Positions 1-64,000 of a stretch of 64,000 bases of DNA are shown here, one piece after another. Each line of letters begins with the position of its first letter. Positions within the stretch are counted from its first letter, which is position 1. Position numbers and translations under genes: made by a program. Origin of the DNA: Rebecca billardiae RCC1528 (lineage: Eukaryota > Protista > Haptophyta); assembly GCA_965240325.2 (NCBI GenBank), contig OZ251223.1, positions 2,790,001 through 2,854,000 of the forward strand, in the 5' to 3' direction. The notes beneath the pieces are model-generated. The model ran no database searches, had not been told where the DNA came from, and saw only the letters and a program-made list of their open reading frames with translations.

Positions 1-56
1 ACCGACGGGCGCTCCTCTCCACGCGCGCTCGCGTCCGCCGCTCGCGCGCGCCGCAG

Positions 57-2063
57 GCTGTACCTGATCAACTCGCCGGTGGTGTGCGCGGACACGCTGC
101 GCTTCAAGGAGGCCGGCGTGAAGGCCATCATCCGCGACGTCTTCCTGCCCTGGTTCAACTCGTTCCGCTTCTTCGTGCAGGCCGCGCGCCGGCTCGAGCA
201 CGACATGGGCGCGGAGGGCGCGTTCCGGCCGGACGTGCAGCGCGTGATGCGCTCTGCCAACGTGATGGACCGCTGGATCCTCGCGGCGGCGCACTCGCTC
301 ATCGCGTTCGTGCGCGCCGAGATGGAGGCGTACCGGCTGTACACCACCGTCCCGCGCATCCTCCAGTTCATCGAGCAGCTCACCAACTGGTGCGCTCCGC
401 GCACGCGCCGCGCGCGCGCGCGCCGGCTCGCCGAGCGCGCGCGCGCCGCGCCCTCGGCGTGTGCGCCGCGCGCGCCGCCGCGCACACCGCTGCCTCGGCC
501 TTGAACGCTTCTCCACCCGCGGCGCGCGCTGCTCGGTGCCCCGCGCCCTCGCCGATGGGCAGGTACATCAAGCTCAACCGCCCGCGCCTGCAGCGCAAGG
601 AGGACGACGCGAGTGTGGACGACTGCATGACGGCGCTGTGCGCGCTGTACGAGGTGCTGCTGCTGCTGTGCAAGCTGATGGCGCCGCTCACGCCCTTCCT
701 CGCGGAGCACCTGTACCGCCGGCTGGCGGTGGCGCTGCCGCGGGCGGAGCGCGAGGACTCGGTCCACTTCTGCCGCGTGCCCGACGTGCTCGAGTCCGCG
801 CGCGACCCGCAGATCGAGCGCGCCGTCGCGGCGCTCCAGCCGGTGGTCGAGCTGGGCCGCACGGCGCGCGACCGCAAGAAGCTGGGCCTCAAGGTGCCGC
901 TGCCGGACATCCTGGTCGTGCACCGCGACCAGCAGTACCTGGACGACGTGCTCTCGCTCGAGCGGTACGTGCAGAAGGAGCTCAACGTGCGCAGCGTGCG
1001 CGCCCTCCGCTTCGCGGACGCGGCGCAGCACGTGCGGCTCAAGGCGATGCCAAACCACACCGTGCTGGGCGCGCGCTTTGGCAAGGCGTACGGCGGCTGG
1101 CAGGCCAAGATCCGAGCGCTCGAGCACGAGCCGCTCGCCAGGCTGCTCGAGGAGAAGAAGCTCGTGATCGACGGCGAGGTGCGCCGAGCCGCGCCGCGTT
1201 GTCCGCCGCGCCGTCCGCCGCGCCGCCGCGCCGCCGCACCCCGCCGCGTGCGCACGCGCTGCGCGCGCGCGCGCGCGGGAGCGCTCGCCGGCGCCGCGCG
1301 CGCTCACCTCGGCTCGCGGCGCGCGCGCGCGCGCGCGCGGCTGATGCTCGGCGTGCAGTCCTTCTCGGACGAGGAGCTGATCGTGCAGTGCGAGTTCGTC
1401 GGCGCGCTCGAGACGCACGAGGCGGTCTCCTCCGAGCAGAAGGACCTGCTCGTCATCCTGAACGCCGTCCCCGACCAGGGCATGCTCGACGAGGGCCTCT
1501 CGCGCGAGGTGGTGAACCGCGTGCAGAAGCTGCGCAAGGAGGCGTCGCTGGTCGTGCAGGACCCGATCGAGGTGTTCTACAAGGTGCTCGCGCCGGACGG
1601 GGCGGGGGCGGGCGCGGGCGCGAAGGGCGGCGGGGCGAACTGCAAGCCGCCCGGCGCGCCCGCCGACGCCGCCGAGGCCAAGGCGGACACCGAGCGGCTG
1701 TGCAGCGTCGTCGAGTCCCAGCGCGAGAGCATTGCCAAGCTGATCGGCAAGCCCTTCCGGCCCAAGGCGCAGCTGCTCGAGCACGCGGTCGTCGTGGCCG
1801 AGGCGACGCGCGCGGTGCAGGGCGCGCAGATCGAGATCACCATCGCGAGAGAGACGCCGGTCGTCGACGCGAAGCGCGTCGCGGCGCTCGGCGGCGGCGA
1901 CGGCACGCTCGCGGAGCACGTGCAGCAGCTGCTCGCGGCGCACGAGCCGGTCGCGCTCAAGCGCGCGCTCTCGGCGAGCGGCGGCAAGTTGAGCGCGCGC
2001 GTCGACGGCAAGGAGCTGCAGCTGCAGCTCGGGAGGGACTTCACGCTGAGCTCCCTCGCCTGA
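57..2063 (+). CDS. IARS1: Cytosolic isoleucyl-tRNA synthetase, 3' portion (gene starts upstream of the window); exons 57-389, 563-1178, 1359-2063
   Basis: Spliced translation gives RLYLINSPVV..LRFKEAGV, MDRWIL, YRLYT, LTNW|YIKLNR, MAPLTPFLAE, SVHF, KELNV and REVVNRVQKLRK, all typical of eukaryotic IleRS. GT-AG introns at 390-562 and 1179-1358. Confidence 0.95.
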   Translation, partial: AVPDQLAGGVRGHAALQGGRREGHHPRRLPALVQLVPLLRAGRAPARARHGRGGRVPAGRAARDALCQRDGPLDPRGGALAHRVRARRDGGVPAVHHRPAHPPVHRAAHQLVRSAHAPRARAPARRARARRALGVCAARAAAHTAASALNASPPAARAARCPAPSPMGRYIKLNRPRLQRKEDDASVDDCMTALCALYEVLLLLCKLMAPLTPFLAEHLYRRLAVALPRAEREDSVHFCRVPDVLESARDPQIERAVAALQPVVELGRTARDRKKLGLKVPLPDILVVHRDQQYLDDVLSLERYVQKELNVRSVRALRFADAAQHVRLKAMPNHTVLGARFGKAYGGWQAKIRALEHEPLARLLEEKKLVIDGEVRRAAPRCPPRRPPRRRAAAPRRVRTRCARARAGALAGAARAHLGSRRARARARLMLGVQSFSDEELIVQCEFVGALETHEAVSSEQKDLLVILNAVPDQGMLDEGLSREVVNRVQKLRKEASLVVQDPIEVFYKVLAPDGAGAGAGAKGGGANCKPPGAPADAAEAKADTERLCSVVESQRESIAKLIGKPFRPKAQLLEHAVVVAEATRAVQGAQIEITIARETPVVDAKRVAALGGGDGTLAEHVQQLLAAHEPVALKRALSASGGKLSARVDGKELQLQLGRDFTLSSLA

Positions 2064-2726
2064 GGGGGCGGCGCGCACAGCCATCGTCCCAGCGTGCCGC
2101 ACACATCGTCCTCCCATCTCGTTCGCGTGCGCTGCAAGTTATAGCTTACAGACACAGTATATCGCATGATGCTGCGCTGCAGAGCCTGCGGACTGCCGAG
2201 GTCTCCCGTACGCACGACTATACTTACTTCTACGTGTATAGTCGTCCGCAGCTAGTACGACCTCAGAATCGTCGTCAGCCATCGTCACTATACGGTCCGG
2301 ATCATCTGTCATCCAAGATTTCCCGAAGCAGACAGCAGTCCGGAGTCCCGTGAGCCGGTGAGGCCCGTGTCGCCCGTGAGACTGTCCCGTGGTCCGAGTG
2401 ACGGCAGACTGAGTCAGAGTCAGATCGATCGATCGAGCAGCATAGTCGTCGGCAGACTCCGACGCAGATATCGATCGACGAGTTGAAGGGCAGTAGTAGC
2501 AACGATGAATGAATGCGAATTGCGATGATGCGGATGATGATGCTGATGATGCTGGCTTAATTGCTGCTGACGCGATTGATGACGATATATATATATTATG
2601 AGTCATGATGATGCCGCCTGACGGCGGCGCGCAGATGGATGATGATATGCTGGCGGCATGCGCACATATCATGCAACGTATAACAAGTGCCGGTGGGCCG
2701 GTGCCCGCATGTACGCGACTGCGCGG

Positions 2727-5700
2727 TCAGCGGATCAGCTCCGCGCGCGTGAGCACGCCCCTGCCCAGCGCCAGCATCTCAGCGAGCACCTCGGCCACGT
2801 TGGGCACCATCAGCGCGGCGCCGCCCTCCTCGTGCGCCGGCAGCGGCAGCATGAGGTGGGCCTCGGCCGGCTTGAAAGGGCGCGGCATGAACGCTGCCGG
2901 ACGCCAGCGCACCGCGATTGCCTTGCCCTCGAGCCTGCCAGCCGAGACGTGCGGTGGGGTACGCCGCGTTGGCGCGCCGCGCATGGTGCGCGCCGCGCGC
3001 ACGCGTGCCGCGCGCCGCGCCGTCGGCGCGCGCGGCGCGATGGCGCACCGGTCGTAGCAGAAGAGAGCGAGCGAGTCGAAGGCCGCCTCCAGGGCGCGTA
3101 CGAGCGCGGGCACGCGCGGCTCGCCAAGCCGCGCGGGCCAGTCGGGGCACGCCGACACCATGTCGAGGTTCTTGAAGCCGCTCAGGCCGGCGCCGCCGCG
3201 CGCGGCAAGTTCACGCGCCGCCTGCGCGCGCGAGCGGGGCGCAGCACGCGGGTGGCAGTGTGAGCGGCAGGGGCCGCACGGGGCGCGCGCGCGGAGGGCA
3301 CGGCGCGCGAGACGCCCGCGCGCGCGCTCGCGCTTCGTCGCACCGCCTTGCTCAGGTGGAGCAGCACGTCGAACTCGTGCACAGCCGGGCTGAAGGCGAC
3401 GGAGACAATGGCTGCGGCCGAGGCGGGTAGCGCGCCGCCGTTGGGCGGAGGGCGCGGGCCGTCCGTCACGCCGAGCGGCGCGGCGGCGGCGCTGCCCGCA
3501 CCCTCGGCATCGGCGAGGCCGCCGAGCGCAAGCAGCTGCCCCAGCGTCGACGCAGCCAGCCGGATCAGCCGGCGCGCGACCACGCGGGACGGGCGCGCCG
3601 CCGCGCCGGGCTGCGCGCCCGCCGCCGCGCCCGCCGCCGCATCTGTGCTCGCCAGCAGCCCGACGTCAAACCCGCCGGCCGCGCCGCACAGCTCGGGGAT
3701 CGCGACGCGCACGAGCGGCGGGGCGACGGCGGCGGCGGCGGCGGCGCGCAGCGCGCGCGGCAGCGCGCGCGCGCGGCCGAGCGCGTGCGCCGCGCCCTCC
3801 TCGCGCAGCGGCACGTGCAGCGCGCCCTCGCCCCACGCGTGCGTGCCCAGCGTGTGCAGCGCGCGCAGCAGCGCGACAGTCGCGGTGCGCGGCGGCGCGT
3901 ACGCGCACGAGCCGTCCGCGCGCGCGAACGCGTGCGCGGCGAGGAGCTCGAGCAGGCAGTCGGGCAGCTGGCCGCTGAGCAGGTGGCGCGCGGCCCAGCG
4001 CTTGAGCAGCCGCGCGCACGGCGAGTACGCCGGGTGCGTCAGCGCCAGCTGGCGCAGCGCCGCGCTGAGCACGGGCGTGCCAACGAGCTCGGCCGCGACG
4101 GCGTGCGCCGCGCCCGCGCGCGCCGCCACCGCCACATGCTCGTCGAAGGTGACGCTCCCGCGCAGCGCGAAGCCGCCGATGAGGACGTCGAAGTGCGCGC
4201 GCGCCGCGCTGAGCGCGAGCGGCGGCGAGCCGCCGAACAGCTCGTCCGGCGCCGCGCGCAGCCGCTCGACGATGCGCACGTGCAGCGCGGCGCGCAGCGC
4301 GTCCACGGCCTCCAGCTCCGCAGGCCAGCGGCCGCTGCCCTCGAGCACGAGCACGAAACGGATTGGCTCCGTGCCCGCGGGCGGCGCGGCGCCGTCGGCG
4401 AGGGGCGTGGGCGGCGGCTCGGCGGCGTAGCGGAGCGCCGCCGCCGCCGGCTTCACGTCGAGCACCGCGAGCGGCATCTCGCGCAGCTGGCGCAGCGCCG
4501 ACGCGAGCCGATCGAACGCGCGCGCCGCCTCGCCGAGCGCGCCGCGCCCGCCGTCCGCGCCGTGCGCGCCGAGCGGCGCGAGCACGCTGCCCAGCGGCCA
4601 CTGCACGCGCACGCCCGCGCGGTCCGCGCCGCGCACGTGCCGGCGCAGCGCGTACTCCGCGATGCGCGCGAGCACGCCCAGCCGCTCGTACACGCCGTCC
4701 TCCGCGGCGGGCGGCCACACGACCGCATGCACCACCTGCCCGTCTCGGAAGCGGCGCAGCTCCGAGCGGGCGCCCCAGAACCGACCCCAGTCGTCCACGG
4801 CGGCGCGCGCGGCCGCGGCGGCGCGCTCGTCGCCGTACGCGGCGGCCTCCTCCGCGTCCGTCGGGCCGCGGTCCACCTGCCGCGTCGTCACCGCGTGGTC
4901 GTGCCGCACCATCGCGCACAGCAGCACCGAGCGCCCCTCGGGCGCGGCGCGCGCCGGCGCGCTCGGCTCGAGCGCGGGAGCGAGCGCGCGCACGAGCTCA
5001 ACCCGGTCGCCCCACGCGCGCGCGGCGATGGTCTCGACGTCCAGGAGCACCGCGCGGCGCGCGCTGGCGCCGCTGGTGCCCGGCGCGGCGCAGAGCGCGC
5101 GCTCGTGCGCGGAGCCCGGCGGCGCTCGCGCGGGCGGCTGCAGCGCCGCCGCGGGCAGCGTGAGCCTGAGCTGCACATCCCACTTGAGCGCAGGCAGCAG
5201 CCGCTGCACAAACAGCGCGCGGAACACGGACAGGTGGCGCTCCGGACGCGGGGCGCGGGGGGCGGCGGGCGGCGGCGCGGAGGCGGAGGCGGCGGGCCGG
5301 GCGTGCTCGGCGTCGCGCCCCGCCGCCCCGCCGCCTTCCTCCTCCTCCTCCTCCTCCTCGCCCTCGCCCTCGCCCTCGCCCTCGCCCTCGGCGGGCGCGG
5401 CCGCGCGCAGCAGCTGCGTCGCGAGCCTCGCTTCGTGTCGAAGCTCCGCCAGCCCGCCCGCGCTCACGCTCGCGGCGAGGTTGCAGCCCGTGGTCGGCTC
5501 GAGGAGGATGAACGGGTGGCAGCCAGCCGCGCGCATCTCGTCGACGAGCGCGCTCGCCGCCGCCTCGTCGAAGCCGCTCGCGCCACCGCCGCCGCCGCCC
5601 GCGCCGTTCGCGCCGTCCGCGCCGCGCTTGCGCGCGGGCCTGAGCACGAGCGCGTCGCGCGCGCCACCAGAGTCGAGCTGCGCGTCCGCGTTGGCGAGCC

Positions 5701-6973
5701 AGTGCACGGTGACGCGGAAGGCGGCGTACGCGCTCATCGAGGGCGTGAGCACGCGGCGCTGCACCAAGCACGCCACGAGCACGGTGAACAGCCGCGGCGT
5801 GACGCCGCCGGCCTCCGAGAGCGGCGCTGAGCCGAGCGCAGCCGCCGAGGCCGCGCTGCCGACGCTCCGCTCGCCAAAGCCGCGCTGCCGGCCCCACACC
5901 TTGAGCAGGATGACGGCGTCCCGCAGCGTGCCGCGCGCGTCGTGCGAGAACACGGCGTGCAGGCTCTCCAGCGCCGGCACGTGCGCCATCTCCTCCAGCA
6001 GCCTGTTGTTGTACAGCGCAGTCGGCGGCGGCGCCGCCTCTGAGCCGGGCTCGGCCGCGGCCGCGCCGTCCGCTCGAGCGGGCCGCACGTTGCAGCGCGA
6101 CGGGCGGAGGCGCGCGAGCGGGAAGGTGCCGACGGCGAGGAACGGGATCAGGCGCACGGTCACGTGCCGCGCCGCCTTGGGCAGCCCCTTCGGCCGCACG
6201 CTGAGCACGGGCCAGCAGCTGCCATCGCTCGCAGACGGCAGCACGCACACGCTCTCACACAGCGAGGCCGCGCGAGAGATCGACTGCTCGGCGCGCGCGC
6301 GCACAGCGGGCTCGGCGTCCTCCCACGCGGCGGCGGCCTGCGGGGTGCCCAGGAGCACGCCCAGGTGGTGCACGTACAGCAGGCGCACGTCGACGTACCG
6401 CTGGTCGAGGTGGTCTTTGGCGCGCAGGCAGGCGGCAGGCAGCTCGAGCAGCAGGTCCAGGTGCTGCTCAGGCAGCGCGTGCGTGCGGAGCAGGTGCGCG
6501 CCGCCGAGGACGACGCGCGGCGGCGGGCTCCAGGTGAAGTCGGGCGCGCCGTGCAAGGGCAGATTGTCGCCGTCGACGAGCGGCTCGCCCGCCGGCAGCT
6601 CGACAAGCGCGGCGCGCAGCTCGCGCAGCCACGCCTCGAGCTGCTTCGTCTCGCGCGACGCGTAGTCGACGCAGACCTCGTCGAGGAGGGCCTCGAGCTG
6701 CATGTTGAGCAGGTTCGAGTGCATCAGCCCCTCCACGTCCCCATCGCGCAGCTGCATCTGCTCCTCCGATGTCGGCGGTGCCACCTTGTTCGGCGCCGGG
6801 CCCAGCGCACCCTTGGGCAGCTTGATGTCGACGAGCGGCCGGCCATCGGGGCGCAGGTCGGCGGAGGCGCCGTCGCCCGTGCCCTCCTGCTCAGGGCCGT
6901 CGTGCTGCACCACCGCCGCGCGCTCGAGAGCGGGGTCGACGCCCGAACGCTGCTTACGCTTCTTGCCGGCCAT
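2727..6973 (-). CDS. NOL6: Nucleolar protein 6 / Utp22 (Nrap family), with two 3' introns (3222-3343, 2935-3048)
   Basis: KDHLDQRY, RCNVR, TALYNNRLL, DAVILLKVWGRQRG, FWGARSELRRFRDG, LEGSGRWP and RLLKRW match Nrap/Utp22. Splicing joins to FKNL..FCYD|RLEGKAIAVRW. The start (MAGKKRK) is inferred. Confidence 0.9.
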
Positions 6974-7401
6974 GATACCCTCGCCGACACGCGGATCGCG
7001 GACGTCACGCGGCGTCGGTGACGGGCTACGAGCCAAGCTGAATTTTGTCCTGTCGCTGCCGCCGCCGGCTTGCATCTTGCAAAGGTACCTTGCGGGACGA
7101 TCACGATGGCGGCGGCTGCCCACGCTGGGCACTGTGGGCAGGCGTGGTCACTCGGTGGTGTCCCTTGAACTTGCACTCTTGCGCTTGAGCTGTCGCCTGT
7201 CGGCAAGTACTGGCACCCCCAGCCCTGCACGCAGCACTGAGCACGGCCCCACGCAGGGGCTCCGACGGCTACACGGCAGCATACCGTGCCGCTGGTCGGG
7301 TCCCGCGGCGCGGGTGGCGACGGCTGACACCGTACCATTCTGCCAGCTACCACAGGTGACAGGTCGTCCGCCGTCCACAGCAGCCTCGGGAGTCAGGCTT
7401 G

Positions 7402-8800
7402 TCACTCGATCTCGGCGAAGGCGTTGAGCATCATGTGGAAGCCCTCGAGCTGGCTGGAGTCCCCGTCCGCGATCGCGTGGCACAGCACGGGCATGTCGGT
7501 GTTCATGTCGAGCACGTTGGCGATGAAGGCGAGCAGGTGGAAGTCGGACGCAATGAGGTGGAACGGCTCGCCGCGCCGGCGCAGCAGGTGCTCTCGCAAC
7601 GACTGCTGCGTCTGCGGCTGCGTGGGGCGGTTTTCCACTGCGCATGCGTGCGCGGCGCGAGGGAGCGTGCGCGCAAGCCCAGCAGTCAGCATCGGCCGCG
7701 CGCGCGGGTCGTCTCCTCCGCGCGGGCCACACGTGCACGCGCGCGCGTGCGCGCGCACCTGGGAAGCCCGTCCGCAGCGGGCTCGCGTACGGCCGAGACA
7801 TGTCGTGCACGCGCGAGACGAAGTGCTCCGCGGTCGCCTTGCGCGACTCTTTCTGCTCGATCACAAACACGCAGTCGGCCGAGGTCGTCTTCGCGCAGCG
7901 CACGTCGGTCTGCGACTGCTTGAAGGCGCCCTTGCGCACGAGATCGACGCACTGGTCGGTCATCTGATACGCCTCGACCGTCGCGACGCCCTCGATCGCC
8001 TCGCCCTCCACCACGAGCCTCGCCTTGAGCGTGACGAAGCGGCGCGCCAGCTTCTCGCCCTCCTCCGCCTCATCCGCGTCCAGCGCGTGCGCATGCAGCT
8101 GCGCGGCCGTCGTGATCTCGTTGATGGTGAACGTGTGCGCGCGGGGCGGGTGCGCGAAGATCCAGCCCACGAAGCGCAGCCCGAGGTGCCCGGCGATCTT
8201 GTGCGCGCGGCACTCCAGCGGGTGCTCGCGGATGTTGATCGAGGTGTCGGTGCACTCCTGCTCCGGCTCGTAGATCGCGTCCACCTGCACGCCGCCGTCG
8301 TCGGTGAAGCGGCCGTACAGGAAGCCCGCGCGCTGGCACGCGAAGCCAATCGACTGCATGTTCCCGAGGAAGTTGTTGCTCGCGTTGGCGTCGACGCTGA
8401 CGAACAGGCAGTGTGGGTCGGGCACCTTGCCGAGCTTGAACTCGCGGTCCGCGCGGTAGTCGAGGTAGGACGTGAGCGTCCACTCCATGGTGCCCTGCTT
8501 GCGCAGCTCGCCGTCCTTGGCGAGCTTCCTAAAGGTATCCACCTCCTCATACCGCGCGATCTGCTCGCGCTCCGCGTTGTAGTGCAGGTAGAGCATGTCG
8601 CCATGCTTGGCGCCTACCGGGCCCGTCGCAGGCAGCATATCGCGGCCAGGGCCGTCGCGCGAGATGGAGATCTCGGCGCGGTCGAGGGAGAACTGCTGCG
8701 CGACCTGGTCGAGCAGCCCCGACGTCGTCACCGCCGGGTCGACAGTAACGCGCTCGGTGCCATCCTTCGTCCGTAGCCGCAAGATGATCGTGCCGCTCAT
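7402..8800 (-). CDS. NPL4: NPL4-like Cdc48/p97 cofactor (UBL + MPN domain, short plant-like form); intron 7638-7758
   Basis: IILRLRTKDGTERV N-terminus, QRAGFLYG, VDAIYEPEQ, LGLRFVGWIFAH, EAYQMTDQC, FP|VENR and IASDFHLL. Confidence 0.92.
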
Positions 8801-8985
8801 GATACGGCGGCGGAGGGTGCGCCACTGCACCTGCGACCCGTCAGTCAGCCGACCCGCCCGCCAGCAGATGTCCGGACGCGCCCCTCGGCCCTGGCCAAGA
8901 AGCTCCGGTCGCGGAGGAAAAAGAGTAAAAGACCGGTCGTTTCGGCATTTGTTTTTACTAGCCGCTTTGCCGCTGGCCGCTTGCG

Positions 8986-11295
8986 ATGGCATCGCACGGC
9001 CCGGGCGGGCCGGCGCTCGACGCGGCGCTCGACGCGGCTGGAGAAGCGCTCGTCGACGCGGTGCATCGAGTCCTAACGCACGCACACGTCGATGGTGTCG
9101 GTGCCCTCGAAGCCCACCTGCGCGTCGAGCTTGTCGGCGCGTGGATGGCGGAGGCGCAGGGAATACGCGGAGCGGTGGCCGCAGACGCTCGAGCGCGCGA
9201 TGCTGCTGCTGCCGCCGCCGAGGCGGCAGCGCGCGAAGGTGGCAGTGAGGTCGACCACACTGCGTGGGAGCTCGAACGCCACCGCGACGAGCTCGTGCTG
9301 CTGCGCACGCAGCTCGACGCCCAGGGCTCTGAGCTGCGCGACGCATACGCGCGCGTGCAGGCGCTCAAGTCGGAGCGCACGACACTGCTGGGCAATGCGG
9401 CGGCCGCCGCGGCCGCGCGTGAAAAGGCCGAGCGCGCGGACATGTCAACGGTGGTTGAGGTCGGCCTGCTCGCGCGCGAGCTCGCGCTCCTCGAGACGCA
9501 GGCGCATACGCCAAGGGTGCTGCTCAAAACTGGCTCGGTGCGCGCAGGTGGTGTCGGCTCTCGCGGCAGCGGCTCGCGCGCCGAGCGGCTGCTTGGCGTG
9601 GTGGCCGCGCAGGCAGAAGCGCTGGGCGAGCTGCGCGCGTCGCTCGCGGAGGTGCGCGCGCAGGTGAGCGCGCTCCCGCGCGAGCCCCAATTCGGCGCAT
9701 TCGCGCTGCGGGGCGAGCTGCGCTCGAGCGCGCACGCGCTGCTGCAGGCCGAGGCCCTGCGACATGCAGAGGCAGCACGCGCGGCGCAGGCGCGGGCGGT
9801 GGGCCGCGCGCGCGCCGAGGTGGGGCGCGAGATCCTCTCGGCAGCGGAGGCGCACCTCTTCCGCCAGAACCCGCCCGCCGGATCGCGCGGCGGCTGCGGC
9901 GGCGGCGGGGCGATCCCGCGCGCCGCGCAGTCGGAGCGGCTTCGGCTCGAGGCGATCATCTCCGCACTCGTCGCCACGCTGGAGAGCGTCGAGGAGCTCT
10001 CGGCGCACGGGGCGGTGGGCGCGGCTGGGGCGGGCAGACTGGAGGAGGGCGCGTGCGACGCGGCTGCCGCCGTGCCGTCGCAGCCGCCCGGAGCCACCGT
10101 GCCGCGCGCGATCGACACCCGGCTGCGTCGGCTGCGCGCGCAGCTGGGGATGGCGGAGGCGGACCTCCGCTCACTGCTGCGCCTCTCCGAGCGCGCGAGG
10201 CGGGGCGCGGCTTCTCCGCGCGGGCGCGGTGGCGCGATGGGCGCCGGTACGGACGACGTCACGGGCCCGTGCTCGGCTGACAACCTGCTGAGTGGAGCCG
10301 CCTCGTCGCCGGCTGATCCGCGCCAAGGCAGCCCAGGCTGGGGCGGCCGCGCCGCGGCACACTCGGAGCCGCAGCAGCGCTCGCGCAGTGCAGGCCGCTT
10401 GGAACGAGGCCAGGCCCACTCCGCGCGCGCGTCCCCTGGCCAGTCCGCCACCACGCCACGTGGGGCGTATCGCGGGATCCGGCGTGCAGACACGGTGCCC
10501 TCGCCGCCGACCTCTGCGGGGCAACCGCGGCGCGCTGCCACAGGCACCGCGGCCGATGCGACCGCGGACGGTGGCGCAGACGCGCAGCAGGCGGCGGGGG
10601 CTGGCGCGGGTGCCGGTTCGCCTGCCTCGCCGCCACCTCAGCCTCCGCTGCCTTCGACACCCCTCGAGGCGTGGATGGCAGGCCTGCTGATGAGCCCGGG
10701 CACGGCGTGGGAGGACGCGGCCTTGCGCGAGCTGAATGTGCGCAAAGAGCCGCCGGTGGCCGTCGGCACGCGCGCCACGCTCACGCCGAGGGCAAGCTCG
10801 CCGCCCATAGGATCGGGCGCAGCTCGTGGGCGTACTGCCGCGCACAAGCAGCGCCCCATGAGCGCGCGTACGGCACGACGCCCGGGGATGGGAAGCAGCT
10901 CCCCGCCGCAGGCACTCTCGCCACGCCCGGCGGCCATCGGCGCACAGCCACCTGCGATGGCTACGATGGCTCCACCGCAGCGCGAACGGCCAAAGAGCGC
11001 GCGCTCGCAGGGGCGAGCGGGCACAGGCTACCGAGTGCCTCCGCCTCGCAGCGCTCCATCCTTCGGCGCTGTGACCGTTCCATACGCACAAGGCTTCGCG
11101 GGCGTGATGGGCACATTCCCGTTGGCGGCAAGCGCCAACCTGGCCGCCAGCCTTACTGTCACGCCTGTTGCTGGCGCCAATGTGTCCGCCTCCGCTGCGC
11201 GACAATCGCCCCGCGGCCCTGTGCTGATGGCGTTCGGCGACAAGGTGGTGGCGCCGCCGTACGCCGCGGCTGTCGGCGCCACCCGCAACAACTGA
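8986..11295 (+). CDS. Hypothetical coiled-coil protein with a low-complexity, disordered C-terminus
   Basis: 769-aa ORF with an ATG, heptad-rich N-half and coding-like codon use. It is divergent from NPL4. Confidence 0.65.
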   Translation: MASHGPGGPALDAALDAAGEALVDAVHRVLTHAHVDGVGALEAHLRVELVGAWMAEAQGIRGAVAADARARDAAAAAAEAAAREGGSEVDHTAWELERHRDELVLLRTQLDAQGSELRDAYARVQALKSERTTLLGNAAAAAAAREKAERADMSTVVEVGLLARELALLETQAHTPRVLLKTGSVRAGGVGSRGSGSRAERLLGVVAAQAEALGELRASLAEVRAQVSALPREPQFGAFALRGELRSSAHALLQAEALRHAEAARAAQARAVGRARAEVGREILSAAEAHLFRQNPPAGSRGGCGGGGAIPRAAQSERLRLEAIISALVATLESVEELSAHGAVGAAGAGRLEEGACDAAAAVPSQPPGATVPRAIDTRLRRLRAQLGMAEADLRSLLRLSERARRGAASPRGRGGAMGAGTDDVTGPCSADNLLSGAASSPADPRQGSPGWGGRAAAHSEPQQRSRSAGRLERGQAHSARASPGQSATTPRGAYRGIRRADTVPSPPTSAGQPRRAATGTAADATADGGADAQQAAGAGAGAGSPASPPPQPPLPSTPLEAWMAGLLMSPGTAWEDAALRELNVRKEPPVAVGTRATLTPRASSPPIGSGAARGRTAAHKQRPMSARTARRPGMGSSSPPQALSPRPAAIGAQPPAMATMAPPQRERPKSARSQGRAGTGYRVPPPRSAPSFGAVTVPYAQGFAGVMGTFPLAASANLAASLTVTPVAGANVSASAARQSPRGPVLMAFGDKVVAPPYAAAVGATRNN

Positions 11296-11605
11296 TGACG
11301 ACGACGACAGCAGTGTCAGCGCAGTGTAAACTCATTCATATCAGCATGTTCGGACGATATATTAGCGTCGCGCGGCCCGATAATATAGCGGCAGGCCGGC
11401 ACGCATATCGAAGGCAGCTAGCCACTCTCACTCTGCACTCAGCTTTACTGTTTACAGTTTACTAGCACGGTCTCCAGCCGCGCGGCAGCCCACGCGGCGC
11501 GCCCGGCCGGGCCGCGCCGGCCGCCCGCGCGCCGGCGGCCGAGGCCCCGCGGTGCCAGTCCGAAAATTATGCCCGACGAATAAATGCAGCAGACGACGAA
11601 AATCC

Positions 11606-11607
<2 letters not shown>

Positions 11608-11647
<40 letters not shown>
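11608..11647. repeat. (TA)n microsatellite
   Basis: Directly visible TA run between convergent genes. Confidence 0.95.
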
Positions 11648-11650
<3 letters not shown>

Positions 11651-11974
11651 ATTTTTATCCGGGCCGATCCGGGCGATCGTCCGGGGGCCGGGCATATCGA
11701 CGCTGATCAGAGCAGTGGTGATTAAAGTATATAGTATTCGTCGTCGCTAAACTGATGGACGACGATGACCGAGCGGACTGACCGCCGACGCGACCGCCCC
11801 GTGAGTCCCGTCACTGGCAGCTTCGCTCCCGTGGCCCGCCCGCCGGCGTCTCGGGTCCTATCCGAGTCAACGGCTGGCTCCAACTCCAAGGCCGACAACA
11901 GGCCGCAGTCTATACGCCGAGCCCGTCGCCGCAGCACAAAAAAGTGCCGGCACAGCCCGCCCTCTCACGCGCGC

Positions 11975-13204
11975 TCACTTGGCCTTGGCGAAGCCCAGCC
12001 GGTTCCGTTGCACGTCAAAGACAGTGTAGTACTTGCGCAGGAAGATGTCGCCCAGGATCCACAGCGGTCCACGCGGCTTGGGCACGTCGATGCCAAGGAA
12101 GCCGAAGAGGCAGGCCTGCTGCCCGAAGCTCGAGGTCTGGATAACGTACTCAGCGCCCGTCAGCTTGAAGATGTTGCCAGACAGTGAGATCTCCAGCTCG
12201 GGCAGCGAGTCGACGAGCGCGCAGTCGATCATGTACTCGCCCGTGCCAAGCACTGGTGTTGCGCCCGCCTTACGCGCGATCGCGTCAACCTCCTTGGTCG
12301 GCCCAGCGAGCACGGACGTGCCCGTGTCGAGGATGGCCTTGGTGGCGGATGAGACGTGCGCCCCACCGTACGAGAGCCCATGCAGCGCCGTCTCCCAGTA
12401 CGTGTCCGACGTGACCGGCACGTACACGAGCTCGCCCTGGAAGTGCTTTGCGTCGATCCCGCCGAGCGTGAGCTCGCCGGGCCCATGGTTGCCGAGGTAG
12501 AAGGCAAAGACGGCATCGGGCACCTGCTTCTGCCGGACGAGGGTCTGGAAGACGGGCGAGATTGAGTCCACCGAGATCGAGGGGAACGCCATCCCGAGGA
12601 TGCCGTCGAAGCGGCCGATGCCGTACGCCAGCCCCAGGCCGGTCACCGTGTCGACCTCGGCAAACTCCTGCCGGTTCGCCTTGAGCCCGGCGACGGTCAC
12701 CGTGTCGTACGAGAGATGGCCCGAGACGGGGCCCGAGCCGTACATGATGGAGAACTCGGTCCCATTCGGCACGTACGTCGAGGACGCCGTCGAGTCGTAC
12801 TTGGACTTGAGCAGGCACGCAAAGCCGCACGACGTGTTGGGCACCCACAGGTTGGACGAGCCCGTGTCAAAGATGACCTTGAACGGCTTGGGCGGCGAGC
12901 CGAGGTCGATCTCGCCGTAGTACTGCGCGTTCTGGTAGTCGTTGATGATCACAGACCTGCCCGACGCGTGGAACGTCGGGGCCTTCAGCTCCGCGCGCAG
13001 GTCCACGACGGCAGTGCCGTCGCACTTATGCCCGGATGCTTCGCCCGACGCACACGCGCGAGCGAGGAGCTCGTGCTCGAGCGCCAGCTGGCGCGTGCTC
13101 GGCTGCCGGTGGAGCGGGATACGGAGCACTGGCGCCGGCGCTGGCGCCTCGGCCGATGCGCCCGCGGGCAAGGCAAGGCATGCGAGCAAGTGTACGGCGA
13201 GCAT
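11975..13204 (-). CDS. Cathepsin D-like aspartic protease (peptidase A1) with signal peptide
   Basis: NAQYYGEI, FDTGSSNLWVP, YGSG, FDGILGMAF, AILDTGTS and WILGDIFLRKYYTVFD. Hydrophobic N-terminus MLAVHLLACLAL. Confidence 0.96.
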   Translation of the reverse strand: MLAVHLLACLALPAGASAEAPAPAPVLRIPLHRQPSTRQLALEHELLARACASGEASGHKCDGTAVVDLRAELKAPTFHASGRSVIINDYQNAQYYGEIDLGSPPKPFKVIFDTGSSNLWVPNTSCGFACLLKSKYDSTASSTYVPNGTEFSIMYGSGPVSGHLSYDTVTVAGLKANRQEFAEVDTVTGLGLAYGIGRFDGILGMAFPSISVDSISPVFQTLVRQKQVPDAVFAFYLGNHGPGELTLGGIDAKHFQGELVYVPVTSDTYWETALHGLSYGGAHVSSATKAILDTGTSVLAGPTKEVDAIARKAGATPVLGTGEYMIDCALVDSLPELEISLSGNIFKLTGAEYVIQTSSFGQQACLFGFLGIDVPKPRGPLWILGDIFLRKYYTVFDVQRNRLGFAKAK

Positions 13205-13402
13205 GGCCTTGTGTCGCTGCAGGCGGCGGACGTCTCTCGCAGAGCGGCGTGCGATTTTTAACATTTTTTTTCCGCACGGCGCACGCGACGAAACCGCGCT
13301 GTTACGGTTTTTGAAGCCGATAACGATGGCGCTCTGCTGAGGTGTTGAGGGAGGGTCTTGGGTGCAACAGCTCCCTTCACTTCATCCGACGCGGACAACG
13401 AG

Positions 13403-14455
13403 ATGGCGTACACGTTTAAGGACAGCGATGCGGACGGCACGTACTTCAAAGACTACAACAAGGTGGACGGGCAGCAGAGCGTGCTCGTGGGCAACTGGTA
13501 TGAAGAGCGCAAGCTGCAGGAGATGACGGGCCACATGCGCAACTCGCAGTGGGTGGCGCCGTCGAGCATCTCGCAGCAGGCGGACTTCGAGCCCATGCAC
13601 ACGAAGATGAAGGGCCACCCTGACCTCGAGGACACGACGATGCGCGTCTTCTTCCACAGCAATGTGCGCGCCTGCGTGCCTGCCTTCTGCGCGTCTTCGC
13701 GCTCCAACTCACGGGCCACGTCCGTTTGCACGCGCGCCATCCCACCTGCAGTACGTCGCCCCGGCGGAGGTGAAGCCAGCCTCCAAGCTCTTCCGCGAGG
13801 ATCGGTGGCGAAAGTACGAGGAGCCGCAGAAGGGCGCGCGCACGGCGCTGCTCGAGCGGCGGGCGAGGGCCCTCGCACTCGCGCAGCTCGAGGGCGAGGA
13901 GATTGCGGCTGAGGAGCGCAGCAGGCTCGCCGAGTCTGAGGCCAAGGTGAGCGAGGCGCACGCAAACTTCGTGGGGCACGAGCCTGTCGCGCCGGAGGAA
14001 CGTGGCAAGCGCGTCATGAAGACGCAGGATGGCGACGTGGTGCGCGCCCGCGCGCCGTCTTGCCGCCACCGCTGTGCCGCCCTGGGCGCTGTGCGCCGAG
14101 CCGCTGTCCAACCCACGCCCACCTGCCCAACGTGCGCCGCTTGCGCGCGCAGGCGGTGCGGGACCCTTCGTTCCTGGTGGAGGTGGGGCTTGTCGAGCCG
14201 CATCTCGCGCTCTCCGCGAGCGTGGCGAATGCCTCTACGCCCGCTGGTGCGGTGAGCGTCGCCACGGGCTTGGGGATGGCGACGACAAGGGGCGACATGT
14301 TGCCAGAGCCCGTGACGTATGTCGACCGACCCGACGCGTTCATCCCGGGGCAGACAAAGGCCAAGGCGGCGATGGTGTACGCGAAGACGCGCAACGACGA
14401 GTTTAGCAAGCCCATCGAGCACTCTACGAAGCCCGGGGTGTGGCACGACATGTGA
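13403..14455 (+). CDS. Ciliary microtubule-inner-protein-like (NWxEER motif; SPAG8/FAP143-like); introns 13664-13751 and about 14040-14152
   Basis: VLVGNWYEER near the N-terminus and C-terminal NDEFSKPI. GT-AG splicing joins three ORFs in frame. Confidence 0.6.
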
Positions 14456-15174
14456 GCCACCGCGCTCGGCAGCCGTGCCCGGTGGATATGAGTGGCCCTA
14501 AGTGAGTCAGGTGGTCGGCGTTACCACTCACGTCCCGTGCTGGGGCCTGGGCCCCGGCCCCGGGGGTGCGGGGTGCGCGACTCGCTGCCGACAGCCCCGG
14601 ACTCCTGAGTCCTGATCGATCCGAGTTTCAGAATCAGACGCAAGCAGCGGCATAACGACGAGAGCAGCCAGCAGCGGTGTCAGTGTAACGCTGCCTGGGC
14701 CTGGTCGCTGTCAGAGGTGTTGAGGCGGGCTCGGGCTTCACGAGACACGACCCGTCGGACCGGAGTTGGTCAGTCGCCAGCCGCGCCTGAAGAACGGCAC
14801 TGACAATGTGTGGCCAAAAGCTGGCTCCTGGCTGATGCAAAAGTAACGAGCACTGCGGCATTTGCGATAATCAAGTGCGAGAAGCGCGCTCATCTTTGTA
14901 GGATGCGCACACGGAATCTGAACAATCCGTATCCATCACGTACCCGTCTCTCCTATGATCAATTACGGGGCAAATTCAGAAAATGGCCAAGGCCAAAGCC
15001 GCTGCTTGAGGCCTTGAGGGGCTTTTCAAGCAGCTTCACAACAGCTGCGCGGGCGGAGCAATATCCGCAGCACCGTGGCCAGCCCGCCTGGGCGCCCGGC
15101 CGCGAGCGCGGCGCTCGCGAGCTGGTGGTGACCCGTGCTGATCACGTGCAGACGCCCGTCGATATCATACGGGC

Positions 15175-18100
15175 ATGTCTGGGAGAGCTGGAGTGGGCAG
15201 CCGGCGTGGATCTGAGGCGAGCGTCACCGGGACCGATGACTCTGGGAGGTTTGACTGGAGCAAAGTCCGAGGCGTGGCACCCGGCGCGCAGCTGTCGGAG
15301 GCGAACGCGATCAAACGGCGCCTCGACATTCGTTACGAGCTGATCGACCCGTCCTGGCGAGCCAACGTGCGCTGGTGGATCGAGTCGTCGGTGACGGGCC
15401 GCATGTTTGAGCTCTCGCACTCGATGCTCAGCATCGCGTCGTGCGTGATGTACGTCATCTGGACGTACTACATCGAGGTGCCCGAATGGGAGTATCACCC
15501 GATTTTCAACATGACCGAAATCGTCTTCGTCCTCATCTTCCTCGTCGACTACCTCCTGCGCGTCGTCGGCTTTGGCATGCGGTACATGTTCTCGCTCAAC
15601 GGCATCGTCGACCTCGTTACGACCGTGCCGACACTCATCCCTCTGATGGCGGACTTTGAGCTGCTCTCGGCGACTTTCGACCTCGATTCGGAGGTGGCCG
15701 CTGACCCGAGCAACGAGCAGCAGTTCCTGTTCCTCCGCTTCCTCCGGCTGAACGTGCGCATCCTCCGCGCGCTCCGCTTCCTGCGCGTGCTGCGCACGCT
15801 GCGCTTCCTGCGCTTCACGCTCACCAATATCGAGCGCAACCAGAACGTGGGCGTGCAGCGGCAGATCACGGAGATCGTGCTCACGGCGCTCACGATCATC
15901 TTCTGCACCGCGTCGATGATCCAGATCCTCGACGTCGACGACCAGGGCTCGCACCTGCTCAACTGGCACGACGCGTTCTACCTGACGATCACGACCATCT
16001 CGACCGTCGGCTACGGCGACATTGCGCCCATCCGCGTCGAGGCGCGGCTCGTGATGTGCTTCGTCATCCTGCTCTCGCTCGTGCTGATCCCGCGGCAGAC
16101 GAGCCGGCTGATCAACATGTCGTCCGACCCGCCCGTGATCGGCAAGCTCCCCGGCTCCGACCGCTCGCACCTCGTGCTCACGGGCAACGGCGTGATGTCG
16201 CACGCGACCGTCTCGCAGTTCCTGCGCGCGCTGTACGCCAACGACACGGCGCGCACGCGCCGCCAGCTGCCGCACGTGGTGCTGCTGCACCCGAGTGCGC
16301 TGCCGCGCGAGCTGCGGAACCTGATCCAGCAGCGCCTCTTCCTCGACCGCGTGTCCTTCTTCCGCGGCTCCACGCTCGTCGAGGACGACATGCTGCGCGC
16401 GCGCGTGCGGTTTGCCGAGGCGGTGTTTGTGCTCGGGGACCCGGGCTGCGACGACGCGACACGGGAGGACGCCGCGTCGCTGATGATGGTGCTGGCGGTG
16501 CGCTCGTTCAGCCACGACGTGCCGTGCCTGGTGCAGCTGCTCTCGGGCAACTCGATCGGCGACCTCAACCTCGCGCTCGACCCGTCGTGGCCGCGCGTGC
16601 ACGCGGTGAACATCGTGGAGCTGAAGAACCTCATCCTCGCCAAGGCGTGCGTGGTGGAGGGCTACTGCACGTTCATCACCAACCTGCTCGTGCCGCCCGA
16701 CGCGTCGGCGGGGAGCCCGCTCGCGGCGCAGGAGGAGCGGTCGCACGGCGGCCGCGCGCTCACCACCGACTTCCTCGACGCGCTCGGCGAGCACCAGGAC
16801 GCGCCCGACACGGACTTTGAGCAGTACGAGCGGTGCGCGTCCAACCGGCTGATGCTGGCGGCCGTGCCAGAGGCGATGCACGGCATGCAGATCCAGACCG
16901 TCTCGCTCTGGCTGCGGCTCGACCTGGGCTCGACGCTGATCGCGGTGAAGAGCGCGGACAACTCGCGCTCGATCGACGTCGTGATCAACCCGTCGGTCGA
17001 GTACACGCTCACCGACGGCGACATCCTCTACATCGTGTCCACGGACGAGGAGGTGCCCAAGCGAGTGATGCGGCTGCAGACGGCGGCCGCGCGCGAGGAC
17101 GTGGAGGACGCGCTCGAGGGGCGCGTGGACGGCATGCGCGCGCGCGTCTGGCCGCACATCCAGCGGCTCAAGAGGCGCAGGGTGTCGTCCGTCGACGAGG
17201 ACAAGAGCCCCTGGAAGGCCATCTTCGACGCGAAGCGGCTCGTCAGGCGCCCGTCACCGCAGCAGCGCGGGGCCGGCTTCACAGTGCGCGTGCCGTTCCC
17301 GACGACGATGCCCTCGTTTGGCGCGGTCAGCTGGGGTGGCGGCGGGGGCAGGGAGAGCGGCAGCACGGCGGAGGATGGCGGCTCCGGCCGGCGCGCGCGC
17401 GCAGGCCGCTGGCCGGGCCGGCTCACCACCGAGGCGCACCCACGCGGCGGGCCGGGCGGCGCGCCCGAGCCGAGCTTCAACGCGTGGGAGGCGCGGTGGG
17501 AGGCGGACGGCCTGCGCGAGATGCTGCACTGGAAGGCGGAGCAGAAGGAGGCGCCGGTCATCGAGTCGGTCGAGCCCGCGGAGGTGGCCAGCTGGGAGAA
17601 CCACGTGATCCTCTCGGTCGACGGCGGCACGCTGGACTGGGGCGGCGTCGCCATCCTCGCGGGCGCGCTGCGCGTGTCCACCTCGTCCACGCGGCTGCTC
17701 GTGCTCACTTACGACGCGCCCGAGCCGCAGGAGTGGACGCTCGTGCAGCGCGCGTCCAAGACCGTGCACTGGATGAGGGGCAGCTTCGCGGCGAAGGGGC
17801 ACCTCGCGCGCGCCAACGTGCGCAGCGCGCACCGCCTGATGATCCTCGTCCCGCCGGTCTCGCAGCGCGCTTCGAGCAAGTCGAACGACCTCCACCTGGT
17901 GGACCAGCAGGCGGTGCTCACGTACTTGTCGCTCGACGCCGCGCTCGGCTCGGTCAAGAACCCGTGCATCGTCGAGCTGGAGTACCTGGAGAACGTGCGC
18001 TTCCTTCGGCCGGACAAGGCGAGGCAGACGTCGGAGCCGCCCCCGCGCGCGAACGGGCTGACGAGGCGCGCCGAGATCATCACCGACACGCTCACGCGCA

Positions 18101-18621
18101 GGCACTCGGTGGCGCCGGGCGAGGGGCGCCGCGGCGCCGACGCGCAGTACAGCTCCGAGAAGAAGCGCAGCGCCACTGCGGAGTCGCGCGCGAGCGCCTT
18201 CCACCCAGCGTTCGCCTCGGGGCGCGTCTTCTCGATGCGATCGCTCGACGCGCTGCTCAACCACGCGTACCTCGAGCCCTCGATCGTCGAGCTCGTCAAG
18301 CGGCTCTCGCTGCCCTGCCCGGACACCGTCTTCTCGACGCGTGCCAGCATACCGCAAAGGCGCCAAAAGTCCCACCTTACGCTGCTGCCGGTGCCGCCCG
18401 ATCTCGCGGGGCGCACTTTTGGCACGCTCTACCAGCGCGCGCTGGTGGTGCATGGCATCGTCTGCCTTGCGCTGGTCACGCGCTCGCGGAGTGTCACCGG
18501 CGCGCCGTTGCCGCACACGCTGCCATTTGTGATCACCAACCCGCCCCTCGAGCGCAGTCTGAGCAAGCACGACTATGTGTACGTGCTGACCGTCTCCGAG
18601 TCGCCCGCGGATCTCGAGTGA
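15175..18621 (+). CDS. Slo/BK-family voltage-gated potassium channel with tandem RCK domains
   Basis: Six TM segments, Arg-rich S4, pore TISTVGYGD, RCK motifs (HLVLTG, GS..DMLRARV, ELKNLILAKAC..G..TFITNL, FASGRVFS, FVITNPP). Confidence 0.93.
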   Translation: MSGRAGVGSRRGSEASVTGTDDSGRFDWSKVRGVAPGAQLSEANAIKRRLDIRYELIDPSWRANVRWWIESSVTGRMFELSHSMLSIASCVMYVIWTYYIEVPEWEYHPIFNMTEIVFVLIFLVDYLLRVVGFGMRYMFSLNGIVDLVTTVPTLIPLMADFELLSATFDLDSEVAADPSNEQQFLFLRFLRLNVRILRALRFLRVLRTLRFLRFTLTNIERNQNVGVQRQITEIVLTALTIIFCTASMIQILDVDDQGSHLLNWHDAFYLTITTISTVGYGDIAPIRVEARLVMCFVILLSLVLIPRQTSRLINMSSDPPVIGKLPGSDRSHLVLTGNGVMSHATVSQFLRALYANDTARTRRQLPHVVLLHPSALPRELRNLIQQRLFLDRVSFFRGSTLVEDDMLRARVRFAEAVFVLGDPGCDDATREDAASLMMVLAVRSFSHDVPCLVQLLSGNSIGDLNLALDPSWPRVHAVNIVELKNLILAKACVVEGYCTFITNLLVPPDASAGSPLAAQEERSHGGRALTTDFLDALGEHQDAPDTDFEQYERCASNRLMLAAVPEAMHGMQIQTVSLWLRLDLGSTLIAVKSADNSRSIDVVINPSVEYTLTDGDILYIVSTDEEVPKRVMRLQTAAAREDVEDALEGRVDGMRARVWPHIQRLKRRRVSSVDEDKSPWKAIFDAKRLVRRPSPQQRGAGFTVRVPFPTTMPSFGAVSWGGGGGRESGSTAEDGGSGRRARAGRWPGRLTTEAHPRGGPGGAPEPSFNAWEARWEADGLREMLHWKAEQKEAPVIESVEPAEVASWENHVILSVDGGTLDWGGVAILAGALRVSTSSTRLLVLTYDAPEPQEWTLVQRASKTVHWMRGSFAAKGHLARANVRSAHRLMILVPPVSQRASSKSNDLHLVDQQAVLTYLSLDAALGSVKNPCIVELEYLENVRFLRPDKARQTSEPPPRANGLTRRAEIITDTLTRRHSVAPGEGRRGADAQYSSEKKRSATAESRASAFHPAFASGRVFSMRSLDALLNHAYLEPSIVELVKRLSLPCPDTVFSTRASIPQRRQKSHLTLLPVPPDLAGRTFGTLYQRALVVHGIVCLALVTRSRSVTGAPLPHTLPFVITNPPLERSLSKHDYVYVLTVSESPADLE

Positions 18622-18659
18622 TGACGTGATTAGACATTGCAGTCGTCCGCCGCCCCGAT

Positions 18660-18662
<3 letters not shown>

Positions 18663-18720
<58 letters not shown>
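18663..18720. repeat. (TA)n microsatellite
   Basis: Directly visible TA run after the channel stop codon. Confidence 0.95.
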
Positions 18721-18723
<3 letters not shown>

Positions 18724-18998
18724 TATATATACGTACATACACACAGACTCACTGAGTGACACACACCGATTAATATATATATGACCGCGTTCCGCGGTCC
18801 TTTTCCGTAGAACGAACGTAGTTCAGGGCCCGCGGTGGCGGTGCACCCTCCATCGCAGTCGTCTATTGACAGACCCGGAGTTGCATGCCCGTACAACTAG
18901 ACTCCACGGCGGCGCGCCGCCGCCCGCCGCGCCGGGCGCGGGCCCATCGCACTTCGCAGCCGCCGGCGCGGCGCCGATTGTGTACAGGCGGATGCGAC

Positions 18999-19310
18999 GA
19001 GGCGTGATCGACGCATGAGCGCGACTCCACGTGCACGCCAGGCCACGCGAAGCTGACAGCCAGGGAGCACGGTGCGGGGCCGCGGATTCGTTCGGGCCGC
19101 TGCTGCTGACTGACCGCTGTCCCGCGGGTCACCGCGCACCGGCAGCGCCAGGATAGTTAGATGATTTGCACTGGTCCGAGTAGGGTTCGACCAGCGCCTG
19201 CGCGACGGCCGACAGGCGGGCGCGAGGCGTGATCGAGGCATGAGCGCAACTCGACGTGCACGCCAGGCCACGCGGTCGGCGGTGCTGTCAGCCCGAGGGA
19301 GCACGGTGCC
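18999..19310 (+). repeat. Imperfect direct repeat, about 50-bp core (gaggcgtgatcga.gcatgagcgc.actc.acgtgcacgccaggccacgcg), 2 copies
   Basis: Copies start near 18999 and 19224. Each is followed by gggagcacggtgc. Confidence 0.8.
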
Positions 19311-20810
19311 GAGGTGCGAGGGCACCAGGCATGGCAAGGGCGGCGCGTGGTGAAGTCGGAGACTCAGAGATCGATCAGTCCGGCATCAGGCGCCGGCAGG
19401 CGCCGCTGCCCCCGAGCTTGCGAGAGCCCGAATACAGGGCGGCTGCCGCGGCGCAGGCGCCGGCCCGACGCGCGGCGGATGCGCAGGCAGTCGACACAGG
19501 GCGGGCGGGGGCGCGCGGAGTGAGCGGGGCACGAACTCGATGTCGCCCGTCAGTCGGGACCCGCCGCAGCCGCGCGCACCAGGCGCCACTCGCCGCGCGT
19601 ACCTCCCATCGCGGGGCCATCGCCGTCCTCACCCGTCCCCTCGCGAGTGCGACGAGTCGGTCGCTCGTGGCTCGCCCCCTCGCTGACTGGCGTACAAAAC
19701 GCGGCGGACACGCCGCGCGCGATACGGATAGCTGCGGCGGATATTTTTCAATAATGTCTCGCACTATTGGAGTTGGTTGGACTATTATGTCAACGGTCGT
19801 TCTTGGCATCTTGCGGCGGCGCACTACATGAACGAGAGTCTACCCACAATTACCCAGCCTGGCACACTTGGGCGTGGGTTTCGTTGATTCCTCTGACTAT
19901 ACAAAAGGGCCGGGCGCGACATTGCGTTAATCTGAGGTGGGCCGAAACGAGTGTTTGGCAGACGTCGAGAAAAAAACATGGCCGCCCCTGATTGGCTGAT
20001 GCTTTAACACCCTTCAATATAGCGCTCGAGAGCGCAAGATTCCCGTAATAGGGAGGTCCGCAGGGACTCTTCAATCTTCCCATCGTCGCGGTTCGAGGAC
20101 CAGCTCCAGCTCCGCCTTCCGACCGAGGGGACTGGTGAAGCTGGCGCCCTCGGGCCTTTCCGTCGAACACCTGCTCGCTACTACAGCTCGGGCTGCGGTC
20201 CGAACACGGCGTGGCAGAATGGCGCCAAGCAGTAAGGCGATGGACGCGGCCGGGCGTTGACCGTTGCCCAAGACCGGCGGGTGCTGCGCGGTAAATTGCT
20301 CGTGCGCGGGGCCGGTCAGTTGGAGTCCGCGCTCCGCAGCGCGGAGCACGTGAAGCGAACAGAGTGTCCGCAGCCACAGATGCGGTGGTCAGCTCATGCA
20401 GGTTCGTGATAAACCAGTCCTCGCGCGGCCATCAACACCGCCACGCCCTGCCCCTGATCATCTCGTCGCTCGAGAACCCGCGCGAGCGGGAAATGGATGG
20501 GTCGGGCACGGCGGGCATCGAGTCCTACCTCTTCTTGCAGTGCTCCCTGCAGCCGCAGTCACTGCTCGACAGCATGGGTGGTGCAGTCAGGTCGGGAGCA
20601 CCGTCAGAGCCCATTGCCTTGCCAAGGCTGGTGTACTTTGACCGAAGCCACTTCTGCGCGGAGGCGGCTGGTGACGCCATCATTGCCAAGCGCGCCGGCC
20701 GCGAGTCACATTCAACACCGACGACGAGGCGAGGCGCGGAAGAAGCTGCGGTGGCTGCTGCTGTACAGGTCCGGGGTGGCCAAGACTAGGGCGATAACGG
20801 CCATCCCACG

Positions 20811-20986
20811 GTGCTGCCCGGTGAGAACGTGCTCCGATGATCATAGTGTCTGTGCGCCGCGCAGGGCACCCCCGGCCGCGGCACTATTCTCGTGCAGTGC
20901 TGCCCGGTGAGAACGTGCTCTGATAATCATAATAGCAGTCTGCGTCTGTGCGCCGCCGGGCACCGCCACTTTTCCCGTGCAGTGTC
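20811..20986 (+). repeat. Imperfect tandem duplication, about 86-bp unit beginning gtgctgcccggtgagaacgtgctc
   Basis: Copies at 20811 and 20897. Confidence 0.85.
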
Positions 20987-21288
20987 GAGCTAGTGGTTTT
21001 TAGATCCGTGCGCCCACGTAGTGCGCTGGCGTCGGGCTCCGCGCGATGGCCGCGGCTGAGGCACCCGGCATATAATAAGAATAGCCGGGGCTCATCCGAT
21101 TCGATCCTCACTCAGAGTCACTTATAGTCGATATCTTCCGTTTCAATCACCATGCATGCCGTAGTCGTATAGTCGTGTATATTCCTGACAGGCTCATCAG
21201 CGCCTGCGGCCCTACGGTTGTGAATAGTACGTAGTACTGGGGCAGGGCACCCGGCGCGGACGGCGGAGTGACTCGGCGCATGTGCCGT

Positions 21289-21375
21289 GACCGGCGGCGG
21301 CCCGCGGCGTCACGGCGTGCCTCACCCGGCGCGCGTGCCGACCGGCGGCGGCCCGCGGCGTCACGGCGTGCCTCG
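21289..21375 (+). repeat. Tandem duplication of gaccggcggcggcccgcggcgtcacggcgtgcctc (period about 51 bp)
   Basis: Two copies are directly visible. Confidence 0.85.
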
Positions 21376-23409
21376 CATGGCATCAGGTTCAGACAGCAGC
21401 AGACTAAATACGGTGACTCTGCTGCAGAAGGCGGTTCTCCGCCACGCTGATCGAGTGATCGAGCACTTGCTTGCTTCCCGGCGAGCGGCGCGGGCGGCGG
21501 CGACGGGATCATAGTCACATCACCTGTGTGTCTAGTGTCAGCAGCTATACTGACGATTACTATCGTCTCGTCATACTGTAGTACGCAGCTCGTCAGTCAA
21601 CGCCTGCTGGCGGCTCGTCAGTCGACGCCTGCTGGCGGCGCTCACCACGACTCACAGCAGGCTTATCCGACGATTGGCATCAGCATAGTAGATCAATCAT
21701 GCAGCGTCGGAGTTCGTCACTACGTCGACGCGGCCGGGGACCCGGACAGCCGCCATAACTACATTGTTGTTAGACTTACTCGGCGGAGTCGTCGGAGACT
21801 AAAGTTACGGCCGGACGCACTCATCAGTGTCGATCAATTGACGACATCCGACCATCATATCAATTATCAACGGCGCGGGCAGCACGGTCTGACTAAAGTC
21901 TAAAGAGTTTCAAAGAGGTCATCAGTCAGCAGCCTCGGACGGCACGACGCAGTAGACGGCCACGGGGACGCCGCGGCCGCGCTGATGCTGCAAGTAGCGT
22001 ATATGTGATGATGTAGAAAACGAGCCGTCGCGCTCGTCAAAAGTCCGAGGGCGAGGCCACCGCGCCCGCGGGACCGGCGTCGACCGCAGATCAGGTGTCG
22101 TCGGACAGTTGACTGACGGCGGCGGCGTGGCCGGCGCAGGCGTCGCCCGGCCGCGGCCTTGGCCCGCGCAGTCATTGACGGCACTCGGTCCCGTGGCATC
22201 CGAAGGCAGTGTCACAGACCGCCATGATGGCGGCATACATCCGCGAGTCACACCCGCGGCCCCGCCGCCGTCCGCGTCCGCGCGCCGATGATGGCGGTCT
22301 GGCCGCGCGCGACATGGTCGTTCTTCTCCGGCGGATCCCAATCATGCTGCGGTGGAGGCGGCGACGGAGGCGGTTCGACGCCGCGTCTGCCAGCGTGGAA
22401 GCGCGGGGCGGCGCTGCGGCAGAATGTGGCTGCGCCACTCCAGCTGCCGCCCAATGCGGCGTGGATATGCACGCGCGCTCCTCATGTGCGCAGTCGCGGG
22501 CGAGGCTCACCGCCGAGCCGGGTAAGCACCCTCCGCCTACTTGACTGTCGGCCTGTCGACATGCTCTGCACGAGGACCCCGCGCCTTGCGCGCAGATGGC
22601 CAGCAGGCACACCGTTCCATCACCGATCACGGCGCCGCTGCTTGAGCGGCGAGCGCGAGCGCGACCGACAGCGCCGGCGCGCCGGGCCTGCGCCGTTCTG
22701 ATGCCGCATGCAGCGCATGCGCTGCCACCAGCGAGGCCGTGGCGGGCTGCGATTGCCGCGCTCCAGCCGCCGCTGCACGCGGCACGGATGGCACAGCACG
22801 CGCCTCCACATAGTGGTCGTGGCTGACGGTAGCGGCCTCGTCGGCCTGTGGCGTCGGCGTCCTCAAGTCCGCCTGCCGCAGTCGGCCTGCAGCAGCGGGC
22901 AGCGGAGAGGGTGTGGTGCAGCGCAGCGGTGACCGAGACGGAGAGGGCCACGCAGCCGGGCGCAGATAAGCATGGGTTGGACGCTCCCTTCGCCACGCTC
23001 ATGAACGACGACCTGCAACATCCCGCTGGCACTCAACGCCATCGAGGAACTGGAAGCGTGAGCGCTCTCGTCTGACGAAATCGCGCAAAAGTGTTCCTCT
23101 GATACGCCGGACTCGTCGTCGCCCCCCGGCCTCCTCCCTGCAGGATCTATAGGGCTTTGGACGTGTGTGCCTTTGGCCTCTGCTTCGCTGACATGATTAG
23201 TGCTTTCGCGAGACTCTGATTCCAATCTGCTCAGTTTTCATTGTCTTTCATGGGACTTTACTCAAAATGTGGGTGACATGGTTCACTCGTTTCGGCCAAT
23301 GGGAGCACTGCTTTCGTGATTTTCGAGAGCCTCCCTTTTTCGCGAACACTCGTTTCGCCCCACAAGAAATTAACGCAATGCCTTTTTCGGCCGTGATGCG
23401 TGTTAGAGA

Positions 23410-23553
23410 GGGTCTCAAAATTCGAAACTCGGTCTCCTCCAGCCATGAAAATCGTCCCCCGTCCCTTTTTTCTTGATCAAAGATCTTTTTGAAACGTGGT
23501 TAGGGCCCACGGAGCGGGCTCCACGCTGCGCGCTCCGCCCTGCACCGCGGGCC
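23410..23553 (-). mobile_element. Probable DNA-transposon terminus (long TIR-like, about 145 bp)
   Basis: A close reverse-complement copy lies at 63774-63917. Similarity ends sharply at GGCCCGCGGTG. Confidence 0.65.
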
Positions 23554-24484
23554 ATAATTGATCCGCGCCGCGGTGACTGACATCAGACGCGGATATGGCG
23601 CTGATGATCGTGAGTGACGTCGATAAGTTCACAATAACGTGAACGTCCCGTCGTCTCGGTCTCACTAGACTCTGTCCGGCACCGAGTCCGAGACCGAGTA
23701 GCCGTAGACGACTCGGACTAGTGACTCACGACTACATAGCGGATAGTACATACGCGCGACTCCGATATTATCTCAGACGGCGCGGCGGGCGCAAAATTCA
23801 TCGGCGGACATCTGCTGACTGCTTATTGAATCGACGGCAGGCTACTAATACTGTACTATGCCTATGATCATATCAGGCTATCGTCGTAATAATCGCGCAG
23901 CCTGCGGCTGCGGAATTGTCACTGGCTCCGTAGTCCGTCACCGTGCAGCGACTGCTGCTCGAGACCGGAGTCGGGACGACGTATACGGCAGTGCGGTTGC
24001 TATACTTGCTAGCAGTGTAGACTAACTAGTAACTAAGACTGCTGCTTGAAGCAGTTGACATAATATTCGGAACGTCGTCCGTGAGTCTGTGACTTGTGGC
24101 GGCATCATGGGCATGCAACGCGGGGCAGGCGTCCTGAAGGCTGAGTGCGGCAGACAGCACGTACGAAGCGTGTCCGCGCCGCTTCCGAGTAATCCGACCA
24201 GGTCAGTCAGTCTGACCGCGGCTGGGCCGGCGCGGCGGAGCCTGGCCGCCGCGGCCAGGCGCGCACGACGTGACATTGTCGTACCGTATATCCCTCGGGT
24301 AGGCTTCACAGCCGCGAGATTGGGGTTCTGAGATCGTGCAGTACACATAGGTCCGAGAATGTCGTAATCGCCACCGGCGGCAGTGGTGAGTGGAGTGACG
24401 AGTGGGTTTGTGTGCGCACAGGTGTGGACGAGCAAGGAGGCTCGTCAGGTAATGCTGCCCATGGCCACCAGCGATACGGTATGC

Positions 24485-24778
24485 TTAACAGAGCATGCAG
24501 CACCAGCATCGCCTGCGTGGAGGGTGCTCCCGTTCCCACTCCCGACGCATGTTCCTTCGCCTGCGTGCTGCGTGCACAATGGCCGCTTTGCGCTCTCGCA
24601 GAGCCCGCCTGAGTTGAGCATCGCTCAGATGTGCCATGCTGCTCATCTGGTCTTGCCCGACGGGAACAATTGTGCAATACATCTCGTCGAGGCTGCTGAG
24701 ACTGGATGTCGAGCCGACCGACATCTGCGGGGTTGACGGCGGCGACGCAAGCCACGCTCCGGCAAAGTGCGCCATGGT
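24485..24778 (-). CDS. Possible small protein with a basic helix and Cys-rich C-terminus (CWCCMLC)
   Basis: ATG-initiated ORF with protein-like composition (LSDAQLRRALRERK). No family recognised. Confidence 0.3.
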   Translation of the reverse strand, partial: TMAHFAGAWLASPPSTPQMSVGSTSSLSSLDEMYCTIVPVGQDQMSSMAHLSDAQLRRALRERKAAIVHAARRRRNMRREWEREHPPRRRCWCCMLC

Positions 24779-26472
24779 GCCCCGACAGGGCACGCCCCGC
24801 GGTCGGTCCAGAAGCGCGCCGTCGTCGATGCCGCTTGCGGGCGCGAAGCGGTCCGATGCGCGCGGTTTGTGCGCCCTTTCTAGTTTCTACATCAGTATCG
24901 AACCGTAGTCATCAATCACGACGATTCGTCATCGTCGTCGACTACGGAGATCGTCCCGACGACAGAATCGTCAACAGACGAAAAAAAAAATCTCCAGCGC
25001 AGAATGATGATGACTGCTAAATTCCCCTTTATAACGGGCTCCGGGTGATCAGACTGGCGGCCGAAGCCTCCAGCCCTACCCTGGCCAGCCCCCACCCAAC
25101 CACCACCCTCACCCAACCTCAAACCACTGACCGAGACACTGTCTTGATCAGATCATGGGCCTCGCCGTTACCGGGCGGCTCGGTCCGACGACGGTTCAGT
25201 TAGCTGTCGCTGACTCGGTGCACTCGGTGGTGCGCCACCATGACCATAGACTGGGCGGTGGGCCAGCTCACGAACTAACGCCACTCTAATAATAGCGGTA
25301 ACCGATGATCCAAGATAGTCATCGGTCACGAATCAGAATGCCGACACTGACGACCGACAAAGTGACTGGCGGGCCTGGCGCGGCCAGCGCTAGGACCGCG
25401 CGGCAATAATCAGCCTTACAGGCCGTCATAAGGCTCAAGATAAGTATTTAGATAGGCAACATAATTTCTGAATGTGGCGCGCGGTCTGACGAGTGACGGC
25501 CTGGCGCCCGACCTTCAACGCGGCGCCGCGGCGCCGCGCCACCCGCTAAGCAGCAGCGTAAATAAGCGCCGCACTAGACGATGATTCGTCCGCCGCCGGT
25601 ATAAGATTCCGATTTCATTATAGGCCCGCAGGCCTCAATGGCGGACAATATGCAGACTGTCTGCGCGTAATTGACGAAGCTGCTTTGAAGTAGTAGTTAG
25701 TCAATAAGTCATCACTGTAGTCACGACTACTGAGCCTGGCGGCCACGCGGGCTGACCAGGCCACACTCACGCCCACCCGTGACTCACGGCCCGCTCGGCG
25801 CTCACGCTGAACGGCGCTTCCGTGTTACTCACGGCCCGGTCAGCGGTCTGAAGGGCTGACTATCAGTATAATTGACACCGTTGACACGGCGCGGAGGCAC
25901 ACGGCCCGACGGCGACAGTGAGTAGTGACGAGTCACCCGGGACCGTTCCGAAGTAACTGCTAGAGGCCGGCCGCACCGGTCGACCGCGGGCGGCCCCGGA
26001 ATGGGCCCGCGCCCGCCCTTGATGCTTGATATTGACGGCCCCGGAATAATTGAGTCTGTACGTCTCAACTTAGAAGTCGTGCGCCACCTGAGACAGTCGT
26101 ATGGCTTGATTGACTGGTCGCGGTACTCTTATATTGTTGACGGCGCGCCTCTCGGGCACTTTGAGTAGCCGAGTGCTTTCACCGGGCCGACTGAGGCTTG
26201 AGGCCGACGTGGCAGGCGCCGCTCCCAAGCACCCCGAGTCACAGCTTGTCCGAGCAGCCATCCGCAGTAACGCAGCCGGGACCGTCCACCTCCGATCGAA
26301 GTCCGAATGTTCCGTCTGCACTTGGCCAATAGCGAGGAACATATGACACAAGGCCGCGCATCATATGTCATAATTTATTTGTCATCCGTCTGACACGCGC
26401 AATGTGAATGCCACTGGCGCAGTGCCGTGCAGGCGCTGCTAACGTACCCCGCGCGGCGTGCGGTGGGGAACA

Positions 26473-27362
26473 TCACCCAACTATGCCCGCGTGCGAGTGG
26501 TGGCTGGACGGGGCCGCGATCGCAACGTTCATCGGCCCGAGCAGCTGGCTCTGCTGGAAGCGCGTGATCCGGCTGCCCTCGATGCTGCAGACAGTAAGGG
26601 TGGCGGGAGGCGCGCGGGGTGCGAGGGGAGAGTGAGTCCAGCGTACCGCGCGGCGGATCGGGCCGAGCGCGTGGCTCCTCGCTGGGGGGGCATAGGGAGA
26701 CGCGGAGTGGGAGCGCAGCTGCGAGCGCGCGCGCACCCAAAGTGGAACTCCTTGGGAGGCACGCGCCCCAGCTTGTAGTCTGTCTCGAGGCCCCAGCCCA
26801 TCTCCTGCGCGGCCGTCACCGGCCGCGCGTACTTCTCGCTCATCGGGAGCACCGACCGCTCATTTCGCCGCTTCGCATCGACGAGCTTGGCGCCCGAGCG
26901 CCACTCCACGGGCCCCGTCGGGTTGTTCGGGTTGGGCGTGAAGGGCGTGTACGAGCGCATGAAGATCTGTGTCGACTGCTGCGCGCGCGGGAGCTCGAGC
27001 TCGTCCGGTCGGTCCCACGGGCTCGAGCGCGACAGGGGGTCGACGTCCGCGAAGCGCATCCGGTCCTCCTTGAAGATCGGAGGCCGCGGTCGGCCCGTGA
27101 TGATGTCGAAGTTGGTCCACGACTTGTACGGGTTGGGCGGCATGTACTCGCCGTGACCGTCGGGCACGCTCACGTCGCGCGCAAACATCTGATTGGTCGT
27201 GAGGAAGGGCTCACGGTCACGTGCGCTCGTGTGCAAGACCATTTTGCCGACCGTCGACATGTGGTCGCGCTTCATCTTCCTCGGGTCCTGCTTCGCCACA
27301 ACCTTCTTTGCCTTTGCGGATTCTATGATCGACTGCAGCGGATCGAAGAAGTCGTTCGGCAT
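26473..27362 (-). CDS. Ciliary MIP-like protein (FAM183/CFAP144-like); intron 26585-26736
   Basis: EKYARPVTAAQEMGW followed, after splicing, by FHFG|IEGSRITRF, resembling the FAM183-type KYxxPxTxxQExGW..SxIT motif. Confidence 0.55.
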
Positions 27363-27635
27363 GGCGGCGTGCTGGGGGCCGCGTCGCTCCGCTCGGTGGT
27401 GTGGTGGACTCGGCAGCTAAGCGTCTCGAGCACACGTACGGCCGATCCGTGTGCGCGTGCAGTCGCGCCGCGGCGCGCAGCCCAGCAACGATGCCCAAAC
27501 GAGGAGCTGCGCTCGATGCTGCGTCGGGCGGCGACGCCTGCCCAAGCGCCCAAGCCCGCGATGAAACGAGTAACGACCAGATTCGGGTTCGTCAGGACTC
27601 AGGAGGAGAAAACGGAAAATAGCAGCATCAACAAA

Positions 27636-28853
27636 ATGAGGATGGCGCCCGCCACGTGGACGTGGTGCGCGGTGGGTTTGGCCCTCGCGGGTGTGCTGCC
27701 CGCGCGCGGGGCGGAGGTTGCGACGCTGGCGCCAGAGACGCTCAAGCAGACAGTCTTCGACGACGGGCAGCCCTGGCTCATCGTGTGCCTCTCCGAGGCG
27801 CGCGGTGGCGCCGACCCAGTCCACGAGGTCGTCGGCAAGGCGGCGAGCACGTCGGCATTCCCAGAGGACGCGCGCATCGGCGTGCTGGACTGCCGTGGCA
27901 ATCTACCGTCAGGGAAGACGTCGTTCCAGCGGTTCAAGCTCGACACGAAGCTCGAGCCCGTGCTCTTTGTGGTCTCTGGCGGCGATGTCACGCAGGTGCA
28001 GCCCGATGACCTGCAGAAGCACGTGCCCAAGCCGACAGCAAAGGCCCCACGCGAGCTGTTCGCGTCGGCACGGACACACGCGCGCGCGCTTGCGGCGCTC
28101 GTTGCAAAGCTTGCCGCGCCTCACATCTCGCGCCTCACCTCCGACAAGGAGCTGCGCAGCTGCACGCGCAGGCGCGCGTGCGCGGTCGTGCTCACCTCTG
28201 ACGATCCGACGACCAGCCAGCAGCGGCTCATCGACGCGCTCGCCCGCCGATTCCGCCACGTGCACTTTGGGCTGCTGCATCTCGGGCGATACGAGTTCTC
28301 GCTCGAGTCGAAGCTCCCCGCGAAGCCCACGCGCACTGAGCCACGCGTGCTTCTGCTCAAGGCGACCGGCGGGGGCGGCCAGGGCAAGCGCTCGGAGACG
28401 AGCGCACTGGGGGCGCGGACGCATCGGGGGGAGTGGTCAGAAGATAGCGTCGGCGAGTTCATCAAGGACGCGCTCGAGGGCGAGCAGGAGCTCGTTTCCC
28501 TCAAGAAGCACCCTTCTCTGCGCTGGCGCTCCGCCAAGAAGCCGTCCGCGTCGACAACCCCGTCTCCGCCACCATCCAAGCGCTCGGGCCGTGGCGCTGG
28601 CGCAGCGCGTGGCGGCAATGTGCCGGACGCGGACGCAGCCGCCCGCGAGCGAGAGCGCCGGCGGGCGATGGACCGCGAAGGAGAAGGGCTGCTCTTTGAT
28701 GACGACGACGCGGAGGACTCCGACGAGTCCGCCGACGAGGAGGACGGGCACGTTGAGGAGCTCGTCATCGACGACGATGACCACGACGGTGCGGACGATG
28801 ATGCTGACACCAGCGCGACGATTGGTGGACTGGCAGATCGAGATGAGCTGTGA
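27636..28853 (+). CDS. ER-luminal protein with non-catalytic thioredoxin-like folds, an acidic tail and an RDEL retention signal
   Basis: Signal peptide (WCAVGLALAGVLPARG), TVFDDGQPWLIVC and IGVLDC Trx-like segments without CxxC, C-terminal RDEL. Confidence 0.75.
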   Translation: MRMAPATWTWCAVGLALAGVLPARGAEVATLAPETLKQTVFDDGQPWLIVCLSEARGGADPVHEVVGKAASTSAFPEDARIGVLDCRGNLPSGKTSFQRFKLDTKLEPVLFVVSGGDVTQVQPDDLQKHVPKPTAKAPRELFASARTHARALAALVAKLAAPHISRLTSDKELRSCTRRRACAVVLTSDDPTTSQQRLIDALARRFRHVHFGLLHLGRYEFSLESKLPAKPTRTEPRVLLLKATGGGGQGKRSETSALGARTHRGEWSEDSVGEFIKDALEGEQELVSLKKHPSLRWRSAKKPSASTTPSPPPSKRSGRGAGAARGGNVPDADAAARERERRRAMDREGEGLLFDDDDAEDSDESADEEDGHVEELVIDDDDHDGADDDADTSATIGGLADRDEL

Positions 28854-28883
28854 TGAATCTCAACATATCTTTTAAATCACTTC

Positions 28884-28915
28884 GAGAGAGAGAGGGGGGG
28901 GAGGGAGAGAGAGAG
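28884..28915. repeat. (GA)n purine-rich microsatellite
   Basis: gagagag..gggagagagagag is directly visible. Confidence 0.8.
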
Positions 28916-29371
28916 CAGAGTACAGTATAGAGTGAGTAGAGAGACGAGAGCCGTAGACGGGTCCGCGGCCGATATATGTACGAGAATCGCGTCGAGACGA
29001 ACCGCGTCGTTACTCGTTATATAGTCGTTAGGGCGACTACGTTACTCGCTAGGCGTCGTACCTTATTAGACGTCGATCTGTCTGACTCGTCTAAGACTAA
29101 GGCCTCTATAGACTCCTATAGACTCTACTGAGTCTGAGAGTGAGACTGACTGCGGCGTGGCGTACGTGCTCAGCATGTCAGCGCAACATTCGTCGGACTG
29201 CAATCTGCATGTCATAATAACCGAGCCGCAGTCGGCGTCATCCGATCGACGAGCATATGCGCGTGATGAGGCGGGCGTAGCTTAGCCGCTGCTGAGACTG
29301 TACTGCATGATGGTTGATGACACGCGTGCGCGCGACCGAGGCGCCCGCCGGCGCCGATCCGCAACAGGCGA

Positions 29372-32071
29372 TCAGGCTCCGCGCCCGGGCAGGATCCGGC
29401 TGAATATGCTGCCGCTAGGAGGCGGGTCGGCACGTGCGCGGGCCGAGGTGGGCGCATCTGCTTGCGGAGGTGGTGGGCGAGTCGACGCCTCGCCGGCGCT
29501 GCGGCTGGCGCCAGCTGGCGCCATGCCGGCGTTCGCATCCTGTTTGCCCCAGACGAGCACCGACGTCGGCGCAGCTGGCGTCTTTGCCCCAGAGCCCAGC
29601 CCACGGCGTGAAGTCTCGGCGCGCACGGCGTCGCGAGCTTCGCGCTGCCGCTCGAGCATCAGCTTGACGTCTCCGTAGTCCACCTTGTTGTTGTGGTCGA
29701 CGTCGAGGTGCAAGAACTGCGTGCGGATAGCGCTCATCACGCGCGGGTCCACGCCGTACAGCTGGGAGATCATGTACAGCAAGAAGTCGGTCTCATTCAT
29801 CTCGGCCACGCCCGCTGCCCGCAGTAGCTTCTCCACGTCGTGTGTGCGGTGCAGCGTCCACTGGATCGAGACGTGCTGCGCGATGTCCTGCACCGCCTTG
29901 GCGACGCTCGCGACCGAGATGGGGAGGTACGCGCACGCGAGCGCGCGGCCGAGGGTCGTCTTGGGCGAGAGGTCGCCGTACCCGATCGTCGTGACCGTGA
30001 TGACCGCGTAGTAGAACGAGTCGATCGCGTTCCAGCCCTCGACGAGCACGCCGAGCACGAGCCCGCCCATCAGGCACACGACGATGGGCTGCGAGAGCCG
30101 GACCATCGTGCGGATGAACTGGCAGGCCGACTCGGGCGCGGACGCCTCGCGCGCCTCCTCCAGCTCAGCCGCGCGGAGCTGGCGCTGTGCGGAGGCGGCC
30201 GCGGCCGCGTGCTGCGCATGGCCCGTCGCGTCGACGCTGCGCGCCCTGCTGCCCACGACGCTCATCCGGCGCAGCGCCGAGCTGTCGCGCACCGCGTACA
30301 GGCTCCTGATCGAGACGGAGACGATGCGCTTGCGCGCGGCCTCCTGCGCCTCGAGCAGGCCGGCGACGAACGCCACGAGCGCGAAGCCGAGGACGGCCAT
30401 GCTGGCGATGGCGAAGGCGATGGTGAACCCACGCCCCGTCTGCGTGGCCGGCGTGAGATCGCCGTAGCCCACCGTCGTCAGCGTGACGATCGCAAAGTAC
30501 GAGGCGTCTAGGGTGCTCCACCCCTCGAGCGCGCCGTACGCGCCGATCGAGAGGCCGATGGCCGCGCCGATCAGGACGAGCGAGATCGCAAAGTTGCGAG
30601 CGTTCCCGCTCTCCAGCCAGCTTTTGCGCTCTTCGGGGTGATCGAGCGTACTCGCCGAGCCCGAGCGCAGCCCGACAGAGCCGTCGCTCTGGGCGCGCTC
30701 GGCTGCCGAGCCGTTGCGGGACGCCTTGGGCTCGTCGGCGAGGGCCTCGGGGCCCGCGCAGCCGACTGCGAACGCGGCGAGCTTTGCCGCGCGCCGCGCC
30801 TTCCCCGCCGCGCCGTCCTCGGCTGGGCCGAAGATGGTGGCCTCCACGTCGATGCCCATCCGCCGCGCGAGGCGCAGGCGGCGGCTCGCGTGCGCGTGCA
30901 AGTAGGTGCAGAGGCAGCCGCACAGCGCCAGGCTGACGAGCGTCGCGGCGAGCGCGAGCGTCGTCGCGCGGTCCGACTCCTCACCCAGCGCGGCCGCGAC
31001 CCACGGCTCCCAGCGCTCCCTGTTCTCGCGCAGCCACGCACACGCCAGCGCCTCGCTCAGCGCGACGAGCTCCGCGTCCTCCTCCTTGCTGCCCGCCGCG
31101 CGCCGCCTGGCGGCCTCGGCGCCCTCAAAGTCGTGCTCGTGCATGCGGCGCAGCAGCTCCTCGAGCTCCTCGGGCTTGAACGACAGCGCGCGCAGCAGCC
31201 GCTCGGCGCTCGGGTGCGAGCGCTCGAGGCTCGGCGTGTGCAGCTTGAGCAGCGACTGCGCCGCGAAGTCGCACTCGAGCCGCCCCTTCTTCTCGCGCGT
31301 GAAGCTGTGGTCGCACCCGCGGTACTCCTCCGGAAGTGCAAGCCGGCGCAGGCTGGTTGTGTTGAGCGTCGCGAGCAGCGTGGACGGGTGGTACGCGTAC
31401 GCGAGCATCGGCTCGTCCCACTCCGCGGCCTGCCGCACGAGGTCGTCGTGGGCCGACTCCGAGCCCGCGTACCACACGCTCACGTTCAGCTTGAGCCCGT
31501 CCACCAGCGCCTCGACGATGTCGCGGTCGAACGTGTGGTCGATGTGCAGCAGCGCGCCGCACGCGCTCGGGTCGCGCTCGCTCGGCGGCGCGCGCGGCCC
31601 GGCGCACGCGGCAAACTCGCCGACGTGCTCGCGCGTAGCGCTCTCGTCGTCCAAGTCCCGGACGAGTGGCAGCCGGGACACGACTGAGCGGCGGTGCAGG
31701 GCGCGCCACGTGTCGCAGTCCTCGCCGCGGAGCAGCGCCGAGGTGGCAAAGAGGCCAGAGCGACCGCTGTAGCCGATGCCGCCGGCGCTGACGACGGAGG
31801 CGCGCGCGCGCACGAACTTGTCGTAGGCCTCGGGGTGCGAATCGGGCCACGTTTCCGCATCGATATGCACCTGGCCTGTCGAGAGCGCCTCGTAAGTCTC
31901 AGGGCCAGTCGGCATGGGCACCCGCGAGACGTTGAACGAGAGCGCCGACGACAGGAGCACGGTGAGGAGGGAGTTGACGATGAAGTGGGTCTCCCACGGG
32001 TGCTGCACCAGTCGGACACCCATCGCGCGGCTCAAAGGCCTGCCGATCTCGAGGTCGCACTCGAACGCCAT
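29372..32071 (-). CDS. Fusion protein: glycine-betaine/choline-type ABC substrate-binding domain (ProX/OpuAC-like) + TM + tandem-pore K+ channel (TPK-like) + EF-hand
   Basis: N-terminal PWET, EALSTGQVHIDAETWP, GGIGYSGRSGLF, PMLAYAYHP and ACAWLRENRERWEPW. Two pore loops, TTVGYGD and TTIGYGD. EF loop DVDHNNKVDYGD. One uninterrupted 899-aa ORF. Confidence 0.85.
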   Translation of the reverse strand: MAFECDLEIGRPLSRAMGVRLVQHPWETHFIVNSLLTVLLSSALSFNVSRVPMPTGPETYEALSTGQVHIDAETWPDSHPEAYDKFVRARASVVSAGGIGYSGRSGLFATSALLRGEDCDTWRALHRRSVVSRLPLVRDLDDESATREHVGEFAACAGPRAPPSERDPSACGALLHIDHTFDRDIVEALVDGLKLNVSVWYAGSESAHDDLVRQAAEWDEPMLAYAYHPSTLLATLNTTSLRRLALPEEYRGCDHSFTREKKGRLECDFAAQSLLKLHTPSLERSHPSAERLLRALSFKPEELEELLRRMHEHDFEGAEAARRRAAGSKEEDAELVALSEALACAWLRENRERWEPWVAAALGEESDRATTLALAATLVSLALCGCLCTYLHAHASRRLRLARRMGIDVEATIFGPAEDGAAGKARRAAKLAAFAVGCAGPEALADEPKASRNGSAAERAQSDGSVGLRSGSASTLDHPEERKSWLESGNARNFAISLVLIGAAIGLSIGAYGALEGWSTLDASYFAIVTLTTVGYGDLTPATQTGRGFTIAFAIASMAVLGFALVAFVAGLLEAQEAARKRIVSVSIRSLYAVRDSSALRRMSVVGSRARSVDATGHAQHAAAAASAQRQLRAAELEEAREASAPESACQFIRTMVRLSQPIVVCLMGGLVLGVLVEGWNAIDSFYYAVITVTTIGYGDLSPKTTLGRALACAYLPISVASVAKAVQDIAQHVSIQWTLHRTHDVEKLLRAAGVAEMNETDFLLYMISQLYGVDPRVMSAIRTQFLHLDVDHNNKVDYGDVKLMLERQREARDAVRAETSRRGLGSGAKTPAAPTSVLVWGKQDANAGMAPAGASRSAGEASTRPPPPQADAPTSARARADPPPSGSIFSRILPGRGA

Positions 32072-32348
32072 CGCGGCGGGTGATGATGCTGATGCTTGAT
32101 GGACGGCACGTGTGCACTGTGCAGCGCTGTAATAAAAGGCGGCGGCGGCGGATGCATGGGTGCTGCAAGGACTGGTGCAAGACCGCCCTTGACTGGTGCA
32201 ACCAACCCCCCGCCCGCCTGCCCACCCACCCGAGCCGGAGGGGTCAACTTGAAACTGTCGTCGTTCGCGTCGTCAATCTTTCGTCATCCGTCGTCATTGT
32301 TTGTGGGTGTCAAGGGTCCACTACAGTACCACTCTCTCCTGCTACTTA

Positions 32349-33209
32349 CTACTGCCAGGCTGCGCCCACTGCTGGCGGCCGCTGCATGGTCCAGATGGGC
32401 GGTGGCTCGTCACCGTCGATCAGAAGACGCGGATCGACGCGCCCGGCCGTCTCCACCTTCTCGACCACGGTATACCCGAGCTTGGCATAGATGCGCATGT
32501 TCCGCTCGCCCGCCGCCTCCAGGTAGCATGGCACAGGCAGCTCGGCCGCTGAGTTCGCCAGCGCGGCGACGGCGTCAAGTGCCGTGCGAGTGCAGCCGCG
32601 GCCCTGGAAGCTTGGGCTCACCGCTTGCACCAGGATGTACCAGTACACGTCGCCAAGCATGGTGCGCTCTGCCTGATCCTTCATGTCAAGAGTCTGCTCG
32701 TTCAGAGCCTCGAGTCGCGCCATCGCATGCGGCGGGTAGGCGGACGGCTTGAGGAGGTCAGGAGGGAGCGAAGCGATCATGAGAGCAAGTCGCAGCATGT
32801 GCGGCTTGCAGAATGACCTCGAATCCGCAAAGCGTGTCCGTCCTGGCGGGAGGACGACAGTGACCGACATGAGCTTGGAAGTGTCCAGGTCGCGCACGCC
32901 GACCACAAGGCCGTACATCCAGCCGAGGTTGAAGGTGAACTCCATGTACCAGCGCATCCAGGCCAGACGCGCTGGGTCGTCCCACTTGCCATAGAGGGGC
33001 TTGCCTAGCGACCAGTTGAACATCAGCTCGGGATCGGTGGTGGCCGTGCCGGCAAACGCGAGCGCCATCGCCTCGACGGCCTCTGCGCGGTCGCGAGGGA
33101 ACAGACGAACGACCTCGTGGCCCTTGTCCTTGCGCTGGAGGCGGATGGTGTCGAGCACCTCAAGGGCGCTCCTCTCGAGCTTGGCGTACGTGTTGGTCGC
33201 GCAGGGCAT
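32349..33209 (-). CDS. GNAT-family N-acetyltransferase
   Basis: YWYILVQAVSPSFQGRG (motif A) and PCYLEAAGERNMRIYAKLGY (motif B). Confidence 0.88.
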   Translation of the reverse strand: MPCATNTYAKLERSALEVLDTIRLQRKDKGHEVVRLFPRDRAEAVEAMALAFAGTATTDPELMFNWSLGKPLYGKWDDPARLAWMRWYMEFTFNLGWMYGLVVGVRDLDTSKLMSVTVVLPPGRTRFADSRSFCKPHMLRLALMIASLPPDLLKPSAYPPHAMARLEALNEQTLDMKDQAERTMLGDVYWYILVQAVSPSFQGRGCTRTALDAVAALANSAAELPVPCYLEAAGERNMRIYAKLGYTVVEKVETAGRVDPRLLIDGDEPPPIWTMQRPPAVGAAWQ

Positions 33210-33487
33210 GGGTCTTTGCTGCGTGTGTCGGTGTCGTGAGCAAGCGGGACTCGGACGGGATATCGTCGGCAAGGCGGTCGGCCTCTCTGCTCGGGCGAAC
33301 TCGAGACCGCCGTCCGGCCCGGCACCGGAGTACAGCGCCACCGGACGCACGGCTGGCGAGCTCGCGTCCCCGCCCGCCAGCCCCCGACCCCCCGGCATTC
33401 GCGGAGAGCCGGAGAGCGAAAGGGCCGTCCCCGCGGCCGACCGAGGCCGTCGCCCCTCGCGCCCTTGTGTGCGCCCGTCGGGGCACC

Positions 33488-35815
33488 ATGATCGCGCGCG
33501 CCCACTCCATCGACTTCACTCGCCGCGTCGCCCCGGCGCGTCTCGACCGCAACGGCGGCGCCGCCCCCCTCCCACCGGCGCGCCCGCTCTCCGCCCTTCA
33601 CGACGCGGACGTGCTCGCCCACCTGTTCTCGTCCGGCTTCATGCCGGTGGCGAGCGCGTGGCGCTGCCGCCGCGTGTGCCGCGTGTGGGCGCGCGCGATC
33701 CGCGACGCCTCGCTCTACACGCCCGCCCTCGCGCTGCCGGCGGAGCGGCTGCCGCTCGACTCCACCGCGCCCACGTTTGTTGCTGAGCTCGACCTCTCTG
33801 GCTGCACTGGCCTCGACGATGCCAACTGCTCGCAGCTGATGGGGCTACTGGAGTGGCGCCCGCCGACCGCCGCCCTCGGCACCGAGCTCGCGATCAGCGT
33901 GCGGCTCGACGGCTGCACCTGGCTGCGAGCGCGCATCCCGTCGCTCGTCTGGGCGCACGCGCCGCGGCGAGTGCGCAACCGGCACGTGGCGTCGCGCGGC
34001 GGCACCGTCACGCTGCGGCACATCTCGCTGCGCGACTGCGTGTCGCTCGACCTCTCGACGCTGGCGGCGATGCTCTGCGCGCCGCTGCGTATCTCGGGCA
34101 AGGCCGAGCACGGCGGCACGGGCGGGCTCGGCAGCGCAGGCATCGTGACGCTCGACCTGGCCGGCTGCACGGGCGTGCGCGGCGCGCTCGCCGGCGTGCT
34201 CGGCACCCTGTGCCCGCAGCTGCGCCACCTGGACGTGAGCGGCCTGGGCGCGCTCAGCGCGGGCGTGCCCTCCGCGCCCGCCGAGCGCCTCGCCGCCGCG
34301 GCGGCGGCCGCCGCGCGGCAGAGCCCGGCGGCGCAGCCCGCCCTCGCGCGGTCCTTTTCCGAGGGCGGCGCGGGCGCGGGCCGTCCGCGCGCGGCCAGCC
34401 TGAGCAGCTCGCTCGGCGCCGGCTCGAGCGGTGCGGATCCGTCCGCACCGGCGCCGGCAGCGGTGGACGTGCGTGGGTACTCCTCGCTGCTGCGCACGCT
34501 CGGCCGCTCGCTCGTCTCGCTCACGCTCGACCGCACGCCCCTGGGCGACAGCGGGATGCGCGCGCTCGCCGACGCGGCCGACGGCGCCTCTCGCACTCGG
34601 CTGCCGGCCATCACGCTGCCCCTGCAGCACCTCAGCCTGTGCGGCTGCGGGCTGAGCGCCGACGGCGTGCGCGCGCTCGTGCGCGCGCTCACGCCGCCCG
34701 CCTCAGCACCGCCCCCGCCGCTCCCCCCGCCGCCGCCGCTGCCGCCCGCGCTCGCGGCCGCGGGCGACGCTGAGCTGGTCGAGGCCGCCTTGGCAGACGC
34801 GCTCGGCGCGCTGGCGGCGCACGAGGCGGTGCCGCCGCCGCCGCCGCCCGCGCCGGTGGCGGCGCTGCAGCTGCGCGCGCTGCGGCTCGCGGGGAACGCG
34901 CGCATCTCCGACGAGCGCGCCCTCGCCGAGCTGCTCTGCGCGCCGGGCGCGTGCGCGCTCGAGACGCTCGACGTGTCGGCCAGCTCTTTCGGGTGGCGCC
35001 GGCCGGGCGCGGCCGCGGCGGCAGAGCGGCCGAGCGCGAGCCTGTGCGCCGCCATCGTGAGACACCCGGCCCTCCGGCTTGTGCGCGCGCGCGCGTGCGA
35101 CGGGCTCGGGGCGGGCGTGCTCGCAGCGCTCGCGGACGCGCGCTGGGCGATCGAGACGCCGCCGCCGATGCTGCCCGCCGACGCGTTTGCGCTCGCGCGA
35201 GACGGCGCGCTCTGGCCCGCGCCCGCAGCCGGGGGGCCGGACGCGCCGCCGTGCATCGAGGCAGACCCGCCTCCGCTCGAGGAGGAGGAGGCCGCCGACG
35301 CCGCGGAGCGCGCTCTGGCCAGTGGCGCGCTCACCGCCGGCACCGGCCTCGCGGCCGTGCGCGCCGCGCGCGCGCGTGGACGCGCGCAGGCGACGCCGTC
35401 GCCGGGGTCGGCCGAGCACTCTCGGCACGCGGGCGCGGGCGCAGGCGCAGGCGAGCCTCCACCCGCCGCGCGCTCGCTGCACTTCTCGCCCGTGCGGCCC
35501 GTCGAGCCCGCTGCGCCGCCTTCGGAGCCCCCGCGCGACGCCGCTGCCGCGATGCGGGCGATGATCGCCGCCGCGACGCCCGCCCCGAAGGATGAGGACG
35601 CCCCCTCATCCGCGCCCACGCGTCCCGGGACGCGCCCGGCTCAGCAATCCTCAGCAGCTCGCGCGGCCAAAGCCAGCGGCGCGGGCCAGCCGGATACCGG
35701 CACAAGCCGTGCCGCCATGCCAACAAAGCAGCGTCGCTCCGCGGGCACCACGGCCGGGGACGACGAAGACGACGGGCAACGTACCACTTTCCGAGCGAGC
35801 TGGCTCCGCAGGTGA
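33488..35815 (+). CDS. F-box/LRR-repeat protein
   Basis: F-box-like DVLAHLF..CRRVCRVW and several LxxLDLSGC-type repeats (ELDLSGC, TLDLAGC, LRHLDVSG, LQHLSLCGC, LETLDVS). Confidence 0.75.
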   Translation: MIARAHSIDFTRRVAPARLDRNGGAAPLPPARPLSALHDADVLAHLFSSGFMPVASAWRCRRVCRVWARAIRDASLYTPALALPAERLPLDSTAPTFVAELDLSGCTGLDDANCSQLMGLLEWRPPTAALGTELAISVRLDGCTWLRARIPSLVWAHAPRRVRNRHVASRGGTVTLRHISLRDCVSLDLSTLAAMLCAPLRISGKAEHGGTGGLGSAGIVTLDLAGCTGVRGALAGVLGTLCPQLRHLDVSGLGALSAGVPSAPAERLAAAAAAAARQSPAAQPALARSFSEGGAGAGRPRAASLSSSLGAGSSGADPSAPAPAAVDVRGYSSLLRTLGRSLVSLTLDRTPLGDSGMRALADAADGASRTRLPAITLPLQHLSLCGCGLSADGVRALVRALTPPASAPPPPLPPPPPLPPALAAAGDAELVEAALADALGALAAHEAVPPPPPPAPVAALQLRALRLAGNARISDERALAELLCAPGACALETLDVSASSFGWRRPGAAAAAERPSASLCAAIVRHPALRLVRARACDGLGAGVLAALADARWAIETPPPMLPADAFALARDGALWPAPAAGGPDAPPCIEADPPPLEEEEAADAAERALASGALTAGTGLAAVRAARARGRAQATPSPGSAEHSRHAGAGAGAGEPPPAARSLHFSPVRPVEPAAPPSEPPRDAAAAMRAMIAAATPAPKDEDAPSSAPTRPGTRPAQQSSAARAAKASGAGQPDTGTSRAAMPTKQRRSAGTTAGDDEDDGQRTTFRASWLRR

Positions 35816-35971
35816 TCTACGATATGACGATAAGTATAACGACGCGCACGACCTAAATTTAAAATCTAAATCCACCTACAAAATCCCCATAAAGTCCTGC
35901 GCATACTACATCCGAATAACTAAGCTGATGCTACTCGATCTGTATTTTTGATTATTTTGCGCGGAGCACGT

Positions 35972-36006
35972 GCCCCCCCCCCCCCCCCCCCCCTCCCCCC
36001 CCCCCC
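35972..36006 (+). repeat. Poly-C tract
   Basis: About 35 nt of almost pure C. Confidence 0.9.
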
Positions 36007-36249
36007 GGCTTTCGCTCACGCTCAGACCTTTCGAATTTGGCCCTTACTGATTCGGGGGGGCCGTGGGCGTGGTCGGGCCGTGCGGCCCGTGCGCCATGAC
36101 GGCCATATGATCGTCGATGATGATATATATGATGCTGATAGATGCGCTGAGACTGATTCTGATGATGTGCTAGTATACAAATGCAGCCCAGGCCGAGCGG
36201 GCGCTGCGCCTCTGGGACACGGGCCGGCCTCGAGGGCGAGCCCGATGGT

Positions 36250-37884
36250 TCAGTTGGTGACCGCCTGGCCAACCACGTGCCCCGTCGAGAGGATCATGGC
36301 GGCAAATCCAAGGCCGAGCAGCAGCGAGAACGCACGCTGCTCGAGCTCGACGGGGGCCGTGCTCTCAGAGCCGACGCCGAGGGAAGTCCACGTGTCCAGC
36401 CAGTTGTGCGCGCCTCGTCGCTCGCCGAGGCCCAGCCCGATGGCCGCGGGCACGATGTAGATGATGGTCGTGCCCAGGAGGGCGCCGCGCAGCGCGACGA
36501 CAAGCAGCATTTCAGACGCGCCCGCGAGCGCGAGCGATGTGGTCGTGACAAAGAGCGCGAGGGCGAGCCTTGTGTCCACCTCCTCCGAGGAGAGCCTCGG
36601 AGGCGGCTCGGCGGCCTCCCGCCGCGGCTCCTGCGAGGGCAGCGCGAAGGTCGGCGGCGGCAGACCCGCCACCGGTGCGCCGAGTGCGCCGGCCACCTGC
36701 TCGCCCACGTGGCCGGAGGTGAGCAGCCCGCGCAGCGCGAGCATCATCAGCAGGTACGACGACAGCACGCCCGCGGCGGTGGCGAGCTGCGCGCCCATCG
36801 CGAGCGGGTCGGACGGCGCGAACGAGCTCAGCGCGAAGTCGGAGACAGCGCCCGCGAAGAGCGAGTGCGACGCGCTGATCACTGCGCCGTACAGCAGCAC
36901 CGCCGCGCCGAACGCGCCCGCCGTCACGCCGCTGAAGCGCAGCGGCGTGCTGTCTTCGAGCTCAGCGTAGTAGCGCGGCACGTCGCAGTGGCACATGTAC
37001 GCAGTCGACATGGAGGCGACCACGGCGAGCCACGGGGCGGAGGCACCAGTGCTCGAGGCCGCGTGCGCCGACGCGTCCGAGACGGATGTCGCCGCAGCGA
37101 GCGCCGCGTCCGAGTCGTAGAAGTAGGCGCCGCCCGGGGCGTACGTGCCATCGCACGCGCGCGTCAGCACGAGGCCGACCGAGAGCGCCTTGGCGACGAC
37201 GCCGCCGATGGAGCTCGGCGTGAGCGAGGCGAGGTCACGCCAGGCGAGCACGCCGAGCAGCAGCGGCGGCGCCATCATGAGCACGGCGATCCGGTGCGGA
37301 TCCTCGGCGAGCCACGCGCTGTGCTCGTTGAGCAGTGCGGCAGCCGCGCTGTGCGCGACAAAGGGCTCGAGCAACTCGCCCAGCGCGATCTGGTACTGCG
37401 CGCACGAGCCGAGCGCGTACGCTGCCACGATGAGCTGCACGAGCTGCGCCGGTGCGCGCAGGGGCGGGCCTGCTTGCTGCCACAGCTCGTCGAGCGACTT
37501 GGCGCCGGTCCGCTCGCAGAACAGGCCAATGAGCGCAAAGGTCGCGGCAGAGCCCGCGCCCAGCGCCGCGAGGAAGCCCAGCGTCGTCAGGAGCGGCAGC
37601 TCGCGGGCCGATGCGGGGATGCAGAAGAGCCCTGTACCGATCATCATGTTGAAGATCGCGCCAGAGACTGCGAGCGGTGAGAGGCCGCGCGTCTCACTGC
37701 GCGAGGCGGAGCGCGCCGGCTTCCCGTCGACAGGCATCTCGAGCATTGCGGCGCACGCACGCGGGGCGCGCGCCGAGCGGACGGCCGACACGTGCGGCCG
37801 ATAGCCGTGGCCGGGCGCGCGAAGACCCGCCCCGCCCTGAGCGCACAGGGCGGCCGCGAGGACAGCGCACACCACGCGGCCCAT
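36250..37884 (-). CDS. Amino-acid transporter (AAAP/SLC38-like), possibly with a bipartite plastid-targeting presequence
   Basis: AIFNMMIGTGLFCIP TM1 motif, about 11 hydrophobic segments, AYMCH, and GALLGTTIIYIVPA. The N-terminus has a signal-like segment followed by an R/S/A-rich segment. Confidence 0.85.
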   Translation of the reverse strand: MGRVVCAVLAAALCAQGGAGLRAPGHGYRPHVSAVRSARAPRACAAMLEMPVDGKPARSASRSETRGLSPLAVSGAIFNMMIGTGLFCIPASARELPLLTTLGFLAALGAGSAATFALIGLFCERTGAKSLDELWQQAGPPLRAPAQLVQLIVAAYALGSCAQYQIALGELLEPFVAHSAAAALLNEHSAWLAEDPHRIAVLMMAPPLLLGVLAWRDLASLTPSSIGGVVAKALSVGLVLTRACDGTYAPGGAYFYDSDAALAAATSVSDASAHAASSTGASAPWLAVVASMSTAYMCHCDVPRYYAELEDSTPLRFSGVTAGAFGAAVLLYGAVISASHSLFAGAVSDFALSSFAPSDPLAMGAQLATAAGVLSSYLLMMLALRGLLTSGHVGEQVAGALGAPVAGLPPPTFALPSQEPRREAAEPPPRLSSEEVDTRLALALFVTTTSLALAGASEMLLVVALRGALLGTTIIYIVPAAIGLGLGERRGAHNWLDTWTSLGVGSESTAPVELEQRAFSLLLGLGFAAMILSTGHVVGQAVTN

Positions 37885-38061
37885 TCCGTTGGAATGGTAC
37901 CCGCCCACCTCCGCCCGGGCCGGCGGCGGCGGGGCGGCGGCGGCGCCTGGCTGGAGAGACAACTGGCTGCTGGGAGAATGATGGCTTATGGGCTTATGGC
38001 CAGGGTACATAATTGTATGGGGGTACTACCCACTTTTGAAGTTGAGTATTACTCATCCACG

Positions 38062-39081
38062 ATGGCAGCCGCGCGGAATCCTCGCTGCTCGCTCACTACT
38101 ACGAGCTTACTGCTCGTGGTCGTGCGCGCGAGTGGCGCGGACGAGGCGAAGAGGTTTGTCCTCCTCTCCACGCAGCACAGCGGCACTCACTTTGTGAGAA
38201 GCGTACTGTCGCAGTGCCCTGGGCTGCTGATGGGCAACGAGATCCTGGCGACCAAGTCTGACAACAATAGGCGTTGTCGTCGGCCACGCGCGAGCCCAGG
38301 GCACCACGCGTATGGTGCGGGGGCGCTGGGCGTGATGGATCGATTCTGGGGGCTCGCGCCCTTCGAGGACCCGCGCATGCGGCCCGACCCGGCGGCGTCT
38401 ACGCGCGGCAGCTCAGCTGAGAGCTGCGTGATCCACGGGTATGACGGCACGCTCGGCACGCCTGCCGAGGCGGATGCCGCCGTCCGTGGGGCGACTGCCC
38501 TCGGCTTTCTGTGGCAAATGGCGCAGGGGTGGTGGCCGCTCGACGAATGGCTCGAGCCGCTGCGGCAGCGCGGTGTGCGCGTGCTGCTGCTCTCGCGTGC
38601 CAACGTCATCGCGCACGCAATGGCCTCCTCAAACCTCAAAAAAAACAGCACTCGCGCCGGGGACGAAGCGGCGGTGCCAGGCGTTGCGCAGATGCTGGTG
38701 AGAATGAGCAAACGTGGGGCGGATCTCGCGCAGCTGCGCAGCGCAGAGGCGCAACTGCGTGCCCACAACGTGTCTGTCCTCCCGCTCACGTACGAGCTCC
38801 TGCTTGCGCGTCCAGGGGAGGAGTTCGCGCGCGCCCTGCGCTTCATCGGTGCCGATCCCGCCGCGCGCAGGCTCGACGACGGCACCGTCCGCTGTCGGGA
38901 AGCGAATGTGAGCATCAGCTTTGGCACCAAACACCACACTCGCACGCCATGGGAGTACTTTCTGCGCTCGAAGAGCGACGACCAGGTCGCGGTGCAGGTG
39001 CTGCGGCAGTGCAGGGAGATGCACCCGCCTGTCTGCAGGGCGTGCATGCTCGACGACTCCTGCAGCTCGGGCTATGCCTAG
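38062..39081 (+). CDS. Secretory-pathway PAPS-dependent sulfotransferase (Stf0/NodH-like)
   Basis: RFVLLSTQHSGTHFVRSVL (5'-PSB-like), GNEIL, LLSRANVIAHAMAS (3'-PB-like) and LTYELL. Hydrophobic N-terminus. Confidence 0.72.
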   Translation: MAAARNPRCSLTTTSLLLVVVRASGADEAKRFVLLSTQHSGTHFVRSVLSQCPGLLMGNEILATKSDNNRRCRRPRASPGHHAYGAGALGVMDRFWGLAPFEDPRMRPDPAASTRGSSAESCVIHGYDGTLGTPAEADAAVRGATALGFLWQMAQGWWPLDEWLEPLRQRGVRVLLLSRANVIAHAMASSNLKKNSTRAGDEAAVPGVAQMLVRMSKRGADLAQLRSAEAQLRAHNVSVLPLTYELLLARPGEEFARALRFIGADPAARRLDDGTVRCREANVSISFGTKHHTRTPWEYFLRSKSDDQVAVQVLRQCREMHPPVCRACMLDDSCSSGYA

Positions 39082-39403
39082 CAGTAGAACGACTGCGTCT
39101 GCTTCACGTAAGCTACGTAGTACGTACTTACTGTTGCACGCGGCCTGCTGCATGTCGACACAATGCTGCATGTCGCGTGGCGGCGAGTCGCTCGAGCTGA
39201 TGCGCTTAGTGATCGGCGCTAGCAGCGCAATATATACGACATCAGCAGCGCGATGACAGTAGTACCTATACCGCGCGCAGTAGCCATCAGTGGGTAAATT
39301 ATTAGCTTCAAAGACAAAGGGCCGGAAGGCGGAATCGGCCGGATCGCCCGGTCATCAGCTGGGCCTGGGGCGAATCCTGCTCACAGCACTACTGGATCGT
39401 ACG

Positions 39404-42400
39404 TCACGTGATGGTCCGCCTCCTCGGGGGCAGCGTTTGCACCTCGGGCTCGGCCGCCTCGGCGGCGTCGGTGTCGCACGCTGGGCCTGGGTGGTCTCGG
39501 CCCCGAGCGGGCGTCCCTACGCTGATGCGCCGCGCGAGCGCACGCATCACACCGCCCAGCGCGTGCCCTCCCGCCTCAGCCACCTCCGCGGCCGCGCCGA
39601 GCACCGGCCGCGCCACCTTGCTCGCCGCGTTGGCCACGTCCTGAGCGGTGAGCGGCGAGTCCTCGAGCGGCCCGATCACGTGCTGCAGGTCGATCTCCGG
39701 CAGCCAGCGCACGCACAGGCGCCCCCAGAGCAGCCCGTTGGGCCTGCCCGTGCGCACGACGCGCGCGCGGAAGCGCCCATCGCTCGCCGCGCGCCACGCG
39801 CCGTCGTCGCTGTCCATCGGCCGCAGCACCGGCGAGGCTGGCGAGGCGGCGGCGGCGGATGAGGGCGAAGGCGCGCTGAGCGGGAGCATGCAGCTGCCCA
39901 GGTTGATCAGCCCGCGCACCGGGTCGTCCTCGGCGACGATCACACTGAGCTGCTGCAGCTCCAGCGCCCTGCGCGCGCGGCAGCGGCCGAGGAGGGGGCG
40001 GCGGCGGCGGCGCTGCTCGCGTCAGCCGAGCGCGCACGCGCGCACGGCGCGGCGCGGCAAAAGTGGGCGCGCCGCGCGCGCACCACGCGTGCACGGCGAT
40101 CGGCCCGACCGTCAGCGTCGCCGCTCGCGCCGGCTGCATGAACGGCGAGCCTGGGTGCGCCGCGCCGAGCGCCGCGTCGACGGCGGCGAGGCTGGGCGCG
40201 CCCTCGAGGGCGACACCGTGCCAGTCGGAGAGCTGCGCGCTCAGCTCCGTGTCCGCGTCCATGAACGGCGCGGCGACGCGCACGACGATGTTCCGGTTGC
40301 GCGCTGCGCGGCCGGCGGCCGCGACCGTCGCAGGCAGCGCGCGCGCGCGTGCGCGGTGTGTGAGCTGGGCGCGCCGACGGCCTGCGCGCGCGCGCGCGCG
40401 CGCATGGCTGGGCACGCGCGCGGCGGGCGGCCGCGCGCGGCGCCGCGCGCGCACCTGCGCCCTCCTGCCGCGCGGGCGTCCAGCGCAGCTGCTGCAGGTC
40501 GATGAGGAGGGGGCGCGGGTGCGCGGGCGTGAAGCGCGCCGGCGGCGCGCGGAGCAGCACGCTGAGCGCGCGGCACTCGACGGCGGACGACGCATCCCAG
40601 CGCGTCGACGCCGGCTGCGCCGCGGCGGCCGGCTCTGCAGTCGAGCCGCCAACACCGGCGCGGGGAGCCGCGCCTGCGCCCATCGGCGCGTCGTGAGGCC
40701 CGTCGGCGCGATCCTCCCGCGCGTGCTCGGCCACGCCCACGCTGCGCACGTCTCCGCACACGGCGGGCGCCGAGTGCACGGCGAACACGTGCGCGGCACC
40801 CTCGGCGTGCGCGGCTGGCGCGGCCTCGGCGGCGGGCGGCAGCACGGACGCGGGCGGCGGCGCGGGCGCGAGCGGCACGAAGCCGCAGGGCACGCCGCCC
40901 GGCATGTCGCGCAGCAGCGGGCAGGGCTGACCGAGGAGCACAGAGTGCTGGAACTGCGTGTGCCACGGCGTGTGCTCGAGCCCGACCGAGAGGCTGTCGC
41001 CGTCCAGCACAGCGCTCAGCTCGGACGCGAGCGCGTCGGCCGCGCCGCCGGCGGCGGCGGCGCCGCCGCCGCCGCCGGTGCCGCGCCGGCCGCCATCGCG
41101 CCCGCTGCCGCTCGCATCGGACTCGCTGGCGTCCGAGCCCGCGCCCGCGCCCGGCTCGCCGGCGGCGCGCGCGCCGCTCGCGGGCAGGTCGACGCCGACA
41201 AAGCAGAGGGAAGTGAGGCCGCACTGCAGCGCGACGCATGCCGCCCCTCCGCGCGGCTGCGTGTGCGCGCCCGCGCCGCGCGGCAGCCCGAGGCGCCTGC
41301 GCCCGCGGCTGCGCGCGCCGGCCGCGCCGGCGCGCGCCGCGTACGCCGCCGTCTCGATGGAGTGCACGCGCGGCGCGAGGTCAGCGCGCACGAGCCCGCT
41401 GAGGCGCAGCCCGCGCACCGCCGTCGTCGCAAACAGCACGTGCGTCGGTGCGAACGCGCGCAGCAGCAGCCGACCCCATTCCTCCTCGGCCACGGGGCAG
41501 CGCAGCGCGCACACGACCACCACGCTCGTCTCTGCGCGGACGAGCGCGAGGAGCCGCGCGATCGCGGCGGAGCAGCGCTCGGAGGCGGCGGCCTCGCCGC
41601 CACCAGGCTCGGCGTCCGCGCCGTCGGCCGCGCCGCCTCTCGCCGCGCCGCGCGCCGCCTCGCTCACGACGTCCAGGTCGATGCTCGCGCACAGCACGGC
41701 GTGCGAGGCGCACGCGCTGTCGGCGGCGGCGCGGCTCGAGGCGGCGAGGGCGGCGTGCGCGGCGCCCGGGCTCGGCGGCGCGGCGCCCGGCGGCGCGGCG
41801 CGCGGCGGGCTGCGCGGCGCGGGCGGCGGCGCGGCGCCCGCGTGCGCGCCGTCCGCGCCGTCCGGCGCGCCCGGCGGCAGCTCTGCGGCTGAGGCCTGCA
41901 GCGTGTGCAGCAGCGCGGCAAAGAGCTCGCGCACGGCCGCGCTCGGGCACTGCACGTCGAGGAACGAGACGGCGGCCGCGGCGGGCGAGAACTTGAGCCG
42001 GATACGCCGGCGGTCCACCGGCGAGCGCTCCGCGGCGAGCAGCGCGCGCACGCTCACGCGCCGCTTGAGACCGTCTCGCGTCCAGTACGTGAGCGCGGCG
42101 CGCGGCTGGTCGAGCTTGATGTACGCCTCGCGCACCTCGCCGCCCGAGCGGCCGACGAGCTGGATGCCGAAGACGGCGGTGCGCGCCGAGGCGTCGGCGA
42201 GGCCGGCGGCGGGCGCGGCGGGCGGGGCCACGCCGCCGCCGCCGCCCGCCTCCGCGCGCGCGCGCGCGCCGCCCAGCCCGCCCGCTCCGCCGGCCTCGCG
42301 CGCGGCGGCGCGGCCCGCGGCCGGGCTGGTGGGCGCGGAGGCGGAGGCGGCGGCGGCGGCGTCCGTCGGCGCGGACGGGTCGGCGTCTCGCGCGGCGGAG

Positions 42401-44520
42401 CCCTCGGAGAGGTTCTCCTGCCGCCGCGCGCCCACGCCGAGCTCGGCGAACGGCGCGTGCGTGTGCAGCGAGTGCGCCACCACGTCCAGCTGCAGCTCTG
42501 CGGTGAAGAGGTCGACCACGTCCTGCTTGGCGCCGTCTCGGAAGTGGTTGACGTAGTAGCGGAGGACGGAGGAGGTGCCGTCGGTGAGCAGGCCGCCGAC
42601 GGTGCGCCGGCCGGAGCGCGTCACGTCGGAGCGCAGCGCGCCCGTCCCCGTGTACTGGATCGCCAGCGCGTCGCCGTTGTTCGCCCAGCATTCCTTGAAG
42701 GCGCCGTCCAGCAGCGCGCACGCGCCGAGCTGCTGGCCCGCCCTCAGCACGCCCAGCTCGAGCAGCGCGCGCTCGAGGTGGAGGCGGGCGAGCAGGGACT
42801 GCGCGACGTTGGTGCGGTCGAGGCAGTCGATGCAGTTCGTGCGCACCACGCCCGCCTGCGTCTGCACCAGCCGCGCCGTCTCGAGCGGGCTGCTCGCGCC
42901 GACGTTGCACGCGGCCGCGCTGCGCGCGCTCACGGTCGCGTCGACCGCGAGCCCTCCGATCGCGAGCAGCTCCTCGTCGAGCTCGGCGGCGAGCTCGAGG
43001 AGGGGCTGGAGCTGCGCGCCCTTGCACCGCGCGTGCATGTCGAACCCGACGTACCGCACGCCGCCCACCCCCGCCATGTGCACGAACGTGCGGTACGCGG
43101 CCGTGAGCGCGCCCTCGCGCCCCGCCTGGCTCGCGAGGTTGACGAGCACCACGCGCCCGTACACGCGCACGAGCTCGCGCAGGTGGAGCGAGAGCGCGGG
43201 CAGCGACTCGAGCGCGGACATGTGCACGCGGGGCGGCGCGCCGTTGCGCCCGAAGAGCGAGGTGGGCTGCTGCCACAGCAGCGGGATCGAGCCGCGCAGC
43301 TGCACGTACGAGCGGATCGCCACGCGCACCGACGGCGGCGCGCCCTCGTCCGCGTCGGCCGGCGCGCCGCCCGCGCGCACGGCGACGATCGCGCACTCGG
43401 TCTCGACCTGGTTGCCCACGCTGCCGCGCGCGTCGGCGCCGCGCGTGTGGAAGCGCTGCCCCGCGCGGAGGCGCGAGCGGCGCGAGATCAGCACGAGCTG
43501 CAGCAGGCTGATGCTCTCCGCCTCCGCGCCGCCGCCGTCCGCGCCGCCGCCGCCTTCCGCGGGCGGCGGCGGCGGCGCGGCGGCGCCGCCGCCGGACGCG
43601 GCCGTCGCCGCGCGCTCGCGCAGCTCGGCGCCGTGCACCAGGTCGATCTGCACGTACCCCTGCACGAGGGGCAGGGCCCACGCGTGCAGGTTCGCGTCGG
43701 TCAGCTCGCGCGCCACCTCCAGGTTGAAGAAGAAGCGCGGGTCCGCGCGCCGCCACATCGGCCGCGGCGCCGGGTGTGGCACGCCCTCGGCCGGCCGCCG
43801 GCTCTTCGGCGCCACCCACGGCTGCAGGCTCGCGTGCTGCAGCGTGCGCGTGAGGTCGAGGCAGTACGAGAAGAAGAAGGCGCCGCTCTGCAGCCACGCC
43901 TGCAGCTCCGACGCGAACTGCCGCTCCGAGCGCTGCTGCTCCGCCGTCAGCCCGCCGTCCTCCGCGTTGGTGAACGGGATGAGCTCGACGCCGCGCAGCT
44001 GCAGCACCGCGCACCCGAGCAGACGGCCGATGAGCTGGGCGTGCGTGATCACGATGAGGTACGGCCCGGCGAGGAGCTTGAGCACGCCGACCACGCCGAA
44101 CGCGCGGTGGCTCGAGTACGACTCGCGCCCCGCCGCCGCCGCCGCCGACACATGCTCGCGCGCGCTCGCCGCGTCGAGCAGGCCGAGCGTGCCGTGCGCG
44201 CGGTCGACCGCGAGCCACGCACCATCCGGGTGGCCGTCCGGCGCGCTGCGCGGCTGGAGCAGGAGGTGCGCGGCCGTGACGTGCAGCTGCATATTCGCGT
44301 GCGGGCGCAGCAGCCGCGACCCAGGCGGGTACGCGCTCTCCGGCCCGACGAGGTCAGGCGAGGGCTCGTCGCCGGACGAGCCGTCGCCGATGCCGGCGGA
44401 CACGAGCTCTTTGAGCCCACGCGTGATGCGGCCCCGCGCACGCCCGGCCATCTGGCCCGCCGAGGCCAGGTACGAGTCGGCCGAGAGGATCCCCACCGAC
44501 GGTCGCTGCGTCGGACGCAT
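39404..44520 (-). CDS. Sac1-domain phosphoinositide phosphatase, synaptojanin-like architecture; introns 40304-40454 and 39969-40083
   Basis: FFFSYCLDLT, RFFFN, LISRRSRLRAGQRFHTRGAD, SYVQLRGSIPLLW, catalytic RTNCIDCLDRTN and QYTGTGAL. A degenerate 5-phosphatase-like region and a C2-like region follow. Confidence 0.9.
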
Positions 44521-44750
44521 GGCGGCGGGCGGCCGTCCAGGACGCGCAGCTGGGCGCAGCCTGCAGCAGGCCGGCCGGGCGGCCGTACCAGTACGATGGC
44601 GGCGCTCGGGCGTGCGTCCGGTGATCAAACCTTGCAATGTGGTCCGGTTGGCGCGCCCGCCCGCGGTCGCTCGCCGGCGGGGCGGCCAACGAGCTTTTTG
44701 GCTTGGCGCGAGTGCTGGGTGGCTAGCGCCGGGCGCCGCCTACGACGGCC

Positions 44751-45254
44751 ATGTCACGCGAGGCAGTGCAGCAGATGATGGAGATGGGCATCCAGCGGGA
44801 CCAGGCTATTCTCGCCCTTCACCACGGCCGTGGTGATATTGGAGCTGCGCTCGACTGGATCGCCAACCCGACGCCGCCGGCACCCAAGGCGTCACCGTCA
44901 GCTGGAGCTGCCGATGACGCCCTCGCGCGCGCGCTGCAGCGCCAGCTGGACGACGAGGAGCTGGCGCGGCGGAAGCAACAGGAGCTCGACGATGAAGAGA
45001 TGGCCGCGGAGCTGCAGCGGCGCGCACGGGTCGCGGAAGAGGTCGCAGAGGCTGCCCAAGCAGCAGATGCTGCCCAAGCTGCGGTGAGGCGCAGGCCACC
45101 ACCAGGTCCGCCTCCGGGTCCACCTATGCCTGAGGGACCTGTCCTCTCAAAGAAACAGCGCGAGAACCAACGGAAGCGCGAGAAGGCCAGGAGAGAGAAG
45201 GAGCTCGTGCGAGAAGTCGCGCGCACCTCTACGCGTACAGCGGCTGAACTGTGA
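44751..45254 (+). CDS. Small UBA-domain protein with MIU-like DxxLAxxLQ motifs
   Basis: VQQMMEMGI..AILAL...GDIGAALDWI (UBA), then DDALARALQ, DEELARR and DEEMAAELQ, and a basic C-terminus. Confidence 0.75.
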   Translation: MSREAVQQMMEMGIQRDQAILALHHGRGDIGAALDWIANPTPPAPKASPSAGAADDALARALQRQLDDEELARRKQQELDDEEMAAELQRRARVAEEVAEAAQAADAAQAAVRRRPPPGPPPGPPMPEGPVLSKKQRENQRKREKARREKELVREVARTSTRTAAEL

Positions 45255-45540
45255 GTCTGGCCGAGGTACGGACACGGTCACCGGTGCCCGCCGCGTCAGG
45301 CACTCTGATCTGAGCACTGAAAGCGGACTACTGTATTTCGTCGGACATTGTCCGCGGAGCTTGCCCCTCGATGACGGTGGGGCAAGGACGACGAATCTGG
45401 AGTCATCCTCGTCCATGGTCTAGTAGTATTGTGACTGATGATGATGGCATCATCGCTGAGGCCCCTGTGATGTTATGGGATCGGATCGTCATCCGTGAGT
45501 GATCCGGATCGTCGTCGTCACGACCAACTCGTCGTCGTCA

Positions 45541-47481
45541 TCATTCATTGCTGAGCTTGTTCTTCGCCTGGACTATGTCGCCGATCGTGCGCAGCCCATG
45601 CGAGTAGTCGGCTGGGTCGAACTGCACCTCGAGCATGTTGCACGCATCGACGTATTGCGGCTTGTCGAGCTCGTCCATCGCGCTCTGGAGCTCCTCGACC
45701 GTGCGCACGACGGCCGACACGCCGTCGCCCTCCGCCTGGCCAAATGCGCGAGCCATCTGGGCGTACCGCCAGTTCTGGATCTCGTTGTAGTCGTTCTCAC
45801 CGGGCGGGCCGCGATGGATGGCCTTCTCGATCGAGTAACCAAAGTTGTTGAGCACGATGAAGGTGATCGGCAGCTTGTGCCGCACTGCCGTGCTCACCTC
45901 CTGCGCCGTCATCTGGAAGGCGCCGTCGCCGACGAGCACAACCGTGCGCCGCACACTGCCGTGCTGTCGGAAGAAGTCGCCGGGGATGGGCGACACCCAG
46001 TCGCGAGGCCGCTCGCGCGTGGCGAGCGCCGCGCCGACGGCTGCGGGCACGGTGTAGCCGATGGAGAGGTAGAAGGCCTGCGCGAGGAAGTAGTCTGACG
46101 GGCGCAGCGTCAGGTCGGTCGCGGCGATCAGCGAGTCACCCGCGTCAGCGAGCACCGTGACCGGCGTGGCTTGGCGGTGCAGCCAGCGGCCGACGGCGGC
46201 GATGAAGCCTGCGACGGTCACCTGCGCCTGCGGGTCCTCGGTCTCCGCGCCCGATCCGCTCGTGCCCGAGCCGTTCGTGCTCGGCTCACCGAGCGCGCGC
46301 CGGATGCTCACAGACTCGAGCGCGGCTGCGCGCGCGGCTGCCCACGTCCCCTCGCTGGTGAGCGCAGTGACGTCGCGCGCAGCCGAGTCGCCGAGCCGCT
46401 CAAAGAGGTCGGCGCCGAGCGCGTTGGCGAACGGAGCGAGGGCGACCGAGTGGTGCTGCCGCTCCTGCACCGGCGCGCTCGCGGACGGCTTGGCCCCCTG
46501 CACCCGCACGCAGCCGGAGTCGGCACGCACGACGAGCTGGCCCTCCTCGCCGAGCTTGGCCGTCATGAAGTCAAAGTCCGCCTGCGCCGCGCCCAGCACG
46601 AGCAGCACGTCGGCGCTCTCGACGTACGCGCGCACCGCGTCGCGGGAGAGGATCCCCTGGTACACGCCCGCACACATCGCCGAGCCCTCCTCGAGCGAGG
46701 TCTTGCCGTGCCGCGTCGTCGCCACGGGCACGCGCAGCATGCGCGCGAGGCGACGCACGGCCGGCTGGCACGAGCGGCGCTGCACCTCGACGCCGACGAG
46801 GATCGCGGGGCGGCGCGCGCCCAGGAGCAGGCGGGCGACCTCGGCCACCGCGTCGGTGCACGCGGCGGCATCGTGCGGCGGCGAGAAGTCCCACGAGGAC
46901 GCCGGCCGCTCAAGCAGCCGCTCGCTCGCCCCTGGGCACTCGGCCGCGGCCACGTCCATCGGCACCTCGAGGAAGACGGGCATCGAGTCTCGCACGCACT
47001 GCCGGAGCGTCTCATCGATCGTGTCCGCCGCGGCGGCTGGATCGAAGAGGATCGCCGACGACACCGTCACCTCCTTGTATGCGGTGTGCTCCGCGTACAG
47101 GTTGCCCACGAGGCCGTGGTGCGGAAACGAGTCTCCGCCGGGCTTGTAGTCCTGCACGCGCGGGGCGCCGACGACGTACACGGCAGGAACCATTTCGGCG
47201 CGCGCACCTGCCGCCGCGTTCAGGGCCGAGAAGCCGCCCACGCCGTACGTCAGGCACACGGCAGAGATCCCGTTCAAGCGCGCGTACGCGTCAGCCGCGT
47301 AGCCCGCGTTCAGCTCGTTGCACGTGCCGACCCAGCGGAAGCCCTTCTCGATAAAGCAATCGCACAGGTACAGCGAGTAGTCACCGGGCACGCCAAACAC
47401 GTGGCGAGAGCCCAGCTCACGCAGCCGCGACGCGAGGTAGCCGCCGACCGTCAGCGCGCGCCCACTTCTGGCCGCGGACAT
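45541..47481 (-). CDS. ThDP-dependent 2-oxoacid decarboxylase (pyruvate / indole-3-pyruvate decarboxylase family)
   Basis: VFGVPGDY, CNELNAGYAADAYAR, TYGVGGFSALNA, PHH, SIGY, and the ThDP motif GDGAFQMTAQE...LNNFGYSIE. Confidence 0.95.
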   Translation of the reverse strand: MSAARSGRALTVGGYLASRLRELGSRHVFGVPGDYSLYLCDCFIEKGFRWVGTCNELNAGYAADAYARLNGISAVCLTYGVGGFSALNAAAGARAEMVPAVYVVGAPRVQDYKPGGDSFPHHGLVGNLYAEHTAYKEVTVSSAILFDPAAAADTIDETLRQCVRDSMPVFLEVPMDVAAAECPGASERLLERPASSWDFSPPHDAAACTDAVAEVARLLLGARRPAILVGVEVQRRSCQPAVRRLARMLRVPVATTRHGKTSLEEGSAMCAGVYQGILSRDAVRAYVESADVLLVLGAAQADFDFMTAKLGEEGQLVVRADSGCVRVQGAKPSASAPVQERQHHSVALAPFANALGADLFERLGDSAARDVTALTSEGTWAAARAAALESVSIRRALGEPSTNGSGTSGSGAETEDPQAQVTVAGFIAAVGRWLHRQATPVTVLADAGDSLIAATDLTLRPSDYFLAQAFYLSIGYTVPAAVGAALATRERPRDWVSPIPGDFFRQHGSVRRTVVLVGDGAFQMTAQEVSTAVRHKLPITFIVLNNFGYSIEKAIHRGPPGENDYNEIQNWRYAQMARAFGQAEGDGVSAVVRTVEELQSAMDELDKPQYVDACNMLEVQFDPADYSHGLRTIGDIVQAKNKLSNE

Positions 47482-47768
47482 CTTGACCACCGTCGTCGCC
47501 GTGAGCCGCGCTCGACGAGTCCTCCGCCGCCGCCGCGCTGCGCCGGCCGCCGCGGTTGGAAGAGCCACTTTCACTTGGACCGATGCAAAGGCCGAGAAAA
47601 CGGCGAGAAACAGAAAATCGACTCGAAAGTCGAAATACCGCGCCAACGGCCGTCGGGTCGGGTTTTGATCTGATCAACATCACGGCATACACCGATTCGA
47701 CCCTCGCTGCGCGCGTGCGCCGCAGCCCTCGAAGCGCGGCGTCGTACTGGACGACGGCAGCCGAGCAG

Positions 47769-48605
47769 ATGGCCGAGTCGACGGGGTCCGATCTCTGGCG
47801 CAATGCGTTGCTCGAAAAGGGCAAAGAAATGGAGGAGCGCCGCAGCGGATGGGACGCGATGCCCGAGAAGTCGACGGAGCTCGCCATCGAGCTGTTCAAT
47901 ATTCTTGAGGCGCGCGACGGCGGAGAGTGTGATGAGCAGAGGGCGAAAGACTGCGAGCGCGTCCGTGAGATCCTGGCGTGCAAGGCCCCTGGCGTGCACT
48001 GCAACATGCGCACGCCGGAGTACGGCGAGCCCCTGCTGCTGCTCGCCGTCCACCACTCTGTCGAGATGGTTCGCGTCATCGCGGCGGCGGGAGCAGACCT
48101 GAACGCACAAGAGGACATGGCGGGTGAGACAGCCATGTTCCGAGTGCGCGAGATGCTGACTTCGAATGCGGATCTCGATGACGAGGTGATCGAAATCGAC
48201 CAGGACGACCACTACGTGCAGGTTGAAAAAGTGCTGCTCGAGCTCGCTGCTCAGCAGGGGATCGAGCTGGACCAGAGCAGTGCCATGGAGAGGCTTCAAG
48301 GCCTGTATGACGACGAGGACTCGTCTGCGGACGAGGAGGACGACTCGATGGACGACTCGGACGACGACAACGACGAGTCGGACGCCGACGACACGTCGGA
48401 CGACGAGGAGGCATCCGACGACGAGGAAGGCTCGGACGACGAGGGCGACGACGACGACGACGAGGCCAATTCAGACGCGTCCGATGAGGCCGAGGACGAG
48501 CTCGAGGGGGAAGAGAACGAAGGGCTGGTGGACGAAAATCATGACATCAACGCGAACAACTTTGATGATGGCGACGGGGGCGTGCAGCAGGCTGAGTCGG
48601 GCTGA
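47769..48605 (+). CDS. Ankyrin-like protein with a long Asp/Glu-rich tail
   Basis: GEPLLLLAV..SVEMVRVIAAAGADLNAQ..GETA ankyrin-like motif and about 90 aa of acidic tail. Confidence 0.7.
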   Translation: MAESTGSDLWRNALLEKGKEMEERRSGWDAMPEKSTELAIELFNILEARDGGECDEQRAKDCERVREILACKAPGVHCNMRTPEYGEPLLLLAVHHSVEMVRVIAAAGADLNAQEDMAGETAMFRVREMLTSNADLDDEVIEIDQDDHYVQVEKVLLELAAQQGIELDQSSAMERLQGLYDDEDSSADEEDDSMDDSDDDNDESDADDTSDDEEASDDEEGSDDEGDDDDDEANSDASDEAEDELEGEENEGLVDENHDINANNFDDGDGGVQQAESG

Positions 48606-49284
48606 GCTGGCCGAAGGCCCTTCGGTAGGCAGTAGCCGTAGGGCCCGGCTGACATCCAGACTCGTGCCATCCAGTTCCAGACCGTCCGGCGCTGCGGCAG
48701 CCGGCGCTGCCCGCCTGCGCTCTAGCGGCCCTGCCGGCCCAAGGCCCAGGCAATGACGGGTGGCGGTTGAGAACGCTCTGCTCGATCGCCCCTGCACATT
48801 GTGCCTCCGCACGCGTAGGCGGTCGCCCGGACCCTACAATTATTGTCGTCGGATAAGGATTGCTCGCGCAGCTTAAGACTTAAGTGCCGCCAGTAGTGAT
48901 TAGCCCGCGTGTGGCAGCCTACCCGCCTACTCGGGCTCGGCCCTGCCGCCTGCGGCCTGCCCGCCGGCCGCTCGGCCGCCGAGCCGCCCGAGCCCGACTC
49001 GGACCGGGTCACCGTGACCGGGGGCCGGGCCCGGGGTCGGCGGTTACACGGCGGTGCCCTCATTATAGCATCATCGCGTCATATCATATCGCGCGGCGGT
49101 GACGTCATATCATCATCAATAATATATCTGCTTATCGCACTCGCAGCAGGCAGACAGCAGGCACCGCCGTGTCCGTGACCGCCGCGCGCGGGCGCGCCGC
49201 GCGGCGCCCGCGCCCGCGGCCCGGGCCCGCGCGGCCCGGGCCCGGCCCGCGCACGGCGCAGGCTGGCGTCGTCGTCAGCTGACA

Positions 49285-49310
49285 ATATATATATATATAT
49301 ATATATATAT
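49285..49310. repeat. (TA)n microsatellite forming the left flank of the split-repeat element
   Basis: TA run that continues on the other side at 53114-53124. Confidence 0.9.
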
Positions 49311-49482
49311 GTGGGGTTATTGGTACAATAACTGATTGTCTAAGAGGACGACACGGACGCCAGGCGCCAGCGCCGCTCATCAGCTCCATCGCCCTCTACC
49401 GGACCATGGCCTCAACGAGCTGCTCCCGGACAAACTCAGTCCGTCCGGCATTTTCTGGGCAGGCCTTCTGTGCCGGGGGTGG

Positions 49483-49660
49483 GTGGCACTGGGTTACCAT
49501 ATGAAAATCAATAGCAAACCCAGTGCCAGGCGGGTAGCAGTGGCACTGGGTCCCCATATGTCATCATAGAAGAAGTGGCACTGGGTTCATAGAAGGGTGG
49601 CACTGGGTCACTTAGAGGTGGCACTGGGTTCGAATAGAGGTGGCACTGGGTTCAATAGAG
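49483..49660 (+). repeat. Cluster of GTGGCACTGGGT motifs (6 direct copies + 1 inverted; last four with about 21-22 bp period)
   Basis: Copies at 49483, 49540, 49575, 49597, 49618 and 49640, with an inverted copy at 49517-49528. Confidence 0.9.
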
Positions 49661-50879
49661 AAGCCGCTCGCTCATACCAAACACCAGTCTCCAGATATGG
49701 ACGAAAGTTGCGACGGTTCGCGAAGCGCACCGGCCCTCGCGGCCCGGTTGTGGCACGACGCGTCAACGCATCATGTCTTTCGTCAGCCACGCTCGTGCGG
49801 GTTCCGCGGCCTGCGGGCGTTCCAGCGGCTTGATATCCCGATGCGATGCGATGCATCGTGAGCAGGGAGCTCTGCTCAACCCTTTCCGATGGCAGGATCG
49901 TCTCCTCCATCCGCTCCTCGCAGTGGCCACGCGGCCGGGTCGCAGCGCGCGCTCTCGCACGGGCGGGTGACGATGATTCGGGTGTTCCGACACCCCCATC
50001 GTCTGGCGTCTTCGCGAGTCAGGCGAGCGCTCGCCACTCTCGCATACATTTCACGTCTTGCATCGAGCTCGCCGTGTGTGGGTCGCCTGAAGCTGCGAGC
50101 GATCTTGTGGCCACTGCTACGCTCACGCCGCCAATCTGCATCGTTGTGCGGTGGTCGAGGTGCGGCCGAGCGCGCTTCAACGAGGTCAATCATCTCAACA
50201 TCACAACGCCCCGCCGGGATATGCTGCCTGGGCATAACGGCGAAACGCAATCGGCTGCTGCGCACCGTCAGCTGCTGCTGCCATTTGGCGCTCACCTGCG
50301 TAGTTGTTCTCCATCTCATTGTCGTCGCGACGTAGCAGTGCAGAGTGCTGCAGTGCTCTCAAGTCCTGCTTTGCCGGCGCCGTGTTATCGTCGTCATCAC
50401 GCTTCAGCTTCTGATCGGCTGATCGGCATCATGTGCCACATGGCACGGCGCCGACTGGCGACTGCGCCGCAGCGCCGGCAGCATCGAGACTCGAGTGTGA
50501 GCACGCTCCAGACTCACTGATAGAATCATACTCAGTCAAATTTACTCAGAAGTACGGATAGAGATTAGAGGGCCGCGCGTCACGGCCGGAGCCGCTGCTT
50601 CATGTGCACCTCTCGACAGTTTGGCAGTGACAGTGATGGCACTGCCGATGTCAGCAGCCAATGCAAGTTCTAAGTCTCGGGACAGGGCAGTGCATGCTGG
50701 CAGTGCGGCGTGAGTCGCTGTGCTAATGGCGCAGCGGATGGCACTGCGTGAGCGGAGCGCGGCCGGGACGCTGTCGCTTACAGCAACCCGCCTGCATCGC
50801 CCCCTCACGCCGTCTGTCGCCATGACGGTGCCAGTCCAAGCGATGCGGCTGGTGGCGGTGGGTCGAGTGTTACAGCCGA

Positions 50880-50940
50880 TGACTGCGCTGGCGGCGGCGC
50901 TCCTCGCCAACACCTCGGCGACGCTCAACCTGGATTATGT
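50880..50940 (+). pseudogene. Possible relic of an NLRC3/RNI-like LRR exon
   Basis: ALAAALLANTSATLNLDY resembles the ALAxAL.xNxxLxxLxL repeat and is followed by a GTGTG donor-like site. No intact gene. Confidence 0.35.
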
Positions 50941-53311
50941 GTGCCCACGGCGCACGGGCGCAGCGACGCGTGCTGCGCGCGGTGTGTATCATCGCGGCGG
51001 AGGGGGAGAGAGCCGCGCGCGCGGAGCAGCACCCGCGTGCGGCGCCGCAGCAGTGGCGCCACAGCAGTGGCCGTCGCGCGAGGTTGCGGCCGTGGCCGGC
51101 GCGTGTGCCTGGCCGCGCGCACCGCCCCACTCACACTGCTGACAGTGCGTGTGGCAGGTGTGGCCGGGTGCGTGGCCGTGTGCCGCGTGGGCGTGGGCGC
51201 GCGCGCAATCACTAATCAGGCAGGCCGCAGGGACTGTGCTGGCGTAGCAGTGGTAAGCAGCGGTGACTGCGGTGAGGCGCGCGGTAAGTACCGTTGTGGC
51301 GTGGGCTGACGGTGAGTGACACCTCCGCCGACCGCCGGTGCGGCCCGCGTGAGAGTGATAACCGCATATTCACATCCTCCAATTCCTCCCTCTCTCTTTC
51401 CTTTCTCCCTCTTTTTCCCTCCCTCTTCTCCCCCTTCTTCCTCCCTCTTCCTCCCTCTCTCTTTCCCTTTTCGCGCCGTCGCAAAGTTAAAAATGGAGTC
51501 CACCCCCTGTTACCGGCCAAAGATCTCCGATCGCCATCATCGGCTTCTCGGGCTCTGCAGCCGTGGCGCGGGCATCCAGCCATGTCGCGTCCTGCGTCGC
51601 CGGCGGCTGCGGCTCGCACGCGGGTGGCGCGTCGCGTGCACCGACCAACATCTTTCGGCAACGTCTTTCGGCGGTAAGCAACGCTCCGCATCGCGCCCCC
51701 TCGCGCTTCGGGCCGTCGCCTCTTCTCCGCGTGCGCACCCGCGCGCTGCGGTCTGCTTTGTCGTATTCCCGAGCACCGTTCCCTCTTCGCAACATGCCTC
51801 CTCCTCCGTGGGTGCGCCCCCACGCGGATCGCTGCTCCATCTCTCCCGCCCTGCCTCGGGATCGCCCCGGTGCCAACGCCAGCCGGCTCCGACACAAGGA
51901 CCGCTGGCGGCACACCGCGCGACCGGGCCCCGTGCGCGTCCGCGGGCCATTCACAGCATCCGCGAAGGCCGTCTAGCCTTCTCCTGCTTCCGCAGCGCCG
52001 CGCCCGCGGGGCCGGCTGCCTGCTATCTCTCCTCCTCGGGTTCCGTCTCACTCGCACTGCCCCGCCTGCCCAGCCCCCGCTGGCCGGCCCTCGTGCGTGC
52101 GCGACTCACACGTGCCTCGCCCCTTCTCCTCCCTACGCTCAATGGGATTCTACTCCACGCGACCACGCGGTGCTCCCCAACACACCATGAAACGGGATCT
52201 CTCACGCACCGCGTCTCGTCGACGGCGAGCGGCATGCCCACCGCATCTGCTGCCGCTCGCCTTTGCATGAGGACACGTAAATCCCACTGAGTAGGAACAC
52301 AGGCAGCCGCCTCGGCATCGACATGCCAGGCGGCGTGCCCACCTTCGGCCAGCAGTTGGCGTCGGCGTTCGCGAGGACGGCTAGACGTGGGGTTATTGGT
52401 ACAATAACTGATTGTCTAAGAGGACGACACGGACGCCAGGCGCCAGCGCCGCTCATCAGCTCCATCGCCCTCTACCGGACCATGGCCTCAACGAGCTGCT
52501 CCCGGACAAACTCAGTCCGTCCGGCATTTTCTGTTACCGGCCAAAGATCTCCGATCGCCATCATCGGCTTCTCGGGCTCTGCAGCCGTGGCGCGGGCATC
52601 CAGCCATGTCGCGTCCTGCGTCGCCGGCGGCTGCGGCTCGCACGCGGGTGGCGCGTCGCGTGCACCGACCAACATCTTTCGGCAACCCGCCCACCCAGGG
52701 CCCGTTGGTCTGGTGCTCGGGCGGCGGGATCACAACACCCGCCGTCCGACCGCCCGGTCTTGCGGCGCTGCACTTAGGGCTCATGCGACCCCCTGCGTCC
52801 CAACACGGTTGGGTTTTTCAGGTTAGGTCCCCAGCAGCGCTGCTCCCGGGCGGTCAGGTGGAGGTTCATTGTCGACGAGTCCGCAGGCGCTCAGCCTTCC
52901 GTCAGCGGACGTCACGGAGCGGGATCTCTCACGCACCGCGTCTCGTCGACGGCGAGCGGCATGCCCACCGCATCTGCTGCCGCTCGCCTTTGCATGAGGA
53001 CACGTAAATCCCACTGAGTAGGAACACAGGCAGCCGCCTCGGCATCGACATGCCAGGCGGCGTGCCCACCTTCGGCCAGCAGTTGGCGTCGGCGTTCGCG
53101 AGGACGGCTAGACATATATATATATTCGATTATTTATGCGTAAGCAGACGCGTAGTAGACGTAGTCCGAGTCGTCTTATCCGTAGCACTGGCGGTTACTA
53201 ACTATATCGCGCCTGCAGCTGCTATAGCGCTTATTATTAACGTATATGTAAGTAGCAGAATTTGTCACAGCGTCGCGTAGCCGGACGTTCCGGCCATGCC
53301 GTGCGGCCTGC

Positions 53312-55065
53312 TCACGGCCGTTGCGGCAGGAGCGGGTTGGGCAGGTGGTCGGGGTCCTCCCGACGCGTGCACTGCAGCACCGCGTCCGGCTTCCCGGGCG
53401 CCGCACGGGCGAGCTGCAGCCGCTTGGCCGCCGCACGCTCGAGCTCACGCACAAGCGCGTGCCCCGCACTCGGCCGCTGCGCCGCGCCGGGGACGGGCAC
53501 GCCGCGGCCTGCCTGGTGGTAGAGGAGGTGCCAGCGCGCGCGCGCGAGGCCGCGGCGCATGCGGTCGATCCGCTCAGGCTCGTCCCGCTCGATGGCCTGC
53601 AGGAAGAGCAGTGGGTTGACTGTCGCCGGGTCGTTGAGCCGGGCCTGGTACTCCAGCAGCGCCTGCGCTGGCACCGAGATCGAGATCTCGGCCCAGTCGA
53701 CCACCGAGGGGAAGGGCAGGAAGGTGAGATCGATCACAAAGACTGCGCACATTGGGGGAGGGGGAGAGGAGGGGCCCAGCTGAGCGCCGCGTGCCACTCG
53801 TGCAGCGACCTCGCCGCCATCTCCCGCGCGCGCACAGCGCGCGCGCGCCCCCGTTCGAACCGCGCGTGCGCGCGTGCGCGGCGCTGCGCACCCGGGATGC
53901 AGAGCGCCGCCACGATGGAGAAGATGCGCGTGGTGATGGCGGAGTCGCCCGCGGGGACGGCGCAGAAGGTGGACGCCTTGTACACGTCGGCCTTGCGACG
54001 CAGCGTGCGCTCGAGCTGGGCCCCCTGGTACTGCCTGTCGTTGCGGTACGTCTCGAGGGCCATCGCGTTGGCGCCGTACGTGGCGGTGAGGTTGTTGACC
54101 GCCCACGAGACGATGCCGCGCAGCCGGTGCGCCTCCTGCATGCGCACGTCCTCGCAGCCCCAGAAGCGCGGCCGCGCGGCGAGGTCGAAGCGGTGGCACG
54201 GCGGGCTCTTCTTGCCCCACGTCACCGCGTTGCTCGAGATCACCAGCGTGCGCTTGAGCGCGCGCAGCCGGGCGGGCGCCTCCTCCTCGTGCATGAAGAA
54301 GGGCGGCGAGTAGTACGGCGCGAGCACGGCGTGGCCGCACGCGCGCGCGCCGCGCCAGTCACGCCGGCGGTCCTCGGCGGTGACGATGATGCCCTGGCCC
54401 ATCCGCGCGTACAGCCCGCGCGGCGCGCCGTACCGCCCGACGTCCGCCTCGAGCGCCGCGCGCAGCACGTGCGAGAGCACAAACGGGAAGACGTGCCGCT
54501 CAGGCGCGCCCTTCCACTCGGCGGTGCTGAAGAGCCAGCGCAGCACGCGCTCGAAGGTCGGGCACGTGACGTTGCCGTAGTGGTACTTGGCGAGGCCCGA
54601 GGCGTACGCGTCGTACATCGAGCGCTGGATCGAGAGCGGAATCGCGCCCTTGGGCACGGCGTACGTGGCGCCCCACGTGACGCCCGCCATGTCCGTCGCC
54701 TTGCACAGGTGGTACGGCGACGCGGGGAGTAGGAAGAGCACGCGCGACGCGCGCGCGGGCTGGTCGTCGCCGCCTGGGCGACGTGGCACGTACGGCGGCA
54801 TGATCCGCTGCAGCTCGCGGATCGTCTCGTGGTACAGCCCGCCCTCGTCGTGCGCGGGCGGCGGGTCGGCGTCCATCACTTCGCGGTACCGCCGCTCAGC
54901 CTCGGCCGAGACGCCGAGGGCGCGGTACGGCACGTCGTGCACGAAGAGCTGCCACGGCGCACCGCTGGCGTCGAGGCCCGCCGGGTGCGGCTCCAGCCCG
55001 CGCACCGCCGTGCGGGCTGTCACGGCCCACGCCAGCACGAGCACCGCGAGCCGTTGCGCCGCCAT
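53312..55065 (-). CDS. Exostosin-family (GT47) glycosyltransferase; intron 53743-53891
   Basis: N-terminal signal/anchor. STFCAVPAGDSAITTRIFSIVAALCIP|VFV..LPFPSVVDWAEIS is the GT47 signature. Confidence 0.88.
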
Positions 55066-55254
55066 CGTCGCCCGAATTTTAACAGCGCAGGCTAAATACG
55101 TTCAAAGTATCACGCACGCGGCACGCCCCAATATACGCAGCAAATGATTCGTTCGTATCAATAAAGCTGGAAAGCGTCGCGCCGCGTGACTCGTGACGGG
55201 CGCTCGGCGTGGCGCGGGTGCCACTGCGGAGCGTGCTTGGGCAAAGACCACTCG

Positions 55255-57399
55255 TCACTTCCTGGTCCACTTCCTGCCCTTCAGATTGATCTGGATCCCG
55301 CCGCCAGGCTTGCGCGCGGGCGTCTCGAGGTCGCTTGGATCGTACTCCCCCGCAGCGCCGACGGCATCGCTGCTGCGCATCGGATCGGCAGCGCCATCGC
55401 CGCCCGCGCCGCCCTCGTCATCCGGCCCGGCTGCGCCCTGCCGCAGCTGCAGCTGCGCGCCCAGCCCGCCCTGCGCGCCGGCGAGAGGCGGCTGCGTCTC
55501 AAAATCGGTGGGCGCCGCCTGCGTGCGCGACAGCAGGCCCATGTGCTGAGCTCTCGCGGCCGCCTGCGCGTTGCGCGCGACCGCGGCGTGTGCGGCGCGC
55601 ACGTGTCAGCAGGTGCGCCGCGGGGCTCACACGGCGCGCTCCCGTGGGCGAAGGCGCGGCACGCACCGTGCTGGCCGCGTTGGCCTGGGCCCTCGCCCGC
55701 TTCGCGATGACGGCCGCCGCATGGTCCGCCCCGTTGGCGCCCGCAGGCGCCCCCTCGCCGCGCTTGCGCTTGCGGTCGCGCGTCTGCCGGCGAGACGGCC
55801 GCACGTGCGCGGGCAGCTCGGCGCGGCGTGCGAGCACGGCGTGCACGCCCATCGACTCCTCGTTCCACGCCGTCTGCTCGGTGAGCATGCCGCAGAACTC
55901 GCGCACGGCCGGCGTGAAGTGCACGCTGCGGTCTTCGTACGCAGGGTCCAGCCGCGTCTTGATCCCCAGATAAAAGGACGACGACCACGCGCCTGCGCAC
56001 CGAGCGCGCGCGGGCGGCGTGCACGGCGTCGCGAGCTCAGCGGTGCGCGGTGCGGCGCAGCGGCGCGGGTGGGTTGGCGGCGGCTGGGCTCGCGGCGCGC
56101 ACCGTGCGTCGCGTAGGGGCAGGGGACGGGCTTCGGGTAGGGGTGCACCACCTCGACGTGCGGCAGCACCTCGAGCTTCTTCATCAGGTGCCTGAGCTTG
56201 CTCTCGATCGTGCCCTCCCAGCGGCGGTGCTCATCCTCCGTGTGCGCCATCGCCTCGATCAGCACAAACCGATCGTGCGCGGCGAAGAAGTCGACGGGCT
56301 CGAAGAGCGTGGCCCACTCGTCGTCCCCGTCCTCGACGGCGGTCGCGATCCGCAGCCCGCGCTCGAACTCCTCCTTGAGCACGCGCAGGTTCGAGTACGT
56401 CAGGTTGAACGTGCTGTTCATGCACGGGTAGCACGGCGTGATCACGGGCATCAGGTCAAAGCGCTCGCGCGGGTACTTCTTCGGGTTCCACACCTTCAGC
56501 CCGAGGTTGAGAGAGCCCTCGGTGATGGGGCAGAGGAGGATCGGCACGGGCGGCGGCGAGTTGGGCGCGCGCGCCAGGTCGGCGAACTTCCAGTGCGAGT
56601 ACACGCGGAAGAAGCGCGCGAGCAGCGTCGCCGGGCACGCGTTCGGGTAGAGCTGGCACACGCGCGCGGTCAGCAGCGCCCACGCGACGCCGCCCAGGAA
56701 GCCGAGCGCGTTCGAGTAGATGCCGCGCTTCTTGGCCCAGAGCTTGATGCAGCGGAGGGTGGTGCGGAAGTTGGGCACGGACGGCACGAGCGAGAGGATC
56801 GCCGACGCGACGCGCGTGCCGTTCAGCGAGCGCACCGTCGGCTCGTCGATGCCCTTGAGGTGGCGCTCCTCGATCTGCAGGTCGTCCGGGATGGCCGACA
56901 TCGCGAGCCGCGCAAACAGCAGGTCGATGGGGATGCCGTCGAGCTCGAACTTGATGATCGGCACGTATGCCGTGGGCACGGGGTCGAGCTCGCGCACGTC
57001 CGGCTGCTCGCGCAACAGCGCCGTCATGTGCTCGAAGAAGTGGTTGCGGTGGATGTGCTCGGGCACGACCAGCAGCGTGTCAATGTCCGCGCCGCTCGCG
57101 TGCACACCCAGGCGGTACGAGCCGAAGGTGAAGATCTTGGCGCCCGCGGCGGCTGCGATCTCGCCTGACATGCCGCTCGCCATCGACGCGCGGCGCACGA
57201 ACTCGCGCGCGAGCGTGTTCAGCCGCCCGAGCACCTGCACGCGCTTGGTGGCCTCCTCGTCCGACTCGTACAGGTTGTGCGCGCGCAGCAGGGCCTCGAG
57301 CCGCGCGGAGAGTTGGAGCTCGCGCGCGGTGGGCTGCGCGAGGCTGATCGGCTGCGTGATGCCATACCGCTGGTCCTGCGCGGGCACGCCTTGATCCAT
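55255..57399 (-). CDS. PAP1: Canonical nuclear poly(A) polymerase; introns 55993-56102 and 55564-55666
   Basis: YGITQPIS, KIFTFGSYRLGVH..GADIDTL, AYVPIIKF, RSLNGTRV, IKLWAKKRGIYSN..GFLGGV and MPVITPCYPCMNS. Confidence 0.96.
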
Positions 57400-57553
57400 C
57401 GCGCCGTCTCCAAGCAAGTCCCTCGCAAAAAGTGTCAGCACAGGGTCGCCGCCATCGTTGCGGCCGGTCCGGGGGGGTACAGTTCGTCAGTACCACTGGT
57501 AGGGCAGCCCGGACTGAGCAACCGTGCACCTGTGCCCTCACGGCGCGGCCGTG

Positions 57554-59291
57554 ATGACGCACGACGACGCCAGCAGCTTCGAGCTGCTCGACGAGGACCC
57601 ACGGCACCGCAGCAGCGCGCGCAAGCTTGCTCACGACACCTCCTTCCGCGCGGCGATGCTCGCCCAGCCGCCGCCCGAGCGCGCTCTCGAGCGCGTGCAT
57701 GTGGACGATCTACCGCCCGGCGCTTTCGTGGAGCAGTACGTTTCGCGCGCGCGACCGTGCGTGCTCGTGGGCGCGACGCGCGGCTGGGCGGCGAATGAGA
57801 TGTGGGGCTCAGCGAGCAGCTTCGTCGCCGCGCACGGCGACGTGCCCTTCAAGGTGACCGCCCTCCCGCGCGAAGACGGCGCGCCGGGTGGCGACGTGGT
57901 CCGGCTGAGCATCCGCGCGTTTGCCGAGTACGCGCGCAGCACCGAGGCGGACTTCCCGTGGTACATGTTTGGCGACGACTTTGAGGGCCCGCGCGCGGCG
58001 CTCGCCGCCGAGTACGCCGTGCCGGCCGTCCTCGACGGCGAGGACGCGCTCGACGCGTCCGCGCTCGCTCGGCGCTTCATGGCCAGGCACAAATACATGG
58101 TGATCGGCGGAGAGCGCACCGGCTCGCTGCTGCACGTGGACCCGCGGATGACGGGCGCGTGGAACGCGCTGCTGTGCGGCACGAAGCGCTGGGTGCTGCT
58201 GCCGCCGTCGGAGACGCCGCCCGCCGGCGCGAGCGGCACGATGGGCGCGCTGCCCGACACGGGCGCGGCGGCGGCCGGGCCGGCGGCGTGGTGGCGCGAC
58301 GAGTGCCCGGCGCTGCTGGCGAGTGTGCACGGCGCCGGCGCGCTCGAGGCGGTGCAGCAGCCGGGCGAGATGCTGTGGGTGCCGCACGGGTGGTGTCACG
58401 CCGTGTACAACCTCGGCGAGCTCACCGTCGCCGTCACGCACAACCTGCTCCCGTGGGCGGCGCTGCCGGCGCAGATGGGCGCGCTGGGCGTGCGCTACCC
58501 CGCGCTCGGCTCCTACCTGCACGCGCTCGCGCGGAGCAGCGGGCGCGAGGAGGTGGCGGCGCGGATGGAGGCGGCGGGCGAGGTGCCCGTGCGGCCCGTG
58601 GACGACGAGGACGACGACGAGGAGGAGGAGGACGCCGAGGACGAGTCCCACGCCGAGCCGAGCGCGCTGCGCGAGAGCTCGCACGCGCGCTCGTTCGCAG
58701 CGCGCGGCCTGAGCGCCGAGTTCCACCACCTGGCAGCGGTCGGCCACTTCCCGGACTACTGGCGCGCGGCGCAGCGGCTTGCGCGCGCGGGCGGCATGGC
58801 GCCCGGCCCGCCGCTGGCGGCCGTGAGCGCGTGTGCGGCGGCGCGCGCGTGGGAGATGCCCTTCTCGCCGCTTGCGCTGCGGCTGCGGCGGCCGCCTCTG
58901 CGCGCCATCATGCTGCCTGCCGTCGAGCGCAAAGCGCGGGGCGAGCGCACCGCGCTGCTCGCGGGCGGGTGCCCGCACGCGAGCTGCCTGCCCTTCGAGC
59001 GCATCAGCGTCGCGCTCCGTCCGGTCGGCGCCGCGCCCCCGCCGCACGCGTGCGCGGCTGCGGCCTCGGCCCCGAGCGAGGCCTCCGCCTCCGCCTCCGC
59101 CTCCGCCTCCGCCTCGCTCAGCATTGAGGGCGCCCTGCGCGACGTGAGCCTCAACTACCACGCGGGCGCGGGCGTGGAGGCGCTGCGAGCGCAGCTCGAG
59201 GCGCTGCAGCGCAGGCTGCACGCGCCCCCGGCGTCGGCGGCGGGCGGGGCCGGCGCGGCACTGCCGCCGCGCGCAGCGCGCAAGCCGGACC

Positions 59292-59335
<44 letters not shown>

Positions 59336-60496
59336 GCCGCGCCGCCCTCGGCCGCGCCTCCGTTCGAGGTGAGCGTGACGGGCGGCAACTCGGACGCGCT
59401 CGTCAAGGTGGTCGAGCTGCTCTCAGAGCCGGGCGACGCCGTGCTCGTCGAGGCCTTCTCGTACCCGTTCACGCTGTCGATGTGCGCGAGCCGCGGGCGC
59501 GTGCTGGTGGGCGTGGCCCTCGACGGCCACGGGCTGAGCGTGCACGCGCTGCGCGCCGCCGCGCGCGCGCACCCGGCCGCGCGCGTGCTGATCGTGACGC
59601 CGAGCGGGCACAACCCGACGGGCGTGAGCTACTCGGCACAGCGCCGGTACGAGGTGTACGCCGCGTGCCGCGAGCTCGGCCTCGCGATCGTCGAGGACGA
59701 CCCGTACTGCCACCTGCACACGCCGCTCCCGCCGAGGCTGGGCGCGCGCGCCGACGGCGCCGCGCGCGCGCCCGCGCGCGCGTGGAGCGCCGCCGAGATG
59801 CGCGGCCTCGTGCCGTGCGGCGTCGCGGGGCAGCCGCCGTCCTTCCTCTGCCTCGACGCGGACCCCAGGCTGCGCCACCCGACCGACGCGCCGAGCGGCC
59901 GCGTGATCCGGCTGGACTCGTGCTCCAAGGTGCTCGCGCCCGGGCTGCGGCTCGGCTGGCTGAGCGCGCCCGCGCCGTTCGTCGACCGCTTCCGCCAGCT
60001 GTCCGAGGGCAGCACGCAGCACCCGTCCGGCCTGTCCGAGGCGGTGGTGAGCGAGCTGCTGCGCACGTGGGGCGACGCCGGGCTCGACGCGCACCTGCGA
60101 GCGCTGCAGCTCGAGTACACGCGCCGGCGCGACGTGCTGCTCGGCGCGCTGCACGCCGCGTTCGCGCCCGAGGCGGAGTGCGGCCACCCACCGCTCGCGC
60201 GCTGGGAGGCGCCCGAGTACGGCATGTTTGTGTGGGTGCGGCAGGAGGTGCACGCGGACACGCGCGAGCTCGCCGAGCGGCTCGCCGCCGAGGGCGTCGT
60301 CTGCGTCCCCGGCGCTTTCTTCGCGCCGCCTCAGGCTGACGCCGCGAGCGGCGGGCTGCTCTACCCGGACAGCGCGTGCGTGCGGCTCACGTTTGCGTCC
60401 GCGTCCGACGAGGAGATGCGCGACGGCTGCGAGGCGCTCGCGCGCGTGCTGCGACGGCCCACCAACCCGGCGGCGGCGGGCAGCGCACAGCCCTAG
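57554..60496 (+). CDS. Fusion protein: JmjC (JMJD6/JMJD4-like) Fe(II)/2-OG dioxygenase + class I/II PLP aminotransferase (AADAT/Aro8-like)
   Basis: JmjC motifs GSLLHVDP, AWNALLCGTKRW and QQPGEMLWVPHGWCHAVYN. Aminotransferase motifs LAGGCP, PSGHNPTG, IVEDDPY, RLDSCSKVLAPGLRLGW, GMFVW and VRLTFA. Single ORF. Confidence 0.88.
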
Positions 60497-60791
60497 GCCA
60501 CCGCCCGACCGCGGAGGCTCGCCGTCGCGCAGAGAGACTTCAGTTGACTGTTACAGACTGTAATAGTAGCCGGTCCAAGAGTGACGCACATTCAACATAC
60601 GTACATTATAGCGCAGCTCAAGGCACTGATGAACAGGCACCGCCCTTGATTCAGCAGTCCGGTGGGGCAGGCGCGTGCGCTGCCGCCGGATTTCTGAGTT
60701 TGACCAATGCAACCGCTGCGCACACCCAGTGCGTGCGCCGCGGAGCTCTCCCGGCTTGGTGGACCAGTGCACGACGAAGCGCTCCCGACCG

Positions 60792-63383
60792 ATGCCAGCC
60801 CCCCCTCCTTCCAGACGCGCCCACGCGCTGCCCGCCGTGAACGGCGTGCACGCCCTTCCCAAGAAAGCGGGCACGCTCTCTGCGAATCTCGCCGACGGCG
60901 TTGCTGCCGCGAAGGCGCTCCTCGGCTCCGATGACGACGAGACCGGCCTGTGCACGCGCGCGGCCGAGCTCGTGCGCAAGCGTACAGAGCTCGCCGGCCG
61001 CGGGTCGTCGCACCGTGCCGAGCGGACGGCGGCCGAGCTCGACGCGCGTGTACGGCGCGAGCTCGAGATCGCTGAGACGGCGGCGTCCAAGGCGGAGGCC
61101 GAGCTCATGAGTGCGACCGTCGGCTCTGAAGCCCGTCTCGCCGCCGCGACCGAGCTCGCAGAGCTGCGCACGTCCGAGGCGGCCGAAGCCAAGAGAGTGT
61201 CTGACGCGGCGTCCCAAGCCCGAGCAAGCCGCGTGTCGAAGCTCGAGGCCGCGCTACTAAAGGGCCTGACCCCGCAGCTCAAGCGCGAGATGGGCGCGCA
61301 CCACCGCGCGGCGCACGAGGCGCAGCAGGCGGAGGTCGACCGGCTGCAGGAGGCGTGGGAGGAGGCGAACGCCGCGTCGGACACGCACAACCTCAAGGGC
61401 GATCGAAAGTGGAGCGACACCGGCGGGCGGATGACGCACTCGCAGACGAAGCCTGTGATCCAGGCGCTCAAGCGCAGGGGCCAGATCGAGGAGCAGCTCA
61501 CCGCCGCCCGGCAGAAGCTCGACGAGCTCGCCGCCAAGATGCGCGCGACCCCGAGCGACGCCGAGATCGCCTCATTCCTCAACAAGCACTTCGAGGCGAA
61601 GGAGCACGAGAAGGCGGAGGTGGCGGCGCGGAGCAAGCTGGGCGTGGCGGAGAAGCTCGCGCGCAAGGCGAAGGATGAGCTCGTCGCCGCCGAGGCCGAG
61701 GCCAAGCAGTCCGCAGCCCTCGCCGACGAGGCGCGCGCCTCGCTCGCCGCCGCCGAGGCCGACATCGCCGCGCTCGTGGCCGATGGCGGCGCCTCGGCGC
61801 GCGAGCGGCTCGGCGCGGAGGTTGCAGAGCGGGTGGCGCGCGAGATGGCGGCGGAGCTGGAGGCCGTGGCCGACGAGACGTCCAAGGCGGCGGAGCAGCT
61901 CCGCGCTCAGCTCCGCGCCGCCTTCGACGCGATCGGCGCGCTCTCGGCCGCCGAGAAGCCGCGCACGTCCGCTCTGCTTGCTGCCGAGGAGGGCGCCGCG
62001 GGTGCGCCGCCGCCTCTGGACGAGGCCTTCTGCGAGGCGGCGCGTGCCGAGGCGGCGGGCTGCCTCGCGTTCCTCAACCTGCACCAAAAGCGCCTGCAGG
62101 CCGAGGCGGCGGCCCTCACGGCGCGCGAGAAGGAGGAGAAGCGCGCGGCGAAGGAGCGCGCGGCCGCCGAGCGTGCCGCCAAGCGCGCCGCCAAGGCGGG
62201 CAAGGCGCCGCCCACCGGCCCCGCCCCACACGACCCGCCGGGCGAGCACGACGACGATGACGATGACGACGATCATCAAGACCCGGCGCCGACGCCGCCT
62301 CGCCAGCCGCTCGAACCAGCGCGGCAGCCGACGGTGCCGCCCGCCCAGCCGACGCCCCAGCCCCAGGCTCCAATCGCGGCGCCAGCGCCCACCGCCGCGC
62401 CCGCACCGCCCGCGGCCCCTCATCGGTCTGGGGCCGCCCGGGCGCAGACGGCAGAGGCGCCGTCGTCGCAGCCGGCGGCGCCGTCCGCCTCCCTCGAGAT
62501 GCCGATGCCGGGCCGTCACAACGAAATGCCGATGCCCGGGCACCATGACGGGATGCCCATGCCTGGCCATCAGCTCGCGCAGGCCGGGCTCTCGCCGACG
62601 CTCTCGCCGCCGGCAGTGCCCGCGCGGCCGGCGCCGCAGCCGGCGCCGCAGCCGGCGCCGCAGGTGGCCCAGGAGCTCTTCGCGGCGCCCGCAGGCGGGA
62701 TGGGCGGCCTCGCATTCGGCGCGTTCTCGCAGCCCAAGCCCGACGCCGCGGCGCTCAACGGGCACTCGCTCTTCGCGGGGGTCCCAGCGTCGCTCCCGAT
62801 GTCGCTCCCAGCGACCGAGGCAAGCACGACGGCCGCGCCGCGCGCCACCGCCGCCGCCTCCGCCGACGCGAGCACGTGGCAGGAGGTGAAGCACGCCGAG
62901 ACGGGCAAGACCTACTGGTGGAACACCGCGACCGGCGAGACGCGCTGGTTCGACCCCGCGGTGGACGTGTGGACGGCGGTGCCCGCCGCGTCGGGCCTCA
63001 CCTACTGGTGGAACAAGGCCACGGGCGAGACAACCTGGGAGATGCCGGCGTCGCTGCGCGGCGGTGGCGCGGCGGGCGGCGGGCCGCCCGCCCCTCCCGC
63101 GCCGGCGGTGCCCGCGCCCGCGCCGGCGGTCGTCGCCCCGTCGGCGGCACCGGTGATCCCCACGCCAACGCCGGCACCGATCTCGCCGCCGCCGGTCGTA
63201 CCCACGCCTGCGCCAGCGCCGATCGCGCCTGCTACGCCCGTGGTGCACACGCCCGCACCGCCCCCGGCGCCCGCGCCGGCCGCGCCGGCCGGCGCGTGGA
63301 GCTGCCACGTGTGCACCTTCGAGAACGACAAGCCGCACGCACTGGCCTGCGAGGTGTGCGGCAGCACGCGCCAGTTCAACTGA
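60792..63383 (+). CDS. Coiled-coil protein with a Pro-rich linker, two WW domains and a C-terminal RanBP2/NZF-type zinc finger
   Basis: WQEVKH.ETGKTYWWN..TGETRWFDP, WTAV..SGLTYWWN..TGETTWEMP and WSCHVCTFEN....CEVCG. Confidence 0.85.
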   Translation: MPAPPPSRRAHALPAVNGVHALPKKAGTLSANLADGVAAAKALLGSDDDETGLCTRAAELVRKRTELAGRGSSHRAERTAAELDARVRRELEIAETAASKAEAELMSATVGSEARLAAATELAELRTSEAAEAKRVSDAASQARASRVSKLEAALLKGLTPQLKREMGAHHRAAHEAQQAEVDRLQEAWEEANAASDTHNLKGDRKWSDTGGRMTHSQTKPVIQALKRRGQIEEQLTAARQKLDELAAKMRATPSDAEIASFLNKHFEAKEHEKAEVAARSKLGVAEKLARKAKDELVAAEAEAKQSAALADEARASLAAAEADIAALVADGGASARERLGAEVAERVAREMAAELEAVADETSKAAEQLRAQLRAAFDAIGALSAAEKPRTSALLAAEEGAAGAPPPLDEAFCEAARAEAAGCLAFLNLHQKRLQAEAAALTAREKEEKRAAKERAAAERAAKRAAKAGKAPPTGPAPHDPPGEHDDDDDDDDHQDPAPTPPRQPLEPARQPTVPPAQPTPQPQAPIAAPAPTAAPAPPAAPHRSGAARAQTAEAPSSQPAAPSASLEMPMPGRHNEMPMPGHHDGMPMPGHQLAQAGLSPTLSPPAVPARPAPQPAPQPAPQVAQELFAAPAGGMGGLAFGAFSQPKPDAAALNGHSLFAGVPASLPMSLPATEASTTAAPRATAAASADASTWQEVKHAETGKTYWWNTATGETRWFDPAVDVWTAVPAASGLTYWWNKATGETTWEMPASLRGGGAAGGGPPAPPAPAVPAPAPAVVAPSAAPVIPTPTPAPISPPPVVPTPAPAPIAPATPVVHTPAPPPAPAPAAPAGAWSCHVCTFENDKPHALACEVCGSTRQFN

Positions 63384-63773
63384 GCCAGCCGCTTGCACCA
63401 AGCCGCGGTCTCCGCTGCGCACTGCGGCGAGTGCGCCGAGCAGCACTCGGCGTCAGCGACCGATGACCAATCGAATCATCACCGTCGCAGGCTGCCGCGG
63501 CGGCGCGACACGGCCCGGGCTCGGGGCTGCCCCGGAGAAGCCGACTCCGTCACCGTGACTACGGTACGCCACTCCGCGGCTCCGCCGACCCGGCGCCGCG
63601 CAGCTCTGAGCTCACGAGTGCCACTAGCCTAAGTACGCGTGCGGCTACGCGTGCGCGCGGCCCGGGCTGCCGAGTCTTTCGTCCGTACGGACAGTCCCGC
63701 CGACTGGCGACTCTCACTCTGGGCCTGGCCGAGCGGCGGAGCGGCGCCGCGTATCTCATGACTCATCGATCTT

Positions 63774-64000
63774 GGCCCGCGGTGCAGGGCGGAGCGCGCA
63801 GCGTGGAGCCCGCACCAGCGGGCCCGAACCACGTTTCAAAAAGATCTTTGATCAAGAAAAAAGGGACGGGGGGCGATTTTTAGGGCTGGCGGAGACCGAG
63901 TTTCGAGTTTTTGAGATCGCATAGAGAGGTCTATTAGGCCGAAAATAAGCGCGCCCAGCTGATTCCCTTAAGTAAAGTGCGATCTGGACGTCAGCTGGAC
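63774..64000 (+). mobile_element. Probable left end of a DNA transposon running off the window (TIR-like 63774-63917)
   Basis: Inverted copy of 23410-23553, with an abrupt shift to more AT-rich sequence. Confidence 0.65.

What the first reader, a model, noticed from the sequence alone, without database searches (positions are those of the whole stretch)
57554..60496. JmjC dioxygenase fused to a PLP aminotransferase, both with intact catalytic residues
Seen in sequence: the JmjC facial triad HxD (about 58133-58141) and distal H (GWCHAV, about 58394-58405), plus the 2-OG-binding Lys (GTKRW). An acidic linker follows, then a complete AADAT/Aro8-like aminotransferase with NPTG, DDPY, the PLP lysine (SKVL, about 59924-59935) and the terminal Arg (VRLTF). 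Established knowledge: JmjC enzymes consume 2-oxoglutarate, and these aminotransferases interconvert 2-OG and glutamate. Inference: the fusion could supply or channel 2-OG, couple hydroxylation to nitrogen status, or perform two steps of a modified-amino-acid pathway. I do not recognise it as a characterised architecture.
Basis: partly seen in the sequence, partly recalled or inferred. Interest (0 to 1): 0.75.

Follow-up and report, generated by a model that had tools for sequence, protein, structure and literature searches.

The report
Species-specific JmjC oxygenase–aminotransferase gene fusion
In this very GC-rich pavlovophyte alga, two ordinary enzyme genes (a JMJD6-like oxygenase and an AADAT/Aro8-like aminotransferase) have been joined end to end into one reading frame, but the nearest relatives keep them as separate, unlinked genes, so it looks like a young one-lineage fusion and not a conserved enzyme design.

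Summary
One open frame (ATG 57554 to stop 60494-60496, + strand, 980 aa) carries a JMJD6-like JmjC/Cupin_8 domain and an AADAT/Aro8-like class I aminotransferase. All checked catalytic residues are present in both.

The join is real as DNA. Third-codon-position GC stays at 0.85-1.00 across the linker but falls to 0.57-0.75 in the flanking intergenic DNA. Two independent Logan assemblies reproduce 57400-59107 with no indel or stop.

The join sits where two genes once ended and began. In two relatives the JmjC gene stops at this point (L004, L007). In Diacronema lutheri and another relative the aminotransferase is a free-standing 528-542 aa gene with other neighbours.

No JmjC+aminotransferase protein appeared among the best 150 of 13,591 hits in 1.84 billion representatives, in the word searches, or in two full-text paper searches.

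So this is a lineage-specific fusion in a pavlovophyte haptophyte. 2-OG channelling has no support.

No RNA run was listed, so a single mRNA and protein remains inferred. Interest is modest.

An earlier scan note on another piece of this genome (s1-341025) describes a tyrosine/homogentisate cluster. That bears on the aminotransferase's likely role.

The parts
57554..60496 (+). Whole fused coding sequence, 980 codons plus stop, apparently a single exon
   Evidence: ORF list. GC3 is 0.85-1.00 throughout, against 0.57-0.75 in flanking intergenic DNA. Collinear with homologues, with no frame break.
57554..58588 (+). JMJD6-like JmjC/Cupin_8 oxygenase domain (aa 1-345)
   Evidence: Pfam. PDB JMJD6 E 6e-28. 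AF2 model has pLDDT mostly 85-98 over aa 1-345. Foldseek to JMJD6: E 4e-24, TM 0.75-0.78.
58133..58141 (+). Fe(II) ligands His194-x-Asp196
   Evidence: Invariant in A1 and nearly invariant in A4. Aligned to JMJD6 HID.
58184..58186 (+). 2-OG-binding Lys211 (GTKRW)
   Evidence: Invariant or nearly invariant. Aligned to JMJD6 Lys204.
58397..58399 (+). Distal Fe(II) ligand His282 (GWCHAV)
   Evidence: Invariant. Aligned to JMJD6 His273.
58589..58669 (+). Acidic, predicted disordered linker (aa 346-372; Asp/Glu run at 58601-58645)
   Evidence: pLDDT about 50. Also acidic in standalone relatives P0003, P0006 and P0037. Three of the 5-6 haplotype substitutions fall here.
58685..58780 (+). Conserved C-terminal tail of the JmjC protein (aa 378-409, three predicted helices). 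In relatives it is the extreme C-terminus.
   Evidence: Aligned to the last residues of P0003 and P0037, which are followed by TAG (L004 1181-1183) and TGA (L007 500-502). Helices 376-412 in the model.
58781..58798 (+). Fusion junction: five bridging codons (ARAGG), then in-frame ATG 58796-58798 (Met415). This is the likely former aminotransferase start (MAP..., as in relative P0001).
   Evidence: No stop and no GC3 dip here. Identical in Logan contigs L012/L013.
58796..60493 (+). AADAT/Aro8-like class I PLP aminotransferase (aa 415-980)
   Evidence: 53-56% identical over its full length to standalone P0001 and P0012. Pfam PF00155. PDB AADAT E 1e-41.
59927..59929 (+). PLP-binding Lys792 (SCSKVL)
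   Evidence: Aligned to AADAT Lys263. Coordinates.
59081..59332 (+). Low-complexity inserts in the aminotransferase N-terminal part (Ala-Ser run 59081-59110; Pro-Ala run 59294-59332)
   Evidence: The Pro-Ala run is absent from P0001. The Logan contigs break in the Ala-Ser run.
55627..57399 (-). Upstream divergent neighbour: poly(A) polymerase. It shares a 154-nt intergenic region with the fusion gene.
   Evidence: Pfam. Exact protein P0160.
60675..63383 (+). Downstream neighbour ORF with WW domains and a RanBP2-type zinc finger
   Evidence: Pfam.

Best explanation
This is one uninterrupted, probably single-exon gene in a pavlovophyte haptophyte. It joins a JMJD6-like Fe(II)/2-oxoglutarate oxygenase (aa 1-409) to an AADAT/Aro8-like PLP aminotransferase (aa 415-980).

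Origin: two formerly separate genes came to lie head to tail, and the JmjC stop codon and the spacer in front of the aminotransferase start were lost. The old C-terminus now runs through five codons straight into the old start Met. This happened in this lineage only.

Product (inferred): a protein of about 105 kDa. Its two catalytic domains fold separately, joined by a disordered acidic linker and a short helical tail, and most likely keep their separate ancestral activities. The aminotransferase, like its relatives, would dimerise and so bring two oxygenase domains together.

Shown: DNA continuity, a coding signature across the join, intact catalytic residues, and separate genes in relatives.

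Inferred: a single mRNA and protein, independent activities, and the deletion mechanism.

The aminotransferase is most plausibly an aromatic-amino-acid or 2-aminoadipate : 2-OG transaminase. This is a weak lead, based on its D. lutheri orthologue lying beside HGD and HPPD.
For: 1. Coding signal across the join: frame-specific GC3 is 0.85-1.00 in every 20- and 40-codon window from 57524 to 60496, including 58544-58960. It drops to 0.57-0.75 just outside the ORF. A codon model trained on the two domain cores prefers the ORF frame in the linker by 0.6-1.1 nats per codon, and shows no preference in the flanks.

2. No room for a spacer: only 15 nt separate the end of the conserved JmjC tail from Met415. 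Tandem genes here and in D. lutheri are 160-300 nt apart.

3. Independent assemblies: two Logan assemblies (ERR14847151, ERR14847148) reproduce 57400-59107 with 5-6 substitutions, no indel and no stop.

4. Relatives end and begin at the join: the JmjC genes end with a stop there (L004 TAG, L007 TGA). The aminotransferases start there (P0001 MAPDPN..., P0012) and have different neighbours. One assembly (ERZ4290864) holds both as separate contigs.

5. Outgroups are standalone: aminotransferase P0013, and roughly 400-aa JmjC proteins P0004-6 and P0019.

6. Catalytic residues are intact in both halves.

7. The JmjC half folds confidently as a JMJD6-like domain with a disordered linker.
Against: There is no transcript or protein evidence: no RNA run was listed and read laying could not be used. 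Two in-frame ATGs (58796 and 58856) with G at -3 could start a free aminotransferase from an internal transcript. The 26 codons from 58781 to 58855 are Ala/Gly/Pro-rich with high GC at all three positions, so their coding periodicity is weak. The fusion is not conserved in any relative found, so selection for the joined state is unproven. The haplotype differences in the JmjC half are mostly non-synonymous (4-5 of 5-6), but they are too few to interpret.
Confidence: 0.68

Rival explanations
1. One open frame but two products. The aminotransferase is mainly made on its own, from an internal transcription start and Met415 or Met435. The long fusion protein is minor or absent, so functionally these are still two genes.
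For: The ancestral start (MAP..., as in P0001) is retained in frame with a purine at -3 and G at +4. All relatives express the two as separate genes. ORF continuity alone is weak evidence at 78% GC: my arithmetic gives a random stop frequency of about 1% per codon.
Against: The JmjC reading frame has no stop before 60494, so any JmjC mRNA that reaches a normal 3' end encodes the fusion. There is no non-coding spacer for a 3'UTR or promoter, and no GC3 dip.
Confidence: 0.18
2. One reading: a functionally coupled bifunctional enzyme. Either the aminotransferase supplies or channels 2-OG to the JmjC site, or the two domains catalyse consecutive steps on one modified amino acid.
For: Both half-reactions involve 2-OG (established knowledge). 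Both active sites are intact. Oxygenase plus PLP-enzyme pairs exist in amino-acid tailoring pathways; weak sub-threshold NCBIfam similarity to MppQ, VioD and GntC reflects the shared fold.
Against: The fusion is not conserved. Orthologues are unlinked in D. lutheri and in two other relatives. In their usual directions both enzymes consume 2-OG, and 2-OG is an abundant metabolite. The JmjC domain is closest to JMJD6, which acts on proteins. The aminotransferase is much closer to AADAT (146 bits) than to MppQ (95 bits).
Confidence: 0.1
3. An assembly artefact or a decaying pseudogene: the join is a mis-assembly or a dead read-through.
For: Repetitive low-complexity stretches lie inside the gene and break short-read contigs.
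Against: The junction (58781-58798) is identical in two further assemblies of other read sets. There are 980 codons without a stop or frameshift relative to homologues, strong codon bias, and all catalytic residues are kept.
Confidence: 0.04

Closest known systems
JMJD6 (human; PDB 3K2O, 3LD8, 6GDY, 6MEV), an Fe(II)/2-OG-dependent JmjC protein hydroxylase
   Same: Same fold, and by far the best structural match: Foldseek E 4e-24 and TM 0.75-0.78, with the next family at about 5e-12. Sequence E 6e-28. The HxD...H triad and the 2-OG Lys/Asn are conserved.
   Different: Only 26-32% identical. It belongs to a separate clade of roughly 400-aa algal or protist proteins that are 35-46% identical to it. 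It has its own acidic linker and a helical tail shared only with Pavlovales relatives. It is fused to an aminotransferase. Substrate unknown.
AADAT / kynurenine aminotransferase II (PDB 2QLR, 4GDY) and fungal Aro8 (4JE5, 6HNB)
   Same: Best solved relatives: E 1e-41 and 9e-36. The PLP Lys, Asp, Asn, Tyr and both Arg residues are conserved. The N-terminal LAGG-P motif is present.
   Different: Three low-complexity inserts. An N-terminus tied to another domain, whereas in KAT II the N-terminal arm helps form the partner subunit's active site (established knowledge). Substrate untested.
Diacronema lutheri KAG8469183.1 (P0012) and Logan protein P0001: standalone orthologous aminotransferases
   Same: 53-56% identical over the full length by BLASTP (62% in the core), with the same inserts.
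   Different: They are free-standing genes of 528 and 542 aa with other neighbours: an EF-hand gene upstream and histidine phosphatase/HGD/HPPD downstream in D. lutheri, and peptidase M3 upstream in L001.
Other fusions of these two families seen in the big search
   Same: Each family takes part in gene fusions: JmjC-JmjC tandems (P0023, P0033, P0106, P0120), an aminotransferase tandem (P0015) and RNA ligase-aminotransferase (P0070).
   Different: None combines JmjC with an aminotransferase.

Membership tests
JmjC / Cupin_8 Fe(II)/2-OG oxygenases | Profile match above the curated threshold | tested here: met
   PF13621 57.4 bits (cut-off 27.4); PF02373 34.9 bits (cut-off 24).
JmjC / Cupin_8 Fe(II)/2-OG oxygenases | HxD/E...H facial triad | tested here: met
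   H194, D196 and H282 are invariant or nearly invariant in A1 and A4, and align to the JMJD6 ligands.
JmjC / Cupin_8 Fe(II)/2-OG oxygenases | 2-OG-binding Lys and Asn on the DSBH strands | tested here: met
   K211 and N204 align to JMJD6 K204 and N197.
JmjC / Cupin_8 Fe(II)/2-OG oxygenases | Double-stranded beta-helix fold | tested here: met
   AF2 model with pLDDT mostly above 85 over aa 1-345. Foldseek top hits are all JMJD6.
JMJD6 orthologue (protein lysyl hydroxylase) | Orthology with, and the substrate of, JMJD6 | tested here: inconclusive
   JMJD6 is the closest solved protein, but identity is only 26-32%. Many standalone proteins are closer, at 35-46%. No tree was built. Activity cannot be tested with these tools.
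Class I PLP aminotransferase, AADAT/Aro8 (KAT II) group | Profile match above threshold, with closest solved relatives in this group | tested here: met
   PF00155 77.7 bits (cut-off 19.7). AADAT E 1e-41, Aro8 9e-36, MppQ 5e-26. No NCBIfam equivalog reaches its cut-off.
Class I PLP aminotransferase, AADAT/Aro8 (KAT II) group | PLP Schiff-base Lys plus the Asp, Asn and Tyr that hold the cofactor, and the Arg that binds the substrate carboxylate | tested here: met
   K792, D715, N687, Y718, R799 and R944 align to AADAT K263, D230, N202, Y233, R270 and R399.
Class I PLP aminotransferase, AADAT/Aro8 (KAT II) group | Amino-acid substrate (2-aminoadipate, kynurenine or aromatic) | not testable with these tools
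   The only lead is context: the D. lutheri orthologue lies one gene from HGD and HPPD. That context is not seen in L001 or L020.
Conserved bifunctional (Rosetta-stone) architecture JmjC + aminotransferase | The same fusion present in independent lineages | tested here: not met
   No fused relative in the whole-protein word search. None in the best 150 of 13,591 hits among 1.84e9 representatives, in the JGI metagenome scan, or in the Atlas look-alikes. The nearest relatives have separate genes.
Conserved bifunctional (Rosetta-stone) architecture JmjC + aminotransferase | One mRNA and one polypeptide | not tested
   No RNA run was listed, so read laying could not be used.

The most novel reading that the evidence does not exclude
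The fusion is selected and marks a real metabolic link. Under this reading, the JMJD6-like clade found in these algae acts on a free amino acid or on the aminotransferase's substrate or product (for example an aromatic or basic amino acid). The single chain would then carry out hydroxylation and transamination as consecutive steps, or tie oxygenase activity to the local 2-OG/glutamate balance.
Probability: 0.08. Interest if true: 0.7.

Novelty: new variant of a known kind. Interest (0 to 1): 0.33.

Why it matters
If the fusion protein is made, it is a natural construct that tethers a 2-OG-consuming oxygenase to a 2-OG/glutamate transaminase. I found this architecture in no database or paper, so it would be a convenient test of whether proximity changes JmjC activity. 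It is also a clean, datable example of how a streamlined, stop-codon-poor genome of about 70% GC creates new multidomain genes by losing the short spacer between neighbours. As it stands, it is confined to one lineage and no functional coupling is shown, so it is more a curiosity of genome evolution than a new enzyme principle.

Tried and rejected
- RNA evidence: the look-up of sequencing runs (kind rna) listed no run, so read laying could not be used.
- Exact look-up of the 980- and 990-aa proteins: not in the collection.
- JGI metagenome scan: only a 27%-identical bacterial aminotransferase.
- Synteny through the neighbouring poly(A) polymerase: PAP loci of four relatives carry no JmjC or aminotransferase, so the order of the rearrangements could not be reconstructed.
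- Context of the more distant aminotransferase P0013: no metabolic neighbours.
- Full-length MAFFT alignments A2 and A3 put the JmjC-only sequences under the aminotransferase half. They were not used, so no full-length fold was made. Only aa 1-469 were folded.
- The bacterial promoter/terminator scan is uninformative for a eukaryote.
- Atlas search: only aminotransferase clusters, with scores of 0.80 or less.
- Two paper searches for the domain pair found nothing relevant.
- Rejected: MppQ/VioD/GntC-type membership. Scores are far below cut-offs, and AADAT is much closer.

Full report
**What is there**

The window is about 70% GC. The region holds one open frame, 57524..60496 on the + strand, with its first ATG at 57554 (980 aa).

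- Pfam finds Cupin_8 and JmjC in the N-terminal third and Aminotran_1_2 in the C-terminal part, all above gathering thresholds.
- Against solved structures, the N-terminal part matches only JMJD6 (E 6e-28).
- The C-terminal part matches human AADAT/KAT II best (E 1e-41), then fungal Aro8.
They are invariant or nearly invariant among relatives.

**Which organism**

- The divergent upstream neighbour is a eukaryotic poly(A) polymerase, and the downstream ORF has WW and RanBP2-type zinc-finger domains. Other ORFs in the window are ordinary eukaryotic genes.
- The PAP is 77% identical to that of Pavlova gyrans.
- The closest aminotransferase is KAG8469183.1 of Diacronema lutheri. Its assembly GCA_019448385.1 is named as D. 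lutheri in bioRxiv 10.1101/2025.06.04.657860.
- D. lutheri has 73.25% GC, and 45% of its genes have a single exon (PMC8379373).

The window therefore comes from a pavlovophyte haptophyte. A single-exon gene of 2.9 kb is unremarkable in such a genome.

**Is it one coding sequence?**

An open frame alone proves little at 78% GC, so I looked for a non-coding spacer.

- GC at the third codon position, in the ORF's frame, is 0.85-1.00 in every window from 57524 to 60496, including the linker (58544-58960). It falls to 0.57-0.75 immediately outside the ORF on both sides.
- A codon model trained on the two domain cores prefers the ORF frame in the linker by 0.6-1.1 nats per codon. It shows no preference in the flanks.
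- Two Logan assemblies from other read sets (ERR14847151, ERR14847148) cover window 53096-59107. Within 57400-59107 they differ from the window by only 5-6 substitutions, with no indel or stop. The junction is therefore not an assembly error.

**Where the join lies**

- The closest JmjC relatives share a conserved tail with the window (window 58685-58780). This holds for P0003 (L004) and for P0037 (L007, from assembly ERZ4290864, which also carries the D. lutheri aminotransferase).
- In both relatives the gene then ends: with TAG after six more codons in L004, and with TGA immediately in L007. Lower-GC non-coding sequence follows.
- The closest aminotransferases are free-standing. P0001 (542 aa, L001) starts MAPDPN... 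43 nt from a divergent peptidase M3 gene. P0012 (528 aa, D. lutheri) starts 185 nt after an EF-hand gene.
- In the window, the tail ends ...AAQRL, then come five codons (ARAGG), then an in-frame Met415 followed by APGPP... (58796).

The old C-terminus and the old start are thus only 15 nt apart. Tandem genes here and in D. lutheri are 160-300 nt apart, so there is no room for a 3'UTR plus promoter.

**Polarity of the event**

- P0001 and P0012 are 68.5% identical to each other and 53-56% identical to the window's aminotransferase. The more distant P0013 (39-41%) is also standalone.
- The wider JmjC clade consists of standalone proteins of about 400 aa.

Parsimony therefore favours a single fusion in the window's lineage.

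- PAP loci of four relatives have no JmjC or aminotransferase beside them. The 21-kb D. lutheri aminotransferase locus has no JmjC.

The genes are unlinked elsewhere.

**Is the architecture known?**

- The whole-protein word search found only the standalone aminotransferase.
- The exhaustive HMMER search of 1.84 billion representatives gave 13,591 hits. A relative with both domains would add both scores and rank near the top. All long proteins among the best 150 turned out to be JmjC-JmjC, aminotransferase-aminotransferase or RNA ligase-aminotransferase.
- The JGI scan, the Atlas look-alikes and two full-text searches found no such fusion.
- Distant, unrelated JmjC+aminotransferase fusions ranked below the top 150 cannot be excluded.

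**How it probably works**

- An AlphaFold model of aa 1-469 gives a confident JMJD6-like domain (aa 1-345). It is followed by a disordered acidic stretch (346-372), then three helices of moderate confidence (376-412) that end at the join.
- JMJD6 is the closest fold by twelve orders of magnitude in Foldseek E-value.

I read the product as two autonomous catalytic modules on one chain. By analogy with AADAT (established knowledge), the aminotransferase half is a dimer and would pair two oxygenase domains.

Nothing indicates coupling:
- In their usual directions both reactions consume 2-OG.
- The orthologues are unlinked in relatives.
- JMJD6 acts on proteins.

One functional lead concerns the aminotransferase alone. 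In D. lutheri its orthologue lies one gene from homogentisate dioxygenase and a bona fide HPPD (PDB E 1e-116; TIGR01263 above its cut-off). This suggests an aromatic or tyrosine transaminase. An earlier scan note (s1-341025) reports a tyrosine/homogentisate cluster on another piece of this genome. The context is not shared by L001 or L020, so the lead is weak.

**What remains open**

- No RNA run was listed, so a single transcript and protein is inferred, not shown.
- In-frame Met415 and Met435 could start a free aminotransferase from an internal transcript.
- The 26 codons after the tail are Ala/Gly/Pro-rich, and their periodicity is weak.

**Verdict**

This is a real, lineage-specific gene fusion of two ordinary enzyme families. 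The architecture appears undescribed. There is no evidence that the join has functional meaning.

Noticed in passing
L008 (Diacronema lutheri JAGTXO010000003.1) 10001-15840: The standalone aminotransferase orthologue (10001-11587) is followed by a histidine-phosphatase-family gene, then homogentisate 1,2-dioxygenase (12658-14136, - strand) and HPPD (14284-15840, + strand; E 1e-116 to plant HPPD). This looks like a tyrosine-catabolism neighbourhood in a haptophyte.
   Followed up: partly
window 58396 (codon 281): The window has Cys in GWCHAV, next to the distal Fe ligand. Logan contig L013 has T>G here, giving Trp (GWWHAV), which is the family consensus. L012 keeps Cys. This is a polymorphism at a conserved position. 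Three further differences fall in the acidic linker (58609, 58621, 58623).
   Followed up: partly
L004 340-460: The closest JmjC relative (P0003) seems to lack about 80 residues of the N-terminal half. The N-terminal motif (...RPCVL...) is in another frame, and a TGA (398-400) precedes the called ORF. This could be an intron, exon skipping in an RNA-derived contig, or a degenerate copy.
   Followed up: no
L007 1-50 and 630-676: This 676-nt ENA contig is flanked by Nextera adapter sequence. The first residues of P0037 (MCIRDS) are adapter-derived, not protein.
   Followed up: no
proteins P0023, P0033, P0106, P0120, P0015, P0070: Other fusions of the same families exist in public data: tandem JmjC-JmjC proteins of about 700-760 aa, a tandem aminotransferase of 951 aa, and a T4-type RNA ligase fused to an aminotransferase (861 aa).
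   Followed up: no
window 55627-56080 (- strand): The last 140 or so codons of the poly(A) polymerase ORF (P0160, 590 aa) are Arg/Ala/Pro-rich low complexity with no Pfam match. Relatives' PAP genes are split or have an intron near this point (L015 7224-8279, L019 3527-3919).
   Followed up: no
window 45544-47673 (- strand) and 36253-38025 (- strand): A thiamine-diphosphate enzyme (all three TPP domains) and an amino-acid transporter (Aa_trans) lie 10-20 kb upstream of the fusion gene. No link to it was tested.
   Followed up: no
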